From Minisyncoccota bacterium (GTDB taxonomy: Bacteria > Patescibacteriota > Minisyncoccia > Phycocordibacterales > CAIJYI01): a DNA stretch of 64,000 nt. The translations under genes and the position numbers were made by a program. This document shows, piece by piece, positions 1 to 64,000 of the stretch. A model generated the notes under the pieces. The model searched no databases and had not been told where the DNA came from. It saw only the letters and a program-made list of their open reading frames with translations. The stretch is taken from positions 14,422 to 78,421 of the forward strand of contig JALNYN010000001.1 of assembly GCA_023229825.1 (NCBI GenBank). The letters are read 5' to 3'. Position 1 is the stretch's first letter, and the number at the start of each line of letters is the position of its first letter.

Positions 1-20
1 CCACAACCCGTTCGTCCGTC

Positions 21-76
21 GCCGGGCCGGGTCTCCGACCCCGTCCGAAACGTTTCGTCCGTAACTCGTCCGTCGG
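21..76. repeat. Family-A REP-like hairpin repeat (core GTCCGAAACGTTTCG plus stem GGGTCTCCGACCCC); reverse orientation of the copy at 28222-28268
   Basis: Sequence gggtctccgaccccgtccgaaacgtttcgtccgt recurs at 467-506 and as reverse complement at 28222-28268. Confidence 0.6.
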
Positions 77-96
77 ATTTTTCGACACCCTCGCAG

Positions 97-387
97 ATGC
101 CCACACTTACGTCCGTTGGAAGTGGAAAAGTATTAACGGACACTTCAAACACCGTGGGGATAACTAATGCCACTCCAAAGAAGCTGGAAAAAGAATCCCG
201 AAAAGAAACCATCATCAGCCTTATTCGGTCGAAGGGTCCGGGAGGTGAACTCTCAATCAAAGACATAACCGCGCACTTCACCGACTGCGGAGAAAAAACA
301 ATTCAAAGGGAGCTCGCCGCCTTGGTCGCAGAAAAAGTCCTAAAGAAAACCGGCGACCGAAGATGGAGCAAGTACTCCCTCGTCTAA
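97..387 (+). CDS. small hypothetical protein, possible winged-helix DNA-binding C-terminus
   Basis: 96-aa ORF; C-terminal segment ISLIRSKGPGGELSIKDITAHF..IQRELAALV resembles an HTH; no clear RBS; flanked by repeats. Confidence 0.4.
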   Translation: MPTLTSVGSGKVLTDTSNTVGITNATPKKLEKESRKETIISLIRSKGPGGELSIKDITAHFTDCGEKTIQRELAALVAEKVLKKTGDRRWSKYSLV

Positions 388-400
388 AGGACACAACGAA

Positions 401-533
401 GTATCAGGGAAAAGTATCAGTATCAGGACCGTTAACGAAATGCACCACAAGACCATTTCGCCGTACGCGGGTCTCCGACCCCGTCCGAAACGTTTTGTCC
501 GTCGTCCCCGATACTGATACTCTCCCCTGATAC
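401..533. mobile_element. MITE-like composite element: 27-bp terminal inverted repeats (family E, GTATCAGGGAAAAGTATCAGTATCAGG at 401-427 / inverted at 507-533) enclosing a family-A core (467-506)
   Basis: Direct reading of inverted termini; family-E termini recur at 17267-17298 and 59877-59911. Confidence 0.6.
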
Positions 534-766
534 TCGTTCGTTCTCCTTCATTTCTCCTTAACAAAACATCCCAAAAATGCACCTAAAGACCATTTAAATG
601 CGTATTTATCAATAGGTATTTGAGGGCGTCGCGTTCATTAAAACATCTTGACTTTCAACCTCGAAAATGCGATACTCTATGGTACTGCATTATGGGTTAG
701 TGCGGGCAGCTTGCAGGGTGTTAATTCATCCCGCTAAGTGGAAAAATAAATTTTTGAAATCTGAAT

Positions 767-830
767 TCGTCGTCGTCCCTCCTCCCTCTCTTTAGAGGGG
801 AGGATTGAGGTGGGGTGTCGTCGTATCGTC
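767..830. repeat. Family-D hairpin (CCTCCCTCTCTTTAGAGGGGAGG)
   Basis: Related hairpin CCCTCCCCTCTGAAGAGAGGGAGGG at 59773-59810. Confidence 0.5.
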
Positions 831-940
831 GCCGGACGCGGGTGAGGAATGGGATGGGACCCATTCCGTAAAACCTTCTTCTAATATTTTGTGAGGAACG
901 AAACAAAATATTGAAAAGGTGTACTGCTCCTGTAAGGAGG
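822..940. repeat. Family-F ~115-bp repeat, copy 1 (internal hairpins GGAATGGG..CCCATTCC and AATATTTTGT..ACAAAATATT)
   Basis: Near-identical (few mismatches) to 12716-12833; both copies immediately followed by a family-A unit. Confidence 0.7.
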
Positions 941-1012
941 GCGACCCCGTCCGAAACGTTTCGTCGCCACCCGTCATTCCGGCCCACGAGCCGGAATCCA
1001 CGTCTCGTCGCG
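938..1012. repeat. Family-A unit (938-967) abutting family-B unit (972-1012; CGTCATTCCGG..CCGGAATCCACG)
   Basis: Family B recurs at 13513-13589, 17301-17336, 17556-17638, 55523-55551. Confidence 0.6.
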
Positions 1013-1273
1013 CGGAACGAATCGCATCAAATTTTTCGCACCTCCAATGTGGAGAAACGAAAAATTCTTGCGCTTCAAAGAATTCAAAAATAATATTTCA
1101 TTCACAAGTTATCCACATTTTCTTTTGCAGTGTATTTACGCAAGTAATATAATTGAGTAGAAGGAAAGAAAGCTGTTTTTTTCTTGTATATGAAAGAAGG
1201 GAGAACATACCGAACGGTACGTTCGTTGACAACCAAATATCGCAAGATGGAAAAGAGACGAATGCGTTTCGTC

Positions 1274-1335
1274 ATAGGGGCTTGAAAATAAATAAACGAA
1301 TACGTTTATTTATGTTTATTTATTTTCAAGCCCCG
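1274..1335. repeat. AT-rich near-perfect palindrome (GGGGCTTGAAAATAAATAAACG..CGTTTATTTATTTTCAAGCCCC)
   Basis: Direct reading; a related shorter hairpin GAAAATAAATTTGAATTTATTTTC lies at 1495-1520. Confidence 0.5.
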
Positions 1336-1593
1336 AGCGCATGTCTCTTTGATACTGAAACTGCGGAGAGTCCGCCAAAATTGACGGCACGCGCTTAGCC
1401 TTGGTCGGGGCGAAGCGATGCTTTAAAAAAATGTAACGACAAAATCGTTTCGGATGTTTAGGAGTCGAAACTAATCATCCGAAATGAAAGGGCGTGAAAA
1501 TAAATTTGAATTTATTTTCAAGTTCTTAGCGAGTGGAGTTTTGTAAATAGTTTTACCAGAATTTTATTCGCAATAATAATTAATAAGTATTTC

Positions 1594-4500
1594 ATGAGTA
1601 AATATAACAAAGTGATCGCAGGCTTCGTGGGTTTTGCAACCGCTGTTACCATGTCGTTCGGAACGGCATCGGCAGCAACGAATGAAGAACTCCAAGCTCA
1701 GATCTCAGCTTTGCTCGCGCAAATCACAAGTTTGCAGGCACAGCTTGGTACAGCACAGACAGGAACAGGAACAACCGTTGGAGCATACACCTTCGCTATG
1801 GACCTCACATTGGGATCCACCGGCGCTGATGTTTTGAATCTCCAAAAAGTTCTCAATAGCGATTCTGCTACGCAGGTCGCGACGACTGGAGCCGGCGCAC
1901 CGGGAAGTGAATCCACTTACTTCGGAGCGAAGACGAAAGCCGCAGTTATGAAATTCCAGACCAAGCATGGAATCGCCCCGGTCGCCGGATACGTTGGTCC
2001 TAAGACCAGAGCTATCCTCAACACCTTGGGAGGTACCACCACTGGCGGAAACACCGGCGGAGTAGTTACTCCGGTCGGAACCGATGTCAGCGTTGCGTTG
2101 TCCTTCGACAACCCGGCTGCCGGCACCGTCATCGCCGGACAAGCGATCGCCGACTTGGCACACTTCACATTCTCCAACCCGACAGGCACGGAGGTGAAAG
2201 TTACCAAATTGGTTTTTAACCGCACCGGTATTTCCAATGACTCAACTCTCGTAAATGTCTATCTCTTTGATGGAGCCAAGAGAGTTACTGATTCTGCTTC
2301 AGTTGCCTCGAGTAAGATCACCTTCAACGATCCAACCGGAATCTTCACGATTCCTGCCGGTGGCATGAAGACAGTAGCCCTCAGAGCTGATATCGTTTCT
2401 ACTGCTACTGGTCAGATCGTCGGTATAGCACTTGCGGAAGTTACTGCAACAGCTACCGTAGGCGGCGCATTCCCTATTCTTGGAAATAATCATTCCATAG
2501 CGACCGCGTCAATGGCTGTAGTCGATTTCAGTGATACAACAACTCCGAGTGGAACGAATGTCGCGGTTGATCCTCAGACGGATTACACCATGTGGCAAAA
2601 TACTGTTAGCTTCACCACTCGAGCTGTTGATATGAAAGGTATCTCTTTCCGACAGATCGGATCTGTCGCTACTGCTGATCTCGGAAACTTCAAACTCTTC
2701 ATTGATGGTACCCAGGTTGGAACCACTGTTGCATCTTTGGATGCGAACGGATATGTTAATTTCGACCTCACAGCTACCCCAAAGAGATTGGCAACCGGTA
2801 GCCACACCATTAAATTGGTTGGCGACATCATTGGCGGTTCAACAAGAACTTTCAGCTTCTCTCTCCAACAGGCGAGCGATGCCGTTTTTGTAGATTCACA
2901 ACTTGGTCAGCCGATATTGATCAAGAAAGCTGCCACTACTTTCTCGGCTGAGGATTCCGGTTCTCATCTCGTGAATGCTGGTACTTTGACTATCACCAAG
3001 AAAACAGATTCCCCGACAGGAAATATTACTTTGACCGCAAGCAACGCGCTTTTGGCAAAGTATGAGGTTAAGGCTGCCGGTGAACCGATCAAAGTTGAGA
3101 ATTTGAGAGTAGGTATCGTTCAGAGCACCGAAGGTACTTACACCGACTACTCTTTGAGAAACGGTTCATTATTCATTCTCAAAGCTGATGGTACTGAAGA
3201 GCAGGTAGGCAATACCGCCTCTATCGCGGGAAACAGCTCTGCTACCGTTGGATACACTCAATTTAACCTTGGTTCTTCTTTGGTTGTATATCCTGGAACT
3301 CCGGTTATTTTGTTGGTTCGAGCCGACATCTATAATGATGCTGGCACAACAAATGCGACGGCAATTGCAGCAACGGAAACTCTGCAGGTAAGAATTCTCA
3401 CCGGTTCTAACAACTGGAAGAGAGTAAATTCTTTGACCTACGATTCTAACACCACACAGTTAGCAAATGAACTGACTGTAACCGCAGGAAACTTCACCGT
3501 TTCTGCAAGCTCAGCCTATGCGAATCGTGCGGTCGTGAAGCCTCAGACTGCTTACAAATTGGCTTCCTTCAATGTTGTTTCAACTGAGACCGAGCCGATC
3601 AATCTCGATACGTTCACGATGACATTCACAGGAAGCTCTGTTGGTGTTGCCACTGGTCTTTCTGATGTATACGTCAAGTATGGTACTAAGACCACAAGCG
3701 TAAAATCCACGGTTGCAAGTACTACTTCGTCATACAGTATCAGCGAAGTACTCGCTCCGAATACCACAATGCCAGTAGAGGTTTGGGGTAATCTGACCTC
3801 ATCTCTCGCGACAGATAACACAATTATCACTGGAGTCACCATATCTGGAACCACCGCAAATTCTGCAACAGCGCGATCTTCTTCTGCGACAGGACAAACT
3901 TTGACGATTTCCGCAGGATCAATTTCCGCCGCTGTTGTGAGTGATTCTACTCTCGCAACGAAGCTCTTGGTTGGAAATACACAGCCGAAAGTTGCATCTT
4001 TCCGCTTCACTGCGCTTAATGACACTTACACGATCACCGACATTGCGCTCAAAGCAAGTACAACCGGAAATGCTATCACCAGCTTGGTCTTGAAATCAGC
4101 CGGTATGGCAGACAAGATCGTATTCTTGGGAACCGCTAACGGAGATGATAGCGTTGCTACATCTTCCGGTATGACGCTCTCAGTTCCTGCCAACAATACT
4201 ACTGGAACAGTAGTCGATGTTTATCTGAACTTGAACGATATCGGACCGAACGCAGGAACCACTGGTTCTAATGTTCGCGTTACAATCGATACCTATAAAG
4301 CGCAAACATCGGCCGGATCGACCGAAACCAAGCCTACCGATATTTACGGTAACTTGATGTATGTCTACAAATCCATCCCGACGATTACTTTGGTTAACCT
4401 TCCGTCAACAACTTTGACGAACGGAACCAAGACCCTCTCCAAATTCACCATCGCGGCTGACGCTGCCGGTGCCATTGGATGGAAACAGATCGTTTGGCAG

Positions 4501-4944
4501 GTTACCAAATCAGCTGCAGTTACTCTCGCGAGAACGGGCGTCTCACTGGTAGATAGCAACAACAACACTATCGCCGGAACGTTCGCGACCTCGACAGCTA
4601 CGCAGGCTGGAACACTTATGTTTGACACGGATGCAACCACCGGATACATCTCATTCATCGCTACTGATGAGCAGCCGATCTCCACAACGGAGACCTACAG
4701 CTTGAAGGGTACTATCGCTGGAACCGCTTCCAATCTTTCGTTTGGAACCTACATCGATACGTCTTCTTCATACGCTGCGGCGGATGCGTACTTGGACATT
4801 GATAGTGCTGTGCATGATGGACTCGTTGACTTCATCTGGACTGATCGCTCAGCGAACAGCCACGACACCACCACCAATGACTGGAACACAGATTACAAGA
4901 TCAAGAATCTCTCGACTGACACCCAGACGATGACGGGTGCCTAA
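1594..4944 (+). CDS. giant cell-surface protein: N-terminal signal/TM, coiled coil, peptidoglycan-binding domain (PG_binding_1-like), then long Thr/Ser/Gly-rich Ig-like repeat region
   Basis: 1116-aa ORF; the motif LNLQKVLNSD...YFGAKTKAAVMKFQTKHGIAPVAGYVGPKTRAIL is typical of PG_binding_1; low-complexity beta-rich remainder. Confidence 0.85.
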   Translation: MSKYNKVIAGFVGFATAVTMSFGTASAATNEELQAQISALLAQITSLQAQLGTAQTGTGTTVGAYTFAMDLTLGSTGADVLNLQKVLNSDSATQVATTGAGAPGSESTYFGAKTKAAVMKFQTKHGIAPVAGYVGPKTRAILNTLGGTTTGGNTGGVVTPVGTDVSVALSFDNPAAGTVIAGQAIADLAHFTFSNPTGTEVKVTKLVFNRTGISNDSTLVNVYLFDGAKRVTDSASVASSKITFNDPTGIFTIPAGGMKTVALRADIVSTATGQIVGIALAEVTATATVGGAFPILGNNHSIATASMAVVDFSDTTTPSGTNVAVDPQTDYTMWQNTVSFTTRAVDMKGISFRQIGSVATADLGNFKLFIDGTQVGTTVASLDANGYVNFDLTATPKRLATGSHTIKLVGDIIGGSTRTFSFSLQQASDAVFVDSQLGQPILIKKAATTFSAEDSGSHLVNAGTLTITKKTDSPTGNITLTASNALLAKYEVKAAGEPIKVENLRVGIVQSTEGTYTDYSLRNGSLFILKADGTEEQVGNTASIAGNSSATVGYTQFNLGSSLVVYPGTPVILLVRADIYNDAGTTNATAIAATETLQVRILTGSNNWKRVNSLTYDSNTTQLANELTVTAGNFTVSASSAYANRAVVKPQTAYKLASFNVVSTETEPINLDTFTMTFTGSSVGVATGLSDVYVKYGTKTTSVKSTVASTTSSYSISEVLAPNTTMPVEVWGNLTSSLATDNTIITGVTISGTTANSATARSSSATGQTLTISAGSISAAVVSDSTLATKLLVGNTQPKVASFRFTALNDTYTITDIALKASTTGNAITSLVLKSAGMADKIVFLGTANGDDSVATSSGMTLSVPANNTTGTVVDVYLNLNDIGPNAGTTGSNVRVTIDTYKAQTSAGSTETKPTDIYGNLMYVYKSIPTITLVNLPSTTLTNGTKTLSKFTIAADAAGAIGWKQIVWQVTKSAAVTLARTGVSLVDSNNNTIAGTFATSTATQAGTLMFDTDATTGYISFIATDEQPISTTETYSLKGTIAGTASNLSFGTYIDTSSSYAAADAYLDIDSAVHDGLVDFIWTDRSANSHDTTTNDWNTDYKIKNLSTDTQTMTGA

Positions 4945-5077
4945 AAAACCATCTTGTGAGTTAGCAGAGCTAATTTTGGCAGCGTAAGTTGCCAGACCAG
5001 CGATACTAATTTGGTTCGCAAAACACCCCTTCGGATTCGTCCGTCGGGGTTTTTGCGTTGTGGTGGAGGAGGCGGTT

Positions 5078-5123
5078 CCCCTAGGGCGGTCCTCGGGAGG
5101 TTTCCCGAGGACCGCCCTAGGGG
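5078..5123. repeat. REP1 perfect palindrome (CCCCTAGGGCGGTCCTCGGGA-GGTT-TCCCGAGGACCGCCCTAGGGG) upstream of the RAYT gene
   Basis: Same family at 5826-5873 and 14401-14449. Confidence 0.8.
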
Positions 5124-5138
5124 AAAACGGAGCAATCG

Positions 5139-5155
5139 TGTATAATGCTTGAATG
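5139..5155 (+). promoter_or_regulatory. extended -10 (TGTATAAT) 6 nt upstream of the ATG: candidate leaderless promoter for the RAYT gene
   Basis: tgtataatgcttgaATG; no SD possible. Confidence 0.45.
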
Positions 5156-5848
5156 GAACGAAAATTTAATTTTAGCGTTGATGAGTACTATCATATTTAT
5201 AGCCGTGGAGTTGAGAAGCGTGAAATTTTTCTTGATAATGGAGATAAAGAAAGATTTTTACGTTTATTGTTCTTATCTAACTCAGGCAAACCATTTAATT
5301 TTAGAGAAGTTTCCGGAATTTCTTTTGAAAATATTTCTCGAGGAGAACCACGAACAGCCATAGGAGCTTTTTGCCTTATGCCCAATCATTTTCATCTACT
5401 ATTACGAGAAACCGAGGAGGGCGGAATAAGTGCATTTATCGGAAAACTTCTCACTGGCTATTCAATGTATTTTAATAAAAAATACAAACGAAAGGGTGTA
5501 GTTTTTGAAAGCCGTTTTCAGGCTCAGCACGTCGATAACGACAATTACCTCAAATATCTCTTTGCTTATATCCATCTCAATCCGGTAAAACTCATCGAAC
5601 CGGAATGGAAAGAGAAGGGAATCAAAGATCAGAAATTTGCCGAAGACTATCTGAATAAATATCGCTACAGTAGCTATGAAGATCATATGGGCACAGAAAG
5701 AGAAGAAGCCCTTATCCTCGACAAAGAGTCTTTCCCAGAATATTTCGAAAGATCCCGTGATTTCAAAGACTATGTAACGGATTGGCTCAATTATCGCGAC
5801 GAAGAGGAAGGCGGTGGCGACACTGTTCCCGAGGGCGGTCCTCGGTAA
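5153..5848 (+). CDS. REP-associated tyrosine transposase (RAYT / IS200-like Y1 HUH transposase)
   Basis: HUH motif NHFHLLL and the Y..YIHLNPVK motif, matching E. coli RayT (HMHCIW; YIYINPVKHG); flanked by REP1 palindromes; paralog at 61945-62655. Confidence 0.85.
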   Translation: MERKFNFSVDEYYHIYSRGVEKREIFLDNGDKERFLRLLFLSNSGKPFNFREVSGISFENISRGEPRTAIGAFCLMPNHFHLLLRETEEGGISAFIGKLLTGYSMYFNKKYKRKGVVFESRFQAQHVDNDNYLKYLFAYIHLNPVKLIEPEWKEKGIKDQKFAEDYLNKYRYSSYEDHMGTEREEALILDKESFPEYFERSRDFKDYVTDWLNYRDEEEGGGDTVPEGGPR

Positions 5849-5873
5849 AATTACCGAGGACCGCCCTCGGGAA
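5826..5873. repeat. REP1 palindrome overlapping the RAYT stop codon (TTCCCGAGGGCGGTCCTCGG-TAAAATTA-CCGAGGACCGCCCTCGGGAA)
   Basis: Direct reading; encodes the C-terminal PEGGPR and the stop. Confidence 0.8.
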
Positions 5874-5950
5874 CTCTAACCAACTTCACGTCATTTTTGC
5901 ATCTCTGTATAGTTTCTTTCCATTTTCTTTTTTGCTAGGATGGTGGCATC

Positions 5951-8900
5951 ATGAAAAAAATAATATTTCTCGCCACGGTGCTCTTTTTCGCACCTTCGTT
6001 CGTTTTTGCTGGAACTCCGGTCTGGGGTACTTTAAATTCCGATACCGTCTGGACGGCGGAAAGCGGTCCGTACCTTGTAGACTTCGCGATAGTCCCGGAA
6101 GGAGTAACACTTACAGTGGAAGAAGGAACCGTAGTTAAATTCACCGGACAGCGTTCAATGCTTGAAGTTTCCGGAAACCTTGTCGTTTCAGGGACTGAAT
6201 TGAGCCCCGTTGTTTTTACCTCCATAAATGACGATTCTGTCGGCGGCGATACCGGCACGGGAGCGAATGAGTGGGGAAACATTCTGATAAAGAACGGAGG
6301 AGTTGCGGAGATCGATCACACGATCGTTCGCTATGGCGGATGGACTGGATGGCTTTCTTCCGCCGCTCCGTCCAACATTTGGAACGACGGGGGAAACCTC
6401 ACCCTAACAAACTCGAAGATCAGCAATGCATGGACAGGCATAACGCATTCAGCGGGAAATACCGCGCTCACGGAAAACATATTCACGGAAAACCATATGG
6501 GAATTTCCGCGGGCGGAACGGGAAACGTCCGTTTCGATCATAATAATTTTTTTAATAATACCGGCAATGTGGCTTGGTTCGACCTCACTAACGGCGTCTC
6601 CCTTGCCCATTCGGATAATACCGCATGGGGAGGAACTCCGGGATTGGTTCTCGCAGGCGAGGCCGGCGCAGATTATGTTTTTGAGAAAGACGGAGCGCCA
6701 TACGTCATCGATCACTTCACGGTTCCCGCGGGAAAGACAGTAACATCGCGGCAGGGAACGGCATTTAAAATATTGAATCCCGTCAGCGAGATAAATATTT
6801 CCGGAACGTGGAACGCCGAAGGGACTTCGGATGAACCCGTTTACTTTACTTCCATTAAAGATGATACCGTTCTGGGAGATACCAACGGCGACGCCGATGC
6901 CACCAGCCCGGCTAAGAAAGATTGGGAAGGTATCATCATTTTACAAGATGGCAAAGCAAACTTCGATCATTCCGTTTTCCGCTATGGAGGATACAACGGC
7001 TGGCTGCAAAGCACTTATTCATCCAACATATCAAACAACGGAGGAGTTCTTATTATCTCCAATTCAGAAATTTCGCACGCCCCTATCGGGGTTAATCATG
7101 TTTTAGGGAATACCTCAATTTACGATAGCAATTTATCTGAAAATATTCAGGGAATAAATGCAATGGGAAAAGGAGTTATCGAAATCAAAAGGAATATTTT
7201 TGCAAACACAAGCTATGCGTGTTCTCTTAAATTATCAGAACTTTTGTTAACGAACGCCGGCAACAAAGTTCTTGGAAATGGATTCCGCGGTTTTAATATT
7301 GAAGGTACATTATCAACCAACCAAACATTAGCTAAAGATGTTCCATATATTGTTTCTACCATTACCATTCCTGCCGGAAAAATGCTCACGGTGCTTCCCG
7401 GAGCGGTAATTAAAATGAAGACTGCTTATGGCAGAATTACAGTTGATGGCGAGATTCAGGTCCTTGGAACAAAAGATGATCCGATATATTTTACATCAAT
7501 AAAGGACGACGAAGTCTACGGCGATACGAACGGCGACGGGAATGTTTCTTTTCCGCAACCCGGCAACTGGTCTGCGGTCGTCGTGCATCCGGGAGGAGCC
7601 GCAAACTTCGACCATGCGATCATCAAATACGGCGGATATTATTATTACGGTGATTCAATTCTCTACAATGACGGTGGAACCCTTTCCGTAAAGAACTCGC
7701 AAATCTCTTTCTCTCCCAGTTACGGAATTTATCACCGAAGCGGCTCGACCACCGTGAATTACAGCACGATACGAAACAACGGTTTCGGAGTATTCAATGC
7801 GGGATCCGAAAGTATCGACGCGACAAACAATTTCTGGGGCACCGCCGCCGGACCAAATCACAACGGTTTGCCGATCGAAGCGATTTTGAACGACAAGGTT
7901 TCGGATCAAGTAAATTATGCTCCGTGGCTTGATTATGATCCAATGGTAACGCTTCCGACATCAATAACGCTTACCAACGGCGGCGAAACGGAAAACGACG
8001 ATTTGCAAGATGGAAAAGGAGTGGCGGATAAAACTCAGTTTACGTTTTCTGTTGTTGCATCGGAAAATCTAGTGGACATAAAACTTGTAACCGATTCATC
8101 GGACGTCGGCATCAATCCGGGTCAATTCTTTTTGTACGCTTCAGGAACCGAAGGCGTTTACTCTCGCGCTCTTACCTTTCCGAAGGGACACTATCGCTAT
8201 CATTTTGAAGCGGGAGACGGAAACGGCGGCGTATATCGTTACCCGGAAGCAACCGAACTTGAATTTACAACCGGCTATTCAAACGTGGCGTTTTTGCCGG
8301 GGATCGAGGCATCGCGGCTGTACATAAATGGATATAAACAATGGGAGCCGCTCGGCGACAATGATGCCGAAGATCTTTTGATGAATAGCAACGGAAAAAG
8401 CGTAAAAGACAATATTTACACCAAAGATGTGATAAATAATGCTTACCTGCCGATAAAAGGGAATGTGTACCAGTCGTTTATTGAATCGATGAACGAATTA
8501 AAAAGCAGTCATATTATTACCGATTGGAAACCTCTCGCCTATGACTGGCGGTTGTCTTTTGGTGATGTTTTGAATAACGGGCAAATAATGAATGACGGAA
8601 TAAACTATACGCGAGAAATTTCTCCGCTTGATACGCCGAATATCATCGGCGAGATACATCGCCTTGCCGAAAGTTCCGACACGGGAAAAGTTACGATTGT
8701 TACGCATTCCATGGGAGGTCTCCTCGCAAAAAAACTCGCCATAAAACTCGGGGCGGATGCGCCGAAACTGTTGGATCAAATGATATTCGTCGCCTCTCCG
8801 CAGGCGGGGACGCCTCAAGCGATCGGCGCGCTTCTTCACGGTGCGGATGTCGCACTTCCACTGACCTCTTTGGATTACGGCATTTCTCCGAAAGAAGGAA

Positions 8901-10489
8901 GAAAACTCTCGCAAAATATGCCGTCGGCGTATTCTTTGCTTCCTTCCGCAAAATATTTCAGGTATGTTGATAATTCGGTGATCACTTTTGACGATTCCGA
9001 TTTTCTCGAACCGTGGCGGACCAAATACGGACAGAAAATTCATTCGCAGGAACTTCTTCGTAATTTTTTGATTGACCAGGCGCGCCCGCCGCTTACCGTT
9101 TTTTACCCGCTAAATTTCCCCGCATCAACAAATCCGACGCTTCTTGCAAACGCCGAAACTTTGCATGATACGGAAATCGATAATTGGGAACCGCCGACCG
9201 GCGTGCAATTAACTGAAATTGCCGGGTGGGGAGTGGAAACGCTTGCGACGATCGAATACAAAAAAGGAATTTATGCTCCCTGCATTGAATGGAAAGAGGC
9301 GACTTGCGTGAAAAAAGATGAAATTCCCGTTCTTGAACCGCATCTGAAAACGGTAGTTGATGGCGATGGAACGGTCGTCGTGCCGAGCGCGCTGTGGACG
9401 GCGACAAGTACGGGGGTGAGGAAATATTGGGTGGATTTGGCGACTTATAATTCTTGGAAAAATCTATTTCAAACAGGAACTCTTATCGCGCGCAAACATG
9501 CTGATATTTTTGAGGTTCCAGAAATCAGAGATTTTACAAAAAACCTGATTCTTCGTAATGGGATTATTCCTGAAAAATATATTTTTACATCAACTCCTCC
9601 AAACACCTTTGATTCCGACATGCGTCTCCATTTCACACTTCACTCGCCGCTTGCGCTTAATCTTTACGATGACCAAGGCAACCACACCGGATATTCCACC
9701 ACCACGCGCGAGTTGGAAGAAAATATCCCCGGCAGTCAGTACATCGCTTTCGGCGAATTGAAATATATCAGCGTTCCGGCATCTTCAAATCTTCACCTCG
9801 CCATGAACGGATACGCAAGCGGGTCGTTCACTCTGGATGTGGAGGAATGGCAAGGAGATGCTATTATGGCATCAACAACCTTTGCCGCTATTCCTTCGGC
9901 GACAAGCACCGTCGCGACAATGAGTGTTTTGGCAAACGAAGGAGTTGCCGGGGTTTCGCCTCTGTACGTTGACGAAAACGGCGATGGTACAATTGACATG
10001 ACGCTTGCTCCAAAGATCGACGGAACGGTTTTTCCTGATTTCACTCCGCCCGAAGCAAAAATTTCCGTTGATCCGGCGACAAAGGACTTGCTCATTGAAG
10101 GCGTTGATGAAAACCCGACGACCATTTCAGAAAACGGAAATACCTACACAATTACCGATTCGTCGGGAAACACGACAACTCTCTTCTTTCAAAAAACCTT
10201 CACCGCAAAGCGTCTCACTTTTGCAAAATTGACAGGTGTTCAATACGGAACAGATCCGAAAATATCACTCCCATCGTCTTCGTTTCTGTATCTTTGGAAT
10301 CCGGCACTTGACAGCCAAACCGTCGCCGTCAAAAAAGATTTCATTATTGAAGCGGTGTACAACAAACAGAAAAATCAAACGACTGTGTTTTTAAAAAAGA
10401 AAGGAGAAAAAACACAGAAACAAACCTTTGTAGGATTGAAAGTGGTAAAATTGACTGTGGACAAAGGAATGGTTGGGTATGAGATTTAG
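5951..10489 (+). CDS. giant secreted protein: signal peptide, three tandem ~230-aa beta-helix-like repeats, and an LCAT/PGAP1-like alpha/beta-hydrolase lipase domain
   Basis: 1512 aa; repeats (V/I)xFTSI(N/K)DDxVxGDTNG...FDH..RYGG; nucleophile elbow VTHSMGG and PLAYDWRLSF (the YDWR motif of LCAT family PF02450); paralog at 42703-46113. Confidence 0.85.
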   Translation: MKKIIFLATVLFFAPSFVFAGTPVWGTLNSDTVWTAESGPYLVDFAIVPEGVTLTVEEGTVVKFTGQRSMLEVSGNLVVSGTELSPVVFTSINDDSVGGDTGTGANEWGNILIKNGGVAEIDHTIVRYGGWTGWLSSAAPSNIWNDGGNLTLTNSKISNAWTGITHSAGNTALTENIFTENHMGISAGGTGNVRFDHNNFFNNTGNVAWFDLTNGVSLAHSDNTAWGGTPGLVLAGEAGADYVFEKDGAPYVIDHFTVPAGKTVTSRQGTAFKILNPVSEINISGTWNAEGTSDEPVYFTSIKDDTVLGDTNGDADATSPAKKDWEGIIILQDGKANFDHSVFRYGGYNGWLQSTYSSNISNNGGVLIISNSEISHAPIGVNHVLGNTSIYDSNLSENIQGINAMGKGVIEIKRNIFANTSYACSLKLSELLLTNAGNKVLGNGFRGFNIEGTLSTNQTLAKDVPYIVSTITIPAGKMLTVLPGAVIKMKTAYGRITVDGEIQVLGTKDDPIYFTSIKDDEVYGDTNGDGNVSFPQPGNWSAVVVHPGGAANFDHAIIKYGGYYYYGDSILYNDGGTLSVKNSQISFSPSYGIYHRSGSTTVNYSTIRNNGFGVFNAGSESIDATNNFWGTAAGPNHNGLPIEAILNDKVSDQVNYAPWLDYDPMVTLPTSITLTNGGETENDDLQDGKGVADKTQFTFSVVASENLVDIKLVTDSSDVGINPGQFFLYASGTEGVYSRALTFPKGHYRYHFEAGDGNGGVYRYPEATELEFTTGYSNVAFLPGIEASRLYINGYKQWEPLGDNDAEDLLMNSNGKSVKDNIYTKDVINNAYLPIKGNVYQSFIESMNELKSSHIITDWKPLAYDWRLSFGDVLNNGQIMNDGINYTREISPLDTPNIIGEIHRLAESSDTGKVTIVTHSMGGLLAKKLAIKLGADAPKLLDQMIFVASPQAGTPQAIGALLHGADVALPLTSLDYGISPKEGRKLSQNMPSAYSLLPSAKYFRYVDNSVITFDDSDFLEPWRTKYGQKIHSQELLRNFLIDQARPPLTVFYPLNFPASTNPTLLANAETLHDTEIDNWEPPTGVQLTEIAGWGVETLATIEYKKGIYAPCIEWKEATCVKKDEIPVLEPHLKTVVDGDGTVVVPSALWTATSTGVRKYWVDLATYNSWKNLFQTGTLIARKHADIFEVPEIRDFTKNLILRNGIIPEKYIFTSTPPNTFDSDMRLHFTLHSPLALNLYDDQGNHTGYSTTTRELEENIPGSQYIAFGELKYISVPASSNLHLAMNGYASGSFTLDVEEWQGDAIMASTTFAAIPSATSTVATMSVLANEGVAGVSPLYVDENGDGTIDMTLAPKIDGTVFPDFTPPEAKISVDPATKDLLIEGVDENPTTISENGNTYTITDSSGNTTTLFFQKTFTAKRLTFAKLTGVQYGTDPKISLPSSSFLYLWNPALDSQTVAVKKDFIIEAVYNKQKNQTTVFLKKKGEKTQKQTFVGLKVVKLTVDKGMVGYEI

Positions 10490-10530
10490 GTTGTGGTATA
10501 CTTGAGGTAAGATTAATTGTTAAAAATCTT

Positions 10531-10938
10531 ATGACAAAAAAAAACATTGTGTTGTTTAGTGCATTAGTAGGAACGATTACGTTTTTCTTACTTATCTTTT
10601 CGAGTGAAATCGGATTGTGCCCAAGAAATATCGGTACTTGTTCGCAAAGTTATGATGCAACTGCAACAAACTTTTTCTTGTTTTTACCAATACTTTTCTT
10701 CTCCCTCATCACCTACAAACTTCGCGAAGAAACATTTCGTGCATGGCTTCATTTTGCGTATTGGTGGGTTCCGTTATCAATGTTTCTTACTCTGATAACT
10801 CCTGAGAGCCGCGGCGGCGGATTCGGACCACAAATATCATGGGGAAAAGAAGACACCGCTTTTGTGTTTTCGGGTTTGTTCGCCATCATCTCCCTCATCC
10901 TTATCATTTACAAATCCATAAAGTTAAGAGGGAAGTGA
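10531..10938 (+). CDS. small multi-TM membrane protein, C-terminus ...ISLILIIYKSIKLRGK (paralog family 1 of 3)
   Basis: Shares FAYWW(V/L)P and an identical C-terminal 14 aa with 11083-11472 and 46141-46572. Confidence 0.7.
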   Translation: MTKKNIVLFSALVGTITFFLLIFSSEIGLCPRNIGTCSQSYDATATNFFLFLPILFFSLITYKLREETFRAWLHFAYWWVPLSMFLTLITPESRGGGFGPQISWGKEDTAFVFSGLFAIISLILIIYKSIKLRGK

Positions 10939-11082
10939 TTGAAATTACAACATATATTTTAGAAAACAATCGTACCTGGACAATCGCGAAATTCCAAAAG
11001 AAAAACTTGCTGACAAAAGATGAAGCGGACGAGTTGATAAAAATGCTTGGTGAGATTATGAGTAAGGTGGTAAAATAGGGGT

Positions 11083-11472
11083 ATGAAGAATAAAACTCTA
11101 ATTGTGATATTGTTTATATCGTTAATTTTATTGGCAGGTACATTTTTAGTTTGTCCCACCCCAACCGATGTTTGTTTGAGATATGACGAACTTTCCGTTT
11201 TTCTGATTCTTTTTTCTGCCCCGGTATTCCTCCTGTCATTAATTCTCCTTTTTCTCCGAGAAGAAATTTTTCGTTCTTGGAAACATTTCGCTTATTGGTG
11301 GCTCCCGATTTCCGCTTTCTTCATTATGTTAGCACCATCAACTGATCGCGGAAGCTTTGATTTTGGTATGGGATTCGATAGGGAGGCGGTAACTTGGTTT
11401 TTTGCGGTCTTATTTTTCCTTATCTCCCTCATCCTCATCATCTACAAATCGATAAAACTGCGCGGAAAATAA
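11083..11472 (+). CDS. small multi-TM membrane protein, paralog 2 (same C-terminal IYKSIKLRGK tail)
   Basis: Tandem paralog of 10531-10938. Confidence 0.7.
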   Translation: MKNKTLIVILFISLILLAGTFLVCPTPTDVCLRYDELSVFLILFSAPVFLLSLILLFLREEIFRSWKHFAYWWLPISAFFIMLAPSTDRGSFDFGMGFDREAVTWFFAVLFFLISLILIIYKSIKLRGK

Positions 11473-11497
11473 TCTTATCACTTCATATTTAACCATC

Positions 11498-12709
11498 ATG
11501 CCTTCTGTTTGCTTTTATTTTCAAGTTCACCAGCCGTTTCGCGTTAAGCGATATCAGTTTTTTCAGATCGGGCACGACCGGGATTATTTTAATGATCGGT
11601 CGAATACGAAGCTCAATAATGAGAATATCCTCAACAAGGTGGCGGGGAAGTGCTATCTGCCTGCCAATGCTGTCATGTTGGAATTGCTGGAGAAGCATCC
11701 CGAATTTAAGATAAGCTACTCGTTTTCCGGAGTTTTTTTGGATCAGCTCGAAAAGTATTCCCCTCAAACATTGCTTTCATTCCAAAAATTGGTGGAAACC
11801 GGTCGTGTGGAAGTTCTTGATGAAACATACTACCATTCGCTTTCGTTCCTCTATTCAAAAGATGAATTTAAAAGGCAGGTACAGCTTCATCGCGAGAAAG
11901 TCAAAAAACTTTTCGGTGTGACCCCGACCGCTTTCCGTAATACTGAACTCATTTACAACAACGAACTCGCCAATTTTATCGAAGGGATGGGGTATAAAGC
12001 GATACTGGCCGAAGGCGCCGATCATATTCTTGGCTGGCGAAGTCCGAATTTTCTCTACCGTCCGAAAGGAGCGAAACAGATTAAGTTGCTTCTAAAAAAC
12101 TATAAACTTTCCGACGATATTGCGTTTCGCTTCTCTTCAAAAGAATGGAACGAGCATCCTCTGACCGCGCCGAAATTTGCGAATTGGGTTTCGCAGGTGA
12201 ACGGCAACGGCAATGTGGTCAATCTCTTCATGGATTACGAGACCTTCGGCGAGCATCAATGGGAAGATACTGGCATTTTTAATTTCCTTCGGCATATGCC
12301 CGGCGAGATCCTTAAAAATCCCGACAATAATTTTATGACTCCGACCGAATCGGCGCTGAAATATCCGTCCGTGGCAGAGCTTGATGTGCATAATTTCATG
12401 TCATGGGCCGACGTTGAGCGCGATCTCTCGGCGTGGCTCTCCAATTCGATGCAGTGGGAGGCGGCGCACAAATTGTATGAAATGGAACAAAAAGTGATGG
12501 AGAGTATGGATAAAGCGCTCATTGAGGATTGGCGAAAATTGCAAACTTCAGACCATCTTTACTATATGTGTACAAAGTGGTTTAATGATGGAGACGTACA
12601 CAAATACTTCAATCCGTATGAATCACCCTACGATGCCTTCATTTCATTCATGAATGTTCTGAACGACATGAAACTTCGATTGCAGGCGCCGAAACTTTGC
12701 GCGGAATAA
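11498..12709 (+). CDS. glycoside hydrolase family 57-like (alpha-glucan-active) protein
   Basis: N-terminal CFYFQVHQPFR (HQP motif) and ETFGEH region characteristic of GH57. Confidence 0.65.
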   Translation: MPSVCFYFQVHQPFRVKRYQFFQIGHDRDYFNDRSNTKLNNENILNKVAGKCYLPANAVMLELLEKHPEFKISYSFSGVFLDQLEKYSPQTLLSFQKLVETGRVEVLDETYYHSLSFLYSKDEFKRQVQLHREKVKKLFGVTPTAFRNTELIYNNELANFIEGMGYKAILAEGADHILGWRSPNFLYRPKGAKQIKLLLKNYKLSDDIAFRFSSKEWNEHPLTAPKFANWVSQVNGNGNVVNLFMDYETFGEHQWEDTGIFNFLRHMPGEILKNPDNNFMTPTESALKYPSVAELDVHNFMSWADVERDLSAWLSNSMQWEAAHKLYEMEQKVMESMDKALIEDWRKLQTSDHLYYMCTKWFNDGDVHKYFNPYESPYDAFISFMNVLNDMKLRLQAPKLCAE

Positions 12710-12715
12710 GTGCCG

Positions 12716-12895
12716 ATATCCGTCGCCGGACGGGGTGAGGAATGGGTAGGGACCCATTCCGTAAAACCTTCTTCTAATATTTTGTGAGGTACGAAACAAA
12801 ATATTGAAAAGGTGTACTGCTCCTGTAGGGAGGGTAACCCCGCTCCAAACGTTTCGGACTGGGGTACAACCCCAGTCCGGCGGACGACGGAGCAA
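12716..12895. repeat. Family-F repeat copy 2 (12716-12833) followed by a family-A unit (12834-12895)
   Basis: Near-identical to 822-967. Confidence 0.7.
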
Positions 12896-12914
12896 GTAAA
12901 AATTAAGAAAAAAT

Positions 12915-13505
12915 ATGGAAAACGACATCTTCAAAAAATATAAAACGTTCGTCATGGTGGGAAAACCGGGAAGCGGTAAGGGGATGCAAACCCGTCTTCT
13001 TGCCGAGAAAAGCGGCTTTAAAACTTTCTCCACCGGCGATAAATTTCGAGAACTGCAGAAAGCTGATACTCCGCTCGGACACAAGACCGCCGAGATCATG
13101 GATCGCGGAAGCCTGATGCCTTATTGGTTCGCCGGTTTTCTTTTTCAAGAGGCGGTGCTCTATCTGCCTGAAAACGAGGGTATTATCTACGAAGGAGCAG
13201 CAAGAAAAGCTCCCGAAGCTGAACTTTTTCACGACGTAATGACATGGCTTGAGCGTCCCTATAAAGCTATTTATCTAGATGTACACGATGATGAAGTGAC
13301 GAAGCGCCTTATAAAACGAGGCGGAATAGAAAACCGTGCCGATGACAATGAAGAAGCAATAAAACACCGGTTGAAAGTATATCAGGAGGAGGTTGTTCCA
13401 GCTGTTCAGGTTTTTCAAAAATATGGCACTATCCTTGATGTCAACGGCGATCAGACCCCCGAAGAAGTCCATCAGGAAATATTAAAGATGATCGCAGGAA
13501 GCTAG
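12915..13505 (+). CDS. adk: adenylate kinase
   Basis: P-loop GKPGSGKGMQ, LID region, conserved order adk-map. Confidence 0.9.
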   Translation: MENDIFKKYKTFVMVGKPGSGKGMQTRLLAEKSGFKTFSTGDKFRELQKADTPLGHKTAEIMDRGSLMPYWFAGFLFQEAVLYLPENEGIIYEGAARKAPEAELFHDVMTWLERPYKAIYLDVHDDEVTKRLIKRGGIENRADDNEEAIKHRLKVYQEEVVPAVQVFQKYGTILDVNGDQTPEEVHQEILKMIAGS

Positions 13506-13512
13506 ACAGCCG

Positions 13513-13589
13513 TCGTCATCCCGGGCAACGACCCGGGATCCACGGTGAAATCGCCGGACGTGGATTCCGGGTCGCGGCCCGGAATGACG
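13513..13589. repeat. Family-B inverted pair (CGTCATCCCGGGCAACGACCCGGGATCCACGG / CCGGACGTGGATTCCGGGTCGCGGCCCGGAATGACG)
   Basis: Direct reading; in the adk-map spacer. Confidence 0.6.
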
Positions 13590-13617
13590 AATAAAGCGAT
13601 GAAATTTTTTAAACTTT

Positions 13618-14388
13618 ATGTCCATAATAATAAAATCCCCCAAAGAAATAGAAATACTTCGCGAAGGCGGCAAGCGGCTGGCTCATGTGTTGGACGTGGT
13701 TGAAAAGGCGGTTCGACCCGGCGTGAGCACGAAAGATCTCGATAAAATTGCGTATGATACCGTTATCGAAATGGGCGATACTCCGGCGTTTCTGAATTAT
13801 CAACCTTATGGCGCGGATTTTCCGTATCCGGGAACGATCTGTCTTTCCGTGAACGATGAAATAGTGCACGGTCTTCCAAAACACGAACGAATTTTGCAGG
13901 AAGGGGATATCATCGGCCTCGACATGGGGATCATCCACGGCGGACTTATTACCGACAGCGCTCGCACGGTCGCGGTGGGGAAGATCAGTGAAAAAGCGCA
14001 GAAGCTCATGGATACGACGAAAAAAGCTCTTGAAGTGGGAATTTCAGCCATAAAGATCGGCGGACACGTGGGTGATGTCGGATATGCCATTGAACGATTC
14101 GTGAAGCCCTACAAATATGGCATTGTACGAGAGCTCGGAGGCCACGGCGTAGGCCGACAAGTCCACGAAGACCCATATATCCCCAATTTCGGCACAAAAA
14201 AGGGCGTAGGCGCGAAATGGAAGCCGGGAATGGTGGTCGCCATCGAGCCGATGTTGAACGAAGGGAAGCGCGGGATCGTTCTCGACCGAGATGGTTACAC
14301 ATATCGAACCGCCGACCGTTCACTCTCTGCTCACTTTGAACACACAATCGCCATCACAAAAGATGGGGTGGAAATACTTACGAAATAA
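13618..14388 (+). CDS. map: methionine aminopeptidase type I
   Basis: Conserved pita-bread fold motifs (DxxGxxxDxARTVAVG, HGxGxxxHE). Confidence 0.92.
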   Translation: MSIIIKSPKEIEILREGGKRLAHVLDVVEKAVRPGVSTKDLDKIAYDTVIEMGDTPAFLNYQPYGADFPYPGTICLSVNDEIVHGLPKHERILQEGDIIGLDMGIIHGGLITDSARTVAVGKISEKAQKLMDTTKKALEVGISAIKIGGHVGDVGYAIERFVKPYKYGIVRELGGHGVGRQVHEDPYIPNFGTKKGVGAKWKPGMVVAIEPMLNEGKRGIVLDRDGYTYRTADRSLSAHFEHTIAITKDGVEILTK

Positions 14389-14400
14389 CATTGAGCTATC

Positions 14401-14449
14401 GTCCCCTAGGGCGGTCCTCGGTATTTTGCCGAGGACCGCCCTAGGGGAC
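14401..14449. repeat. REP1 palindrome copy 3, followed by a T-run: doubles as the map terminator
   Basis: GTCCCCTAGGGCGGTCCTCGG-TATTTTG-CCGAGGACCGCCCTAGGGGAC then tttttg. Confidence 0.8.
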
Positions 14450-14486
14450 TTTTTGTTTGCACAATTCGTCGAAATTCGCAAAAGGT

Positions 14487-14504
14487 TGTATAATAGAGCT
14501 CATG
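14487..14504 (+). promoter_or_regulatory. -10 TATAAT 9 nt before the ATG at 14502: candidate leaderless start
   Basis: ttgtataatagagctcATG. Confidence 0.4.
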
Positions 14505-17261
14505 GAAGACCATTTTAAAATTTTGCCTCAGTTTAAGAATCCTGCTGAGGAGCTTACTTTTTTGCGTACTGCCGTTCGTGAACAGCAGGAAAAATTGGCG
14601 GAGCTTGGGGTGGAAACGACGCAGGAAAAACTGATCGGCGAAAATCTTGCGCAGTATAAAGCCATTCTGCCTTCGGAGGCTTTGGCTGAAGGGCATCGCA
14701 TGGAAGAAGGGGAAGTCGACGCGATCGTGCTTGATCTTGCTCCTGAAGCGCATGACTCCCAGATGGAAGAATTACTGGGTATTTTGCAGGAGCGGGGAAT
14801 AATGAATGCGCTTTCCGTCGTCGCAGGGCTTCACAATCCGCATATCGAAGACGATTTTCATCGCGTCCTCGTGCAATACATCAAGAGCGTTGAAGATAGC
14901 AGTTTGAAACAGCGTGGAACAGAGCGCCTTTTTGAAGAACTTCATATGACGCTGTACGAAGTTTCTCTGCCGTTGCCTGAAAAAGAAGACAAGAACAAAG
15001 CGCTCAAAGAACTTATCTCCGGAATGCAGCAATTCTATGCAGGCATGATCTCTGTCGATCTCGAGACCAGAAAACATGCGGACCGAAATTACTACTCTTT
15101 GGAGGTTGCGCTTCCGCACGACAGCGATGAGGTTTCTTTTCATGTGGCGGTTCCCGATACAAAAAAAGATCTTTTTGAAAAACAAGTCCTCGCCATATTT
15201 CCCGACGCGCACGTCATTGAAAACAAAAATGATTACAATATTTTCAATAACGATGGAATTTCCGTGGCAGCCTACGCCGTTCCCTCGGGAAATATCGTTT
15301 TTCCGCTCAAAACTTATGACGAATTCGATTATGATCCGCTCAATGTGGTCTTGAATGTCTTTTCAAAATTGCAGCGCCTTGGAGAGGGTGCTGCCATTCA
15401 GCTGCTCGTTTCTCCTGTCGGTGATGAATATAACGTGCAGTATAAATATGCGCTGAAAAAAATTAAAGAGGGCGTGAAAGTGAAAGATGCTACCGATTTT
15501 CCTAAAAATATTTTGGGAGAGGTGTGGCGCACCGGAAAAGATTTTTGGAAGATACAGATCACGGCTGAAGAAGAAAAAAAACGGCATGATAAAGAAAAAG
15601 AGCGTCTCGACGAGAATGTGGTAAAAATGATCGAAGAAAAGATGGCTCTGCCCATTCTCGATACGAATATCCGCGTAGTTGCATCGGCTTCGAGCCGCGA
15701 ACGCGCCACGCAGATCTTGCACGAGATCGAATCGGCTTTCCATCAATTTACCGACCCAAAAGGCAACGGAATGAAATGGAAAGAAATGAGCGGTGAGAAT
15801 CTTTCCCACATGCTTCACGATTTCAGCTACCGCTTGTTTGAGAACGATGCGAGTTTTCCTCTTAACCTTATGGAGCTGACGACCGTGATGCATTTTCCGG
15901 CAGGAAATGTCGCCATGCCACAGCTGAAAGAAGCAAGGGCGGGAATAGCGCCTGCACCGATAAATATCGGAGAAGAAGGCGTATTGCTTGGAATAAATGA
16001 TTACCGCGGTTCGGAGAAAGAGATCCATTTCGCCAAAGAAGATCGCGTCCGGCATTTCTATGTGATCGGACAGACCGGTACCGGTAAAACCGTTCTTTTG
16101 AAGAACATGATCGTTCAGGATATCCAGAACGGCTCCGGCGTCTGTATGATCGACCCTCACGGGACGGACATTGAAGATATTCTTGCGAATATTCCGCGCG
16201 AACGCATTGATGACGTGATCTATTTCGATCCGAGTTATATGGCGCGCCCGATGGGGCTCAACATGCTGGAATTCGATGAACGATTTCCGGAACAGAAGAC
16301 GTTTGTGGTCAACGAAATGCTCGCGATCTTCAACAAACTGTTCGACATGAAAGTCGCCGGAGGTCCCGCTTTCGAACAGTATTTCCGCAACTCCGCGCTG
16401 CTCGTTCTTGAGCATCCGGAATCCGGTTCTACACTTATGGAGATCGGCCGCGTGCTCGGCGACAAGGCGTTCCGCGAGTTAAAACTTTCTCATTGTAAAA
16501 ATCCGATCATTACGCAATTCTGGCATAATGCCGAAAGGACGACCGGAGAACAATCGCTGGCGAACTACGTGCCCTACATCACGAATAAATTCGACGTGTT
16601 CATTTCGAACGACATCATGCGGCCGATCATTGCGCAGGAAAAGTCTGCCTTCAATTTCCGCAAAGTGATGGATGAAAAGAAAATACTTCTCGTCAATCTT
16701 GCCAAGGGAAGGCTCGGCGATATCAATTCCAGTCTTCTCGGTCTTGTCATCGTCGGAAAAATTTTGATGGCTGCTCTTTCGCGCGTGGATGTCATGGGAA
16801 CCGGAAAAATGCCTCCCGATTTTTATTTGTACATCGACGAGTTCCAGAATGTGACGACCGATTCCATTTCCACGATCCTTTCCGAGGCGAGAAAGTATCG
16901 GCTTTCGCTCAACATTGCGCATCAATTCATTGCCCAGCTTCAGGATGAAATAAAGGATTCGGTATTCGGCAACGTCGGTTCCATGGCGGTCTTTCGCGTC
17001 GGTACCGAAGATGCGGAATTCCTGCAGAAACAATTTGATCCCGTCTTCACTCAAAGCGACATCATCAAGCTCGAGAACTACAACGCTTATATGAAAATGC
17101 TGATCGGCGGCCAGCCCGGCAAGCCTTTTAATATTAAGACGGTCGCTCCGAACAAGGGAAATAGAGAAATGGTCCCGCTCATCAAGGAATTGTCGTATTT
17201 GAAATTCGGAAGGGATAGGGCGCAGATCGAGGCGGAAATCTTGGCTAAGTATAAGCGATAG
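14502..17261 (+). CDS. VirD4/TraD/TraG-like (type IV coupling protein-like) or FtsK/HerA-superfamily P-loop ATPase with an ~480-aa unique N-terminal region
   Basis: Walker A VIGQTGTGKTV, Walker B LYIDEFQNV, AAA_10/TrwB-like C-terminal half; alternative start 14457. Confidence 0.65.
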   Translation: MEDHFKILPQFKNPAEELTFLRTAVREQQEKLAELGVETTQEKLIGENLAQYKAILPSEALAEGHRMEEGEVDAIVLDLAPEAHDSQMEELLGILQERGIMNALSVVAGLHNPHIEDDFHRVLVQYIKSVEDSSLKQRGTERLFEELHMTLYEVSLPLPEKEDKNKALKELISGMQQFYAGMISVDLETRKHADRNYYSLEVALPHDSDEVSFHVAVPDTKKDLFEKQVLAIFPDAHVIENKNDYNIFNNDGISVAAYAVPSGNIVFPLKTYDEFDYDPLNVVLNVFSKLQRLGEGAAIQLLVSPVGDEYNVQYKYALKKIKEGVKVKDATDFPKNILGEVWRTGKDFWKIQITAEEEKKRHDKEKERLDENVVKMIEEKMALPILDTNIRVVASASSRERATQILHEIESAFHQFTDPKGNGMKWKEMSGENLSHMLHDFSYRLFENDASFPLNLMELTTVMHFPAGNVAMPQLKEARAGIAPAPINIGEEGVLLGINDYRGSEKEIHFAKEDRVRHFYVIGQTGTGKTVLLKNMIVQDIQNGSGVCMIDPHGTDIEDILANIPRERIDDVIYFDPSYMARPMGLNMLEFDERFPEQKTFVVNEMLAIFNKLFDMKVAGGPAFEQYFRNSALLVLEHPESGSTLMEIGRVLGDKAFRELKLSHCKNPIITQFWHNAERTTGEQSLANYVPYITNKFDVFISNDIMRPIIAQEKSAFNFRKVMDEKKILLVNLAKGRLGDINSSLLGLVIVGKILMAALSRVDVMGTGKMPPDFYLYIDEFQNVTTDSISTILSEARKYRLSLNIAHQFIAQLQDEIKDSVFGNVGSMAVFRVGTEDAEFLQKQFDPVFTQSDIIKLENYNAYMKMLIGGQPGKPFNIKTVAPNKGNREMVPLIKELSYLKFGRDRAQIEAEILAKYKR

Positions 17262-17266
17262 TATTG

Positions 17267-17336
17267 GTATCAGGAAAAAGTATCAGTATCAGGGACGACA
17301 AACGTCATTCCGGCCAGCGAGCCGGAATCCACGTCG
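17267..17336. repeat. Family-E terminus (17267-17298) fused to a family-B unit (17301-17336)
   Basis: GGTATCAGGAAAAAGTATCAGTATCAGGGACGAC + CGTCATTCCGGCCAGCGAGCCGGAATCCACG. Confidence 0.6.
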
Positions 17337-17555
17337 GTGGCGTAAAAAACACAAACCTGCGTTCATTCGGCGGGGGTTTTTGTTGCATACGCCTTGTTTT
17401 TTGGTATACTGGGGCAATATTTCCGAGTAAAATGAAAAAGCACCGCGTAAGGACGTACCCTTTACGAAGTACTTTTTCGTGGTAATATAATTATAGCAAA
17501 TTGAGATTATTTTGTCCACAGAGCAGAGAGAGTAGCGTAAATATATTTCCACAAT

Positions 17556-17638
17556 CTCGTCATTCCGGACAGGGATCCGGAATCCACGGCGAAACAACTA
17601 CGAACGTGGATTCTGAATCAAGTTCAGAATGACGGAAT
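17556..17638. repeat. Family-B inverted pair
   Basis: CGTCATTCCGGACAGGGATCCGGAATCCACGG ... CGTGGATTCTGAATCAAGTTCAGAATGACGG. Confidence 0.55.
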
Positions 17639-17747
17639 GGGAAAATCTAATGTTTCTTAATGTTTATAAAAAGAACGATTTTTAAAAGGGATCGAACAGT
17701 TACTATTAGAGTTTTTACTTTATTATTATAAAAAATAACATAAAAAT

Positions 17748-18356
17748 ATGGAAACAACACATCCGAAAAAAGAGCGTACATTTGTACTTTTGAAACCAGA
17801 CGCGATCCAGCGCGGGCTTATTGGGGAAGTGGTTCATCGCATTGAGCGCACGGGGTTGAAACTCATTGCTCTCAAAATAATCATTGCGACGCGTGAGCAG
17901 GCGATGGGGCATTATTTCAAAGACGATGCATGGTGCGAAGATAAGGGGTCAAAAACGGTCGCTGCGCTCAAAGCGGCGGGAAAAAGGCCGAAAAAAACCG
18001 CTATCGAATTCGGGCGCGATATCGTCCGAGCTCTTGCCGATTTTATTACGAGCGGACCGGTCGTCGTGATGATCTGGCAGGGCAATGAAGCGATCGGCGT
18101 GGTTAGAAAACTCGCCGGAGGAACGGAGCCGACGACCTCCGATGTCGGAACGATCCGAGGAGATCTTACGATCGATTCTTATCGAATGGCAAATGTCGAT
18201 TCGCGCGCGGTCAGAAATCTTATTCACTGCTCAGACAAACCGGAAGAAGCGGAAAGAGAAATAAAAATTTGGTTTAGTAAAGATGAGCAATTGAAATACC
18301 GGCTGTTGAACGAAGAAATTTTGTACGACATCAATTTGGACGGAATACTGGAATAA
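17748..18356 (+). CDS. ndk: nucleoside diphosphate kinase (with internal insertion)
   Basis: N-terminal ERTFVLLKPDAIQRGL...; catalytic-His region. Confidence 0.85.
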   Translation: METTHPKKERTFVLLKPDAIQRGLIGEVVHRIERTGLKLIALKIIIATREQAMGHYFKDDAWCEDKGSKTVAALKAAGKRPKKTAIEFGRDIVRALADFITSGPVVVMIWQGNEAIGVVRKLAGGTEPTTSDVGTIRGDLTIDSYRMANVDSRAVRNLIHCSDKPEEAEREIKIWFSKDEQLKYRLLNEEILYDINLDGILE

Positions 18357-18416
18357 AAACTCGAAATACGAAGCACGAATCCGCCGGTTGGCGGACGAAA
18401 CAATATCAAAATACTA

Positions 18417-18456
18417 AATCCGAAACGCGGCAAACGTGTTTCGGATTTTTGTTTTT
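18417..18456 (+). terminator. rho-independent terminator after ndk
   Basis: AATCCGAAACGCGGCAAACGTGTTTCGGATTTTTGTTTTT. Confidence 0.7.
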
Positions 18457-18546
18457 ATATCGGAATACTTATCCCCGCGTTTTTGCATTAACGCGTTTTT
18501 TTTTGATATAATGAAAGTATTAAATTAGTTTGTTAATTTAAAACAT

Positions 18547-21500
18547 ATGTACAAAAAGTTTTTGGAAAGCCCCATTCACCACAAGATTATTTTTGCAACC
18601 ATCGCTTTGGTGGTACTTTTGCTCCTCACTTTTGCGGGAATTTTTTATGCAAAAAAAGCGTTTACCTACCCCGCGCCTTCTTTCCCGAATTATTTTCGCA
18701 TGCCGACCGACCCGTCGCACATGAGAGGAGAAACAGACGGAACCGGAACACATTTTGCGATTACCGACAGCGAATATCTGAACATTACGCTTGATAGTAC
18801 AGAAACCGTTGATATGCGCCTCACTTCAATTCCGAAAGTGATCACGATGATGTTTGAGGCAACCACCACCGCAACCCGTTCGGCAAGCTCAGGGCAAGCA
18901 ACCGCTCAAATCACGCTCTCCGGCTTGGCATCAAACACAACCTACTACAAATACGAAGACGATTATCACCATCTCGCACAATTCACTTCCGACAACAACG
19001 GAGCGTATACGTATACGCAAGATATTTCCGTTCAACATTTCGTCTTCATTCAAACCGTAAAAAGCACAAAATTCATCGTGGACAACATCACAGGGGGCGA
19101 CTGTTCAACGATTGGAACTTGGAACGCGGGAACCAAAACATGTACGCTCACCCAAGACCTCACTGAAACCGTGCAAATAGACAGCGATGGCGTTACTTTT
19201 GACGGCAACGGACATAAAATAACGATAACGCCGGATTATACCGCCAATGGAGTATATATTTCCGGAAAAGCAAGTACGACAGTAAAGAATCTTACCGTCA
19301 ACGGCGCCTATGAGGGTATTTTTCTTTTTCTAAACAGCGGTGTCCGTGTTTCAAAAAATACTTTTACCGGTAATATGGACGGTATCTATCTCCGGTTCGG
19401 CGGCGATAACGCGATCAAAAGCAATGTCGTTAGCGATAATTATCGTAACGGAATTACCGTTTACGATTCAACCAACAACCAAATTCTTGAAAATACGGCG
19501 ATGGGAAATAATTATTCCGATTTCAATATCCAAGAAGATTATATCGGTTCCGCCATATGCGACAATATCATAACCGGCAACATCGGATTCGGCGGTCGTC
19601 CCATCGGTTTCTTCAATTCTCCAACGACATTAAACGGCGGTACATTTTCAGAGCTTATCCTCTGCGATGCCGACAGCTCTGACATAAGAAATGTGACGAT
19701 TAAAAGCTCTGACAATGGCTTTGGTGGCGGTGGTTTGCTCGCGTTTTATACTGACCATGCAAATTTCAACAATAGTACATCCAACGACAATATTCACGGC
19801 GTGCATTTACACAAATCTCATTCAAACATTTTTGAGAACGTTACCGTAATGCATGACGGTTACAATGTTTTGCTTGATAATTCCAACTCAAATATTCTAA
19901 AAAATATTTCTGCGGGCAGTGACGGATTCATTCAATTCACATTGGCGAATGATAACGAATTGGACGGAGCCACAATTGATGAATCAGCCGGCATTGGCTT
20001 TTATTACCAGAGTAATTCCAATCGCCTTCATAATTTCACCTTTCCCGACCAATGCCAAATATATACCGACAATAGAGGGAGTACCGGCAATTTGATTTAC
20101 AACAACAATTTTATCGGTGGGCAGTGTCAAATAACGGGAATGACCGGAAACTCTTTCAACCTCCCGAAACCGATTGGCGGGAATTACTGGAGCGATTATG
20201 ATACACCCGCGGAAGGATGCAGTGATGTGGACAGCGACGGCTTTTGTGATGCGCCGTATGTTTTTGTCGGCGCGCAAGACAATCTTCCGTGGACGAGACA
20301 GGATGGGTGGAAAGTCACGGTTGATATCGGACAAGCCGCCTCTGATTTGGCGAAACTTGTGGTTGACGGGCAATATCTTGGAGACGGCAATACGTGGGGC
20401 GGCAAAGGATGGGATCCCAATCAAGCTAAATATGTCACGCCGAGTGAGATTTTTGCCGGATATCATTTTTGGAATAATGCTATTTCGGTAAGAGCAATTG
20501 ATTTTGGAGCGGGAGTTGATTGTTCCGGACTGGTGCAGTGGTCATTCAACCGGTCGTTCGACCCCAATAAGAGTTTGTTGAAAAATGTGATTCGTTATGA
20601 CAACGCCGACGGTCAATTCAGGAATAACTCAGTTCCTCTCACTGAATTAGAACTTCGTCCGGGCGATTTGCTGTTTCTTGATAAAAACCTCAACGGCGTT
20701 AGGGATCATGTCGGGATGTTTGTGGGCGGTAACGCGGCGTCAGATGTGGTAGAATCGCATTCCCCGATACGTGGCATCATATCCTCTAGTAAAATTGAAT
20801 TTAAAACAAGAGATGGGTTTATAGAAAATCAAAGCATTAGACGAGTAGTTATTAGTCCCACGATAGCCGGACAGATTAATGCTGGTTCTCCGATTGATCT
20901 TACTGTGACCGATCCGGAAGGATTCACACTTACTCCCGAAACAGCAATTCAAACAGACGATGAGCTCCTCCGCGAAGTGCCGGGAGAACTTTACTATACG
21001 GAAAATGTTCTCGGATCAGACGGGCATCCGGAGGATATTATTTATTGGCCGGTTCAAAAAAACGGGGATTATCTCATTACGGTTACGGCCGAGCCCGATG
21101 CGGCGCCAACCGAAACCTTTGATTTGACTTTTATTTCCGGGACTGGCTCTACCACGATAGTAGCATCAAATATTCCAATCTCAGAAATACCTGCTCAATC
21201 TTACATAATCAGGTCTTCGGACGGCAATTTTGAAAAAGTTATTCCGGCAAAAATAAAAATCAAACCTGAAACGATGAATCTTGCGAGTGGCGGAATCATT
21301 ACCGTTGCACTCCAGTTTGACCCCGGTTTCGGTGTCGTGGTACATGATATCGCCACTTCCACCCTCCGGCTCGCAGGTGCACGGCCGATACGAACCGCTA
21401 TTGAAGTGGAGGAAAAGATACCGCCGCCTAAGAACGAAAAGACAAGCAAAAAACAAAAAGACCATGGAGAATATGAGGATGATGAAGAAATGGAAGTTTT

Positions 21501-21729
21501 GACTTTGGTCGCGAAGTTCCGCACGAAAGATTTGACCGGCGTTTCCGTCGGCAAGAAAGTTCCACTCGTGCTGACAGCCCGGCTCTCTGGTGGTATGAAG
21601 GCTGAAGGAACCGATACGGTTGAAATAATAAGCAAAGGCGCATTTTCAGTCTTATCTGATGCGTTTACGCAGCTTGCCGGCGTTTTGACGGCCACCCGGA
21701 AATTATTCGCTCAATTGCCAGGATTATAA
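18547..21729 (+). CDS. membrane-anchored cell-wall hydrolase: parallel beta-helix repeats fused to an NlpC/P60 domain plus C-terminal beta-rich domains
   Basis: N-terminal TM; beta-helix repeats (NxxGIxL, SxNxVxxN); NlpC/P60 Cys-His: GVDCSGLV ... DHVGMFVGG. Confidence 0.8.
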   Translation: MYKKFLESPIHHKIIFATIALVVLLLLTFAGIFYAKKAFTYPAPSFPNYFRMPTDPSHMRGETDGTGTHFAITDSEYLNITLDSTETVDMRLTSIPKVITMMFEATTTATRSASSGQATAQITLSGLASNTTYYKYEDDYHHLAQFTSDNNGAYTYTQDISVQHFVFIQTVKSTKFIVDNITGGDCSTIGTWNAGTKTCTLTQDLTETVQIDSDGVTFDGNGHKITITPDYTANGVYISGKASTTVKNLTVNGAYEGIFLFLNSGVRVSKNTFTGNMDGIYLRFGGDNAIKSNVVSDNYRNGITVYDSTNNQILENTAMGNNYSDFNIQEDYIGSAICDNIITGNIGFGGRPIGFFNSPTTLNGGTFSELILCDADSSDIRNVTIKSSDNGFGGGGLLAFYTDHANFNNSTSNDNIHGVHLHKSHSNIFENVTVMHDGYNVLLDNSNSNILKNISAGSDGFIQFTLANDNELDGATIDESAGIGFYYQSNSNRLHNFTFPDQCQIYTDNRGSTGNLIYNNNFIGGQCQITGMTGNSFNLPKPIGGNYWSDYDTPAEGCSDVDSDGFCDAPYVFVGAQDNLPWTRQDGWKVTVDIGQAASDLAKLVVDGQYLGDGNTWGGKGWDPNQAKYVTPSEIFAGYHFWNNAISVRAIDFGAGVDCSGLVQWSFNRSFDPNKSLLKNVIRYDNADGQFRNNSVPLTELELRPGDLLFLDKNLNGVRDHVGMFVGGNAASDVVESHSPIRGIISSSKIEFKTRDGFIENQSIRRVVISPTIAGQINAGSPIDLTVTDPEGFTLTPETAIQTDDELLREVPGELYYTENVLGSDGHPEDIIYWPVQKNGDYLITVTAEPDAAPTETFDLTFISGTGSTTIVASNIPISEIPAQSYIIRSSDGNFEKVIPAKIKIKPETMNLASGGIITVALQFDPGFGVVVHDIATSTLRLAGARPIRTAIEVEEKIPPPKNEKTSKKQKDHGEYEDDEEMEVLTLVAKFRTKDLTGVSVGKKVPLVLTARLSGGMKAEGTDTVEIISKGAFSVLSDAFTQLAGVLTATRKLFAQLPGL

Positions 21730-21732
21730 AAT

Positions 21733-22338
21733 ATGTTCACCAAAAGAAAAACTTTTTTTCTGCTATTCGCTCTTTTTGCGGCCACATTTATCGTCCTTGC
21801 TTATTGGTTTTTCATCATTAAAAAACCTGTTCAATTGCAACAAAAAAAGGGAGATGAGCCAAGACTTGAACAAGGTATCCCACTGCCGTCAAACGAACCG
21901 GCTACCGTACCGCTACCGCCCGTCTACGCAACAACATCGTCGGAAATAAAACTTTATCGCAACGAAAAATGGGGATTTGTGTTTGAGTATCCAAACGATT
22001 GGATTGTGAAAGAAAATACCTTCGGAAGCCATTACAGTAAATTTAACCTCGTGGTAAATCCTGGATTGGTACGGAGCTCTAATTTCACGATTTCATTAAA
22101 TATCGTTTTGCCGGAATTTCCGGATCGCAGTTTCGAGAATATAGAAAAAATTACCACTAGTGTAGTTGTTGCCGGTGTCCCCGGGATTAAGTATCAATAC
22201 GAGTTTGAGGGTAGCCAAGAAACAGCCATTATTGTACCTCTTAGAGATTATAAGTTAATTTTAGGCATGGATAATAAACAGTATGAAGATGAATTTGCTT
22301 CATTTCTCGCTTCGTTCAAGTTCACCGGTATCCAGTGA
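21733..22338 (+). CDS. hypothetical membrane-anchored protein (paralog pair)
   Basis: Shares YRNE(K/E)WGF.FEYP.DW.VKEN.F.S.YSKF with 22585-23040; starts 4 nt after the upstream stop. Confidence 0.6.
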   Translation: MFTKRKTFFLLFALFAATFIVLAYWFFIIKKPVQLQQKKGDEPRLEQGIPLPSNEPATVPLPPVYATTSSEIKLYRNEKWGFVFEYPNDWIVKENTFGSHYSKFNLVVNPGLVRSSNFTISLNIVLPEFPDRSFENIEKITTSVVVAGVPGIKYQYEFEGSQETAIIVPLRDYKLILGMDNKQYEDEFASFLASFKFTGIQ

Positions 22339-22584
22339 AATTTGACCGGAGCGCGATTATTCCGACGATTCCTCCGAAAGGAACGACGGCAACGATGACC
22401 ATAGAAGGAAATATCCCACATCAAGGGAAAACGCTTTCTTTTGAAGGACAAGATGTTATTAAAGTAATCCGCTGAACATAAAATTATAAAAAAACAATCC
22501 TAATTTTCTCTATTATTGTTCTAGCTACAATTCTTACAGTCAGTTTATTATTTCTTTCTTTCTACTAAGAAGGTCGTTTCTCAT

Positions 22585-23040
22585 GTGCAAATTTCTAACG
22601 AGAATTTATCAGTAAATATTATTAAAGCAAGTTCTAGTCCAAAAAGCACTGAAAAGCATACAAAAACCTATCGCAACGAAGAGTGGGGTTTTGAGTTTGA
22701 GTATCCGGACGATTGGGAAGTGAAGGAGAATATTTTTGAAAGTTATTACAGTAAATTTTATGTCGTGATTAATCCGCTTTATACTCGCAGTTCGACCCAT
22801 ACAATTATAGTAAACGTTGTAAAACCTGAATTTCCAGAAAAAACTTTCAAAGGATTCAAAGGAAAGGAAATCTTAATCAATAAAATTAAGGGGGTTAGGT
22901 ATGAATATGGTTCAGAAAATTCGCGAGAAATAGCAATTGTTTTGCCGTTGGGACTTAATAAAATTATATTGGGAACTATTGATTTAAAATATGAACAGGA
23001 GTATGAGAAATTTCTTACCACCTTTAAATTTATAAAATAA
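22585..23040 (+). CDS. hypothetical protein, paralog of 21733-22338
   Basis: Sequence similarity read directly. Confidence 0.55.
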   Translation: MQISNENLSVNIIKASSSPKSTEKHTKTYRNEEWGFEFEYPDDWEVKENIFESYYSKFYVVINPLYTRSSTHTIIVNVVKPEFPEKTFKGFKGKEILINKIKGVRYEYGSENSREIAIVLPLGLNKIILGTIDLKYEQEYEKFLTTFKFIK

Positions 23041-23053
23041 TTTAAGGTGTATA

Positions 23054-23091
23054 AATAACGACCCTGCAAAAAACAGGGTCGTTATTTTTTT
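23054..23091 (+). terminator. rho-independent terminator
   Basis: ATAACGACCCTGCAAAAAACAGGGTCGTTATTTTTTT. Confidence 0.75.
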
Positions 23092-23199
23092 ATGTCAACG
23101 GAAAACTTTTTTGACTAAAAAAACCAGACAGGAAGTCAAGGAATATCCTAATTAACCCTGTATCATCTTTTTGCAAAATTCATGATCGGTAAGTATACT

Positions 23200-23353
23200 G
23201 TACTTGAGTCGCTCTATAATTCTTAGGTTAAATTATAAGAGAAGGGAATCTGACTCGAGACACATCGTGGTGTGCCACGGAAGATACCCACCTAGCATAA
23301 GGCTAAGAATTTCTCTGCGACTCAAAAAGGCCCCTTTTAAGGGGTCTTTTTTT
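23200..23353 (+). other. candidate small structured RNA or cis-regulatory leader ending in its own terminator (23325-23353)
   Basis: A second strong terminator (AAAAAGGCCCCTTTTAAGGGGTCTTTTTTT) with no credible ORF between two terminators; lies upstream of the membrane protein at 23414. Confidence 0.3.
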
Positions 23354-23413
23354 ACATGCTTAGGTTTCATTGGGAAAAAGGATACTTTCCTTGTATAATG
23401 GATTAATATCTTC

Positions 23414-23833
23414 ATGATACGAAAACTGTATTCAATTTTCCTTCTCATTCTGATAACGGCCATTTGCGTCCTGAATTTTTATGCGTATCGTTTTCACTGG
23501 TACTGGGAGTTTTGGTGGTTTGATATCGTTATGCATACTCTCGGAGGCATGTGGGTGGCTTCCGCCGCTCTTTGGCTTCGATATTTTCGTAATAAAGACA
23601 GAGAGCAGGCAGTATTGCGTAAAAAATTCGTTTTATTTTTTTCCGTTTTTTCCGTTTATGTTATCGGCATCGGGTGGGAACTTTTTGAATTCAGTTTGGA
23701 TAGGTTCATAACTTTTAAAATTCACGATGCCGCCAATACCGCAAGCGATCTCTTTTTCGATGGAGTGGGCGGCCTTTTCGCTGTATTTCTTTTCTTCGCG
23801 GTGTATAATAAATATATGAAAATGGAAAATTGA
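23414..23833 (+). CDS. hypothetical multi-TM membrane protein
   Basis: 139-aa hydrophobic ORF. Confidence 0.5.
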   Translation: MIRKLYSIFLLILITAICVLNFYAYRFHWYWEFWWFDIVMHTLGGMWVASAALWLRYFRNKDREQAVLRKKFVLFFSVFSVYVIGIGWELFEFSLDRFITFKIHDAANTASDLFFDGVGGLFAVFLFFAVYNKYMKMEN

Positions 23834-23903
23834 AAATGGAAAAATAACGGATTTTCAATACTTATCTATTCTCTATTTTCAATTCTCAATTATCTAATAT
23901 TTT

Positions 23904-25265
23904 ATGAAAGCGAAACTTACATTTGCCGGAGGAACGGGCGGTCCGACGGGGGCCAATTTTTTGTTTGAAACATCGGATAAAAAAATACTCATCGACTGCG
24001 GTCTGACACAAGGAGACGAATCAGCGGAAGATCTGAATCGCGAAATGTTCCCATTCGATCCCGGGGCGATCGATATTCTTTTTGTCACCCATGCCCATAT
24101 TGATCATATCGGAAGAATTCCATTTCTTATAAAGAACGGATTTCGCGGAAAGATCTATTCCACTCCGCCGACTCGGGATCTCGCAGAGCCGATGCTTGAT
24201 GATACGCTGTCGCTCATGATCCACGAGGAGAGGAAAAAAGGAACGGAGCCGCTCTATGATGCGGTAGATATACGGCAAGCGCTTTCGCTTTGGACGGGAA
24301 TAGAATACCGAAAGGAAATTCCGGTTTCTGACGATCTCTCGGTCGTTTTCCATGATGCCGGTCATGTGCTCGGATCGGCAATGATCGAAGTTCGATATGG
24401 AAAAAAGAAAATGCTTTTTACCGGAGATCTGGGTAATTCTCCCTCATCGATACTTCGCGATACCGAATATGTCCCCGATATTGATTATGTGCTGATGGAG
24501 AGCGTGTATGGGGATCGCGAGCATGAACACAGAGATGAAAGGAGGGATCTGCTTGAAGATGTTGTAAAAGAATCGGTAAAAAAGAAAGGGGTTTTACTGA
24601 TCCCCGTTTTTTCTCTCGAAAGAACGCAGGATATTTTATTTGAGATCAATGAACTGGTGGAAAGCGGAAAAATTCCCGCCGTGCCGGTGTTTCTTGATTC
24701 TCCGCTCGGTATCAAGATAACGGAAATTTATAAGAAGAACAAAAAATATTTCAACGCAAGCGCGCAGGCGATCATTCAGGGAGGAGATGACATTTTTCAA
24801 TTTCCGAAACTTCATTTCACTGCGGATGTCGAGGATTCCAAAGCTATTCGCGGCGTTCATCCTCCAAAGATCATTTTGGCGGGTTCCGGCATGTCGAACG
24901 GAGGACGAATATTGCATCATGAAAAAGAGTATTTATCCGACCCGAAAACTACGCTGCTCTTCGTGGGTTATCAGGCGGTCGGGACCCCCGGAAGACTTTT
25001 GGAGAATGGAGAAAAGACCGTCCGTATCATGGGCGAAGAAATAAAAGTGCGCGCACACACCGCAACGATCCACGGCTACTCGGCTCATCGAGATATGAAT
25101 GGCTTGTTCGATTTTGTCGATCAAATGAGCGATACAGTGCAAAAAGTTTTCGTAGTGATGGGCGAACCGAAAGCGGCGACGTTTTTATCGCAAAGGATAC
25201 ATGATTATCTCGGTTTGGACGCGGTGGTGCCGAGATTGGGGGAAAGTATTGAGCTGGAATTTTAA
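23904..25265 (+). CDS. MBL-fold metallo-hydrolase with beta-CASP domain (RNase J / CPSF73-like RNA-processing nuclease)
   Basis: HAHIDHIG metal-binding motif, beta-CASP region, COG1236-like length. Confidence 0.8.
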   Translation: MKAKLTFAGGTGGPTGANFLFETSDKKILIDCGLTQGDESAEDLNREMFPFDPGAIDILFVTHAHIDHIGRIPFLIKNGFRGKIYSTPPTRDLAEPMLDDTLSLMIHEERKKGTEPLYDAVDIRQALSLWTGIEYRKEIPVSDDLSVVFHDAGHVLGSAMIEVRYGKKKMLFTGDLGNSPSSILRDTEYVPDIDYVLMESVYGDREHEHRDERRDLLEDVVKESVKKKGVLLIPVFSLERTQDILFEINELVESGKIPAVPVFLDSPLGIKITEIYKKNKKYFNASAQAIIQGGDDIFQFPKLHFTADVEDSKAIRGVHPPKIILAGSGMSNGGRILHHEKEYLSDPKTTLLFVGYQAVGTPGRLLENGEKTVRIMGEEIKVRAHTATIHGYSAHRDMNGLFDFVDQMSDTVQKVFVVMGEPKAATFLSQRIHDYLGLDAVVPRLGESIELEF

Positions 25266-25269
25266 ACGA

Positions 25270-25335
25270 GGTTTTAGGTGCTAGGTTTTAGGTGTTAGCT
25301 TGACGACGACAAGTAGTAAAATTAAAAGCTAACGG
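25270..25335. repeat. Family-C element, left arm (TTAGG heptamer-like repeats + ACGACGAC core + AAAAGCTAACGG)
   Basis: ggttttaggtgctaggttttaggtgttagcttgacgacgac...aaaagctaacgg; the right arm at 25758-25788 is its inverted complement. Confidence 0.7.
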
Positions 25336-25342
25336 CCGACAA

Positions 25343-25744
25343 TTGAATATTATGATAGAAACAAAACCAATTCATTCATATAGGGATTTGACTGTGTGGC
25401 AGCGCTCCATGCAATTAGTTCTTGTCATTTATCAAATTACAGAAAAGTTTCCCAAGGAAGAAATTTATGGCCTCACATCTCAAATGAGAAGATCCGCCGT
25501 GTCGATACCGTCGAATATTGCGGAAGGACGATTTAGAAATACAAGAAAAGATTTCGCACAGTTTCTGCGAATTGCGTATGGTTCTGGCGCTGAGCTTGAT
25601 ACACAGATAGAAATAGCAAGCCAATTACAAAAAACAAAAGACCTTGATTATCAAGAAGCGAGACAGTTACTTACTGAAGTATTAAAAATGCTAAACGCGC
25701 TGATCGCAAAAATATCCAAACCTGTTTCCGGTAGAAAACTTTGA
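25343..25744 (+). CDS. four-helix-bundle protein (23S rRNA-intervening-sequence protein family, PF05635)
   Basis: Hallmark TVWQRSMQLV..IY.IT.KFPKEE.YGLTSQMRRSAVSIPSNIAEG; sits between the inverted arms of a family-C element. Confidence 0.85.
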   Translation: MNIMIETKPIHSYRDLTVWQRSMQLVLVIYQITEKFPKEEIYGLTSQMRRSAVSIPSNIAEGRFRNTRKDFAQFLRIAYGSGAELDTQIEIASQLQKTKDLDYQEARQLLTEVLKMLNALIAKISKPVSGRKL

Positions 25745-25757
25745 TAGTTGCGTTAAA

Positions 25758-25788
25758 CTAACACCTAAAACCTAACAGCTAAAACCTC
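25758..25788. repeat. Family-C element, right arm (CTAACACCTAAAACCTAACAGCTAAAACC)
   Basis: Inverted complement of the left arm. Confidence 0.7.
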
Positions 25789-25796
25789 TTAAAAAC

Positions 25797-26408
25797 ATGA
25801 AACACTCATACAACAAAATTAAGCTCTGCGTTGCCGGTGCGGCGGCGACAGGACACTGCGGGCAGGGTGCCATGGAAATGGCGGAGAAACTCGGCCGCGA
25901 GATCGCCAAGCACGGCGCGGCTATCGTTACCGGAGCGACCACCGGATTCCCTCTGTGGGCTGCTATGGGGGCAAAGGAGGCCGGAGGGCTTTCGATCGGT
26001 CTTTCTCCCGCATCAAGCGAAAAGGAACACGTTGAGGCGTATCGCTTGCCGCTCGACTATATGGATGTCGTGGTATATACGGGATTCGGATATTCCGGAC
26101 GAAACCTTTTGCTTACGCGATCATCCGATGCGGTTTTTGTCGGTTGCGGAAGGATCGGTACCATCAATGAATTTACTGTCGCTTATGAGGACGGGAAACC
26201 CGTCGGAGTGCTTGAAGGCGGCTGGATGACGGACGAAGTGATAAAATTCATCATGAACGAAAGCCATCGCACGAATAAAAATATCGTATTCGATTCGGAC
26301 CCGAAACGCTTGGTGGAAAAAGTTATCGACATGGTACAGAAAAACAAATCCCATAATTTGGTATATAATAATGGGGTGCACCCGTCTCCGTATAAGGAAA
26401 TACTTTAA
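25797..26408 (+). CDS. LOG/TIGR00725-like Rossmann-fold nucleotide-binding protein
   Basis: GAAIVTGATTG ... GCGRIGTINEF motifs. Confidence 0.65.
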   Translation: MKHSYNKIKLCVAGAAATGHCGQGAMEMAEKLGREIAKHGAAIVTGATTGFPLWAAMGAKEAGGLSIGLSPASSEKEHVEAYRLPLDYMDVVVYTGFGYSGRNLLLTRSSDAVFVGCGRIGTINEFTVAYEDGKPVGVLEGGWMTDEVIKFIMNESHRTNKNIVFDSDPKRLVEKVIDMVQKNKSHNLVYNNGVHPSPYKEIL

Positions 26409-26429
26409 ACACGGCGCACAAACCTATTC

Positions 26430-27866
26430 ATGAAAATAACGCATGACAAAACGATGCAAAAAGGCGGAGCAGACATCGCTCTTTTGGTCGCTTTTTGTCT
26501 GTTTTTTCTTTCTGCGCTCGGGTCATTCATCTATTTTTCGCTTTTCGGCGATCCTCCGATAAATGGAGACAAGATACTGGAGCAAACAATGACGGCATCT
26601 TCCGCGGTAAAATCGTACACGGCAGAGATTTTTATTCAGAACGAAGGCGTTGCTTCTTCGAGCGCGGTAGTAAATGGAACGGTCAGAGTCGATACCGCCA
26701 CGGGGGCTCACAATGGTTTATTTTCCTTTTCTCTCTCGCGTAATAATACTAATCCGAGACTGGAAGTGGAAACGCTAACGTTTCCCGAAGCATCGTACGC
26801 GAAGTTCATCCTGAATGACAAGATGAATAAAAGTCTTGCGGCGTATCCGCCGGACTGGGTAATAATAACGGCTTCTGAGGTCGGTCCGGAACAATATGCC
26901 GTTTTACAGCGATCGCTCGCAGTTGCAGATGTTCTTGAGTTGTTTCGAAAAGGCGGCAAATATCTCGCTATAGAGGGAACAGCCGAAAAACAGATCGGCG
27001 GAGTCGAACCGCAAATACATTTTGTCCTTCGTCCCTCAAAGATCGAATCAGATCGTCCTTCGGAAGTATCTGAAAATTTTGATACGCTCCTTCGGAAAGG
27101 CGAGGTTAATGTGTGGGTCGCCGCAAAGGATAAGAGCGTGCGCGAGGTGAGATATTCCGTCAATGGTTATTCGATAACCATGAGGATAAAAAATACATCC
27201 GCGCGCCCAAATATTGAGAGGCCGGAAGGTTCGATCACTCTCACTGAATGGAAGACAAAACAGTTTTCCGCATTCGCCCTGAAAGACCCCATATCGGAAA
27301 TTTTTATCGGCTCCTACGGCGCCATAAAAAAAGAATATCTGGAAGCGCTCAGTTCCGCGATAAAAAAACAAACGGGGATCAAAGCAACGGTTCTGATCCC
27401 GGGGTCGGAACTTCCGCAGACAATGCCGCTGTATAACGCGGAACGAAAGCAGTTCGATGCGGATACCGCTTATAACAGTGCGAAAGCGGCATCGCAGAAA
27501 TATGGGGCAAAAACGCGCTTCATTTATGTGTTGGACGTAAATATGTATTCTTCATTGCGGCCAAAACAGGTATCAGCATGGTTCATCGATGAATTGGGGT
27601 CGAATACGGTGCTCATGTCACTGTACGGACTTCGCAGAATATCCGACACGGATCCGAGTCCAGCCGATCAACCGCTCGTTATTTCGCGGGCTCAAAAGAT
27701 CGCTCTTCACGCTCTCGGAACGAGCGTCGGTTTCGGCCTCTCGCCATCAACCGAAAACCCGACCTGTCTTTCATATAAGACGGATTCTCTCGCGGAACTC
27801 GATAAGCAAGGAACCGCGTACTGCGCACCGGAGAGTTCGACCACTAAAGCGTTCTTCAAAAAATAG
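26430..27866 (+). CDS. hypothetical membrane-anchored protein (N-terminal TM, large extracytoplasmic domain)
   Basis: 478-aa ORF, coding-like composition, no recognised motif. Confidence 0.6.
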   Translation: MKITHDKTMQKGGADIALLVAFCLFFLSALGSFIYFSLFGDPPINGDKILEQTMTASSAVKSYTAEIFIQNEGVASSSAVVNGTVRVDTATGAHNGLFSFSLSRNNTNPRLEVETLTFPEASYAKFILNDKMNKSLAAYPPDWVIITASEVGPEQYAVLQRSLAVADVLELFRKGGKYLAIEGTAEKQIGGVEPQIHFVLRPSKIESDRPSEVSENFDTLLRKGEVNVWVAAKDKSVREVRYSVNGYSITMRIKNTSARPNIERPEGSITLTEWKTKQFSAFALKDPISEIFIGSYGAIKKEYLEALSSAIKKQTGIKATVLIPGSELPQTMPLYNAERKQFDADTAYNSAKAASQKYGAKTRFIYVLDVNMYSSLRPKQVSAWFIDELGSNTVLMSLYGLRRISDTDPSPADQPLVISRAQKIALHALGTSVGFGLSPSTENPTCLSYKTDSLAELDKQGTAYCAPESSTTKAFFKK

Positions 27867-27950
27867 ATACTAATATACGAATGAGTACCAATATACGAAT
27901 GGATACGAATACGACCGGCAACGAAGAAGAGATGGAACATTGCTCGGATC

Positions 27951-28070
27951 GCCGGACCGGGGTTGTACTCCGGTCCGAAACGTTTGGACGATTCACTGGT
28001 TTTTTCTATTAATACAAATTCGAAGATGAATTCCAAACGTCATGAACGGGAGTACAACTCCCGTCCGGCG
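27951..28070. repeat. Family-A inverted pair (CCGGGGTTGTACTCCGG-TCCGAAACGTTTGG ... CCAAACGTCATGAACGGGAGTACAACTCCCGTCCGGCG)
   Basis: Conserved loop GTACAAC with different stem sequences in different copies. Confidence 0.6.
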
Positions 28071-28221
28071 AAGAATCTGCGAGTATTTTCCAACGATTGT
28101 GACGGTCAAAAATATAATACCATTTCTTGACGGTAAAAGTGAGAAAATAGACGCCGGCATTTAATTCTTTTGATATTCTCGGGGAGGGCATGAGCGAATG
28201 ATAACTGAGTTCTGTGAAAAG

Positions 28222-28268
28222 TTCAAACGTTTCGGACGGGGTCGGAGACCCCCGTCCGGCAGCCCGAC
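28222..28268. repeat. Family-A unit (CAAACGTTTCGGACGGGGTCGGAGACCCCCGTCCGGC)
   Basis: Reverse complement of the copies at 21-76 and 467-506. Confidence 0.6.
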
Positions 28269-28305
28269 AGCAGTTGCAGAAGAAGATGCGATAGAAGAAT
28301 ATTGC

Positions 28306-28340
28306 AAAAATCCTCCGATGTTGTCGGAGGATTTTTTTTT
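28306..28340 (-). terminator. rho-independent (bidirectional) terminator of the infC-rpmI-rplT operon
   Basis: AAAAATCCTCCGATGTTGTCGGAGGATTTTTTTTT. Confidence 0.8.
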
Positions 28341-28342
28341 GT

Positions 28343-28705
28343 TTATTTGGCAGCTGCTTCTTCCATAACTTTCGCGAATACTTCGGGATGGAATTCTGCG
28401 AGTTCGGCGAGCATCTTTCGGTTGAGGTCGATGTTCTTTTTCTTGAGGGCGCCCATGAGTTTGCTATAGGAGGGGATAGCGGCGTTTTCGAGCGCTCGTA
28501 CTCCGGCATTGATCTTAACATTCCACAATCGGCGGTAATCGCCTTTTTTGTCGCGGCGGTGAGCGAAAGCATGTGATCCGGCGTGCACAATAGCTTCAAA
28601 AGCCTGCTTTTCTTTAGTGCTGCGTCCAAAACGATATCCCTTGGTTTGGGCTAGCGTATTCTTTCGTGATTTATTGGCGGTGGTGCCTCGTTTAACTCTT
28701 GTCAT
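28343..28705 (-). CDS. rplT: 50S ribosomal protein L20
   Basis: MTRVKRG...HRRDKKGDYRRLWNVKINAG signature. Confidence 0.95.
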   Translation of the reverse strand: MTRVKRGTTANKSRKNTLAQTKGYRFGRSTKEKQAFEAIVHAGSHAFAHRRDKKGDYRRLWNVKINAGVRALENAAIPSYSKLMGALKKKNIDLNRKMLAELAEFHPEVFAKVMEEAAAK

Positions 28706-28735
28706 AGTAGTATGGATGTCAGGAACCTGACGTGA

Positions 28736-28924
28736 TTATTTCGCGTTTATTAAAAATCTGCTTTTTGCTTTGTTGGTCATCGTGAAGGTCGATGTCTTTC
28801 GCTTGCTCAACTGCTTTACGCGCTGTTCTCGGGAATTGAAGTGATTCAGTCCGCCTTTGCGTCCGAGTACTTTTCCTTTTTTGGTCACGCGCAACCGTTT
28901 CGTAAATGATTTGTTCGTTTTCAT
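28736..28924 (-). CDS. rpmI: 50S ribosomal protein L35
   Basis: MKTNKSFTKRLRVTKKGKV..; conserved infC-rpmI-rplT order. Confidence 0.9.
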   Translation of the reverse strand: MKTNKSFTKRLRVTKKGKVLGRKGGLNHFNSREQRVKQLSKRKTSTFTMTNKAKSRFLINAK

Positions 28925-29015
28925 AGTAATTTAGGTTTTAGGTGTTAGGTGTTAGGTGTTAGGTTACGACGATCGTCGCCGGAAACTAAAAGCTAACACC
29001 TAAAACCTAACACCT
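28925..29015. repeat. Family-C element, intact compact copy (TTAGG arm - ACGACGATCGTCG core - CCTAA arm) in the rpmI-infC spacer
   Basis: ggttttaggtgttaggtgttaggtgttaggttacgacgatcgtcgccggaaactaaaagctaacacctaaaacctaacacc. Confidence 0.75.
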
Positions 29016-29021
29016 CGTTAA

Positions 29022-29534
29022 TTATTTCTTATTCGTTCTTTCTATTACAATGGTCAGACCTTTCGGACCTTTTTTCGGACCGTCGATCACTTTATATTCT
29101 TCGGAAATGAAATGAAGCAGTCTTTCCATTCTTTCTTTGAGGAAGGACTCATTCAGATACTTCGCGCGGCCTTTGAGGAAAAGGTTGATCTTCACGCGGT
29201 GGCCTTCTTTAAGCCAAGTTGACGCGTTTTTCGCCTTAAGCTCAAGATCGTGCTCTCCGGTGCCGATCGTGACCTGCAAACTCTTGAGCTCCGTGGTATG
29301 GGCGTTCTGTTTGGTTGCTTTTTCCTTTTTGCTCTTCTCGTAGACGAATTTACCATAATCTAGGATTTTTGCAACAGGCGGGACAGCATTCGGGGAAATC
29401 TCCACCAGATCGAGTCCGGCTTGTTCTGCTCGCGCCATCGCATCTTCCCGGGAAATAACTCCCAGAGGAGATCCATCGGGTGCAATAACCCGAAGCTGCG
29501 GCGCGCGTATTTGTCCATTTATTCGTTCGTACAA
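29022..29534 (-). CDS. infC: translation initiation factor IF-3 (start uncertain; probably a non-ATG start such as TTG at 29534 or nearby ATA/ATT; the ATG at 29663 gives an unconserved 45-aa extension)
   Basis: INGQIRAPQLRVI..GVISREDA...; IF-3 commonly uses atypical start codons. Confidence 0.8.
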   Translation of the reverse strand: MYERINGQIRAPQLRVIAPDGSPLGVISREDAMARAEQAGLDLVEISPNAVPPVAKILDYGKFVYEKSKKEKATKQNAHTTELKSLQVTIGTGEHDLELKAKNASTWLKEGHRVKINLFLKGRAKYLNESFLKERMERLLHFISEEYKVIDGPKKGPKGLTIVIERTNKK

Positions 29535-30094
29535 GGTATTATTATATAAGACTTTAATTGGTAAGTCTACATTGTAACAAATATTGTGTTTTTTGGCAAT
29601 AACGAAAGCGGAATCTCCGGAAGTACAAAAAAAGAGTCCCGGAGGGGACTCTTTATAAATCAATCATTCTTCATGGGAATGATAAATGATCGGTTCGGTG
29701 TCTGTTTTTTCTTGAACATAGCGGCTGACATCGAGAGTATAACAGTCTTCAAGGATCTCGATCGCTTGCGTTCCAAGACTGGTTTTTACGATGACCTTCT
29801 TTTTCACTTCGTCATAGGCGATCTTTTGAACGCAAAATACCATATTGCAACCGGGGATGGTTATTTCCGTAACAACACTTCTCCTCGGCGTATGTACAGC
29901 ATCGGGAGGGGATCGTCAAATATGTTGTCGTTCATTTCTATTCTCCTCATCTTAAATATAAAGAACAAAAGTTGAATTATTTATACATCCGGAGTGGCAA
30001 AATGTCAATATGTGGATAAACTGGCGAGAGAGGATAAAAAAATCGCCCCACGGGTGGGGCGATCGAATCTTCTTTTTCTGAAAAATTTTCTTTT

Positions 30095-30805
30095 TTATTC
30101 TGCGCCTTCGTACTCGGGCAGATTGTCTTCATCTTCCTCTTTTGCGTGCATATCAACGACCTTATCAATAAGACCAAAATGGAGCGCTTCGTCAGCGTAC
30201 ATGAAGCGTTCTCTGCGCAGCATTCGTCTTACTTCTGTTTCGCTGCGTTTTGTCTTTGCGACCAAGATCTTTACCATCTTATTATCGATCTCATCGAATT
30301 CTTTAATAAGAAGCCCTCGTGCCTTGTCCTTTTTTAAGGTGCGGGCATTAATGGGGAGATATCCTTGGCTGTAGTGGCAGAAAAATTGAGTGTTCTCCGT
30401 AGCGTTTCGGTAAGAGCAGCCTTGAAGCAACAGCTGTATTGCCGCCGAGCTGACAAATTCGCAGACGAGACCCGTTACCGGTCCGTACAATCTGAACTGG
30501 TCATGAATACCGAATCCTGCGCGGATGAAACCGCCATCGGAAGTAATGTTTACCAGGATCTGCGGACGGCTTTTCATTGTGAGAAATTTAAAGCTGTTTC
30601 GGACCCTTGCGGCCATATCTTCGTCGACCATATCCGCCAAATAGATCTGCGGAGGTCTTCCTTCTAAAAGCTTAACATCGATCGCATTTGAAAATTCTCT
30701 TGGGAAAAGCCCGTCGCTTCTTCTTTGGAGATATTTGGCGATCGAGGCGAGCGGAGCATCGCAGAAGAGCATTTCTCTGTCGGTATTATTCCTTTCAATG
30801 TTCAT
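30095..30805 (-). CDS. ClpP-family (S14) peptidase-like protein, divergent
   Basis: ITSDGG (cf. INSPGG), Ser in VSSAAI, His in CHYSQG, EALHFGLIDKVV. Confidence 0.7.
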   Translation of the reverse strand: MNIERNNTDREMLFCDAPLASIAKYLQRRSDGLFPREFSNAIDVKLLEGRPPQIYLADMVDEDMAARVRNSFKFLTMKSRPQILVNITSDGGFIRAGFGIHDQFRLYGPVTGLVCEFVSSAAIQLLLQGCSYRNATENTQFFCHYSQGYLPINARTLKKDKARGLLIKEFDEIDNKMVKILVAKTKRSETEVRRMLRRERFMYADEALHFGLIDKVVDMHAKEEDEDNLPEYEGAE

Positions 30806-30914
30806 AGGAACCTCCTATCAATTCCTTGTTTCTCTCTTTTTAGAGTATGCCTATCCATCTTCACTGTCAATTCCTAAAAAGACCGCCGCGATTCTCGATC
30901 GCGGCGGTTTTTGG

Positions 30915-31619
30915 TCACTCAATTTTATCTTGTTCTGCTTCGTTGACATCCGCTTCAGGATTTCCGGTATCGTTGAATTTGAACCCGAGAACGCCGTCAA
31001 GCAATCCGAACGCCAGCGCTTCTTTTGCCGGCAGATAACGAGCGCGCGCGAGCAGTTTCAACACTTCTTGTTCGCTTTTTTTTGTTCTTCTCATGATGAT
31101 AGTGACAACGTTCTTCTTCAGGTTTTCCAGATCATAAAGAAGTCTCATGTGCCAGCCGGCGCTCTTCAGATCGTGTTCTGTGATCACCATTCCTGTGAGA
31201 GCATTGTGGCACATAATTTTACTGTTTTCCGATGCAATACGGATCGTGCATCCCTGGAGAATAATCATTGCCGCCGCTGAGCATACTTTTCCGATAGCAA
31301 AGCCTTTCACCGTAATCCCGGTTTCAAGTGCATACAGCATAAGAAGATCGTGTATTTCAAGTCCTACGTCAGCATCACCTCCCGGGGAGGAAATTTTAAC
31401 CGTGAGAACCCCTTCTCTTGGGGGATGGACGGTAAGGAATAACATACCCTTTCTTGCGTATTCCAGCATATTTTCGTTGACCTCGCCGCTGAAATAGAGA
31501 ACACCTTGCTCAAGGAGCGCGATCAGATCGGCATTTTCCATATTTTTGGGGAGAAGAAAAGTATTTTGATTTTCATCTTCCCAGTCCAAACGAGTTTTTT
31601 TACCATTATTACGGTCCAT
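30915..31619 (-). CDS. ClpP-family (S14) peptidase-like protein, paralog in tandem
   Basis: ISSPGGDADVGLEIHD, CSAAAM, MCHNA, EALAFGLLDGVL. Confidence 0.7.
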   Translation of the reverse strand: MDRNNGKKTRLDWEDENQNTFLLPKNMENADLIALLEQGVLYFSGEVNENMLEYARKGMLFLTVHPPREGVLTVKISSPGGDADVGLEIHDLLMLYALETGITVKGFAIGKVCSAAAMIILQGCTIRIASENSKIMCHNALTGMVITEHDLKSAGWHMRLLYDLENLKKNVVTIIMRRTKKSEQEVLKLLARARYLPAKEALAFGLLDGVLGFKFNDTGNPEADVNEAEQDKIE

Positions 31620-31865
31620 TTACCCTCCTTTTTTGTGTAAAAGTACCCATAGCTAATCTCATATTGCTATTTTTTGATAGAGTTGTCAAGAAAAAACACC
31701 TTCTCGACGAGCGTCGAAAAAGTGTTTTTTTTGAAGGAAGATATTCCTTCGCATTTTCCGCGAGAGCGCGGGAAAACTTTTTATGATTTGTTTTTTCTGC
31801 TTGCCCGCTCGAGTAGCGTGAACGGACAAGATATCAATAGCTGTGTTTATTTAGTTGTTGAGAGG

Positions 31866-31935
31866 GTTTTAGACAGGGCTTGCCCTGCGTAGCCTCCGAT
31901 GGGAGACAGGGCCTGCCCTGCGTAGCCTCGGCGGA
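31866..31935. repeat. tandem direct repeat of a ~25-bp hairpin unit (GACAGGGC(T/C)TGCCCTGCGTAGCCTC x2) upstream of the ClpP-like pair
   Basis: Direct reading. Confidence 0.5.
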
Positions 31936-32299
31936 GCAGGGGACCCGCGCGAATTCGTTTTGATCGAGATGAAAGGAACTGTTCTTTTTTAACGGAAAAT
32001 GTAAATTCTTTTTTTGTTTTTTCTTTTTTTGTTAAAAATTCGGCAAATCGATGGAACTTCATCCATGGCTGGCGTTCAAGCGAATCGGCAACGAACGGCG
32101 TAATATATAATTTTGTTCTCATATTTTTTTATATTAGTGCCAATACTCGACAGAGAAGTTGGGCGCCATCTTCTCTTCAAATTGATACGCGATGCAACTT
32201 TTTATTATTTCATAAAATTGTTTATTTTTCGTATTGCAAATGGAATAAAAATGATTGTCAACAACAAACTTAAAATAGACGTAAAACACTAAATCAAAA

Positions 32300-32340
32300 A
32301 TCCGAAACACGATATTGTGTTTCGGATCCGGACTTTTGCT
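32300..32340 (-). terminator. rho-independent terminator after the anti-sigma gene
   Basis: CCGAAACACGATATTGTGTTTCGG, followed by a T-run on the minus strand. Confidence 0.6.
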
Positions 32341-32346
32341 TTCGTT

Positions 32347-33084
32347 TTATCGGCAGGGATTCGGCTCCACAACTCCCGACCAGCGACGCAGTTCTTTGGC
32401 TTCAAACACATAATTGCCTTGCGCTGTTCCGAGTATTTTTACCCTTTCGCCGGGGCGATCAATAGCGCCTCTTGAAAAAACCGGCGTACCCGTGGCGATC
32501 CATCGGTTTCCTTGAAAATCTACGATGATAATGGGCTTTGTTCCCGTGGAGATTATCATTCCCGCGAGCAGTCCTCTGTCCGGCTGGAGCCACAAGCAAA
32601 CATGGTTTCCCGTTATCGAGTGGTAACTGGGGACGTTCGCAATTAAATAATTATCCACTTTTTCTCCGATTCCCGCGAAATAAGAAAACACGCCGAGAAT
32701 AAGGCTGATGGCTATGCAAAGAGAGATAACGACAGACTGTTTATATCGGTAACCGCGTTCTGATTCGGAAAACGCATAATACGAATAGAAAATGAATATG
32801 CAGAGGAAGAAAAGCCAGAGAAACGGAAAGTTTTTCAGTACGTTCTCCCAGAAGGTCCGCCCCGCCTGGTTATAAATATCCCAGTCATCCGTAAGCAGCG
32901 TTTCTAAAAATACGCTGAAAGAAAGCGTTCCGATAATTAGGGAGGATGCTGATATCGCGAGCACAGAAAGATCATTGAAGAGAAATCTCCATTTTGATCT
33001 TGGCGTAATGCGCTCTTCTTTGATACGGCGCATCACGCAATCTACGCAATTTTCCTCATTTTTCTGTTCCATATTTTTTGACAT
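32347..33084 (-). CDS. putative anti-sigma factor: N-terminal zinc-finger-like CxxC, TM segments
   Basis: Overlaps and is co-oriented with the upstream ECF sigma gene; NCVDCVMRRI motif; multi-TM. Confidence 0.55.
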   Translation of the reverse strand: MSKNMEQKNEENCVDCVMRRIKEERITPRSKWRFLFNDLSVLAISASSLIIGTLSFSVFLETLLTDDWDIYNQAGRTFWENVLKNFPFLWLFFLCIFIFYSYYAFSESERGYRYKQSVVISLCIAISLILGVFSYFAGIGEKVDNYLIANVPSYHSITGNHVCLWLQPDRGLLAGMIISTGTKPIIIVDFQGNRWIATGTPVFSRGAIDRPGERVKILGTAQGNYVFEAKELRRWSGVVEPNPCR

Positions 33085-33652
33085 ATTCGTCTTTGAATAT
33101 TGCTTTTGCCCGTGAAAGGAGCGTGCCGATGGTGCCGACGGGTTTCTTTAAAATGTCTGAAATTTCTTCATAATCCATTTCTTCCAAATAGCGGAGGATA
33201 AGCACTTCGCGATATTTCTGATCTATTTCCGCCAGAACCCGAGACACTTCTTCCTTGGCGTAACGGATCTCGTTTTCGTTCGGCTGTCCGTCGGCGACGT
33301 ATCTCTCAAAGAAGTCGTAGGTATCGTTGTCGGTCGAAACGAGCTGCGGCCGCGTTTTTTCTTTTCGCAGCAAACTCACCGCATGATTGTGGGTAATGCG
33401 GTACGCCCAAGAAGAGAATTTCAGGGACGGATCGAATCCGCGGAGATTGAGATATATCTTAATGAAAACTTCCTGCAGGACATCATCTATCGAATTACGA
33501 AAGGAAGGGACGACGCGGATGATGTATCGTCCGAGCGGGGCGGTGTACCTTCTCATCAGGCACCCGAAATACTCTTGGTCCTCCAAAGAGAGGGCGACTA
33601 ATTCCTCATCGGTTTTTTCAGTACAACGTTCATCCATAATAAGCAAATTCAC
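33056..33652 (-). CDS. RNA polymerase sigma-70 factor, ECF subfamily
   Basis: Region 2 (VLQEVFIKIYLNLRGFD...SWAYRITHN) and region 4 (YREVLILRYLEEMDYEEIS..KPVGTIGTLLSRA). Confidence 0.85.
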   Translation of the reverse strand: MNLLIMDERCTEKTDEELVALSLEDQEYFGCLMRRYTAPLGRYIIRVVPSFRNSIDDVLQEVFIKIYLNLRGFDPSLKFSSWAYRITHNHAVSLLRKEKTRPQLVSTDNDTYDFFERYVADGQPNENEIRYAKEEVSRVLAEIDQKYREVLILRYLEEMDYEEISDILKKPVGTIGTLLSRAKAIFKDEYVKKYGTEK

Positions 33653-33691
33653 TCCTAAACATTATACACTATTATATAAAAATTTATTTCA

Positions 33692-34948
33692 TCACTTCTT
33701 CACTCCGTCAGAACCGGCGACCCATCCGGTGGTCCAGCAAAGCTGAAGAGAGAATCCTCCCGAGGGGCGATTGATATCGAGCACGTCGCCGAGGAGATAC
33801 AGATTCGGATGAAATTTTGAAGTCATATTGGAAAAGTTGACTTCCGTGAGCGCGACACCTCCATCGGCGATCAGTGCCTTTTCAAAACCGAGCGTGCCGG
33901 TAATGGGGAAGCAAAGATCTTTCATTCTTTTCACCAGGGTTTTTCGTTCTTCTTTAGTGACCGCATTGGCTTCTTTCTCAGCAAGACGAAGCTCGGGAAA
34001 ATTCAGAATTTGCTCCGCGAGGGCCTTGTCCATCATTCCAGGAATAATATTTTTTAGCATCTTGTTTTTGTTTTGTTCAAAAAGACGCCAGACTCGCCGA
34101 TCAAGTTCATTTTCTTCCGTATCGGGAAACATGTCTATACTGGCGATGACCGGACCCGCCTCAAGTAGCTTTTTAACTTCGAACGATGAGTTTAGAATGA
34201 GCGGTCCGGAAACTCCGAAGTGTGTAAAGAGGATCTTTCCGGTTTTTTTGAGCATTGTTTTTGCTTGCCCTCTGCATGTCGAAGGGTCGCCTTGTCGAAA
34301 ACGGATCGTCATAAAAGAAAGAGAAATTCCGGAAAGCGCGTGTACCCATGCGGCGTCAGTCGTAAGAGGAACGAGATTTGGATTCGGTTCTTTTACGGCG
34401 TGACCGAGTTTCTCCAATATTTGAGCGCCCTCACCGCCGATACCGGACGCCAGCGCCGCCTTTTGCCCGATGAAGCTATCGCCTGACTTTGTTTCCACTA
34501 AAAAATTGCCGTCTTTATCTTTGGAAAGTCCGACCACTTTCGTTCCGAGTTTTATTTCAACATTGTTTTCTTTGATGTAGCGCGCCATGACATCAGTGAC
34601 ATCGCTCGCTTTCTGTGTTTTCGGAAAAGCGCGTTTTCTTCCTTCAACGACGAGAGGCAGCCCTTTTTTCTCAAAAAAATCAAAGGTGTCTTTTACCGAG
34701 AATTTCGAAAAAGGAGAGAAAAGAAATTCTTTTGCTTCGGGGAAATTCGCCAAAAAAGCGCGGTTGTCGAATTCCGCATTTGTGATATTGCATCGTCCGC
34801 CGCCGGTAAGAGAGAGTTTTTTGCCGAGATCTTTGTTTTTTTCAATCAAAAGCACGCGGCTGCCGAGTTCTGCCGCCCGCCCCGCGCACATCATCCCCGA
34901 AGGCCCGCCGCCGATGACGATAAGATCAAAAATACGATTATTTTGCAT
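33692..34948 (-). CDS. NAD(P)/FAD-dependent oxidoreductase, HI0933/BaiN family
   Basis: DLIVIGGGPSGMMCAGRAAELG...GGGRCNITN; start taken at MQNNRIF. Confidence 0.8.
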   Translation of the reverse strand: MQNNRIFDLIVIGGGPSGMMCAGRAAELGSRVLLIEKNKDLGKKLSLTGGGRCNITNAEFDNRAFLANFPEAKEFLFSPFSKFSVKDTFDFFEKKGLPLVVEGRKRAFPKTQKASDVTDVMARYIKENNVEIKLGTKVVGLSKDKDGNFLVETKSGDSFIGQKAALASGIGGEGAQILEKLGHAVKEPNPNLVPLTTDAAWVHALSGISLSFMTIRFRQGDPSTCRGQAKTMLKKTGKILFTHFGVSGPLILNSSFEVKKLLEAGPVIASIDMFPDTEENELDRRVWRLFEQNKNKMLKNIIPGMMDKALAEQILNFPELRLAEKEANAVTKEERKTLVKRMKDLCFPITGTLGFEKALIADGGVALTEVNFSNMTSKFHPNLYLLGDVLDINRPSGGFSLQLCWTTGWVAGSDGVKK

Positions 34949-35036
34949 TCCCACACGATAACACAGTTTGACAAAATATTCCAGTTTGTGTATTGTTTCC
35001 ATGGTTTTGTTGAAATAAAAAAGAGGAGAAAAACCA

Positions 35037-35309
35037 ATGTATTTAAAAGAAAGCCGAATGAAACCAGTTGAGAGAGATATTGGAAGGGAACTTTGTTTTT
35101 GGAAAGCCCTCGAAAGAGCAAGTACTATTTATTTCAACCAGAAAACAAACGAAGTTTTCGTTAGGGAATCTGGTGAAAAATTCGCCATAAAAACCGACCT
35201 TCTTTTTTTGCGTCTCTCTGTGCGAGACACTAAGGGTGCTTTGCGGGATGATTTAGAGAAGGCCTTACGTGCTTTTGGTTTATGGGTTGATGTCGTGGAA
35301 ATACAATAA
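35037..35309 (+). CDS. hypothetical small protein
   Basis: 90-aa ORF with a GGAG upstream; weak. Confidence 0.3.
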   Translation: MYLKESRMKPVERDIGRELCFWKALERASTIYFNQKTNEVFVRESGEKFAIKTDLLFLRLSVRDTKGALRDDLEKALRAFGLWVDVVEIQ

Positions 35310-35504
35310 ATAAAATATACTGTTCGAGAAATATACGGAGGAACTATCCGAACGCGCCGGTCTTGATGTAGTCTTTGAATAGTATTTAAAAGCAGCGAGC
35401 GGGTTTTTGCCCGCTCGTTTTTTTATTTTCAAGTGAGTGAGTGTAATGAAAGTTGCAACTTTCATTACCGAACGAACGCAGAAAAAATAAGAATGAAATT
35501 GCTT

Positions 35505-35699
35505 TTATTTTATCACAAACACATCCTCAATATGTTTTTGTTTGAGAACCATCGAAATTTTGTGCGCCAAGAGCAGGGAAGGGTTGTAGCGGCCCGCTTC
35601 GAGCGAGATGATCGTCTGACGGGTGACGCCGGCTTTTTCCGCGAGTTCTTCCTGCGTGATGCCGAACTTTTTTCGGAGTTCCGAGATATTCGTTTTCAT
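35505..35699 (-). CDS. XRE-family HTH transcriptional regulator
   Basis: [35 protein letters not shown]; start at MKTNISEL. Confidence 0.8.
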
Positions 35700-35788
35700 A
35701 GAAGTTAGGTTTAGAACAATAGAGCAACGGAACGATAGAACAGTTTTTTGTTCTGTTCCATTGTTCACTTGTTCTATTGTTTGGGGAT

Positions 35789-36214
35789 TTAATTATTTTT
35801 ATCCAACCAATAATTCGTTGCCGCTTTGGCGATCAGTCCGGCGATAATTGCTATTATAATAACGGGATCAACAAAAGCTTCTTTTCCTTGCGCTACGTTT
35901 TGCGCGAGCTCAAAAGCGACGCCGGTTGCAAGCACGGCGAGTATAACCCAAAGCGCGTTTCGTTCCGCGATGGCTTCGTGTAATGAGTCGCGTTCATCCT
36001 TCGGAACATGGATCATAATATCCGCCATGTCTACAGAAAAAATAACGAACCATACGACAATTGCGCCGAGTATGATCTCGTTCACCTGCGTCAACGACAT
36101 AACAACAAGAGGGGATATCATGATCAAGGTATACACCCATCCTTGCCATGTCGCCGGCATAAGTCCCCAGCCGGCATATTTTCGTCTTTTGAACCACTCT
36201 TTTTTTCCTATCAC
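35789..36214 (-). CDS. membrane protein (DUF2975/DUF2178-like, typically co-operonic with a small XRE regulator)
   Basis: Four TM segments; gene order mirrors yoaS-yozG-type pairs. Confidence 0.55.
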
Positions 36215-36243
36215 GTTTTTATTTTCTTAGCTTATAAGTATTA

Positions 36244-36283
36244 TACTCCGCAAATTCTAGCATATGCTAGAATTTGCGGAGTA
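36244..36283. promoter_or_regulatory. perfect 40-bp palindrome in the divergent promoter region (candidate operator)
   Basis: TACTCCGCAAATTCTAGCAT|ATGCTAGAATTTGCGGAGTA. Confidence 0.5.
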
Positions 36284-36477
36284 ATATATTTTATACGTAA
36301 AAAATATATTACATTGTTAATATAGCACTTCTGCAGAAAGATGCAAGCGGTCATGTCGACAATATAGAAAAGTGGATAGATCAGCATTCTTTTTCTGGAT
36401 ACTTGACTCTTTGTATATAGTGTAGTACTATAAAATTGGTACTTGAATTTTTTACATATACAATATAGGAGGAAAGT

Positions 36478-37266
36478 ATGGAAGTTTTAGACATAATGAA
36501 TCTCAAAGAACTTGAGATTCGGCAAAAGACGGAGCCGATCAAATTTCCGGTTCATACAGAAGAAAAGCACGAGGCATTTTTCAGAGCGCTGGAAAAGCAC
36601 CGAAAAGTTCGATACAGCTGGAAGATCGGAGTGCTCGTCGTTCGAGACTGCGAACCGATCGAAAACGTGGAATTTGCACTGGCTATCGGCCGTTTTATTC
36701 CATCCGTCGAGGATCTGATCCGTATTTTGGCGGTGTCCGGCATCAGTTGCCGTATTACGGAATGGAAGGGGGAAATTTCTGAAATTAAAGTGAAAAACCT
36801 CGAGAGCCTGGCCGGGTCATGCCGTCTGTGTCTGCCGGCGCCGAAAGGGAAGACCGAACATGAACTCGAAAAGCTATTGAGATTCGGTCACGAGTACCTT
36901 GCGATCAGGATCACAGATACTCGTCCGATCGCATTTCCTGTCAAAGCGGAAAATAGCGAAAATGCCGATTTTTTCCGGTTGCTGCCTCTCGTCCGCCGTG
37001 TTACGTATAACTGGGAAAAAAACGAAATGTATCTTATTGATGCTACGAACACTTGCCGTCCGAAGACTTTGATCATCTCGCATGAAGCATTTGCAAAAGC
37101 GGTTGGTCGGAGGTCGGTAACGTCGGCTGAGATGCTGGTACTTCTGGCGTTGTCGAAAATTACTTTTGCCGTGACATGCTGGCAAGGATTTTTTTTCAAA
37201 GAAACCATGGATCGGTTCATGGATTATACCGATCGTCTGCGTTCACCGAGCATTGAAAGAGCTTGA
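36478..37266 (+). CDS. hypothetical protein
   Basis: 262-aa ORF with RBS (aggaggaaagtATG), followed by a terminator. Confidence 0.55.
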   Translation: MEVLDIMNLKELEIRQKTEPIKFPVHTEEKHEAFFRALEKHRKVRYSWKIGVLVVRDCEPIENVEFALAIGRFIPSVEDLIRILAVSGISCRITEWKGEISEIKVKNLESLAGSCRLCLPAPKGKTEHELEKLLRFGHEYLAIRITDTRPIAFPVKAENSENADFFRLLPLVRRVTYNWEKNEMYLIDATNTCRPKTLIISHEAFAKAVGRRSVTSAEMLVLLALSKITFAVTCWQGFFFKETMDRFMDYTDRLRSPSIERA

Positions 37267-37276
37267 CGGTAAGCGC

Positions 37277-37308
37277 AAAGCGCCCGAATGATATCGGGCG
37301 CTTTTTAC
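37277..37308 (+). terminator. rho-independent terminator
   Basis: AAAGCGCCCGAATGATATCGGGCGCTTTTTAC. Confidence 0.75.
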
Positions 37309-37337
37309 TTTTCGGATTTTTCTCGTATACTATATTC

Positions 37338-37793
37338 ATGCACATACTACTTTTTTTCGCATTGATATTATGGGTGAGTTTCTGCTTCGCCAAAATGGAA
37401 ATTGAGATCGAAGGCGAACGAGGCTGGGCGGACAATCTTCCGACGTGGAGGGTCTCAAAAGATCATGTAATGTCGCGCTTGCTCGCAGGGGGAAGGGAAT
37501 TGACCGGCTATCATCTGTGGGTGCAAAGTTTTGTTTTTTCACTTTTGCATCTGGTATTTCTTTTTGTTCCGTGGGAACTTTGGGTAGAACTCCAGATCAT
37601 ATCATTTATTTTTTACGTCTGGATCGTGGAAGATTTCCTGTGGTTTCTTTTGAATCCCGCGTTCGGCCTCGTAAATTTCAGAAGAGACAAAATATGGTGG
37701 CACGAGCGGCACTGGTGGTGGATCGCGCCGCGCGATTATTTCCTTTTCATTCCGATAGCAACGATACTGTACATCGTTTCGACCACAATATAA
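37338..37793 (+). CDS. hypothetical multi-TM membrane protein (start moved to 37338; TATACT -10 lies 6 nt upstream, candidate leaderless)
   Basis: The upstream part of the ORF is occupied by a terminator; tcgtatactatattcATG. Confidence 0.45.
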   Translation: MHILLFFALILWVSFCFAKMEIEIEGERGWADNLPTWRVSKDHVMSRLLAGGRELTGYHLWVQSFVFSLLHLVFLFVPWELWVELQIISFIFYVWIVEDFLWFLLNPAFGLVNFRRDKIWWHERHWWWIAPRDYFLFIPIATILYIVSTTI

Positions 37794-37831
37794 TAAAAAA
37801 ATAGGCGCTCAGCAAAGGAGCGCCTTATGTT

Positions 37832-38995
37832 TTATTCGGTTCCGAAACGGATCAAGCCGCCAAAATCATTATTTCGCGTCATCGTTTGAATAAGTGCTTT
37901 GGGACAATAATAATGGAGTCCGAACGCTTCTGCAACGGCTTTATAGGTCACTTTACCTGAAATAATATTCAGACCTTTCAAAAGCGCTTCGTTTTGTTGT
38001 ACGGCCGCGATCCATCCTTTGTTCGCCAATTCAAGCGCGTAAGGCAGAGTTGCATTGGTAAGTGCGATCGTTGAGGTCCGAGGGAATGCGCCCGGCATAT
38101 TGGCTACGCCGTAGTGTACAATACCGTCAACGAGAAAGATCGGATCTTTGTGGGTGGTTGGACGCATGGTTTCCACGCAACCACCTTGGTCGATAGCGAC
38201 GTCAACAATGACCGCACCCGGTTTCATCGTCTTGAGATCTTCGTGCCGGATCAATTTTGGAGCAGCCGCGCCGGGGATGAGCACTCCGCCGATCACGAGG
38301 TCAGCGTCTTTGATGTGTTTCAAAATGTTTTCACGATTGGAAACAAGCCCCTCCGCTTCGGGTAAAATATCTCGGAGGTAGCGCAGACGGGGAAGCGATG
38401 CGTCCAAAATGACAACGCTTGCTCCCATGCCGAGCGCTTTTTTTGCCGCATTCAATCCGACGATCCCGCCGCCCAAAACGACGACTTTGCCGCGCGCTGT
38501 GCCGGTCACTCCGCCGAGTAAAATGCCGCGTCCGCCGTAGATCTTTTCCAAATATTTTGCGCCTTCATGCGTTGCCATACTGCCGGCAACTTCCGACATG
38601 GGCACGAGCAAGGGAAGAGAATGATCGGGCAATTCAACGGTTTCGTACGCGATGCAAGTTGCACCAGACTTTAAGTGCGCTTCGGTTAAAGTTCTGTCCG
38701 CCGCAAAATGGAAGTAGGTGAAGATCACCTGATCTTTTTTCATGCGAGGCCATTCGGGAGCGATCGGTTCTTTGACCTTGATGATCATGTCGGACAATTT
38801 CCAGACGCTTTCTGCTGTCGTCATAATTGAAGCGCCGGCTAAATAATATTCTTGAACGTCAAATCCGCTTCCATCTCCCGCTCCGTTTTGAACAAGTACA
38901 GAGTGTCCTGCGGAAACAAGCGCTTCCACTCCTGCCGGGGTAACGCCTACGCGATTCTCATTCGTTTTAATCTCTTTTGGAACACCAATTTTCAT
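37832..38995 (-). CDS. ald: alanine dehydrogenase
   Basis: MKIGVPKEIKTNENRVG..; NAD-binding VVVLGGGIVGLNAA. Confidence 0.9.
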   Translation of the reverse strand: MKIGVPKEIKTNENRVGVTPAGVEALVSAGHSVLVQNGAGDGSGFDVQEYYLAGASIMTTAESVWKLSDMIIKVKEPIAPEWPRMKKDQVIFTYFHFAADRTLTEAHLKSGATCIAYETVELPDHSLPLLVPMSEVAGSMATHEGAKYLEKIYGGRGILLGGVTGTARGKVVVLGGGIVGLNAAKKALGMGASVVILDASLPRLRYLRDILPEAEGLVSNRENILKHIKDADLVIGGVLIPGAAAPKLIRHEDLKTMKPGAVIVDVAIDQGGCVETMRPTTHKDPIFLVDGIVHYGVANMPGAFPRTSTIALTNATLPYALELANKGWIAAVQQNEALLKGLNIISGKVTYKAVAEAFGLHYYCPKALIQTMTRNNDFGGLIRFGTE

Positions 38996-39097
38996 CGTTT
39001 TCTCCTTTGAGAAGCGAAATTAAAAAAGAGTTGCTTTATATAAAAAAGAACTCTCTCCACTGACCACAAACTATATCCGAATCATACTTATGTCAAG

Positions 39098-39143
39098 TTT
39101 TCTACAAGGTTAGTCCTTGTACAAGGACTAACCTTGTAGAAAA
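39098..39143. promoter_or_regulatory. perfect 46-bp palindrome upstream of ald
   Basis: TTTCTACAAGGTTAGTCCTTGT|ACAAGGACTAACCTTGTAGAAA. Confidence 0.5.
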
Positions 39144-39145
39144 AA

Positions 39146-39166
39146 GACCCCGTGTTGCACGGGGTC
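39146..39166 (-). terminator. terminator hairpin after the hydroxylase gene (minus strand)
   Basis: GACCCCGTGTTGCACGGGGTC, with a T-run on the minus strand. Confidence 0.55.
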
Positions 39167-39186
39167 CGGAGATATGGAATACGAAC

Positions 39187-40020
39187 TTATCTGCTAGTCC
39201 GTTTCCATTTTAAGAGGAGCGCTTCCAAAAAACTCGGTTCGCGTATTTGGGGAAGACCGATCGCGTCCGGTTCCGACTTAAGGTATGTGCCGAAAGCCCG
39301 GTCCCAGACGGAGAGGGCGAATCCGAAATTGCTTTCGTGTTCCCTCCATTGTTTGGAATGGTGAACGAGATGTTTGCATGGTACGATAAAAATGTACGCG
39401 AGCTTTTTTTCTCCGCGAAACGTAATGTTCGCGTGGTTCATCATGACGATGGCGGTGATGATTATTTCGTTGAACGCGACCAAGAGAGTCGGTACGCCCA
39501 TGATGACGATAAAAAGCGCTTTTCCAACAGTGGTTAAAAATACTTCCACGATGTGCAAACGCAACGCTGTCGTCGTGTTCAGGTCGATATCGCTGTGATG
39601 AACCTTGTGGAACATCCATAAAAATTTAACTTGATGGCGAGCCCGATGCATCCAATAGAGCATAAGGTCGAACAGCGTGAATGATAAGAACATTTTAATG
39701 GGAATGCTTTGGATAAGATTGAACAATCCGAAACCCGAAAAGTTCTCGGCGATCATCAAAAGCGATGACACCGACAAAAGATTCATGGTCACGTCATTGA
39801 ATAAAAACATTTGTACGTTCAAACGCCGTGAACGATTGACAATGCCCGTATCATTGGCGCGCTGTCCGCTGTGTTTTTCCGCGATGATAAGCAGAGCAAA
39901 CACGAGCAGGACAAAGATCTTCTGATATCCGGAAGCGAATAACAAGCTCTCATTATTGAGTTCCACGATAAGGTCTCCTATTTTTGATATAAAGAACAAA
40001 ATTAAAGAACAAAAAAACAA
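39187..40020 (-). CDS. fatty-acid hydroxylase / sterol-desaturase superfamily membrane protein
   Basis: Histidine boxes HRARH, HKVHHS, HHSKQ. Confidence 0.75.
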   Translation of the reverse strand: MFFCSLILFFISKIGDLIVELNNESLLFASGYQKIFVLLVFALLIIAEKHSGQRANDTGIVNRSRRLNVQMFLFNDVTMNLLSVSSLLMIAENFSGFGLFNLIQSIPIKMFLSFTLFDLMLYWMHRARHQVKFLWMFHKVHHSDIDLNTTTALRLHIVEVFLTTVGKALFIVIMGVPTLLVAFNEIIITAIVMMNHANITFRGEKKLAYIFIVPCKHLVHHSKQWREHESNFGFALSVWDRAFGTYLKSEPDAIGLPQIREPSFLEALLLKWKRTSR

Positions 40021-40354
40021 CCCCCAGTCGTCACCTTCCGCAAGGCAGAGACGACTACGCGGGGCAAAGTTTTCGATATATAAAATACTAAATTGGAAGA
40101 AAATAAGAAAATAATCTTCCGTGTTTCACTTTAAATCGATAAAATGAAAATACGGTGAAGTTGTTTATCGCACGGAAATATTTTTTGTAGTATAATGAAC
40201 GTATAAAAAGAAATTACCAGCGATAAATATTTTTTATATGGCAAAAGGAATGTCGCACAAAAAAGAGGCGAAGAAGCCGAAAAAGGGAGCGAAGAAATAG
40301 TCAGATGACTAAAAAAAGCCCCGCGGACGCTTTGCGTCTCTGCGGGGTTTTATT

Positions 40355-41431
40355 TTACTGTTTCAGGATTTTTTCTATTTCCAAATACCTTTCGATTCTT
40401 GGAAGATCGGCGATAGTTCGGGCTTTTTCATAGAAAACAGGAAAATTCTTTCCGGAAAGTTCAAACAGTTTTTTGAAAAAAGGCATGAGATCTTTATACT
40501 CATTCTCTCCGACGATGTCGGCATTGTTAAGATTTTTCGCGAACCACGCATCGTAACCGCGGTCTCCGCCCCAGCTTTCTTTGAGACGGACGTATTTGCC
40601 ACGCATGTCTGCAAAAATTTTATTTTTTTCAAGACGCATTTGGTCCGGCGCAATGTCTTTTTTATACAAGGTTCGGAGTTCGTTTCGTACGCCGATGATG
40701 AGCGATCCGAATTCATCGCCGCGTTTTTCTTGTTCAAGATTTTTTTTCACTCCGTCTTCGCCGTAGTGTTTCGCTACCCAAAGCTGCTGCCCGGTCTGTC
40801 CTACAAAGCCGGCGAACGCTTCATTGAATGCGGTATCGTTTTTTACATATAACACCTCGTGCGCTTTTTCGTGAATGATAAGACCCGCGAGTCCTGCCGG
40901 AGAATAATTAAAATAGGTATTCATGGCAGGATCCGAGAACCACCCGATAGTGGAAAACGCTATCACTCCGCGAAGAGAAACGTCATAGCCGTTTTTTTGG
41001 AGCTCATGTTTTGCTCGCTCAGCTCTTGTTACGTCAAAAAAACCCAAATAAGAAGAACACCCGGCGACAGGAAAACACCACATCTTCGGAACGGTCGAAA
41101 ATTCAGGAGTGGCCGTTAATGCCCAGATGGCGTAAGGTCTCCCGATATCCACATAAGCGGTATAGCTTTCTGTGGGGAGAAGTCCAATCTCATAAATGGC
41201 GAATTCTCGAATTTCTTTTATCATGAGCAAATGTTCTTTTAATTCGGTCGAGATAGTTTTATTCGAGAGTAATTTTGATATCGGCGTACGGTGTGAAAGT
41301 ATGTTCATTTCTCCGTACATCATGTGAGAATAATATCCCGGACCGGTGACTGTTGAACATGACCCGAGAAGGATAAGAACGGTAAGGATCGCGCTCCATA
41401 AAACGAGGCGCCATTTGTTGCGGCATTTCAT
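40355..41431 (-). CDS. putative zinc metallopeptidase lipoprotein (predicted aminopeptidase-like)
   Basis: Lipobox LLGSC; HExxH motif IIHEKAHEV. Confidence 0.7.
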   Translation of the reverse strand: MKCRNKWRLVLWSAILTVLILLGSCSTVTGPGYYSHMMYGEMNILSHRTPISKLLSNKTISTELKEHLLMIKEIREFAIYEIGLLPTESYTAYVDIGRPYAIWALTATPEFSTVPKMWCFPVAGCSSYLGFFDVTRAERAKHELQKNGYDVSLRGVIAFSTIGWFSDPAMNTYFNYSPAGLAGLIIHEKAHEVLYVKNDTAFNEAFAGFVGQTGQQLWVAKHYGEDGVKKNLEQEKRGDEFGSLIIGVRNELRTLYKKDIAPDQMRLEKNKIFADMRGKYVRLKESWGGDRGYDAWFAKNLNNADIVGENEYKDLMPFFKKLFELSGKNFPVFYEKARTIADLPRIERYLEIEKILKQ

Positions 41432-41529
41432 TGTAAACCTCCGAAAACGGTATTTTAAAGGAACGGTCTTCCTTTATCATATCACTTCCAGAAATTTCGT
41501 CATTTATGCATGCGTCGTGTGCTATCCGA

Positions 41530-42027
41530 TCAGTCAAGTTTTTCGACATCCTTCAGTACCTCTGCCGGATGGGTGAGCGGGTCGACTTTTTGATAGTGCT
41601 TGATGAGAGTTCCTTTTTCGTCAAGCAAGAATGATTCGCGCACGACCCCCATATATGTTTTTCCGTACAAGGTCTTCTGTTTCCAGACGCCATATTGATT
41701 GACCACTTTTTTCTTTTCGTCGGAAAGCAGCGTGAAATTGAGAGACTCTTTTTCAGAGAATTTTTTATGCGATGCTACGCTATCGGTGCTAATCCCGACT
41801 ATAACCAAGCCCTTTTCGGAAAGCTCTTTTTCGTGGTCGCGAAAACACTGCGCTTCGAGCGTGCAGCCCTTGGTCATGTCCTTCGGATAAAAATACAGCA
41901 GCACCTTTTTACCTCGATATTCAAGGAGAGAATGAAGAACGCCATTTTGGTCGGGAAGCTCAAAGTACGGCGCTTCTTCCCCGATCCTTTTTTGAAATGC
42001 GATTTCTTTTTTCATGAAGTTATTCAA
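41530..42027 (-). CDS. bcp: peroxiredoxin Bcp/PrxQ (thiol peroxidase)
   Basis: FYPKDMTKGCTLEAQCFRD. Confidence 0.9.
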   Translation of the reverse strand: MNNFMKKEIAFQKRIGEEAPYFELPDQNGVLHSLLEYRGKKVLLYFYPKDMTKGCTLEAQCFRDHEKELSEKGLVIVGISTDSVASHKKFSEKESLNFTLLSDEKKKVVNQYGVWKQKTLYGKTYMGVVRESFLLDEKGTLIKHYQKVDPLTHPAEVLKDVEKLD

Positions 42028-42140
42028 TTAGTTATTTCTCCCGAATTAGTACGCGATTAATTCGTGAAATATTTCTGAATGAAATTATGAATTCCATCTC
42101 GCGTATGAAGATATGTTATTCGCGAATACAAAAAATATGT

Positions 42141-42539
42141 ATGGCAAACAATAAAGTAATTCATTTTGAGATACAAGCGGACGATGTCGCGCGCGCAAAA
42201 GATTTTTATAGCAAGTCATTCGGCTGGAATATACAACAAGCCATGACCGCAGGAAAAGACGGCAACGGCATGGACTATTGGATGATCGAAACCGGACCGA
42301 AAGATATGCCCGGTATCGGCGGGGGAATGTATGCTCGCCCCAAGGACGGCAAAACCTATGCGTACAAATGTACGGTTTTAGTGGAAAATATCGATGAAGC
42401 GATGGAGAGCATTAAAAAGAACGGCGGGAAGGTGACGAGGGAGAAGACGAATATGGAAAAGATCGGATGGTTCGCCGAAGCGGTCGATACCGAAGGGAAT
42501 GTGTTTTCGATCATGCAAGCGACGGACTGGAAACCGTAA
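42141..42539 (+). CDS. VOC/glyoxalase-family protein
   Basis: HFEIQADDVARAKDFYSKSFGW; start taken at MANNKVIHFE. Confidence 0.75.
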   Translation: MANNKVIHFEIQADDVARAKDFYSKSFGWNIQQAMTAGKDGNGMDYWMIETGPKDMPGIGGGMYARPKDGKTYAYKCTVLVENIDEAMESIKKNGGKVTREKTNMEKIGWFAEAVDTEGNVFSIMQATDWKP

Positions 42540-42702
42540 GGAAAAAAAGTTTGCATTTTGTTGCCGATTATTTAACTCTGCGCGTTCGCGCGGAGTTTTT
42601 TGTATTTTCCATGTTGTTATTTTAAAACAAAAATTTGCAGATTGAGCCTTTTTCCCATAGAATAGTGCAAAATGAAATTTTAATGAGTTTATCTGCAAAA
42701 AT

Positions 42703-45700
42703 ATGAAATCAAAATATGCATTTATTTTAGTCGTCGCTTCTCTTTTTTTCTTCGCGAACTTTGCTGACGCGAGAACGATCGGAGCGGTTTTGAACGGGAA
42801 ATACTTAAGCCCATCAGTGACGGTATTCGATATTGATGATAATAACAAAATTCTCGGAAATGTCACCCTTCCTCCCGGTCGCTTTTTCTATGCTTCGGGC
42901 GATGTATTTATCGCTAAAGCTCAAAATCAAACTGTTGCTTTTGTGACAACGAACGACAGAAAGGTTTTTGTTATTGACCTATCTTCCGATATTCCAAAAT
43001 TAGCTTCCGGAGTTAATCCCATTTTAATTTCCAACTCTGCAGGCGATATTACCATGAGTACGGATGGAGAATTTTTGATCGTTTCCGGCAGCACGTCGGG
43101 CGAACCGATCTCCATAATAAATATTGCATCAAGGCAAGAACTCGGTACTTTTTCAGGTGCAACAAATGTCAATTCTGTGGATATTTGTTCCGATGGATCC
43201 CTTTTGATGTCTTCTTCATCCGGAAACGTGCGGAGATTCACTATTAATAATGCAGGCGGAATTATCGACACAGGAGAGTTGCTTCCGGTCGTTAATCCAA
43301 GAAATGTCGTTTGCTCGCCGGATGGAAGAACTGGAATAATTATAAGTTCGAACCGCATTACCTCATTCCGTGTGTCGGGAATGACGCCAATAAGCAACAG
43401 ATCATTGTCGTACATGTTTCGCGGAATTTCCGGTGTTTTTAGCGCCTCCGGAGATAGATTTTTTGTTCGTGAATGTTTCAACCCGTTTCACGACGGAGAG
43501 ATAAAAGCGTTTGCTTATGATTCAAACTCCGGACAATTTGGCACTTCTCTTTTTACCATATCGGCGACAGAAACTAGCGAGGTGAGCGGTATTGAACAAC
43601 TCGCTGTTGATCCCGATGGAACTAGGCTATATGTACCATCAATGTATTACTCTGTAAGCATGTACGATGCGCACACCGGTTCATTTTTGTCATCATCGCC
43701 ATTTGGATTAATGTATTCAACAGGCATAGCGGTTGCAATGAAAACCGTTCAAAGCAATGTAACGATACTTGCGAATGCGAGCGTGACTGAAGATGACGGT
43801 ATAAATGATGCGAAAGGGGTTGCTGAAAAAACGAGCTTCAGCTTCGGTGTGCAATACAAAGGAATTGTACCTAATTCAGTTCGAGCAATTATCGAAAATA
43901 ATAATGGAACACTTATCGGACTCGAATTGTACGCAACGTCGACCGATTATGCGAATGGGGTTTTCTTTTCCAATTCGTCTACTTTCCCGAAAGGACAATA
44001 TTCTTACCGTTTTGAGGCGACCGCGGAAGGAAATACTTTAACCTTAGCGGGGGGAAATATTACCGCCGGTTATTCCAATGTGGCCTTTTTGCCGGGCATT
44101 AAAGCGAGCCGTCTTTTCAATCAAGGAGACGTACTTGAAGATCAGCTTTGGGAACCGAATTGGTGGTCGGACACGAACGAGCTTATGATGAATCCCGACG
44201 GTACGAGTGAAAATGAAAATATCTACACCAAAACCGATGAGTATCTTGGAACGATCGATCAAGCGAACGTACTTCCCGGATCTCTTTTGAGAGAAAACTT
44301 TTACGTAAGCTTCCTGGATTTCATGAATAGCATGAAAGAAAATGGTGAGATCGCGGACTGGAAATCTCTGCCGTATGACTGGCGGCTCGCATTTCCAAGA
44401 ATTTTAAATCAGGGGAACTCAACGGTGAACGGCAAGATATTTTACGATGACCGGTATGCAACCGATACGCCGTATATTTTGCAAGAAATACGAGCGCTTG
44501 CACAGTCTTCCGACACGGGAAAAGTGAATATTATCGGTCACTCAATGGGTGGGTTGCTTGCAAAGAAACTTCTTGTCGATCACGCAGACATTGCGAACAT
44601 GACCGATACGCTCATTCTGGTTGACTCTCCTCAGCTTGGAACCCCGCAAGCTGTTGCCACCATCCTTCACGGAACCAACGAAAATATTCCGAGCAGTTTC
44701 GGCCTCTTCAGCGACGCCGAGACAGGAAGAAGAGTGGCGCAAAACATGCCATCGGTGTACACGCTTTTGCCTTCGCGGGAATATGCGGAACGTGTCGAGG
44801 AAAGCGGTCTTGGATATTCCGCTCTCATTAAACAAGATGCCTCGCTTCAAAGCCTTGCGAATGACCCGCTTTTTGTTGGCGGCTCCGTTTTGGATTTTTA
44901 TCAAACGAAGTACGGTACGACGACCATTGCAACTTATGACGGAATGAAAGATTTTCTCGGAGGGAAAGACGGGCATCTTTCGGCTCCCGATAACGATATC
45001 ATTCACCCGAAACGAATTCAAATGGATATGCTCGCCGATGCGCAAGCGATACACGATGAAATTGACAACTGGACGCCGTCCGAAAAGATGCGCGTTGTTC
45101 AGATCGCCGGATGGGGAATCCCCGAAACGATTCGCGGATTGAATTACCGAGCAAAGCGGTCCTGTATCTGGAAACTTTGCACTGAACCGAAATTTGATGT
45201 TGAACCGCTTTTCACTTTTGACGGAGACGGGACGGTGACGCTCCCGAGCCAGACGGCGATGAATACCGAAACGTATTATGTGGATTTGAATTCGCATAAT
45301 TTCCTTTTAATAAAAGATCGTTCTCATGGTTCAGTTTTAGAAGTGGAAAGTGTCCGAAAACTTATTAATAATCTAGTTGAATATAAAGACAATCCTTCGG
45401 GTGGTTTAGAGTATATTAAAACAGATAAATCTCGGTTGGTTTCAGATAAAAAATTCATTCGACTCTCCCTTCACTCTCCCGTAAAAATTGACGTAACCGA
45501 CAAAAGCGGCAATCATCTGGGTATCTCTGAAAATTCAACTGCGGAAAAAATCGTTTACGATACTGAAATGCCCAACTCGTATTACGTGGAAATGGGAGAA
45601 GGAAAGTATCTCGGCTTTCCTCTCGAAACAGAGACTACCATTGATCTAGAGGGAACCGGGGAGGGAACTTTTACTCTTGAGATGGAACAATACCAAGGTG

Positions 45701-46113
45701 ACATACTTCAAGGAACGCAAACCTTCACCGATATTCCTGTGAGTCCGACGACCAGAGCGACTTTAATCGTAAATACGCTTGGTGATGCAAAAGAACTTGC
45801 GCTCGATCAAAACGGCGACGGCTCGATCGATTCAGTTGTGTTTACCGACGAGAATAAAGAAACAATAACGTTTCAAACTTTGGAAGACGCACTGCAAAAA
45901 CTTCCTGATCTACGGCCAGCGCTGTTAAACCAAGCTGAGACTGCGGAAAAACAATTCAATATAGGAAACTTCAAAGCAACGAATGCGCTTTTACTAGTTT
46001 TACAAAAAGAAATTCCTAAACTCTCTCAGGGCAATACGTCAAACGAGGAATATCTGAAGGTATTAGCGATTATCGATGTTCTTATTAAAACATCAGAAGA
46101 GAATATTCTGTAA
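42703..46113 (+). CDS. giant secreted LCAT/PGAP1-like lipase, paralog of 5951-10489 (different N-terminal beta-propeller-like region)
   Basis: Signal peptide; VNIIGHSMGGLLAKKL, SLPYDWRLAFP, GYSNVAFLPGIKASRLF; blocks collinear with the first paralog. Confidence 0.85.
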   Translation: MKSKYAFILVVASLFFFANFADARTIGAVLNGKYLSPSVTVFDIDDNNKILGNVTLPPGRFFYASGDVFIAKAQNQTVAFVTTNDRKVFVIDLSSDIPKLASGVNPILISNSAGDITMSTDGEFLIVSGSTSGEPISIINIASRQELGTFSGATNVNSVDICSDGSLLMSSSSGNVRRFTINNAGGIIDTGELLPVVNPRNVVCSPDGRTGIIISSNRITSFRVSGMTPISNRSLSYMFRGISGVFSASGDRFFVRECFNPFHDGEIKAFAYDSNSGQFGTSLFTISATETSEVSGIEQLAVDPDGTRLYVPSMYYSVSMYDAHTGSFLSSSPFGLMYSTGIAVAMKTVQSNVTILANASVTEDDGINDAKGVAEKTSFSFGVQYKGIVPNSVRAIIENNNGTLIGLELYATSTDYANGVFFSNSSTFPKGQYSYRFEATAEGNTLTLAGGNITAGYSNVAFLPGIKASRLFNQGDVLEDQLWEPNWWSDTNELMMNPDGTSENENIYTKTDEYLGTIDQANVLPGSLLRENFYVSFLDFMNSMKENGEIADWKSLPYDWRLAFPRILNQGNSTVNGKIFYDDRYATDTPYILQEIRALAQSSDTGKVNIIGHSMGGLLAKKLLVDHADIANMTDTLILVDSPQLGTPQAVATILHGTNENIPSSFGLFSDAETGRRVAQNMPSVYTLLPSREYAERVEESGLGYSALIKQDASLQSLANDPLFVGGSVLDFYQTKYGTTTIATYDGMKDFLGGKDGHLSAPDNDIIHPKRIQMDMLADAQAIHDEIDNWTPSEKMRVVQIAGWGIPETIRGLNYRAKRSCIWKLCTEPKFDVEPLFTFDGDGTVTLPSQTAMNTETYYVDLNSHNFLLIKDRSHGSVLEVESVRKLINNLVEYKDNPSGGLEYIKTDKSRLVSDKKFIRLSLHSPVKIDVTDKSGNHLGISENSTAEKIVYDTEMPNSYYVEMGEGKYLGFPLETETTIDLEGTGEGTFTLEMEQYQGDILQGTQTFTDIPVSPTTRATLIVNTLGDAKELALDQNGDGSIDSVVFTDENKETITFQTLEDALQKLPDLRPALLNQAETAEKQFNIGNFKATNALLLVLQKEIPKLSQGNTSNEEYLKVLAIIDVLIKTSEENIL

Positions 46114-46140
46114 AATGAAAGAGGGTGGTATAATAAAAAC

Positions 46141-46572
46141 ATGAACTACAAAAAACAAATTAAAATGGCATTTATCATTGCCTTCCTATTTTATCTTTTT
46201 CCGGTGTTCTCTCTTTATCGAGAAATGTTTCCTGACGGCGAATGTGAATTAAACCATAACGGCAATATATTACGATGTCTCTTTTTTGTGCTTTTGCCTG
46301 GCCTAGTTGCTTTATGGATGGTTGTGCTGATGTTTTTTCTCGTCGCGCTTTATTTTCTCAAAGAAGCCATCTTTCTCTCTTGGCGGAAGTTCGCGGTATG
46401 GTATCTCCCAATTGTTCTTGCTTTCACTTTCCTCATCGGTGGCGGATCGAACGGTTTCAATCCGGGCTACGGTTTTGATACCGAATCACTCACTTTCTTT
46501 TTCTCCGGTTTATTCGCATTAGTTTCGGTCATTCTCATTATCTATAAATCCATAAAATTAAGAGGAAAATAA
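46141..46572 (+). CDS. small membrane protein, paralog 3 (C-terminal ..ILIIYKSIKLRGK)
   Basis: Immediately downstream of lipase paralog 2, the same arrangement as 10531/11083 after lipase 1. Confidence 0.7.
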   Translation: MNYKKQIKMAFIIAFLFYLFPVFSLYREMFPDGECELNHNGNILRCLFFVLLPGLVALWMVVLMFFLVALYFLKEAIFLSWRKFAVWYLPIVLAFTFLIGGGSNGFNPGYGFDTESLTFFFSGLFALVSVILIIYKSIKLRGK

Positions 46573-46581
46573 TTGTTACCT

Positions 46582-46619
46582 CAACATAAAATGCCGGCTT
46601 ATGCGGGCATTTTATGTTG
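46582..46619 (+). terminator. rho-independent terminator
   Basis: CAACATAAAATGCCGGCTTATGCGGGCATTTTATGTTG. Confidence 0.75.
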
Positions 46620-46762
46620 TTAGTCGGATAATGATGGCGCTCTATTATCCCGTTGCTCCGTTCAATACTTCGTTTCCTGCTATGCACTGGTCGATTGTTT
46701 TTTATGGCGTTATAATAGAGGCAGGTCGTTAAAAGTAAAATAATAATAAAAAATAATATTCT

Positions 46763-47272
46763 ATGAATAAGAAATTTTATATTTCTGCAGTTGTTCTGTT
46801 TGCGTTTATCTTCGCGGGAAGTGCCTCTGCCTTTGCGGAAGGGAAGGGCGAGAAGATGAGCGAGCAGCACAGAAATAATGTCGCCAAGGTTGTGGAAGAA
46901 CTTGAGAAGGTCGCCAATAAAGACGGTGCGATCGGAGAAGAAGTGAAGACCGTGGCGCAAGAAGAAAAAGATACGGTCGCGGGGGTCTCGGAAAAAATGG
47001 AAAAAGTGGAGAGCCGAAACGGTTTCAAAACCTTTCTCATTGGATCGGACTATAAAAATTTGGGAGCGATCCGCAGCGAGATCGTGACCACGCAGAACCA
47101 TATCGATCGGCTGACGAAATCTTTGGAACGCGCCACGAGCACCGAAGCGAAAGCCGAACTTCAAGCGCAGATCGACAGTCTGAAGGGGATACAAACAAAA
47201 GTCGAAACTTTCGTGAAAGACCACGAAGGGAAATTCAGTTTGTTCGGATGGCTGGTGAAAATGTTTCAGTAA
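46763..47272 (+). CDS. secreted coiled-coil protein (signal peptide)
   Basis: MNKKFYISAVVLFAFIFAGSASAFA then charged heptad-rich sequence; terminator follows. Confidence 0.65.
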   Translation: MNKKFYISAVVLFAFIFAGSASAFAEGKGEKMSEQHRNNVAKVVEELEKVANKDGAIGEEVKTVAQEEKDTVAGVSEKMEKVESRNGFKTFLIGSDYKNLGAIRSEIVTTQNHIDRLTKSLERATSTEAKAELQAQIDSLKGIQTKVETFVKDHEGKFSLFGWLVKMFQ

Positions 47273-47289
47273 AATCTATACGCATCAAT

Positions 47290-47324
47290 AAAAATGATCC
47301 GCCTCGAGGCGGATCATTTTTTTG
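47290..47324 (+). terminator. rho-independent terminator
   Basis: AAAAATGATCCGCCTCGAGGCGGATCATTTTTTTG. Confidence 0.8.
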
Positions 47325-47401
47325 TGTGAGTGAGAAATTGACATTTTTAATATCATTGTGTATGATTATACAACCTTGTTCATTTTTTTGGAGTAGAAAG
47401 T

Positions 47402-47644
47402 ATGAATTTTCGCAAATCTGTTACGTCGCTTTTTAAAGACCATCCGCGTGAAATTCGTCTGGCAGCAAAGATCTTTTTGTTTTTGGGAATAATCATCATC
47501 ATATTCGTTCCCGCCGTCTTTTGTTATTTCTTCGAAATGTCACATCCTGAGATGCTTCTCATCTCGGTGCTGGTCGGCACAATATTGTTCGTGATCGGAT
47601 TTTATCACACTCTCGATACGATCGGCCGCGACGATAACGAGTAA
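47402..47644 (+). CDS. small two-TM membrane protein
   Basis: 80-aa ORF with RBS ggagtagaaagtATG; terminator at 47657-47692. Confidence 0.45.
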   Translation: MNFRKSVTSLFKDHPREIRLAAKIFLFLGIIIIIFVPAVFCYFFEMSHPEMLLISVLVGTILFVIGFYHTLDTIGRDDNE

Positions 47645-47824
47645 CCGATCTTCATACCCCCGCATCAGACGATGCGGGGTTTTATGCGGGGGAAAGGCGT
47701 CCTTTTTCTGAAATTTTTATCGATTGACAACTTCATGAAAAAATATTATAATGAAATCGATAAGTTATCAAATAGTACTGATAGCACAGTTCCTTAACAA
47801 TTGACTTGAATATAGGAGGGTCAA

Positions 47825-49027
47825 ATGAATAACGGCAAATTAATTCGTTTGCCCGGGAATCCTCTTTTGGAGGTGGGTAAAACATTTAGTACTGACGAAT
47901 TTCTCTCTTTTCTTTTTGATTTTTTCGCCACATTGTGGCTGACGCATTATATCGCGGCCGGAGGAGGGGAACATATCCTTGCCGCGGTGAACGCAATATT
48001 TAATGTAATATTTGGAGGTTGGATCATCGTAACCATCCCGCTCTTGTTCGCTCTAGTAGGTCCGGTATGCGAGAAGATCGGATTCTTCCCGAAACACATT
48101 TGGGATTCTTGCTGGGAACGATTTAAAGACAAAAAAGAGGGAAAAGCAAAAACTCGCGGATTCTACGCGAAAAAGGCGATGTCTCGGGGTTTCAAAAGCA
48201 TGGGTGAAGATATCGTCGTGCATGACCCTATATATGTGACGGCAATGTTTTTTGGCGTCAGCATGTTTCCTTGGATCCCTCCTTGGGTGATCTGTATTTT
48301 TTGTTTCCTGCTCGCGGTATTCATTGTTATGATACTTGAAGTGGGAATAAAAGAGGTTCTGCATAAGACGGCGAAAGTATTGCTCGTGAAGAAAGGTTTT
48401 GAAGAAGAACCTTACTACGAAGCGAGATTCCTCTTTGACGATGAAGAAAAGGCGAGGGAAGTCTTTGGCGAACTCGCGAAAAAATTCGTCCACAAAGGTG
48501 AAGACGAGATCTGGAAGATCCATTACCATGACCGATATTTTTCAAAAAAGGAATGGTATAACGGAAGGGTCGCCAAATTGAGAAGCCGAGACCGGCACTT
48601 ACCGAACGGCGAACCGATGCGGACTTGGCAGATCGTGTATACGTTGGCGAAGGAAGAATGGGGCGGTAAGACCGACCAGTTCAGGTATTTTATCTCTCTC
48701 AAGGAGAAAATGTATTATTTGGCGGAACATCCGGAACACCTGCATCAGCCCGACAACATTCCCGACAGAAGGGTGCGCGAGACCGTCAAAAAAATGGCGG
48801 AAAACGAGGTGCCTTTTGTGATCGAGTTCGAACGTTTCGTCGCTGACGATCCGGAATGCCTGCTCATTACGCTCGACGTGGTTAAAACCGAAGACTCTTA
48901 TTTAATAGAGATCAAGGCAAGACCGAAGAACAAAGCGATGATGCAGGAAGCCATGCAATACGCCATGCACTTCGGCGGCTTGACCGCAACAGACGGAAAG
49001 TATTCTCTTTTTGCAGAGACGGTATAA
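47825..49027 (+). CDS. hypothetical membrane protein with ~220-aa cytoplasmic domain
   Basis: RBS aggagggtcaaATG; TM helices then a charged domain; terminator at 49031-49061. Confidence 0.6.
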   Translation: MNNGKLIRLPGNPLLEVGKTFSTDEFLSFLFDFFATLWLTHYIAAGGGEHILAAVNAIFNVIFGGWIIVTIPLLFALVGPVCEKIGFFPKHIWDSCWERFKDKKEGKAKTRGFYAKKAMSRGFKSMGEDIVVHDPIYVTAMFFGVSMFPWIPPWVICIFCFLLAVFIVMILEVGIKEVLHKTAKVLLVKKGFEEEPYYEARFLFDDEEKAREVFGELAKKFVHKGEDEIWKIHYHDRYFSKKEWYNGRVAKLRSRDRHLPNGEPMRTWQIVYTLAKEEWGGKTDQFRYFISLKEKMYYLAEHPEHLHQPDNIPDRRVRETVKKMAENEVPFVIEFERFVADDPECLLITLDVVKTEDSYLIEIKARPKNKAMMQEAMQYAMHFGGLTATDGKYSLFAETV

Positions 49028-49293
49028 TTGATGGACGGGAAAACCCCCGTCCATTTTTTTGTGGAGAAAGGGGAGACTAATGAATGACGTTAGAACCTCA
49101 AAATTTTTTGATAGCAAAAACGTGGCGTTTATTCACGCTTAATGATATAGAGTACGGGAGTGCGGTAAGTGACATGATAAAAAAGTGATTTTGTACAGCA
49201 CACTGATGGGGAGAAAAATCCACACAAAATTCATGGCGAGTTTCGTAACAAAATGTTATTATATAATATAATAAGCGCGCTTTTTCACAAAAA

Positions 49294-50490
49294 ATGAATT
49301 CCCCAAAAAAACCAACATATATAGACCTTTTTGCTGGATGCGGTGGTCTTTCTCTTGGCTTGTATCGTGCCGGATGGCACGGTCTTTTTGCAATTGAGAA
49401 GGATACGATGGCGTTCGGCACGCTTAAGCATAATTTGATTGACAAAAAAGAACATTTTACTTGGCCGGATTGGTTGCCTCAAAATGAACTTGAAATCAAA
49501 GACGTGCTATCTAAATACAAAAAAGAATTAAGCGAATTATCAGGAAAGGTTGATCTTGTCGTCGGAGGTCCTCCCTGTCAGGGGTTTTCAATGGCAGGAA
49601 AGCGCAATGAGGGCGACATGAGAAATAAACTTATCGATTCATATATCGATTTTGTAAAACTTGTTCGTCCAAGGATGATATTTTTCGAAAATGTCAAAGG
49701 TTTTACGGTAGGGTTTAAAAAGGGGGAAATCCGCGGGGATGCGTATTCGAAACATGTTATCAAATCATTAGGAGATTTAGGGTACAATGTTGACTGGAAA
49801 GTTCTCGATTTTTCTGAGTATGGCGTTCCGCAACGCCGGAAGCGATTTATTTTGGTCGGGGTTTTGGGTGGTGATGTTAATAAGTTTTTTGAACTGTTGA
49901 ATTTAAACCGAAAGCAATTTCTTTCAGATAATAAACTCTTGCAAAAGTGTACTTTGAAGGCGGCTCTTTCCGATTTATATCAAGCAAATGGGATCGTAGA
50001 CTCTCCTGATTCAAAAAACTTCAAAGCGGGGATTTATTCGTCACCCAAAAGTAATTATCAAAAATTAATGAGATCAGGGGGTGATATTCCAAAAATTCCC
50101 GATAGTCATCGCTTTGCCAAACACGGAGAAGAAACTGTTAAATTATTTCAAACTTTATTAAAAAAAGCAGAGAAAGGTAAACGGATTGACGGTGATGAAA
50201 GATTGAAGTATGGTTTGAAGAAACGAGGCATTACAGTCCTCGGAGAGGATCTTTCAAGCCCTACACTTACGACACATCCGGATGATTACGTTCATTATCT
50301 TGAGCCGAGAATTTTGACAGTGCGCGAATATGCTCGAATTCAGTCATTTCCGGATTGGTTTGAAATAAGAGGAAAATACACCACAGGTGGAAAACAGCGA
50401 GTCAAAGAAGTTCCGAGATATACTCAACTTGGGAATGCAATCCCTCCCCTGTTTGGTGAACAGGCGGGAAGAGTTCTTAAGAAGTTGTAG
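49294..50490 (+). CDS. DNA (cytosine-5)-methyltransferase
   Basis: Motif I DLFAGCGGLSLG, motif IV GGPPCQGFS, motif VI FFENVKGF, motif VIII region. Confidence 0.9.
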   Translation: MNSPKKPTYIDLFAGCGGLSLGLYRAGWHGLFAIEKDTMAFGTLKHNLIDKKEHFTWPDWLPQNELEIKDVLSKYKKELSELSGKVDLVVGGPPCQGFSMAGKRNEGDMRNKLIDSYIDFVKLVRPRMIFFENVKGFTVGFKKGEIRGDAYSKHVIKSLGDLGYNVDWKVLDFSEYGVPQRRKRFILVGVLGGDVNKFFELLNLNRKQFLSDNKLLQKCTLKAALSDLYQANGIVDSPDSKNFKAGIYSSPKSNYQKLMRSGGDIPKIPDSHRFAKHGEETVKLFQTLLKKAEKGKRIDGDERLKYGLKKRGITVLGEDLSSPTLTTHPDDYVHYLEPRILTVREYARIQSFPDWFEIRGKYTTGGKQRVKEVPRYTQLGNAIPPLFGEQAGRVLKKL

Positions 50491-50492
50491 AC

Positions 50493-52772
50493 ATGAAAAA
50501 TAAAATACAGTTCAAAATCAGTTCGGGTCTTAAAAACCTGATAGGGAGAGAATTGATAACCGATGAATATATCGCGATTTTTGAACTTGTAAAAAATTCC
50601 TATGATGCACGCGCGACAAAAGTGACGATTGCATTTGAAAACATTACGGATCCGGAAAAATCGAAAATTATTATTTCGGACAACGGTAAGGGGATGAATT
50701 ATGATGACCTGATTGATAAATGGCTTTTTGTGGCTTATTCTGCAAAAAAAGAAGGAACGGAAGACGCGGGAGAATATAGAGATAAAATTAATTCAAAACG
50801 GCTTTATGCCGGAGCGAAAGGTGTCGGTCGTTTCTCTTGTGATCGTTTGGGATCAGAATTGAATTTAATAACCACAAAAAACACCAAAAATGCTAAAACA
50901 GAAAATCTTTTTGTAAACTGGACTGATTTTGAAAAGGATGCAGAAAAAATCTTTGCAAAAGTTGATGTTCAACACGAGACTCTTAAAGAAAATCCATACA
51001 AAATCAACCACGGTACCGTTCTGGAAATCTGCGGACTTCGTGATAAATGGGATAGAAAAAGAATATTGAGTTTAAAAAGGTCACTCGCTAAATTGATCAA
51101 CCCTAATCAGGGAAATGATAATTCGAAATTTTCTATTGAAATATTGGCTTCCGAGGAGAAAAACGAAGACAGGAAGCAAAAAAAAGAAAGGGATTGTGTA
51201 AACGGATATGTTACTAATTTTCTCTTTGAAACTCTTGGGTTAAAAACAACTCAAATTATGGCGGAGATATCTCCGGATGGGAATATCATCATCACTACAC
51301 TAAAAGACCGCGGTCGTTTAATATATAAATTAACAGAAAATAACCCCTTTCAGGGGCTTTTGACTGATATAAAAATTCACCTTTTTCATTTAAACAGAAA
51401 ATCAAAAGCAAATTTTACCAAAACGATGGGCATGGAACCAGTAAAATATGGTTCGATTTTTCTCTATAAAAATGGTTTTCGAATATACCCTTTTGGTGAG
51501 GATGGTGAGGATTTGTTAGGAATAGAAAGAAGGAAACAGCAAGGGTATAATCGGTTTCTCGGAACTCGGGATCTTATGGGAAGAATTGAAATTGACGGGA
51601 AGAATGAGGAGTTAAAAGAAACTACCAGCCGAGATGGCGGTCTCATGAAAAATAAAAACTATGAGGCTCTCTTAAAATTTTTTAATGAGTATGCGCTTAG
51701 AAGACTTGAGAAATATGTCGTGGACGTCATCAAGTGGGGAGATGATACAAAATCCGGTCAATTGGCTCTTGAGCCCGAGGATGTAAAAACACAAATTTCC
51801 GACATTGTTGCTGGTATAACAAGTCCGAAAGGTATAATAAATCTTGAGTACGATAAAAATTTCTTAGATATTATTTCTGAGAGTCAAGAGAAAAGTCTGC
51901 CAAAAATTGCGAAAAACTTTGCACGTATTGCTGAAGAAAGTGGCAATAAGGAGTTACAGAAAGAAGCGGCGCGTGCAGTGCTCCAAGTTAAAGAGTTGCT
52001 TGCTGCAAAAGTCGAGGCGGAAAAAGGTGAAAAAAATGCTCAGGAGTTAATTAAATCGACAGAGCAAAAGTTGGAAGAAGAAATCAGTGAAAAACTTTTT
52101 CTTAAGTCTGTTCTATCGACAGATACAGAAGAGGTTATCGTGTTGCAACATCAGATTGATATATCAACAGAAGCAATCAAGGATGGTGTTGGTGATTTGC
52201 TTTATATGGTCAACCACAAGGTTCCAAAAGAAAAAATGCTGGAACCGATAGAAAGAATACGATTTGAAGCAGAAAAAATATCTTCAATTGTAAAATTTTC
52301 AACTAAAGCCAATTTTAGTCTTCAGGTTCCCGAGATAACAGCAGACCTCGTTTCTTTTGTTAAGGAATATATTGAAAATGTTTACAGGGAAGATGAAGCC
52401 ATAAAAACCAATCGACCCTATGTTATTTTTAAGGTAATAACAAATGGAGCCAAATTTTCGTGCAAGTTTAGACCGCTCGAAGTGATAATGGTGATAGACA
52501 ACCTTTTTAGTAATTCGATGAAACACAACGCTCGAAATATTACTATTTCGTGTACTAATCATAATGATGTGTTAGAAATAAAAGTGAAAGACGACGGAAC
52601 GGGGATAGAAGAGCGAATTTTCTCTAAAGTTTTTAATCTTGGTTTTACAACGACAGATGGATCTGGAATCGGACTTTATCACGTAAAGCAAATTATTGAA
52701 AAAATGCACGGAAAAGTTGAAGTTGGTCGGACTGAAAAAGGAGCTGAGATTATAATTCGAATAAAAAAATGA
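50493..52772 (+). CDS. protein with two GHKL ATPase modules: an N-terminal MutL/MORC/Hsp90-like one and a C-terminal histidine-kinase-like one
   Basis: N-terminal ELVKNSYDA...ISDNGKGM; C-terminal N-box IDNLFSNSMKHN, G1 DDGTGI, G2 GSGIGLYHVKQI; starts 3 nt after the methyltransferase stop. Confidence 0.7.
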   Translation: MKNKIQFKISSGLKNLIGRELITDEYIAIFELVKNSYDARATKVTIAFENITDPEKSKIIISDNGKGMNYDDLIDKWLFVAYSAKKEGTEDAGEYRDKINSKRLYAGAKGVGRFSCDRLGSELNLITTKNTKNAKTENLFVNWTDFEKDAEKIFAKVDVQHETLKENPYKINHGTVLEICGLRDKWDRKRILSLKRSLAKLINPNQGNDNSKFSIEILASEEKNEDRKQKKERDCVNGYVTNFLFETLGLKTTQIMAEISPDGNIIITTLKDRGRLIYKLTENNPFQGLLTDIKIHLFHLNRKSKANFTKTMGMEPVKYGSIFLYKNGFRIYPFGEDGEDLLGIERRKQQGYNRFLGTRDLMGRIEIDGKNEELKETTSRDGGLMKNKNYEALLKFFNEYALRRLEKYVVDVIKWGDDTKSGQLALEPEDVKTQISDIVAGITSPKGIINLEYDKNFLDIISESQEKSLPKIAKNFARIAEESGNKELQKEAARAVLQVKELLAAKVEAEKGEKNAQELIKSTEQKLEEEISEKLFLKSVLSTDTEEVIVLQHQIDISTEAIKDGVGDLLYMVNHKVPKEKMLEPIERIRFEAEKISSIVKFSTKANFSLQVPEITADLVSFVKEYIENVYREDEAIKTNRPYVIFKVITNGAKFSCKFRPLEVIMVIDNLFSNSMKHNARNITISCTNHNDVLEIKVKDDGTGIEERIFSKVFNLGFTTTDGSGIGLYHVKQIIEKMHGKVEVGRTEKGAEIIIRIKK

Positions 52773-53746
52773 GATTAAAATACAAAATTTTATGGTTTGA
52801 GGATGACTCAGAATTTCTTGAAAAAAGACTCGTTCCACGAATAGAGAAATATTTAAGTGAAGGATTAGGATTTGATTCCGAAATTGTTCATAAAACAAGC
52901 GGTACAAATGTTGATGCTCTTGTTTCTCGTGAAGAATACGATCTTATTGTTACCGATTTAAATCTTACGCAAGGGAAAGACGAAATCGGTCAAAAAATTA
53001 TTGAGAAAGTTCGGCTTCAGAAAATTTTAACCGATGTGCTTCTTTATTCGAGTTCACCACGTGCTATAAAAGAAATAAAAGAAAAAAATCCAGGGATAGA
53101 AAGAATTTCTTTTGCCTCTGGTCGTGCGGCGATATATGATAAACTATGCGAAATCATTTTTTTGACTGTTAGAAAAGTTCAGGATGTTAATAATTTAAGG
53201 GGAATGGTTATTACTGAGGCGATTGATATTGAAACGAGGATTCGAGATTTATTAGTTGAGAAATTTGAAGAATTAGACGCGGATGAACTTGAAAAACTCA
53301 GACAAAAAAAAATTAAACATAAAAAAAATAATGTTGATAAGTTAAAAAAAAGTGTTGCGAAAAGTGTGTCTCAGCTGGTTGAAGGATTGTTTACTTTTTC
53401 TGAGCTCCACGACGAATTAATGGGAATGATAGGGGAAGCTATTTCTGAAACGAAACGGGTACTTTGTGATCCAAGAAAGGCTAAGTCAACAGATCCAAAG
53501 TTAATTAAATTAAAAAAATTAGCATTTTTACGGGATGAATTACAAAAAATGAAATCAGACGTAATTCATCTTAGAAATGATATGGCACATGCGAAGGCTG
53601 AAAGACATCCTACGACAGGACGACCAGTTTTAACGAGCATAATTAGCGGAAAAAAACAACATTTTGACGATACTAAGTGTATAAAAATAAGGAAAGCTAT
53701 ATTGAGCCATTTCCAAAATATTGAGGAAATTGCGAAGCACTTATAA
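52769..53746 (+). CDS. receiver (REC)-like domain protein; the C-terminal helical domain carries an Rx4H motif (RNDMAH), possibly HEPN-like
   Basis: ILWFEDD ... DLIVTDLNL acidic-pocket and phospho-Asp pattern; ATGA overlap with the upstream gene. Confidence 0.55.
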   Translation: MRLKYKILWFEDDSEFLEKRLVPRIEKYLSEGLGFDSEIVHKTSGTNVDALVSREEYDLIVTDLNLTQGKDEIGQKIIEKVRLQKILTDVLLYSSSPRAIKEIKEKNPGIERISFASGRAAIYDKLCEIIFLTVRKVQDVNNLRGMVITEAIDIETRIRDLLVEKFEELDADELEKLRQKKIKHKKNNVDKLKKSVAKSVSQLVEGLFTFSELHDELMGMIGEAISETKRVLCDPRKAKSTDPKLIKLKKLAFLRDELQKMKSDVIHLRNDMAHAKAERHPTTGRPVLTSIISGKKQHFDDTKCIKIRKAILSHFQNIEEIAKHL

Positions 53747-54007
53747 AGTTCGGCGCTTATTTGTTTTTTTGTTTAATTTCTTCCTTGATTATAACTTAAT
53801 GAGGTACAATTCTTTTTTAAAGTAGTGTTGTAACGAATTTTAAACGACGCCGGACGGTTTAATCGTGTGCTTCGCACGCTATCACGGATGGGGGATATCT
53901 TTCATTACATGAACGGTACAGTTTTCACACCTCACTTCGCCTGTGGGCTCGTTGCGGTATGTTCAAACTCTTCGATTCCCCCGCGCGAGACAAGCAGTTG
54001 TCTCGCT

Positions 54008-54073
54008 CATCTCCACAAATCTAAAAAACAGTCCGCTTGTTGGCGGACTGTTTTTTAGATTTGTGGAGATGGG
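54008..54073. terminator. long inverted repeat / bidirectional terminator abutting the tmRNA 3' end (a 29-bp stem that includes an inverted copy of the tmRNA 3'-terminal 15 nt)
   Basis: CATCTCCACAAATCTAAAAAACAGTCCGC-TTGTT-GGCGGACTGTTTTTTAGATTTGTGGAGATG. Confidence 0.6.
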
Positions 54074-54449
54074 GGGAATTGAACCCCCGTGCAAAAAGGA
54101 ACTCTTGGTGCCGGTACAAACATAGTTTATTTTTTTTGGTTTAAACCTTATAAGTTTGAAATAAACAAAATCTTATAAGCGTCGAGCTTCCTTTGTTTTG
54201 AAAATGTGCCGAAGCGCTCACATTTTCTATCCTGATGATATTACACCTTTTCTTTCTTATCAGGACTCAAAAAGAAAAGATGCCGTTTACGCTAAAGCGT
54301 AGCTCGGAGCGAAGTACGGAGATAAGACCGCACCTGCTTTTTTAGATAAGTTTGCACTTATGCAGTTTCTCGCGCATTTTAACGGGTGAGCGAGAATATC
54401 CGGTTTGAGCATTCAAGAGAGCGGCTTATTGTCTAGGCCGATCATCCCC
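54062..54449 (-). ncRNA. ssrA: tmRNA (ssrA)
   Basis: 5' GGGGAUG pairs with 3' CAUCUCC, including a G3:U70 wobble; T-arm GGGGGTTCAATTCCCCC; tag ORF ending ...YALA-TAA (stop at 54287-54289); adjacent to smpB. Confidence 0.7.
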
Positions 54450-54540
54450 ATGGGTTATCAAGGTGCTTATATAGTATACCGCAAAACTCACATATTGACA
54501 ATAGCTATAAATAATGTTATTTACAGCCTGAATTTGGCGC

Positions 54541-54990
54541 TCATCTTGCTTTCCATTCTCTGGCTATGTCGCGCTCGGTATCGCGTTTTTTGATGGTTTC
54601 TCGTTTGTCGTATTTTTTCTTTCCGCGCACTATGGCGATCCCTACTTTTATCTTCTTTCCTTTGCCGAACATCGAAATAGGGATGATCGTCAATCCTTTT
54701 TGCCCTTCGGCGCGGGCTATTTGGGCGATCTCTTTTTTTGTCAGAAGGAGTTTTCTGGTGCGATCGGTCTGGTAAGCCGACACGGCGTTGTTGGGCTGGT
54801 AGAGCGGAATCGATGCGCCGACCAAGAACGCTTCGCCGCCTCGAACGAGCACGCGGGCGCCTTCAAGAGAACCGTGAGAAGATTTTACGGATTTTACTTC
54901 GTGCCCGAGCAGTTCAATGCCTGCATCGAATTTCTCGATCATTTCGTAATCGAAATGCGCTTTTTTGTTATGGACAAACGTCGGCATGGG
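54541..54990 (-). CDS. smpB: SsrA-binding protein SmpB
   Basis: AHFDYEMIEKFDAGIELLGHEVKS...; start at MPTFVH (the long ORF extension is not conserved). Confidence 0.9.
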   Translation of the reverse strand, partial: PMPTFVHNKKAHFDYEMIEKFDAGIELLGHEVKSVKSSHGSLEGARVLVRGGEAFLVGASIPLYQPNNAVSAYQTDRTRKLLLTKKEIAQIARAEGQKGLTIIPISMFGKGKKIKVGIAIVRGKKKYDKRETIKKRDTERDIAREWKAR

Positions 54991-55119
54991 TACAGTATAG
55001 CAAAAGCGAGCGGTCTTGACAAACGGCAAATTGCAAGCTAAACTCAAACGGAATTTCGTCGTGTTTTGGCGGCGGATGAAATTTTGTTTTTTCACAATTT
55101 TTTTCACAGGAGGAACGTC

Positions 55120-55431
55120 ATGACTATATATATGGGACCGGAGGGCGATATTTTTGGATTTGATGGAAAGAAATCTGCCAAGGACGACAAAAATGAAACA
55201 TTTGTACATGGACGTTATAGAACAAAGAAAATCCAAGCGCTCAATTTTTTAGAGGGTGCGAGCGACGAGGCTTATTATACGAAAGAAGCATTGTCTACCA
55301 TTAGGAAAGCGGGAGTGCCGGGTTTTACCGGTGCCAATATGGAAAAGATCCTTTCTTTATATGAGGAGATCAATCTTCGTTTGCGCCGCGAGATGGTGTT
55401 GATGAAAAGGAGTATTGTCGAAGAAGAATAA
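55120..55431 (+). CDS. hypothetical protein
   Basis: SD aggagg 6 nt upstream of the ATG at 55120; terminator at 55451-55482. Confidence 0.5.
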   Translation: MTIYMGPEGDIFGFDGKKSAKDDKNETFVHGRYRTKKIQALNFLEGASDEAYYTKEALSTIRKAGVPGFTGANMEKILSLYEEINLRLRREMVLMKRSIVEEE

Positions 55432-55522
55432 CGGCGATCGTTTGACTAGTGAAGCTCCGTACTGAAGTGCGGAGTTTTTTTGTGGAGGGGCAAAGGTCCA
55501 TAATGTCGGACGCTCGCCATAT

Positions 55523-55551
55523 GGATTCAGGATCGCGGTCCGGAATGACGA
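55523..55551. repeat. Family-B unit (reverse orientation)
   Basis: TGGATTCAGGATCGCGGTCCGGAATGACG. Confidence 0.5.
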
Positions 55552-55663
55552 CGATAACGGGTTTCGGTGCTTGACAAAAGACCATGAGATGAGCTAAATT
55601 CGAGAGAGATTCCGTGTTTTTGAAACGGATGATCTGGATGTTTGAAAAGGAGGCAGAGAAGCT

Positions 55664-56026
55664 ATGAAAGTTATGCATGGTCAAGACCCGGCTTATAAAC
55701 AACGGCAAACCGAGAGAGAAATTGAACAGCGCAGAGAATTTGTTCGTTTGGTGATGGAGGCGATGCCGTTCACGGCGCATTATGGCCACACTCATGACGA
55801 TGTGCCGAATTTTATGGAATTGGCTTTTGGGGAGAAATTCGAATTGGTTCACATGTCACCGCATGAAGCGGATAAAAATTCCCCGTACCTCACTATGGTG
55901 CTGCAGAAGTTTTGTGTGAGTGCAAGACTTGTTAAGACCCGTGTTGAGACCAAAGATGTTTTCCGCGTTCATTACTTCGTCGTACCGAATCAATGTTACC
56001 TCGATAGTCTTCGTGGAGTTTGTTGA
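55664..56026 (+). CDS. hypothetical protein
   Basis: 120-aa ORF with RBS aaggaggcagagaagctATG. Confidence 0.5.
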   Translation: MKVMHGQDPAYKQRQTEREIEQRREFVRLVMEAMPFTAHYGHTHDDVPNFMELAFGEKFELVHMSPHEADKNSPYLTMVLQKFCVSARLVKTRVETKDVFRVHYFVVPNQCYLDSLRGVC

Positions 56027-56096
56027 TCATTCATATTTCATTCATATTGAAATTTTGAAATGAGGTCAGTCAAATTATGGTTTAAATGGAGGCGAC

Positions 56097-56282
56097 ATGG
56101 GCGGTCTCGATTTCGTTGAAAAAGTTTTAGAGTTGACCCGAGCAGGGGTGAGCGTCACGGAAAAGGATTACCTCTCTGGGCGGATGGTTGACGCGAAGTA
56201 TGCTGAAGCGCTCGAGATCTTGTGCGATGTTCATGTTGTGACCGATTCCGAACTCGGTTCGGGTCGTGAAATGGATAAATGA
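56097..56282 (+). CDS. hypothetical small protein
   Basis: 61-aa ORF with RBS (ggaggcgacATG); terminator at 56288-56317. Confidence 0.4.
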   Translation: MGGLDFVEKVLELTRAGVSVTEKDYLSGRMVDAKYAEALEILCDVHVVTDSELGSGREMDK

Positions 56283-56394
56283 GATCAAGGCTCCGCTATT
56301 TGGCGGAGCTTTTTTGTATCTATTTATGTTGTTAGCGTGAAGGGAATGTACTGACAGACTTGCCTCTTATTCCTCGTCGTGTTATCATATCACG

Positions 56395-58350
56395 ATGAAA
56401 GAAACAAAAAAAGACAAAAATTTAAATAATAATGAGGAGGAAATGAAGCCTCAGAAAAATAATAAGCCGAAACTTCCCGATATCAGTCCTTCAAAACGGT
56501 TTTTTACCAACATCGGCGGATCTCTGCTTATTTTTTTCGTGCTGATCACTCTCTATTCATTCGTTTCGGGCGAACAAGCAAAGAAACCGGACGAGATCAC
56601 TCTGACGCAGCTGGCTTCCTATGTGAAAAAAGGGGAAGTGAAAGCGGTGACGATCGACGGTGAAAAACTTACCGTTGACCTGAAGAATAAACAGCAAAAA
56701 GAGGCGAAAAAAGAATTGGAAAATTCGCTTTCTCAGTCGCTCGTCAATTACGGCGTCAGTCCGGAACAGATCTCTGGCGTTCAGCTCAAAATCGTCGATG
56801 GCACGGGATTTTGGTATTGGTTTATGAATTTGGCACCGATCTTGATCCCCGTCATTTTCATCCTGCTTTTTTTCTGGATCATCACGCGGCAAGTGAAAGG
56901 CGCGGGCGTGCAGGCATTTACTTTTGGGCAATCGAAAGCGCGCATCATCGATCCTGATGATCAAAATCAGCTCGTGACATTTAAAGATGTTGCGGGAGTG
57001 AAAGAAGCGAAAGAAGAACTGCTGGAGATCGTCGACTTCCTGAAAAATCCGAAAAAATTCTTGGACATCGGTGCGAGGATCCCGAAAGGCGTGATACTGA
57101 TGGGTGCGCCGGGAACGGGGAAGACGCTGCTTGCTCGCGCGGTTGCGGGCGAAGCGCACGTACCATTCTTCCATCTGTCGGGTTCGGAATTCGTCGAGAT
57201 GTTCGTCGGTGTGGGAGCTTCCCGCGTGCGCGATCTTTTCAAGATGGCGAAAAAAATGGCGCCCGCTATCATATTTATCGACGAGATCGACGCGGTCGGA
57301 CGCGTGCGCGGTACCGGTGTTGGAGGAGGGAATGACGAACGCGAACAGACACTCAACCAGATATTGGTGGAGATGGACGGGTTCGAACCGAATGAAAAAG
57401 TTATTGTCATCGCCGCGACGAATCGTCCCGATGTGCTCGATCCCGCACTCCTTCGTCCCGGACGTTTTGATCGGCGCGTTACCCTCGACCTGCCTGATCT
57501 CGAAGATCGCGAAGAGATCTTGAAAATTTACGCGCGCAAAAAACCGTTTGCGGAAGATGTGAACTTGCGGACCCTCGCCGAACGAACTCCCGGATTCTCC
57601 GGTGCCGATCTGTATTCGCTTATGAATGAAGGCGCGATCCTTGCCGCCCGCGAAGCGCGCAAAAAAGTCGCGCAGTTCGATCTTATCCGTTCCATTGAAA
57701 AGGTCATGCTCGGACCTGAACGCAAAAGCCATCTGCTTTCCAAAGACGAAAAGAAGATCACCGCCTATCACGAAGTCGGACACGCGCTCGTCGCTTCCGT
57801 GCTTCCTCTCGCTGATCCGGTTCAAAAAGTTTCGATCATTTCCCGAGGACACGCCGCCGGCTATACGCTTACGCTCCCGCTCGAAGAAAGAAAATTGCAG
57901 ACCAAAAAAGAATTTCTCGATGATATTGCGAAAGCGCTCGGAGGATATTCCGCAGAAAAATTAATATTCGGAGATATCACGACGGGACCGTCGAATGACT
58001 TGCAGGTTGCGACTGCGCTCGCGAGGAATATGGTCACGCGCTGGGGAATGTCCGACAAGATAGGACCGGTTGCGCTCGAAGATCCGTCAGGGAAAGTTAT
58101 TTACGGACGCGGGATCGGCGAGAAAGAATATTCCGAACAGGTATCCGCGCTGGTTGATGAGGAAGTGTCAGCGATCATGAACGAAGGTTTGAAAAGAGCG
58201 AACGAAGTGCTGGAAACGCATCGAAAAGCCCTCGATATGATCTCGGCGGAACTTATCCGCGTGGAAACGATAGAACACAAAGAATTTGAAAATCTCTTGA
58301 TCGCGAATGGCATCGTACCGAAGAAAAAAATAGAAGAGGAGGTTAAATAA
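56395..58350 (+). CDS. ftsH: ATP-dependent zinc metalloprotease FtsH
   Basis: AAA Walker [17 protein letters not shown] region, HEVGHALV zinc site, N-terminal TM. Confidence 0.93.
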
Positions 58351-58470
58351 CAAAAACAAAAACATCCCGATAAAAGTTCGGGATGTTTTTTATCGCGGCG
58401 GATCATTTTTGACAGGATAAATAAAAACCTGTATTCTTGAAACGGTTTTGTTGTTTGTAAGGAGAAAGCA

Positions 58471-58827
58471 GTGGAAGTAAAAACATCCAAACCGCATATT
58501 GTTTATATATGGGAATTGGCCCTGAATGTTGATCAGAAGTTATATTACAACGTATACGTACGACATGCCCTTGATCCCATATTGGAACGAGGCGAGTCTT
58601 TTCCGGTTCTCATCGGAGTAACCGACAGCATTGAGACAGATAAAGTATATCCGCTCAATCACCCGAATTTTTCCGAACTGGGCACAAGCCATTTTCCTTA
58701 TGATCCTGAAGTGAGTACGGAAGGATACTTGCGTCACTCCGCCGTTTTTCCAATACCGGTCTCTGTCATAAAGGAAGTCTTGGAATTTTTGAAGCAGCGC
58801 ACGCCGAAAGAAAGGAGGTTTTTATGA
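58471..58827 (+). CDS. hypothetical protein
   Basis: RBS aaggagaaagcagtgg..; 4-nt overlap with the next ORF. Confidence 0.5.
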   Translation: MEVKTSKPHIVYIWELALNVDQKLYYNVYVRHALDPILERGESFPVLIGVTDSIETDKVYPLNHPNFSELGTSHFPYDPEVSTEGYLRHSAVFPIPVSVIKEVLEFLKQRTPKERRFL

Positions 58828-59156
58828 GCGATCTTCATCCTCGCTATTCTCACGCCGGTTTTTCTCTGGAATACCGAGAGATAGGCTGCGTTTGGGGTTG
58901 GTTTACTCGGGAATGTATTCCCATGGCTCCGTTTTTTGTCACGTATGTGAAAGACGGGCTCGTATTTGTCATTCCTTACGGCGTATTCTGCGGCGGTCGC
59001 GCCTGCGTTTATACCGATGCCTATTGCGTCGGACAAAAAACCGCGACAGGAAAAATTTCCGAAGCGTACCAATGGGAAGATCGGATGGAGCATCATGGAT
59101 TTACTCCAGAATTGATAAAAAAGATAAAAGATTTTCTCAGGACCGAAAATAGATGA
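58824..59156 (+). CDS. hypothetical Cys-containing small protein
   Basis: Translationally coupled (ATGA overlap); terminator at 59163-59198. Confidence 0.5.
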   Translation: MSDLHPRYSHAGFSLEYREIGCVWGWFTRECIPMAPFFVTYVKDGLVFVIPYGVFCGGRACVYTDAYCVGQKTATGKISEAYQWEDRMEHHGFTPELIKKIKDFLRTENR

Positions 59157-59198
59157 AAGTACCAAGCTCCGCACACAATGCGGAGCTTGTTTTTTTTG

Positions 59199-59308
59199 TC
59201 GTCGTCGGACGGGATTTGTATCCCGTTCGAAACGCTTGAAGAAAACGCTGAACGCAGTAATTTCAAACGTTTCGAACGAAGGTACAACCTTCGTCCGGCG
59301 GACGAGGG
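59199..59308. repeat. Family-A inverted pair (GGACGGGATTTGTATCCCGTTCGAAACGCTTG ... CAAACGTTTCGAACGAAGGTACAACCTTCGTCCGGCGG)
   Basis: Loop TACAA(A) conserved; stems differ from other copies but remain complementary. Confidence 0.6.
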
Positions 59309-59403
59309 CGGTTTCAAACACAGACTATTGACACATTGTCAACAAATTGGTAAGTTGGTGCCAGATTGTGATTTTTGGCAATCATTACGAAATTTAGGAG
59401 AGT

Positions 59404-59685
59404 GTGATGAGAAAAATCTTAGTGGTATTGGTACTGGTCGTGGTTTGGCTCGGATTTGTCGAGTATGCTCATTCTGAAGGAATACGGGCGGCGCAATTAA
59501 AACCGGAGACTCATAATGGAATCATCTCCACGGTGAAAATTCATATTAATGGTCTTGGCCTTGATGGCTATTATGTTAAAGACACGAACGCCGTTCCTCC
59601 ATTGTGTTATTTTCAAGGTAGTGGCGGTGGCGAAATGACGCTTGTACCTTGTGAAAATCTCAAATATTACTTTGGCGATAAGTAA
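59404..59685 (+). CDS. small secreted protein (signal peptide)
   Basis: RBS ggagagtgtgATG; hydrophobic N-terminus. Confidence 0.5.
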   Translation: MMRKILVVLVLVVVWLGFVEYAHSEGIRAAQLKPETHNGIISTVKIHINGLGLDGYYVKDTNAVPPLCYFQGSGGGEMTLVPCENLKYYFGDK

Positions 59686-59772
59686 GCGACAAGTCGAAAG
59701 GGTCGGAGCTTCCGGCCCCTTTTTTATTGGGATTGTGAGACGAAAAGAGTAGGTGGTAAAACCCACCCCACC

Positions 59773-59911
59773 CCAACCCTCCCCTCTGAAGAGAGGGAGG
59801 GGGCACGACGATGGTATAATTTGTCTGGCGTTCGTATTCCTTAAATCCGTTAATCCGTAAATCCTAAATCTTCGTTCGTCGTCCCCCGATACTGATACTT
59901 CTCCCTGATAC
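59773..59911. repeat. Family-D hairpin (59773-59810), TAAATCC heptamer run (59839-59870) and family-E terminus (59877-59911)
   Basis: CCCTCCCCTCTGAAGAGAGGGAGGG; CCCGATACTGATACTTCTCCCTGATAC. Confidence 0.55.
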
Positions 59912-60123
59912 ATTGCCAATGTCCCTTGACTATTTCCGCCGGTTTGCTATGATGTTTATCACTTGTCGATACCGCACTTATGCATATTTTTTGTATGCGG
60001 AATTGCGACGGCATCTTTATTATCGAAACCATTTATTAGAAAAATAACGTTTATTATTAACGGCCGTGGCTCAGTTGATCACTCTTAAGAGCTGAGCTTT
60101 GGCCGGTAAATAAAAAAAATAAT

Positions 60124-61320
60124 ATGGCAGCAGAAGAATTCAAGCGGGATAAACCGCACGTAAATGTAGGTACTATCGGACACGTCGACCACGGCAAGAC
60201 CACTCTTACCGCGGCTATTCTCCATGTTCTCGACATGGCGGGAAAGACGGTTAAATTGAAAAGCGTTGACCAGATCGACTCAGCGCCGGAGGAAAAAGCT
60301 CGCGGAATTACGATCGCGCTTTCTCACAATGAATATTCGACCGATGCTCGCCATTATGCGCACATCGACGCTCCCGGACATGCTGACTATATTAAGAACA
60401 TGATCACCGGAGCCGCTCAGATGGACGGTGCGATCCTCGTGGTTGCCGCCCCGGACGGAGCTATGCCTCAGACTCGCGAACACATCTTGCTCGCGCGACA
60501 GGTTGGAGTACCGAAAATGATGGTATTCTTGAACAAATGCGATCTCGTTGATGATCCGGATCTGATCGAGCTCGTCGAAGAAGAAATTCGCGAACTTTTG
60601 ACCAAACAAGGATTTGACGGCGCGAACGCTCCTATTATCCGCGGTTCTGCGACCAAAGCTCTCGCTTCGAAAGATCTCAACGATCCTGACGCGAAAGCGA
60701 TCTTGGCGCTCTGCGATGCGATGGACACCTATATCCCGGTCCCTGAGAGAAAGACCGATCTTCCGTTCCTTATGCCGGTTGAAGACATCTTCACCATTGA
60801 AGGACGCGGAACTGTCGCCACAGGACGTATCGAACGCGGTACGGTCAAAGTCGGAGAAGAAATCGAGATCGTCGGACTCAAACCGACCGTTAAGACGACC
60901 ATCACCGGTATCGAAATGTTCAACAAATCTCTCAAGGAAGGATTTGCCGGAGACAATGCCGGAGTTCTGCTCCGCGGAGTCAAGAAGGAAGACGTTACTC
61001 GCGGACAAGTACTCGCGAAACCGGGTTCCGTTACTCCTCACACCGAATTCACCGGAGAGGTTTACATTCTCTCGAAAGAAGAAGGAGGACGCCACACACC
61101 GTTCTTCACCGGATACAAACCGCAATTCTATATTCGCACCACTGACGTTACCGGAGAAGTTACCTTGAACGAAGGAGTGGAAATGGTTATGCCGGGAGAT
61201 ACTGTCACTTTCAAAGTTAAGCTTATCATGCCGGTCGCGCTCGAAGAGAAGATGCGTTTCGCGGTCCGCGAAGGAGGACGAACCGTAGGATCAGGGGTTG
61301 TAACCTCGATCATTGCGTAA
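60124..61320 (+). CDS. tuf: elongation factor Tu
   Basis: [22 protein letters not shown] motifs; full length. Confidence 0.97.
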
Positions 61321-61322
61321 AA

Positions 61323-61406
61323 AGCTTTTAGCTTTTAGCTGTTAGCTTATAGACGTATCGTCGTCCGTACCCTAAAACCTAAAACCTAAAACCTAAAACC
61401 TAAAAA
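61323..61406. repeat. Family-C element in the tuf-rpsJ spacer (AGCTTTTAG arm - GACGTATCGTCG core - (CCTAAAA)x5 arm)
   Basis: agcttttagcttttagctgttagcttatagacgtatcgtcgtccgtaccctaaaacctaaaacctaaaacctaaaacctaaaa. Confidence 0.7.
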
Positions 61407-61407
61407 G

Positions 61408-61833
61408 ATGCCTACAAAAACCACGACAACTAAACCGGCGGCCAAAGCGGTAAAACCGAAAGCGGCAGCACCTAAGGCTCCCGTGAAAGCGGTAAAAGCG
61501 GCGGTCGCGAAACCGAAAGGCGACGAGTTTCAGAAGCTTCGTATTCGCGTTCGCGCGTACGAGCACAAGATCCTCGATGCTTCGGTAAAGCAGATCATCG
61601 ACACGGCAGTTCGCTATGATGCGAAAGTGCTTGGCCCGATACCTCTACCTGCTGAGATCAAGAAATACACGGTCAACCGATCAACATTCGTTCACAAAGA
61701 TGCAAGGGAACAGTTTGAGATCCGCACGCACAAGCGCCTGATCGACATTCTGAACCCCAGCCCGAAAGTGATCGAGGCTCTCACGAACCTCTCGCTTCCG
61801 TCCGGAGTGAATATCGATGTTAAAATGATCTAA
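61408..61833 (+). CDS. rpsJ: 30S ribosomal protein S10 with a Lys/Ala-rich N-terminal extension
   Basis: QKLRIRVRAYEHKILDAS...; conserved tuf-rpsJ order. Confidence 0.9.
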   Translation: MPTKTTTTKPAAKAVKPKAAAPKAPVKAVKAAVAKPKGDEFQKLRIRVRAYEHKILDASVKQIIDTAVRYDAKVLGPIPLPAEIKKYTVNRSTFVHKDAREQFEIRTHKRLIDILNPSPKVIEALTNLSLPSGVNIDVKMI

Positions 61834-61897
61834 TTATAATATCAAAGGTTACAAAAACACACGGCAAAAGACGTGTGTTTTTGTCGGTTCATTCCAT

Positions 61898-61913
61898 GAA
61901 GGACGGTCCTTGG
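61898..61913. repeat. REP2 palindrome (GAAGGACGGTCCTTGG) upstream of RAYT2; further copies at 62110-62130 (inside the ORF) and 62661-62682 (downstream)
   Basis: Core CGGTCCT shared with REP1 (GGGCGGTCCTCGG). Confidence 0.65.
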
Positions 61914-61944
61914 TTTATATTTTAGGCATGGTATACTCATATTT

Positions 61945-62655
61945 ATGAAACGCCATTTTGCCTTTGCTCCCGATGAATATTATCACGTTTACAACAGAGG
62001 GACGGAAAGACGTGTTATTTTTGAAGATGATCATGATTATAAAAGATTTCTCGTACTTTTATACCTAAGCAACGGCACCGCTGCGATTGACCTAAACGAA
62101 TATTTTTCTCAGGAAGGACGGTCCTTCCTTGAACTCTTTAGGGCTAACCGCGGGTCGCAAATTGTGGATGTGGGATCGTATTGCCTTATGCCTAATCATT
62201 TTCATTTACTGCTTCGAGAAAAAGTAGACGGAGGCGTCAGTACTTTTATGAAAAAACTTGGGACAGCTTATTCCACATATTTTAATAAAAAAAATACGCG
62301 GGTCGGACCGTTGTTCCAAGGTCGCTTTAAAGCGCAGCATGTTGATATTGACAATTATTTAAAATATCTGTTTTCATATATTCATTTGAACCCTGTAAAA
62401 CTCATTGATCCAAAATGGAAGGAGAAGGGGATTTTTGACATGAAAAAGACTAAAGAATATTTGAACGAATACCCATACTCAAGTTATCAGAACTTTCTCG
62501 GGAGGAAACAAATTGAAAAGGTGATACTAACCAGAAACCGCTTTCCTGAATACTTTAAAACAACGCATGACTTTGAAGAGTTTATAAATGATTGGCTGAC
62601 GTTTGACGATGAGTTTGATGTCCGTAGACCGTCAGGAAAGAGAAAAAGACTGTAA
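61945..62655 (+). CDS. REP-associated tyrosine transposase (RAYT), paralog 2
   Basis: CLMPNHFHLLLRE and YLFSYIHLNPVKL; flanked by REP2 palindromes; one REP2 copy lies in-frame within the ORF (encodes QEGRSFLE). Confidence 0.85.
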   Translation: MKRHFAFAPDEYYHVYNRGTERRVIFEDDHDYKRFLVLLYLSNGTAAIDLNEYFSQEGRSFLELFRANRGSQIVDVGSYCLMPNHFHLLLREKVDGGVSTFMKKLGTAYSTYFNKKNTRVGPLFQGRFKAQHVDIDNYLKYLFSYIHLNPVKLIDPKWKEKGIFDMKKTKEYLNEYPYSSYQNFLGRKQIEKVILTRNRFPEYFKTTHDFEEFINDWLTFDDEFDVRRPSGKRKRL

Positions 62656-62835
62656 AATGACAAGGAAGGACCGTCCTTCCTGTAAAAGTTTGACAATACC
62701 TATTTGTTTGTTAGTATCAAAACCAGATTGCTGTGATGGTTGCGGATAGTTCGCAACCGTTTGAACAGCAACGGGAACCTTGTAAAACCCGCCGTCGCTC
62801 TCGACGAGCTATGGCGAGGCAAAGGAGAAACTGTC

Positions 62836-63522
62836 ATGAATAAGACGACTAAAGTTGTCACAGACGGTACAAAAATGAGCAATGAGCAGCTTGGCTTGCT
62901 GACTCGCCGCCATGATGAAATTAAACGAAGGATCAATGAAGGGGCAATTCATTTTGATGAAGTTGCAAAAGGATACCAGGCCATCACCGAAGGAGGAAGA
63001 ATTATTCAGCCGATCGTGATGCCGATGTTTACCGTTACCGCAACTGGAAAAGCACTGAAATATTCCCTTGGTCAACTTCGAAAAAAATGGTGTGTGGTTA
63101 GTGCCGGAACGGAACGATACGATTCGCTGGATCCTCCGCTTCAAAAAGGAAAAATACTTCTTCTTGGAATTATTCATTGTGATGAATTTCATCCCGATGA
63201 GCTCGAAACATCTATTATCAGGAAAGAAGCTCATCGAAGAGGATGGATCTCTCCACCGGCAGAAGTCGCTTGTCTCCTGCGCGAAAAATTTTCTACAGAG
63301 GATATTAATTCATTTGGTCTTACGCGGCTTGCTATAATGCATGAGCCATATCCTGACAAAACACCATATCTTGATCCTACGGATAGGAAGTCATGGGTTT
63401 GGACGCTTTGCGGACATGATACTCCTATCGGCGCGCTCCACGGAATACGATGCATGAGCTGGAATTATTTCAGCGAGGATCGGTACGGATTTGTGTTTCA
63501 AATCCCAAACTTCATCGGTTAA
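62836..63522 (+). CDS. hypothetical protein
   Basis: Strong SD aaggagaaactgtcATG; 228 aa. Confidence 0.55.
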   Translation: MNKTTKVVTDGTKMSNEQLGLLTRRHDEIKRRINEGAIHFDEVAKGYQAITEGGRIIQPIVMPMFTVTATGKALKYSLGQLRKKWCVVSAGTERYDSLDPPLQKGKILLLGIIHCDEFHPDELETSIIRKEAHRRGWISPPAEVACLLREKFSTEDINSFGLTRLAIMHEPYPDKTPYLDPTDRKSWVWTLCGHDTPIGALHGIRCMSWNYFSEDRYGFVFQIPNFIG

Positions 63523-63642
63523 TATAAAATAGAAAATATTTACTCCCGCTTTGGCTTCAACCGAGGCGGGTTTTTAAAAAATTGACGATATTTTTTTAAT
63601 ATGTTTTACTCTAAAGAGATATAATTATTTGCGGAGGTTAAA

Positions 63643-63885
63643 ATGGGTTTGAGTCAATTCTGCGGTTTTGTTCTTATTCTTTGCGTGGTTTCACTCTTGA
63701 TAGTCCTTGCGATCGGGGCCGGTGCTTTGCTGCTGAAAAATTTTTTTCGATTTTTAATTTGGATAGGACGGGGAACATCGGAAAAAGCGAAAATATTTGT
63801 TCGTGATCAGTTGCCGGAATGTTGCCGGTTTCATCGACATCATTGCGAGCGTCATTGCCCTCACAACAAAAGAAAAACAGAGTAA
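63643..63885 (+). CDS. small membrane protein with Cys/His-rich C-terminal tail (CCRFHRHHCERHCPH)
   Basis: RBS ggaggttaaaATG; terminator at 63886-63917. Confidence 0.4.
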   Translation: MGLSQFCGFVLILCVVSLLIVLAIGAGALLLKNFFRFLIWIGRGTSEKAKIFVRDQLPECCRFHRHHCERHCPHNKRKTE

Positions 63886-64000
63886 AAAAAAGTCTCGGCA
63901 ACCGTCGAGACTTTTTATATTATACCGCTTTGTTTTTTTGCTCGCTTTTTATCCTCTCTGAACGGACGAGGAAAAATGTCCCTACCCATGAACCGAGAAC

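Follow-up and report, generated by a model that had tools for sequence, protein, structure and literature searches.

Integration in tRNA and tmRNA genes reportedly includes the T-loop among its sublocations. An element that integrates in such a gene makes the gene whole again and leaves a displaced piece of it behind (PMC4383910). The T-loop of tmRNA also hosts group I introns, with known insertion sites at positions 2, 3, 7 and 8 and an average length of 293 bp in the founding set (PMC11915505).

We analyzed a 64,000-nucleotide stretch of DNA, here called the window, from a member of the Patescibacteria (Parcubacteria/Paceibacterota), in which the tmRNA gene (ssrA) is joined to a small non-coding element that we designate X. 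Like the islands and prophages that tyrosine integrases place in tRNA and tmRNA genes, X shows insertion in the 3' part of the gene, a boundary in the T-loop, a restored gene end and a displaced direct repeat, together with tandem arrays and rapid turnover among close relatives. Unlike them, it is 130–250 bp long and geneless, carries hairpin-split complements of the gene's 3' strand, has a predicted cloverleaf fold and combines the same core with re-matched arms. We propose that X is, or was, a non-autonomous miniature mobile element that targets tRNA-type genes and supplies a replacement gene end. We put the probability of this reading at about 70%, and infer it from the observed anatomy of X, its covariation, its occurrence at ssrA, tRNA-Ile and tRNA-Ser genes with matched arms, its insertion polymorphism and its tandem units.

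The ssrA gene and the anatomy of X

A sequence-only reading of this DNA had described a tmRNA gene on the minus strand with a G3:U70 pair, a tag ending in YALA and no encoded CCA, followed by a 29-bp inverted repeat, and each of these points was borne out. ARAGORN called one tmRNA in the window (54063–54449, minus strand), with the tag ANLSKKAGAVLSPYFAPSYALA*, the resume codon GCA at 54355–54353 and a TAA stop. The Rfam covariance model RF00023 matched the same strand (54449–54061) over the full model (1–374) with 119.5 bits (E = 4e-46), the gathering score being 47. The acceptor pairs 5' GGGGAUG with CAUCUCC, giving G3:U70 as read from the sequence and in agreement with the Rfam alignment, which also aligns the T-arm, GGGGG-UUCAAUU-CCCCC (54088–54072). 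The PK1–PK4 regions are covered in the alignment, with low posterior probability in places. Because the discriminator A at 54064 is followed by CAA, giving ACAA instead of ACCA, the CCA is un-encoded, a recognized tmRNA variation according to the legend to Figure 1 of PMC11915505. The tmRNAs of relatives carry similar tags. The neighboring smpB was also called as a 148-aa gene on ENA contig L001, and the predicted ssrA promoter lies 24 nt upstream of the gene (Table 1).

In its full-length match, G3:U70, T-arm, YALA-ending tag with stop and adjacent smpB, the gene is like the standard one-piece tmRNA (RF00023) with SmpB. It differs only in the 3' end from T-loop position 3 on, which was apparently supplied by the adjoining element. 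Judged by its sequence, this is a real, ordinary tmRNA gene beside smpB, normal and functional-looking, with nothing new in the gene itself.

Table 1 Features of the ssrA locus, element X and the adjoining variable region in the window
Feature	Position	Strand	Basis
Variable region, X to the conserved aminopeptidase gene (40355–41431)	41432–53746	+	Synteny with L084, composition, Pfam/PADLOC
Decayed direct copy of the tmRNA 3' end, GAUAUCCCCCAUCC vs CAAUUCCCCCCAUCUCC	53886–53899	-	Position and flank homologous to L083
X core, 'sub1' type: long imperfect hairpin and small hairpin (53901–53913)	53900–53970	-	Homology, fold z = -4.0
GGGGGAAUCGAA, complement of the 3' T-stem strand and T-loop, mimicking the 5' T-stem strand	53971–53982	-	Repeat search
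Perfect 9-bp hairpin (hp), GCGAGACAA-CUGC-UUGUCUCGC, at the D-arm position	53985–54006	-	Sequence, covariation, signature search
GGAGAUG, exact complement of the acceptor 3' strand	54008–54014	-	Sequence
Perfect 29-bp inverted repeat, arms 54008–54036 and 54043–54071, 6-nt spacer	54008–54071	.	Repeat search, pattern search with shuffles
Putative core hairpin like an intrinsic terminator: CAGUCCGC, loop CAACAA, GCGGACUG, UUUUUU	54023–54050	-	Inferred from sequence only
ssrA, standard one-piece tmRNA gene	54061–54449	-	ARAGORN, Rfam RF00023, sequence
Tag reading frame: GCA resume, ANLSKKAGAVLSPYFAPSYALA, TAA	54287–54355	-	ARAGORN coding part 95–163 of the gene, sequence
Candidate sigma-70-like promoter of ssrA, TTGTCA-17-TATACT	54473–54501	-	Consensus scan 10/12, consensus match only
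smpB, 148 aa, tmRNA partner, directly upstream of ssrA	54541–54987	-	Pfam SmpB PF01668, E = 3e-45

The 29-nt arms of the inverted repeat are 100% complementary in the repeat search. Its outer 15 bp pair the acceptor 3' strand, the discriminator and the trailer of the tmRNA with their complement. Each strand contains the 15-mer CATCTCCACAAATCT exactly once, and the palindrome is not a product of chance, since dinucleotide shuffles yield 0.15 matches to this 15-mer even with two mismatches allowed. Nor is it an assembly artefact, because ENA contig L001 carries the identical sequence (100%) and L002, an independent Logan assembly, shows 100% identity as far as 53925. The terminator-like core consists of an 8-bp stem (54050–54043 with 54036–54029) with six G-C pairs, a U-run at 54028–54023 on the minus strand and, opposite it, A6; the consensus scan did not report any terminator. 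With A6 opposite U6, this symmetric hairpin looks bidirectional as a terminator, and in relatives of the L003/L039/L097/L101/L122 type only the tmRNA sense has a good U-run. The extra 15 bp sit 3' of the U-run and would thus be absent from terminated transcripts. The palindrome is probably the junction between ssrA and X, not a lengthened terminator.

X spans ~182 bp, from T-loop position 3 (54081) to 53900. The earlier reading had overlooked three features beyond the palindrome: the 9-bp hairpin, the complement of the T-loop and 3' T-stem, and the decayed direct copy of the gene's 3' end. The segment GGAGAUG resembles the acceptor 5' strand except that G3 is replaced by A3, and GGGGGAAUCGAA matches the complement of the window's own T-loop and 3' T-stem at 11 of 12 positions. 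Homologs of the core are found in X copies at ssrA (L003, L099 and L122a), tRNA-Ser (L013-Ser) and tRNA-Ile (L003-Ile). The stretch at 53886–53899 is the putative displaced fragment, or distal repeat, of X. No X copy contains an ORF, and no recombinase lies inside or next to any copy; the neighboring genes are housekeeping genes or lack a domain match, and none encodes a recombinase. Rfam scans of the window, L101 and eight loci, with gathering and E-value thresholds, revealed no known RNA family for X, giving just tmRNA, tRNA and chance miRNA-like matches to the palindrome.

In the synteny comparison with L084, the region reaching to the conserved aminopeptidase gene measures 12.6 kb in the window versus 1.5 kb in L084. 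Between X and that gene, the window encodes AhpC, a glyoxalase, a 1136-aa LCAT/WD40-like protein and hypothetical proteins, as well as a Dcm-type methyltransferase (49294–50490), a double-GHKL protein (50493–52772) and a 325-aa ORF; GC content is 0.36–0.40 over 48–54 kb. The question whether a Dcm-GHKL-REC cluster downstream of ssrA is an insertion, raised by the sequence-only reading, is answered in the affirmative by its position within ~11 kb of variable AT-rich DNA with R-M-like genes that is missing from L084; the last ORF of the cluster shows no receiver (REC) domain. Searches with Pfam, PHROGs and PADLOC found no integrase beside X or in the variable region, and no distal att copy for the 11-kb region was found within 5 mismatches. 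The locus was also considered as a dif or replication-terminus site and rejected, as GC skew stays positive across 40–64 kb with no sign change.

Recurrence, covariation and insertion polymorphism of X among relatives

Relatives were sampled as SmpB-anchored loci of one clade. X, as a non-coding module of ~130–250 nt, follows about 16 of ~110 Patescibacteria ssrA genes, and the same order of parts is present after ssrA in L003, L039, L052, L055, L083, L097, L099, L101, L122 and L159. A signature search gave 15 X matches in 1.8 Mb, each either 32–60 nt downstream of ssrA or within a second tandem unit. The covariance model R1 added X in L095, L089, L146, L027, L086 and L010, where the tmRNAs were confirmed by Rfam. 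The hairpin and core of X recur after tRNA-Ile and tRNA-Ser genes, there too with arms matched to the adjacent gene. An initial tRNA screen that demanded a contiguous inverted copy had produced a false negative, wrongly making the module appear ssrA-specific, which the covariance model and a structure-aware survey corrected.

Across 12 aligned modules, 89.6% of cells were paired and 15 pairs had changed on both sides, a covariation score reached by 0 of 500 shuffles; sliding the partner columns reduced pairing to 34–53%. The acceptor complement is present in all 12 (pairs 18–25/90–98, 99% paired). For the 9-bp hairpin, 8 of 9 pairs covary and 96% of cells are paired, again with none of 500 shuffles reaching the score. 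The T-arm complement follows each genome's own T-arm and ends exactly at the T-loop 5' edge in every copy. As a single strand, X is predicted to fold like a cloverleaf, in which one stem resembles the acceptor, a hairpin takes the place of the D-arm and a helix resembling the T-stem surrounds the core (z = -7.7 in L003 and -9.2 in L122a; 0 of 200 shuffles as stable). The trailer and terminator are 73–90% identical among loci whose tmRNAs are 43–56% identical. Mismatch types in the arms were uninformative on strand, and strand assignment by RNAalifold was dropped, the consensus energies being similar for both strands.

The tmRNA bodies of L097 and L145 are ~99% identical, and L097 has 196 extra bp from T-loop position 3. 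The distal copy and flank in L097 are 80% identical over 100 nt to the native 3' end, terminator and flank of L145, and L097 without X matches L145 at 440 of 477 columns. By sequence comparison, these loci represent a filled and an empty site, with X as an insertion that displaced the native 3' end; the polarity of the pair alone would equally fit a precise deletion in L145. Both T-stem strands differ between the two loci, which a simple T-loop crossover does not predict because the repeat begins only in the T-loop. L091 and L099 were rejected as a second filled/empty pair, their genes being mosaic.

The direct repeats flanking X are 17–80 nt long and vary in length; those of L003, L039, L052, L122 and L013 are perfect from T-loop position 3–4. 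Tandem X units were found in L122, L055 and L052. On the SmpB tree X is patchy, with close X+/X- pairs, and the X variant of the window differs from that of L083, a relative with 91% identity; L084 is without X. The tandem units, the patchy phylogeny and modules that are better conserved than their host genes all point to mobility of this sequence.

Viral contigs were searched for a parent element. The att-architecture pattern gave 0 matches, and the core-motif scan gave 17, all by chance in GC-rich coding sequence. A plain tmRNA 3' end matched 120 times, corresponding to tmRNA/tRNA genes or to ordinary phage att cores, which, unlike X, are without an inverted copy.

Comparison with described elements

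Set beside the tRNA/tmRNA islands as Islander defines them, X shows the 3'-part insertion that restores the gene with a displaced repeat, as seen in L097/L145 and in the repeats of relatives (decayed in the window); it contains no tyrosine integrase gene, being without an ORF. MITEs and cis-mobilizable elements are likewise small, non-coding and structured, with inverted terminal sequences, and are presumably moved in trans, as X would be. In contrast to MITEs, X is not dispersed but confined, in the 1.8 Mb searched, to the 3' end of tRNA-type genes, and its termini copy the target and not a transposase site. The occurrence of its signature only after tRNA-type genes, and repeats of 17–80 nt in place of a fixed-length target duplication, argue against its classification as a MITE.

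With the attC sites of integrons and attP of the CTX phage, X shares an imperfect palindrome at the junction, a bulged element, a variable apex, structure kept over sequence, a crossover a few nt into the stem base and tandem cassette-like units. No link to IntI or Xer was found, and the resemblance appears purely structural.

Permuted, two-piece tmRNA (RF04321) has the same order of T-arm, acceptor 3' strand, hairpin and acceptor 5'-like strand. This assignment was rejected on scores of 27.1 and 27.7 bits, below the gathering score of 47, and on the complete standard gene upstream; the downstream strand GGAGAUG has A3 in every ssrA-linked copy and is not followed by a tag frame. Group I introns share the T-loop insertion, but X is smaller, supplies the 3' end and terminator and leaves the gene uninterrupted. 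The gene is complete without splicing, and Intron_gpI gave no match at E up to 10 or, in a second scan, up to 1. ARAGORN, even with introns allowed, found no convergent tRNA or tmRNA gene on the plus strand.

Explanations for X

In the mechanism that we propose, X inserts in the T-loop of a host gene and would bring, in order, a replacement T-loop, 3' T-stem strand, acceptor 3' strand and discriminator (followed in the window by CAA, not CCA); its own terminator hairpin; an exact complement of the acceptor 3' strand; the 9-bp hairpin; a complement of the 3' T-stem strand and T-loop; and a core with two hairpins. The original gene 3' end would be pushed downstream as a direct repeat, decayed in the window. 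Since the third to fifth parts complement the first part and the distal repeat, the DNA forms a long palindrome with the terminator inside it. A recombinase provided in trans probably moves X, acting at the T-loop like the integrases of tRNA/tmRNA-targeting islands, and the palindrome or cloverleaf is probably the structure recognized for recombination, doubling as the gene's terminator.

Several observations run against a mobile element. X has no integrase gene and so departs from the canonical island criteria (PMC4383910). Its arms fit three target genes while the hairpin and core are homologous, for which classical site-specific recombination offers no explanation. Finally, the distal repeat of the window is decayed and the palindrome perfect, and the palindrome could be kept for a host function.

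A more speculative and rather unlikely extension is that X is retargetable, with its segments of 7–8 nt and 12 nt, split by the hairpin and complementary to the 3' strand of a tRNA-type gene, acting as a guide or folded mimic of the target duplex for T-loop insertion into any gene that they match. That one hairpin and core occur at ssrA, tRNA-Ile and tRNA-Ser would then be a consequence of re-programmed arms. Insertion could be catalyzed by a recombinase acting in trans, either on folded single-stranded DNA, as for integron attC and CTX attP, or on an RNA intermediate that RNase P and RNase Z release.

We also considered X as a host-beneficial, tRNA-like small RNA that is not mobile, which we regard as unlikely. 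Such an RNA would be made together with the tRNA or tmRNA upstream when transcription reads through the hairpin, and RNase P, cutting 5' of GGAGAUG, and RNase Z, cutting behind the discriminator in the distal copy, would free it; selection would keep its stems matched to the parent gene, and patchiness would reflect repeated loss via the flanking direct repeats. The predicted fold fits this, with a 7-bp acceptor-like stem leading straight into a T-stem-like helix, very low z-scores and the same fold predicted for the copies beside tRNA genes. So do the strong covariation, the greater stability of the tmRNA-sense strand in 11 of 12 copies, the linker motifs conserved in 'sub2' cores and, in the window, a palindrome, hairpin and T-arm complement that are intact despite the decayed distal repeat. 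However, X starts 3–5 nt after the U-run, leaving no room for a promoter, and its closing stem is broken in the window and uncompensated. G.U makes up 3–4% of predicted pairs versus 9–11% in tmRNAs, with none in the hairpin or arms, an uncommon pattern for an RNA whose structure is under selection. Being without G3:U70, none of the ssrA-linked copies could be charged like tmRNA, close relatives are without X or have a different variant, and no Rfam family matches it.

The sequence-only reading had judged that the copy, being inverted and not direct, was more likely to stabilize termination or 3' processing than to mark an att site. On this account, the copy merely lengthens the terminator stem, strengthening termination or guiding 3' processing of a CCA-less tmRNA. 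The repeat does extend the terminator-like hairpin into a 29-bp helix, which forms in the predicted fold of a read-through transcript; the CCA is indeed un-encoded in the window, and the palindrome is better preserved than the distal repeat. We nevertheless find the account improbable. The extension follows the U-run and is hence outside the terminated RNA, and in a transcript that did include it, it would sequester the acceptor 3' strand from the 7-bp acceptor stem. The module is present in L083, where CCA is encoded, and missing from the majority of CCA-less ssrA genes of the clade. The palindrome is only the first part of a larger module that recurs after ssrA and tRNA genes in distant relatives, and in L097/L145 this module is a 196-bp insertion displacing the native 3' end and terminator. 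The hairpin, T-arm complement, core, direct repeats, tandem units and tRNA-gene copies would all be left unexplained. As to att sites, direct repeats of att type that copy the 3' end from the T-loop on do exist, perfect in relatives and decayed in the window.

It is highly improbable that X is a passive by-product of hairpin-templated template switching (quasi-palindrome correction) extending the terminator palindrome, plus decayed local duplications: perfect Watson-Crick helices without G.U, an arm with A3 against G3 in the gene (as in a templated complement of the 3' strand) and arms that always match the local gene fit such a process, but independent events would not repeat the hairpin position, homologous hairpin and core, and linker motifs across ~50%-identical tmRNAs, nor give a homologous hairpin and core at three different genes, and the complement halts exactly at the T-loop 5' edge in every copy. 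Template switching is at most a possible contributing mechanism that keeps the arms perfect, the cores and hairpins of the loci being homologous.

Full-text searches of the literature found no description of an element like X. If it is a mobile element, X would be a protein-less insertion able to sit in essential tRNA-type genes while bringing a spare gene end, shaped like the RNA that it invades and with arms matched to three target genes. Its hosts are Patescibacteria, whose mobile DNA is poorly known, and island finders that require an integrase (PMC4383910) would filter out X-like elements, which have probably been overlooked. If the arms guide insertion, X would be a compact, programmable system targeting tRNA genes; if X is an RNA, it would represent a new tRNA-like RNA family. 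X would also explain the fast turnover of ssrA 3' flanks, encoded CCA and T-stems among close relatives.

The tmRNA gene and the module 3′ of it

Across the 64 kb of the window ARAGORN predicted a single gene, a tmRNA at 54063-54449 (-) with the tag ANLSKKAGAVLSPYFAPSYALA*, and the Rfam tmRNA model matched 54449-54061 at full length with 119.5 bits (gathering score 47, E 4e-46). The tmRNA is a member of a known family. Both searches and the sequence itself bear out the sequence-only reading of a minus-strand tmRNA with G3:U70, a tag and no encoded CCA. Upstream, smpB lies 91 nt from ssrA, as against 3.1 kb in the closest relative, locus L083, where the gap (4447-7609) encodes a 611-aa SPFH/Band 7 protein and a 337-aa hypothetical protein. 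The 160-aa ORF between smpB and ftsH had no Pfam match at E up to 1, and may not be a real gene, since it is absent from the ENA gene calls.

The inverted repeat reported at the tmRNA 3′ end was confirmed in full detail. Its 29-nt arms are 100% complementary across a 6-nt spacer, the 15-mer outside the core hairpin occurs once per strand, far above chance expectation, and the sequence is also present on the ENA contig, with an independent run agreeing up to 53925. The contig from that run (L002, a Logan assembly) ends there, inside the core and 46 nt before the T-arm complement, which fits assemblers stalling at the palindrome. Beyond the inverted repeat, read in the tmRNA sense, lie further parts of a non-coding module, X. 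Because the stems are self-complementary, the inverted copies in X are the same as the 5′ strands of the acceptor and of the T-stem. The palindrome in the window is perfect, yet the distal repeat has decayed.

Features of the tmRNA gene, X and neighboring DNA in the window (acceptor stem to tmRNA 3′ end read from sequence)
Feature	Position	Strand	Description
160-aa ORF	55370-55852	-	between smpB and ftsH
Promoter, predicted			sigma-70-like, upstream of ssrA
Acceptor stem		-	GGGGAUG / CAUCUCC, G3:U70
T-arm		-	GGGGG-UUCAAUU-CCCCC
Tag frame	54355 (resume codon)	-	GCA; TAA stop
tmRNA 3′ end		-	ACAA in place of ACCA
Inverted repeat arms	54008-36 / 54043-71
X part 1			GGAGAUG, complement of acceptor 3′ strand, then single A
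X part 2	54006-53985		9-bp perfect hairpin, loop CUGC, then GC
X part 3			GGGGGAAUCGAA, complement of 3′ T-stem strand and T-loop, 11/12 matching
X part 4			core, 70 nt
X part 5	53899-53886		GAUAUCCCCCAUCC, worn direct copy of tmRNA 3′ end
325-aa ORF	52769-53746	+
Dcm-type methyltransferase	within 41432-53746		PADLOC MTase_II 5e-82
759-aa protein	within 41432-53746		two GHKL ATPase domains, weak REase_II match
1136-aa protein	within 41432-53746		LCAT/PGAP1/WD40-like
Several ORFs	within 41432-53746		no domain match

Between X and a conserved aminopeptidase gene (41432-53746), the window contains variable DNA that exceeds the corresponding stretch of locus L084 by ~11 kb; L084 carries a different 1.5-kb sequence in this place. 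The Dcm-GHKL cluster is part of the extra DNA. The region is partly AT-rich (GC 0.36-0.40 at 48-54 kb) and looks like R-M-like or defence cargo; a search of it for an integrase and an att copy found neither. The 325-aa ORF, previously read as REC, had no receiver-domain match, nor any match in Pfam, PHROGs or PADLOC, at E up to 1; its predicted transcript would run antisense through X up to the shared hairpin.

Recurrence of X at tmRNA and tRNA genes

SmpB-anchored searches provided 80 species-representative genome loci and 80 metagenome loci, all from Patescibacteria, with top SmpB identities to the window of 85% (L083), 80% (L084) and 70% (L085). The same part order follows ssrA at L003, L039, L052, L055, L083, L097, L099, L101, L122 and L159, and the complements in X match each genome's own T-loop and T-stem, such as UUCGCUA (L055) and UUCGACU (L052). 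When 12 aligned modules were scored for the proposed pairing, 89.6% of cells were paired and both partners had changed in 15 pairs; the observed score was reached by 0/500 shuffles, and sliding the partner columns lowered pairing to 34-53%. The small hairpin covaries in 8/9 pairs. All 15 occurrences of the signature in 1.8 Mb are on the tmRNA strand, 32-60 nt past ssrA or within a second tandem unit. A covariance model added X at L095, L089, L146, L027, L086 and L010, where the tmRNAs were confirmed, for a total of roughly 16 of ~110 ssrA loci.

An earlier screen had suggested that the module is ssrA-specific, which was refuted by the covariance model and a structure-aware survey. The model also matches tRNA-Ile(UAU) genes in L009 and L003 and tRNA-Ser(GCU) genes in L009, L013 and L043; under strict rules, the survey found X at 11/96 ssrA, 1/42 tRNA-Ile and 2/8 tRNA-Ser genes. 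Each tRNA-linked copy has complements to the acceptor and T-stem of its own gene, together with the hairpin and a homologous core; a direct repeat is also present, and in the L013 tRNA-Ser copy it is 33 nt and perfect. The L009 tRNA-Ile copy shares the identical hairpin GCAAGCAAACUGCUUUGCUUGC with the L055 and L095 ssrA copies, and the core at L003 tRNA-Ile is similar to that at L099 ssrA. A subclass with NNGAGAA for NNTCGAA opposite the T-loop was observed at L009-Ile (7291-7398), L013-Ser (3056-3149, -), L003-Ile (4029-4122) and L159 (1567-1706); by its sequence, it would form a tandem G.A/A.G mismatch mid-helix.

X is an insertion. The tmRNA bodies of L097 and L145 are ~99% identical, with 196 extra bp in L097 from T-loop position 3; the L097 distal copy and flank match the native 3′ end, terminator and flank of L145 at 80% identity over 100 nt, and without X the two loci match in 440/477 columns, differing in both T-stem strands. 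Perfect direct repeats start in the T-loop at L003, L039, L052, L122 and L013, and tandem units occur at L122, L055 and L052. In the SmpB tree, X-bearing loci are scattered and have X-free close relatives. The window and L083 (tmRNA 91% identical) have different X variants and terminators, and L084 lacks X. Trailer and terminator are 73-90% identical across loci whose tmRNA genes are 43-56% identical.

Larger insertions, bounded by direct repeats of the ssrA 3′ end, follow the gene at L038 (957-1800, 830 bp) and L070 (1063-2050, 980 bp), each with one small ORF without assigned function; in L038 the repeat-proximal arm is similar to the X core, and a Fic-domain gene follows. At L146 (4952-5490) the Rfam tmRNA match, missed by ARAGORN, is 539 nt, ~150 nt above relatives, and the gene may contain an insertion. 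The L091 and L099 ssrA genes are mosaic, with a tag-coding middle ~95% identical, identical tags, 5′ and 3′ thirds ~55% identical, and differing acceptor and T-stems; these sequences suggest recombination inside ssrA.

Fold and strand properties

The segment of X that runs from GGAGAUG through the distal discriminator has a predicted cloverleaf-like fold, with a 7-bp acceptor-like stem, a hairpin in the D-arm position, and a 9-bp helix continuous with the acceptor 3′ strand and enclosing two hairpins. The fold z-scores are -7.7 for L003 and -9.2 for one copy at L122, with no shuffle equally stable, and tRNA-adjacent copies have the same type of predicted fold. The copy in the window has a broken closing stem but retains the inner helices (z = -4.0). 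Every ssrA-linked copy has A3, versus G3 in the gene; the arm therefore complements the 3′ strand and does not duplicate the 5′ end of the gene, and such an arm could not, judging by its bases, confer alanine identity. G.U pairs are absent from the hairpin and arms and account for 3-4% of predicted pairs in X versus 9-11% in tmRNAs, and the tmRNA-sense strand folds better in 11/12 copies. One rival explanation is that X is a host tRNA-like RNA, which would be freed from read-through transcripts by RNase P and RNase Z; the G.U scarcity, A3 and strand bias are no harder to reconcile with DNA hairpins or a two-strand constraint than with RNA.

Nature of the element

Searching X against Rfam yielded no group I intron and nothing except sub-threshold permuted-tmRNA matches (27 bits versus 47), which are accounted for by an acceptor 3′ strand followed in X by a hairpin and then an acceptor 5′-like strand; at this score a permuted tmRNA was rejected. 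A dif/terminus site was likewise rejected, since the GC skew keeps its sign here.

Separately, phage-like contigs (L181 3152-3171(-), L255, L292, L295) carry ~80-nt genes resembling the tmRNA tRNA-like domain alone (GGGGATG...TTCGAC...T-arm...CATCTCCA, G3:U70, no tag frame). Viral contigs L189, L203, L265, L260, L293 and L276 have CATCTCCA followed 5-100 nt on by GGGGATG and GG.ATTCGAC, the gene order of a permuted (two-piece) tmRNA.

The inverted repeat is part of a small inserted element, X, that has the shape of a tRNA. Demonstrated features of X are its anatomy, covariation, insertion polymorphism, tandem units and gene-matched arms. Passive palindrome growth is a further rival explanation. 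The earlier proposal that the inverted copy stabilises termination or 3′ processing is weak, because the 15 extra bp lie past the U-run, L083 carries the module despite encoding CCA, and all other parts of X are left unexplained.

Elements integrating in tRNA/tmRNA genes restore the gene and displace a fragment (PMC4383910), and X shows this expected pattern; unlike them, it contains no ORF, and none of its copies has a recombinase next to it. We class X with the elements that target tRNA/tmRNA genes. We found no description of such a tRNA-shaped insertion element in Rfam or the searchable literature, and there is a small but real chance that X is something new in kind. X is probably a non-autonomous element that an enzyme supplied in trans would move by acting at the T-loop; the palindrome or cloverleaf would be the recognition structure for this enzyme, and would double as the new terminator of the gene.

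Follow-up and report, generated by a model that had tools for sequence, protein, structure and literature searches.

The segment at 61897-62682 of the window (the whole 64-kb stretch of DNA that was analysed) is probably a REPtron-like cassette, in which a transposase gene, RAYT2, lies between copies of its cognate palindrome, REP2, and holds in its ORF an ancestral third hairpin that evolves in concert with the outer copies. On the sequence comparisons, the in-ORF copy goes back to the ancestor of a large Patescibacterial clade and is always at the same codon. The palindrome changes between lineages and yet stays nearly identical to the flanking or dispersed copies of each locus, which argues for concerted evolution.

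Table 1. Coordinates of the RAYT genes, REP palindromes and a candidate promoter in the window
Feature	Position	Strand	Remarks
REP1 inverted doublet 5′ of RAYT1	5076..5125		23-bp stem, 4-nt loop; -33.7 kcal/mol
RAYT1, paralog 1	5153..5848	+	231 aa, 54% identical to RAYT2 (pairwise alignment)
REP1 inverted doublet over RAYT1 stop codon	5825..5874		24-bp stem
Solo REP1 doublet, away from RAYT genes	14405..14445		between M24 peptidase gene and 934-aa ATPase gene
Upstream REP2 copy, decayed, TGAAGGACGGTCCTTGG	61897..61913	+	left cassette boundary; L181 homology begins there
Possible promoter, TTGGTT / 16-nt spacer / TATACT	61910..61937	+	by eye; ends 7 nt before ATG
RAYT2, Y1 HUH transposase-like protein	61945..62655	+	236 aa; Pfam Y1_Tnp, fold match
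In-ORF REP2 copy, CAGGAAGGACGGTCCTTCCTTG	62110..62131	+	codes Q56-E-G-R-S-F-L62, turn of helical hairpin
Downstream REP2 copy	62661..62682	-	right cassette boundary; L181 homology stops at outer edge

The cassette and its palindromes

Palindromes upstream of, downstream of and inside the RAYT2 ORF were found where an earlier, sequence-only reading had placed them, the upstream one being decayed. Within the in-ORF copy, the 17-mer GGAAGGACGGTCCTTCC (62112-62128) extends to a perfect 19-nt palindrome, AGGAAGGACGGTCCTTCCT (62111-62129), in frame, and the whole 22 nt are the exact reverse complement of the downstream copy, which starts 5 nt past the RAYT2 stop codon. Since the centre base of the downstream 17-mer, GGAAGGACCGTCCTTCC (62664-62680), is C, it is the reverse complement of the in-ORF 17-mer. 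The upstream copy has G at its centre, so that the flanking pair is inverted, and it differs from the 17-mer by three mismatches. Folded as single-stranded DNA, the in-ORF and downstream copies give about -7 kcal/mol with z about -4 (8 bp and z = -4.2 for the in-ORF hairpin), and the upstream copy -2.7 kcal/mol with z = -0.9. Five strand-wise matches to REP2 were observed against 0.16 expected, and none of 100 shuffles gave at least five, so that the matches are not a product of chance. The three copies of the REP2 family proposed earlier are therefore real. All lie at one locus, and with no other REP2 found in the 64-kb window and 2 kb more, this span does not show REP2 as a dispersed family.

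At the upstream position of L181, a relative 84% identical to RAYT2, a perfect palindrome, AAAGGAAGGACGGTCCTTCCTTT, is present, and the inverted arrangement is the same as in the window, here with both flanking copies perfect. Homology between the two extends from the upstream palindrome to the downstream one and no further, indicating that the cassette is bounded by palindromes; L181 lies in a different gene neighbourhood, and the window carries two paralogs. The TATACT of the candidate promoter is also present in L181, and the other hexamer, TTGGTT, shares bases with the right arm of the upstream REP2 palindrome; a promoter at this place would give a leaderless or nearly leaderless RAYT2 mRNA. 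A promoter and terminator scan returned nothing above shuffle expectation except the downstream palindrome, and the TTGGTT/TATACT pair was not among its reports. An Rfam search gave zero matches at E <= 1, and no terminator-like T-run follows the in-ORF REP2 copy.

The RAYT2 protein and its paralog

RAYT2 belongs to the RAYT-like Y1 HUH transposases and has a cognate palindrome of its own; the description of the gene as a second RAYT with its own repeat was supported by the Y1_Tnp match, a TnpA-REP-like fold and the cognate REP2. The protein scores 35.5 bits against Pfam Y1_Tnp (cut-off 23), and it falls below the cut-off of the NCBIfam equivalog NF047646 (REP_Tyr_transpos), with 43.6 bits against 80 (paralog 1: 42.0). 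Its HUH motif HFH (residues 85-87) and catalytic-Tyr region YLFSYIHLNPVK (residues 141-152) have PEHMH and VDYIYINPVK as their aligned counterparts in E. coli RayT, and the HUH and catalytic-Tyr columns are invariant in alignment A2. The AlphaFold model (pLDDT 84.9) has as its best Foldseek match in the PDB 4ER8_A, which is TnpA-REP with a REP hairpin (E = 5e-6, target TM-score 0.62) and which outranks the IS608 and ISDra2 TnpA structures; a profile search of the PDB from sequence found no relative. Homologues number 7,908 at E <= 1e-10, mostly from Patescibacteria, and the viral contigs searched yielded one distant match only. In the model, the chain turns at residues 56-60, between helices 50-55 and 61-66 (pLDDT about 87-92), in agreement with the earlier proposal that the in-ORF copy lies in a loop, and this helical hairpin (residues 44-70) is an extra element between alpha1 and beta2 of the HUH fold.

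In RAYT1, the corresponding in-ORF hairpin site has decayed to TCC GGA ATT TCT TTT, and it is the left arm of REP1 that codes for the C-terminal tail, VPEGGPR. REP1 (GGGCGGTCCTCGG) and REP2 (GGACGGTCCTTCC) have the CGGTCCT core in common, as had been noticed before. RAYT2 is also longer than RAYT1 by about six residues, as reported, and these extra residues are divided into three on each side of G-x-S-F.

The in-ORF palindrome across the family

The DNA comparison covered 78 related ORFs with their flanks, and E. coli rayT was used as the control. Exact matches of at least 15 nt between ORF and flank were all palindromes and were confined to three places, and GC-rich perfect hairpins with stems of at least 7 clustered at nt 150-179 and at the 3′ end of the ORFs; in E. 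coli rayT the longest such match was 9 nt and the ORF held no hairpin. In one clade, 17 of 40 loci have an in-ORF palindrome that matches their own flanking hairpins over 13-25 nt, and such a palindrome is missing from all of the roughly 39 loci outside the clade. Its centre is the second base of the middle codon in the pentapeptide x-G-x-[STAP]-[FL], a position that is identical even in lineages 40-60% diverged, and its sequence varies by locus and from REP2. A layout of three copies (upstream, in-ORF, 3′ end) is found repeatedly, the first two 180-224 nt apart, and whether the outer copies run the same way as the inner one differs among loci. Each transposase is paired with its own hairpin at many loci, which bears out the transposase/REP pairing suggested from the window. 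Syntenic orthologues show stepwise variants of the in-ORF and of the flanking copies alike (GAAAGGACGGTCCTTTC, CGAAGGGCGGTCCTTTG and GGAAGGCCGGGCCTTCC). L188, L192 and L194/L195 are found in a recA-ftsK-...-RAYT-...-rplJ-rplL neighbourhood, with which no synteny of RAYT1 was seen.

In about half of the clade, paralog 1 included, the in-ORF copy has decayed and the flanking hairpins are still perfect, so that the in-ORF copy must be dispensable and homogenisation not universal. A second site within the ORF (site 2), after the HUH strand, was gained at least twice, in lineages distant from each other (L144; L152 and L166). L144 has this copy without one at the first site; in L152 and L166, site 2 comprises 12-15 extra residues containing a flank-matching palindrome, and these are genuine in-frame insertions. 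By inspection of the window and related loci, no conserved cleavage-type motif such as GTAG was seen beside the copies.

Module swapping at the in-ORF hairpin was also considered and rejected. L056 and L044 have a near-identical 3′ half and downstream gene and differ in their 5′ part and in their upstream and in-ORF hairpin types, identity climbing just past the in-ORF palindrome. The case is a single anecdote, absent from the listed outliers of the N- and C-terminal comparison, and the identities of the two parts show no general discordance family-wide.

Constraint on the in-ORF stem at the DNA level

Compensatory codon pairs preserve the stem (GGA/TCC, GGT/ACC, GGC/GCC and GGG/CCC; GAA/TTC and CAA/TTG). 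In a protein-anchored alignment, stem positions paired in 64.8% of cells versus 48.2 +/- 1.9 in shuffles, and the covariation score was 0.392 versus 0.181, a value that none of 500 shuffles reached; slid controls gave 0.12-0.18. Co-variation of the amino-acid pairs E/F, Q/L, G/S and R/P follows from the reverse complementarity of their codons, and in 68% of 120 proteins the residues at 56 and 62 are antisense-compatible, against 31 +/- 4% after shuffling. Synonymous recoding rarely reproduces the RAYT2 stem (P = 0.008), and P was similar or lower in most of 14 other loci; for stems of at least 5 bp outside the 5-nt centre it ranged per locus from <0.00005 to 0.1, and for the 4-bp stem of L184 it was 0.24. 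Covariation cannot separate compensatory change in place from wholesale replacement by REPs that were already palindromic. Sense-strand mismatches in the in-ORF stems were nearly symmetric (G.T 8, A.C 5) and give no pointer to a strand-specific or RNA structure, an idea that was rejected on this ground.

Origin and maintenance of the in-ORF copy

An ancestral hairpin evolving in concert with its neighbours is the explanation we favour, and the step that we infer is how the copies stay matched. The enzyme would bind the hairpins as single-stranded DNA and would cleave and rejoin beside them. Cleavage and strand exchange between REP sites are known in vitro for E. coli TnpA-REP (PMC3333891). Through exchange between REPs, the REP variant then current could be written over the in-ORF copy, an event that would keep the length and frame of the ORF; neighbouring copies could also be homogenised by short-tract conversion or by replication template switching between them. 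The survivors would be only those variants that still translate into an acceptable turn, and the in-ORF copy may be a protected REP site usable by the enzyme. Counting against this explanation are the in-ORF decay beside perfect flanks, the missing cleavage motif, the variable orientation of the outer copies, the ambiguity of the covariation and the case of L107, where the three copies differ in their loops, a pattern that fits independent drift better than copying.

A possible but clearly less probable explanation is that the in-ORF hairpin is selected as a cis element, either as an operator or roadblock that lets the transposase gauge its own level, with the hairpin bound in single-stranded DNA or in mRNA, or as an internal end that limits or redirects cleavage. 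Synonymous sites around the hairpin are unusually conserved, in that a 47-nt block over the palindrome, which takes in 25 nt on its 5′ side, is 100% identical between the window and L181 with the gene overall at 80% (P about 0.001). The constant spacing of the first two copies in the recurrent layout, the repeated gain of site 2 in distant lineages and the better preservation of the window's in-ORF copy relative to its upstream copy would suit such an element too. Nevertheless, about half of the clade has lost the copy and the family's other half is without it, in neither case with a visible effect on the flanking hairpins. The symmetric mismatches provide no sign of a strand-specific or RNA structure, and the missing T-run and the missing Rfam match also count against such an element.

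Two further ideas are both improbable. One is that the in-ORF hairpin encodes a protein element that helps to recognise the same hairpin. If so, one in-ORF change would alter target and reader together, and the in-ORF copy would be a linked specificity module by which enzyme and repeat family diversify in step, which would explain the matched trio specific to every lineage. The other, just as doubtful, takes the in-ORF copy as the master template, protected by coding and linked to the enzyme, and the flanking and dispersed REPs as offspring seeded nearby. At L194, L119 and L188, several variously decayed upstream copies do accompany a perfect in-ORF copy, and flanks can reproduce an imperfect in-ORF variant exactly, as at L105, where the copy 30 nt upstream equals the in-ORF variant and three other copies share a more perfect form. 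The idea is weakened because the REP1 doublets are intact, identical and dispersed although RAYT1 has no in-ORF copy, and matched flanks are kept in the half of the family without any.

The sequence-only reading had explained the six extra residues by an 18-21-bp REP2 palindrome recently inserted in frame into RAYT2 and tolerated in a loop, which now appears very unlikely. The 3 + 3 residues gained in the pairwise alignment with paralog 1 are what suggested it, in-frame REP insertions are on record elsewhere (PMC3733652), and site 2 of L152 and L166 offers a precedent within the family. Against it, [EKQ]GR[STA]F occurs at the same length in nearly all of the 120 closest RAYT2 homologues, different palindromes occupy the identical codon in the widely diverged lineages of other genomes, and the site-1 loop is just as long in those members of the family that have no palindrome. 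Homologues with the same residues and no palindromic DNA had been named as the observation that would count against an insertion; what was found instead was the same residues with palindromic DNA in many lineages, which indicates that the in-ORF copy is ancestral and not newly inserted. The palindrome is also present in L105, L111 and L107, which are closely related to paralog 1 and have its short loop, so that the length difference is due to residues around it and paralog 1 has lost its copy. Least credible of all is a palindrome arising by chance or as a by-product of the protein sequence, with no constraint on the DNA, for although a palindrome can code for EGRSF and the motif is a conserved one in the proteins, the recoding results, the 22-nt exact identity to the downstream copy and amino acids that change on both sides so that pairing persists all speak against it.

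Implications

The spread of REPs and the matching of REP and RAYT are still unresolved even in E. coli (PMC8266576). A REP copy that in hundreds of lineages is held at one codon of the gene for its own enzyme is a positional marker, whose substitutions can be ordered on a phylogeny against those of the flanking and dispersed copies, and copying could in this way be told from independent drift. The family also shows that coding and repeat sequence can constrain one another over long times, the conserved peptide [EKQ]-G-x-[STAP]-[FL] being the hairpin in translation. Our results also extend REP/RAYT-type systems to Patescibacteria, for which a literature search found no paper describing them.

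Comparison with known systems

The cassette is most like the REPtrons of E. coli (rayT/yafM), Pseudomonas and Stenotrophomonas, with which it has in common a Y1 HUH enzyme that in fold matches TnpA-REP best, cognate palindromes that bracket the gene (inverted in the window and at several loci, variable family-wide), inverted REPIN-like doublets that flank the gene and are dispersed in the family, and a REP type for each paralog. Some orthologues of the family are syntenic, as expected for vertically inherited genes. In contrast to REPtrons, the RAYT2 family has a third REP copy in frame at a fixed codon of the transposase ORF; RAYT2 is longer, with the extra alpha1/beta2 helical hairpin and a C-terminal helical region, and stays under the NCBIfam equivalog cut-off. 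No GTAG stands beside the three REP2 copies, CGTC is confined to one strand of the palindrome centre, and the hairpin core is AGG-N5-CCT. The hosts here are Patescibacteria, and copy numbers are low so far, with three local copies of REP2 in 64 kb plus 2 kb and one solo doublet of REP1; dispersed hairpin copies were seen in other genomes (L043, L072, L188 and L180).

Elements of the IS200/IS605 group (IS608, ISDra2, IS200) likewise have a Y1 gene between hairpins at or near the cassette ends, predicted to be read as single-stranded DNA, and a sharply hairpin-bounded cassette that occurs in different gene neighbourhoods. Unlike them, the cassette is not present as multiple identical copies of a whole element, the window's sole paralog having only 54% identity and a different hairpin; its end hairpins are inverted or variable instead of lying in the same strand orientation, solo and doublet hairpins exist, and one hairpin lies within the ORF.

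The Rickettsia RPEs and intragenic GTAG/CGTC REPs (PMC3733652) resemble the RAYT2 family in that a palindromic repeat is translated within a functional protein, in a loop, and the site-2 copies of L152 and L166 are of this kind. The differences are that the host gene here is the repeat's own transposase, that the site-1 copy adds no residues relative to homologues, and that a single codon is concerned, at which the palindrome is conserved through a large clade and changes along with the extragenic copies.

The RAYT2 cassette and its palindromes

RAYT2 and its paralog 1, which share 54% identity, both score above the Pfam Y1_Tnp cut-off. Against the NCBIfam REP_Tyr_transpos equivalog they reach 43.6 and 42.0 bits, respectively, both under its cut-off of 80. 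An AlphaFold model of RAYT2, built from 42 sequences (pLDDT 84.9), has as its top match among solved structures 4ER8 (E = 5e-6), a complex of E. coli TnpA-REP with a REP hairpin, the IS608 and ISDra2 TnpA ranking behind, and the HUH motif and Y-x-x-x-NPV region could be aligned with E. coli RayT. The search returned 7,908 homologues at E <= 1e-10, those named being Patescibacteria, and the annotation of a Candidatus Paceibacterota MAG includes the identical protein. Family membership, the TnpA-REP-like fold and the flanking copies bear out the sequence-only reading of RAYT2 as a second RAYT paired with a palindrome of its own, REP2, one copy of which does lie in frame inside the ORF.

Features of the RAYT2 and paralog 1 regions and other hairpins (window coordinates)
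Feature	Position	Strand	Remarks
REP1 long inverted doublet	5076-5125		brackets paralog 1
Paralog 1	5153-5848	+	
REP1 long inverted doublet	5825-5874		brackets paralog 1
REP1 doublet, third	~14405-14445		solo
Third hairpin type	39098-39143		inverted doublet, TACAAGGTTAGTCCTTGTA and reverse complement; family core AGG-N5-CCT
Fourth hairpin type	59276-59294		single, ACGAAGGTACAACCTTCGT; within a called 115-aa gene
tuf	60124-61320		5' of RAYT2 ORF
rpsJ	61408-61833		between tuf and RAYT2 ORF
Terminator-like hairpin	61853-61882		AAAAACACACG-N8-CGTGTGTTTTT; 3' of rpsJ
Upstream REP2 copy	61897-61913		17-mer with three mismatches; 31 nt 5' of RAYT2 ATG
RAYT2 ORF	61945-62655	+	236 aa
In-ORF REP2 copy	62112-62128		exact 17-mer GGAAGGACGGTCCTTCC
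Downstream REP2 copy	62664-62680		reverse complement of 17-mer, centre base C; 8 nt past RAYT2 stop codon

Counted over both strands together, the 17-mer has five matches in the window (0.16 expected; five was reached by no shuffle), and no further REP2 copies were found in the 64 kb or in 2 kb beyond. The in-ORF copy widens to a perfect palindrome of 19 nt, and 62661-62682 is the exact reverse complement of the 22-mer at 62110-62131. As single-stranded DNA, these two copies are predicted to fold into 8-bp hairpins (~-7 kcal/mol, z ~-4), while the upstream copy gave no significant fold. Homology with P0002, the closest relative (84% identity), begins at the upstream palindrome and ends at the downstream one, so that 61897-62682 forms a discrete cassette. 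P0002 has all three copies, the upstream one perfect, in another gene neighbourhood.

The S10 ribosomal operon is split here, with ~2.8 kb between rpsJ and rplC/rplD (window 61834-64000; also 6029-8876 of L186, one of the fetched loci). This gap holds the RAYT2 cassette, followed by ORFs of 228 and 80 aa and a 100-aa minus-strand ORF, none of the three with a Pfam match.

A recurrent layout with locus-specific palindromes

Each ORF of 80 homologous metagenome loci was compared with its own flanks. All exact ORF-to-flank matches of at least 15 nt were palindromes, and they fell in three places only: site 1 at residues ~52-60, site 2 just past the HUH strand, and the C-terminal tail. Perfect GC-rich hairpins whose stems measure at least 7 were likewise concentrated at nt 150-179 (10) and nt 630-719 (21), with hardly any elsewhere. 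The first copy lies 9-45 nt 5' of the ATG, the second at ORF nt 153-173, 180-224 nt from the first, and the third usually at the ORF 3' end or up to 14 nt past the stop, being absent from L109, L173 and L175. The palindromes are unlike between loci and near-identical inside most of them (the exception is L107, in which the loops of the three copies differ), and within-locus identity stops at the palindrome edge.

The 17-mer itself occurs in many Patescibacteria, according to a scan of species-representative genomes. L056, from a Saccharibacteria MAG of 34% GC, encodes a RAYT protein only 54% identical, yet carries the identical 17-mer upstream, inside the ORF (nt 164) and again at its 3' end. 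The in-ORF site of L044 holds a different palindrome, CATAGGGTTACCCTATG, encoding PIGLPYV and matching both hairpins upstream of the gene. REPIN-like inverted doublets flank the P0004 gene (62% identity) on either side, and its ORF contains a single unit. Among syntenic orthologues (recA-ftsK-...-RAYT-...-rplJ-rplL) the palindrome changes stepwise through GAAAGGACGGTCCTTTC, CGAAGGGCGGTCCTTTG, GGAAGGGCGGTCCTTCC (with the in-ORF copy partly decayed) and GGAAGGCCGGGCCTTCC, the in-ORF copy tracking the flanks each time.

The conserved neighbourhood, seen in L188, L192, L194/L195 and partly L190 with RAYT2 homologues of 55-60% identity, runs recA, ftsK, a DeoR-like gene, a ~1,100-aa gene, RAYT, an LTD-domain giant gene, rplJ and rplL. 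This is how a gene passed on vertically would be expected to behave, in contrast to a hopping element. L056 and the reverse complement of L044 are also syntenic: the downstream gene and the 3' half of RAYT (ORF from nt 200) are near-identical, whereas the 5' part (ORF nt 1-200) is unlike, as is the hairpin type upstream and in the ORF. The climb in identity just 3' of the in-ORF palindrome suggests a recombination breakpoint there, a pattern that did not generalise in a family-wide test. In the Planctomycetia MAG JAUNAI01 the 17-mer forms part of a longer repeat, gattccacttgaaaattcag-17mer-ggtcgtcgttttagcaacg..., which was judged by eye to be ~70 nt or more and is present on at least seven contigs (L001, L005, L037, L055, L065, L070 and L080), with no RAYT2 homologue in these repeat loci.

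Constraint on the DNA of the in-ORF copy

The palindrome is always centred within the middle codon of a pentapeptide, on that codon's second base. The G codon and fourth codon pair as GGA/TCC, GGT/ACC, GGC/GCC or GGG/CCC, so that the fourth residue is S, T, A or P, and codons one and five form the pairs GAA/TTC, CAA/TTG, CGA/TCG or ATA/TAT. In a codon alignment anchored on the protein alignment, and also holding clade members without the palindrome, 64.8% of cells were pairing against 48.2 +/- 1.9 in shuffles, and the covariation score was 0.392 against 0.181, with 0/500 shuffles reaching the observed value (slid controls 0.12-0.18). When the peptide was kept fixed and recoded synonymously with the ORF's own codon usage, the observed stem was regained at P <0.00005 to ~0.1 for stems of at least 5 bp outside the 5-nt centre (P = 0.008 for RAYT2), and at P = 0.24 for the 4-bp stem of L184. 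Furthermore, residues 56/62 were antisense-compatible (Q/L, R/T, R/P, S/A, K/L) in 68% of the 120 closest proteins (shuffles 31 +/- 4%), and the longest identical stretch between the RAYT2 gene and an 80%-identical relative, 47 nt, covers the in-ORF palindrome (P ~0.001). In the AlphaFold model, Q56-S60 form a turn joining helices 50-55 and 61-66 (pLDDT there ~87-92).

Age of the in-ORF copy and its losses

A recent origin of the proposed 18-21-bp REP2 insertion relative to paralog 1 does not agree with these comparisons, the residues and palindromes being common to relatives and site 1 being old. RAYT2 does have 3 + 3 extra residues around G-x-S-F relative to paralog 1, and most homologues have the same length as RAYT2: [EKQ]GR[STA]F-x-EL occurs at this length in nearly all of the 120 closest, so that these residues are not private to RAYT2, and the shorter loop is limited to a small clade including paralog 1. 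True in-frame insertions were found at site 2: past the HUH strand, L152 and L166 are longer by 12-15 residues, and the added stretch includes a palindrome that matches the flanks of the same locus. In the distant L144, too, a palindrome lies in this loop.

The site-1 copy is limited to one large clade of the neighbour-joining tree, where 17 of 40 loci have 13 nt or more in common with their flanks and L107, in addition, matches in its stems; it was found in none of the remaining ~39 loci. Most members of both family halves keep matching upstream and 3'-end hairpins with the common core AGG-N5-CCT. From this distribution, the in-ORF copy is old, often lost and dispensable for flank upkeep. Paralog 1, whose site 1 reads TCC GGA ATT TCT TTT, has lost its copy, while L105, L107 and L111, relatives with the same short loop, retain QGLPL or QGLAL palindromes.

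The left arm of the 3' hairpin encodes the C-terminal tail, VPEGGPR* in paralog 1 (window 5825-5848) and LGKDRPSQK* in L056 (3837-3862), and the tail therefore varies with REP type. Hairpins with the AGG-N5-CCT core and stems of at least 6 number seven in the window (0.135 expected). No transposase gene lies near the third-type doublet, and the 115-aa gene holding the fourth type had no Pfam match.

Possible mechanism and comparison with known systems

Our comparisons show a three-part cassette bounded by hairpins. They also show that its in-ORF copy is an ancestral one that keeps its position and frame, is under constraint at the DNA level and changes along with the outer copies. We infer that exchange between REP sites keeps the copies alike, with only those variants surviving that would translate into an acceptable turn. 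The enzyme itself could catalyse such exchange: TnpA-REP of E. coli cuts next to REPs and exchanges strands between them in vitro, and its authors modelled integration as recombination with a target already bearing a REP (PMC3333891). The same effect could instead come from short-tract conversion or template switching between nearby copies. A regulatory role of the in-ORF copy is possible. In its favour are the conservation of synonymous sites and the repeated gain of a copy at site 2; against it are the frequency with which the in-ORF copy is lost and the absence of strand asymmetry (G.T 8 versus A.C 5).

REPtrons, REPIN doublets and REPs overlapping RAYT gene ends (PMC2817692, PMC3333891, PMC3733652), as well as in-frame intragenic REPs and Rickettsia RPEs (PMC3733652), have already been described. 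In a literature search of incomplete coverage, which gives absence of evidence only, we found neither a REP copy at a fixed codon within a RAYT gene co-varying with the flanks nor REP/RAYT systems in Patescibacteria. E. coli rayT, taken as a control, has REPs on both sides as in the RAYT2 layout; unlike RAYT2, however, its longest ORF-to-flank match is 9 nt, its ORF contains no hairpin, and its protein is without the helical hairpin between alpha1 and beta2.
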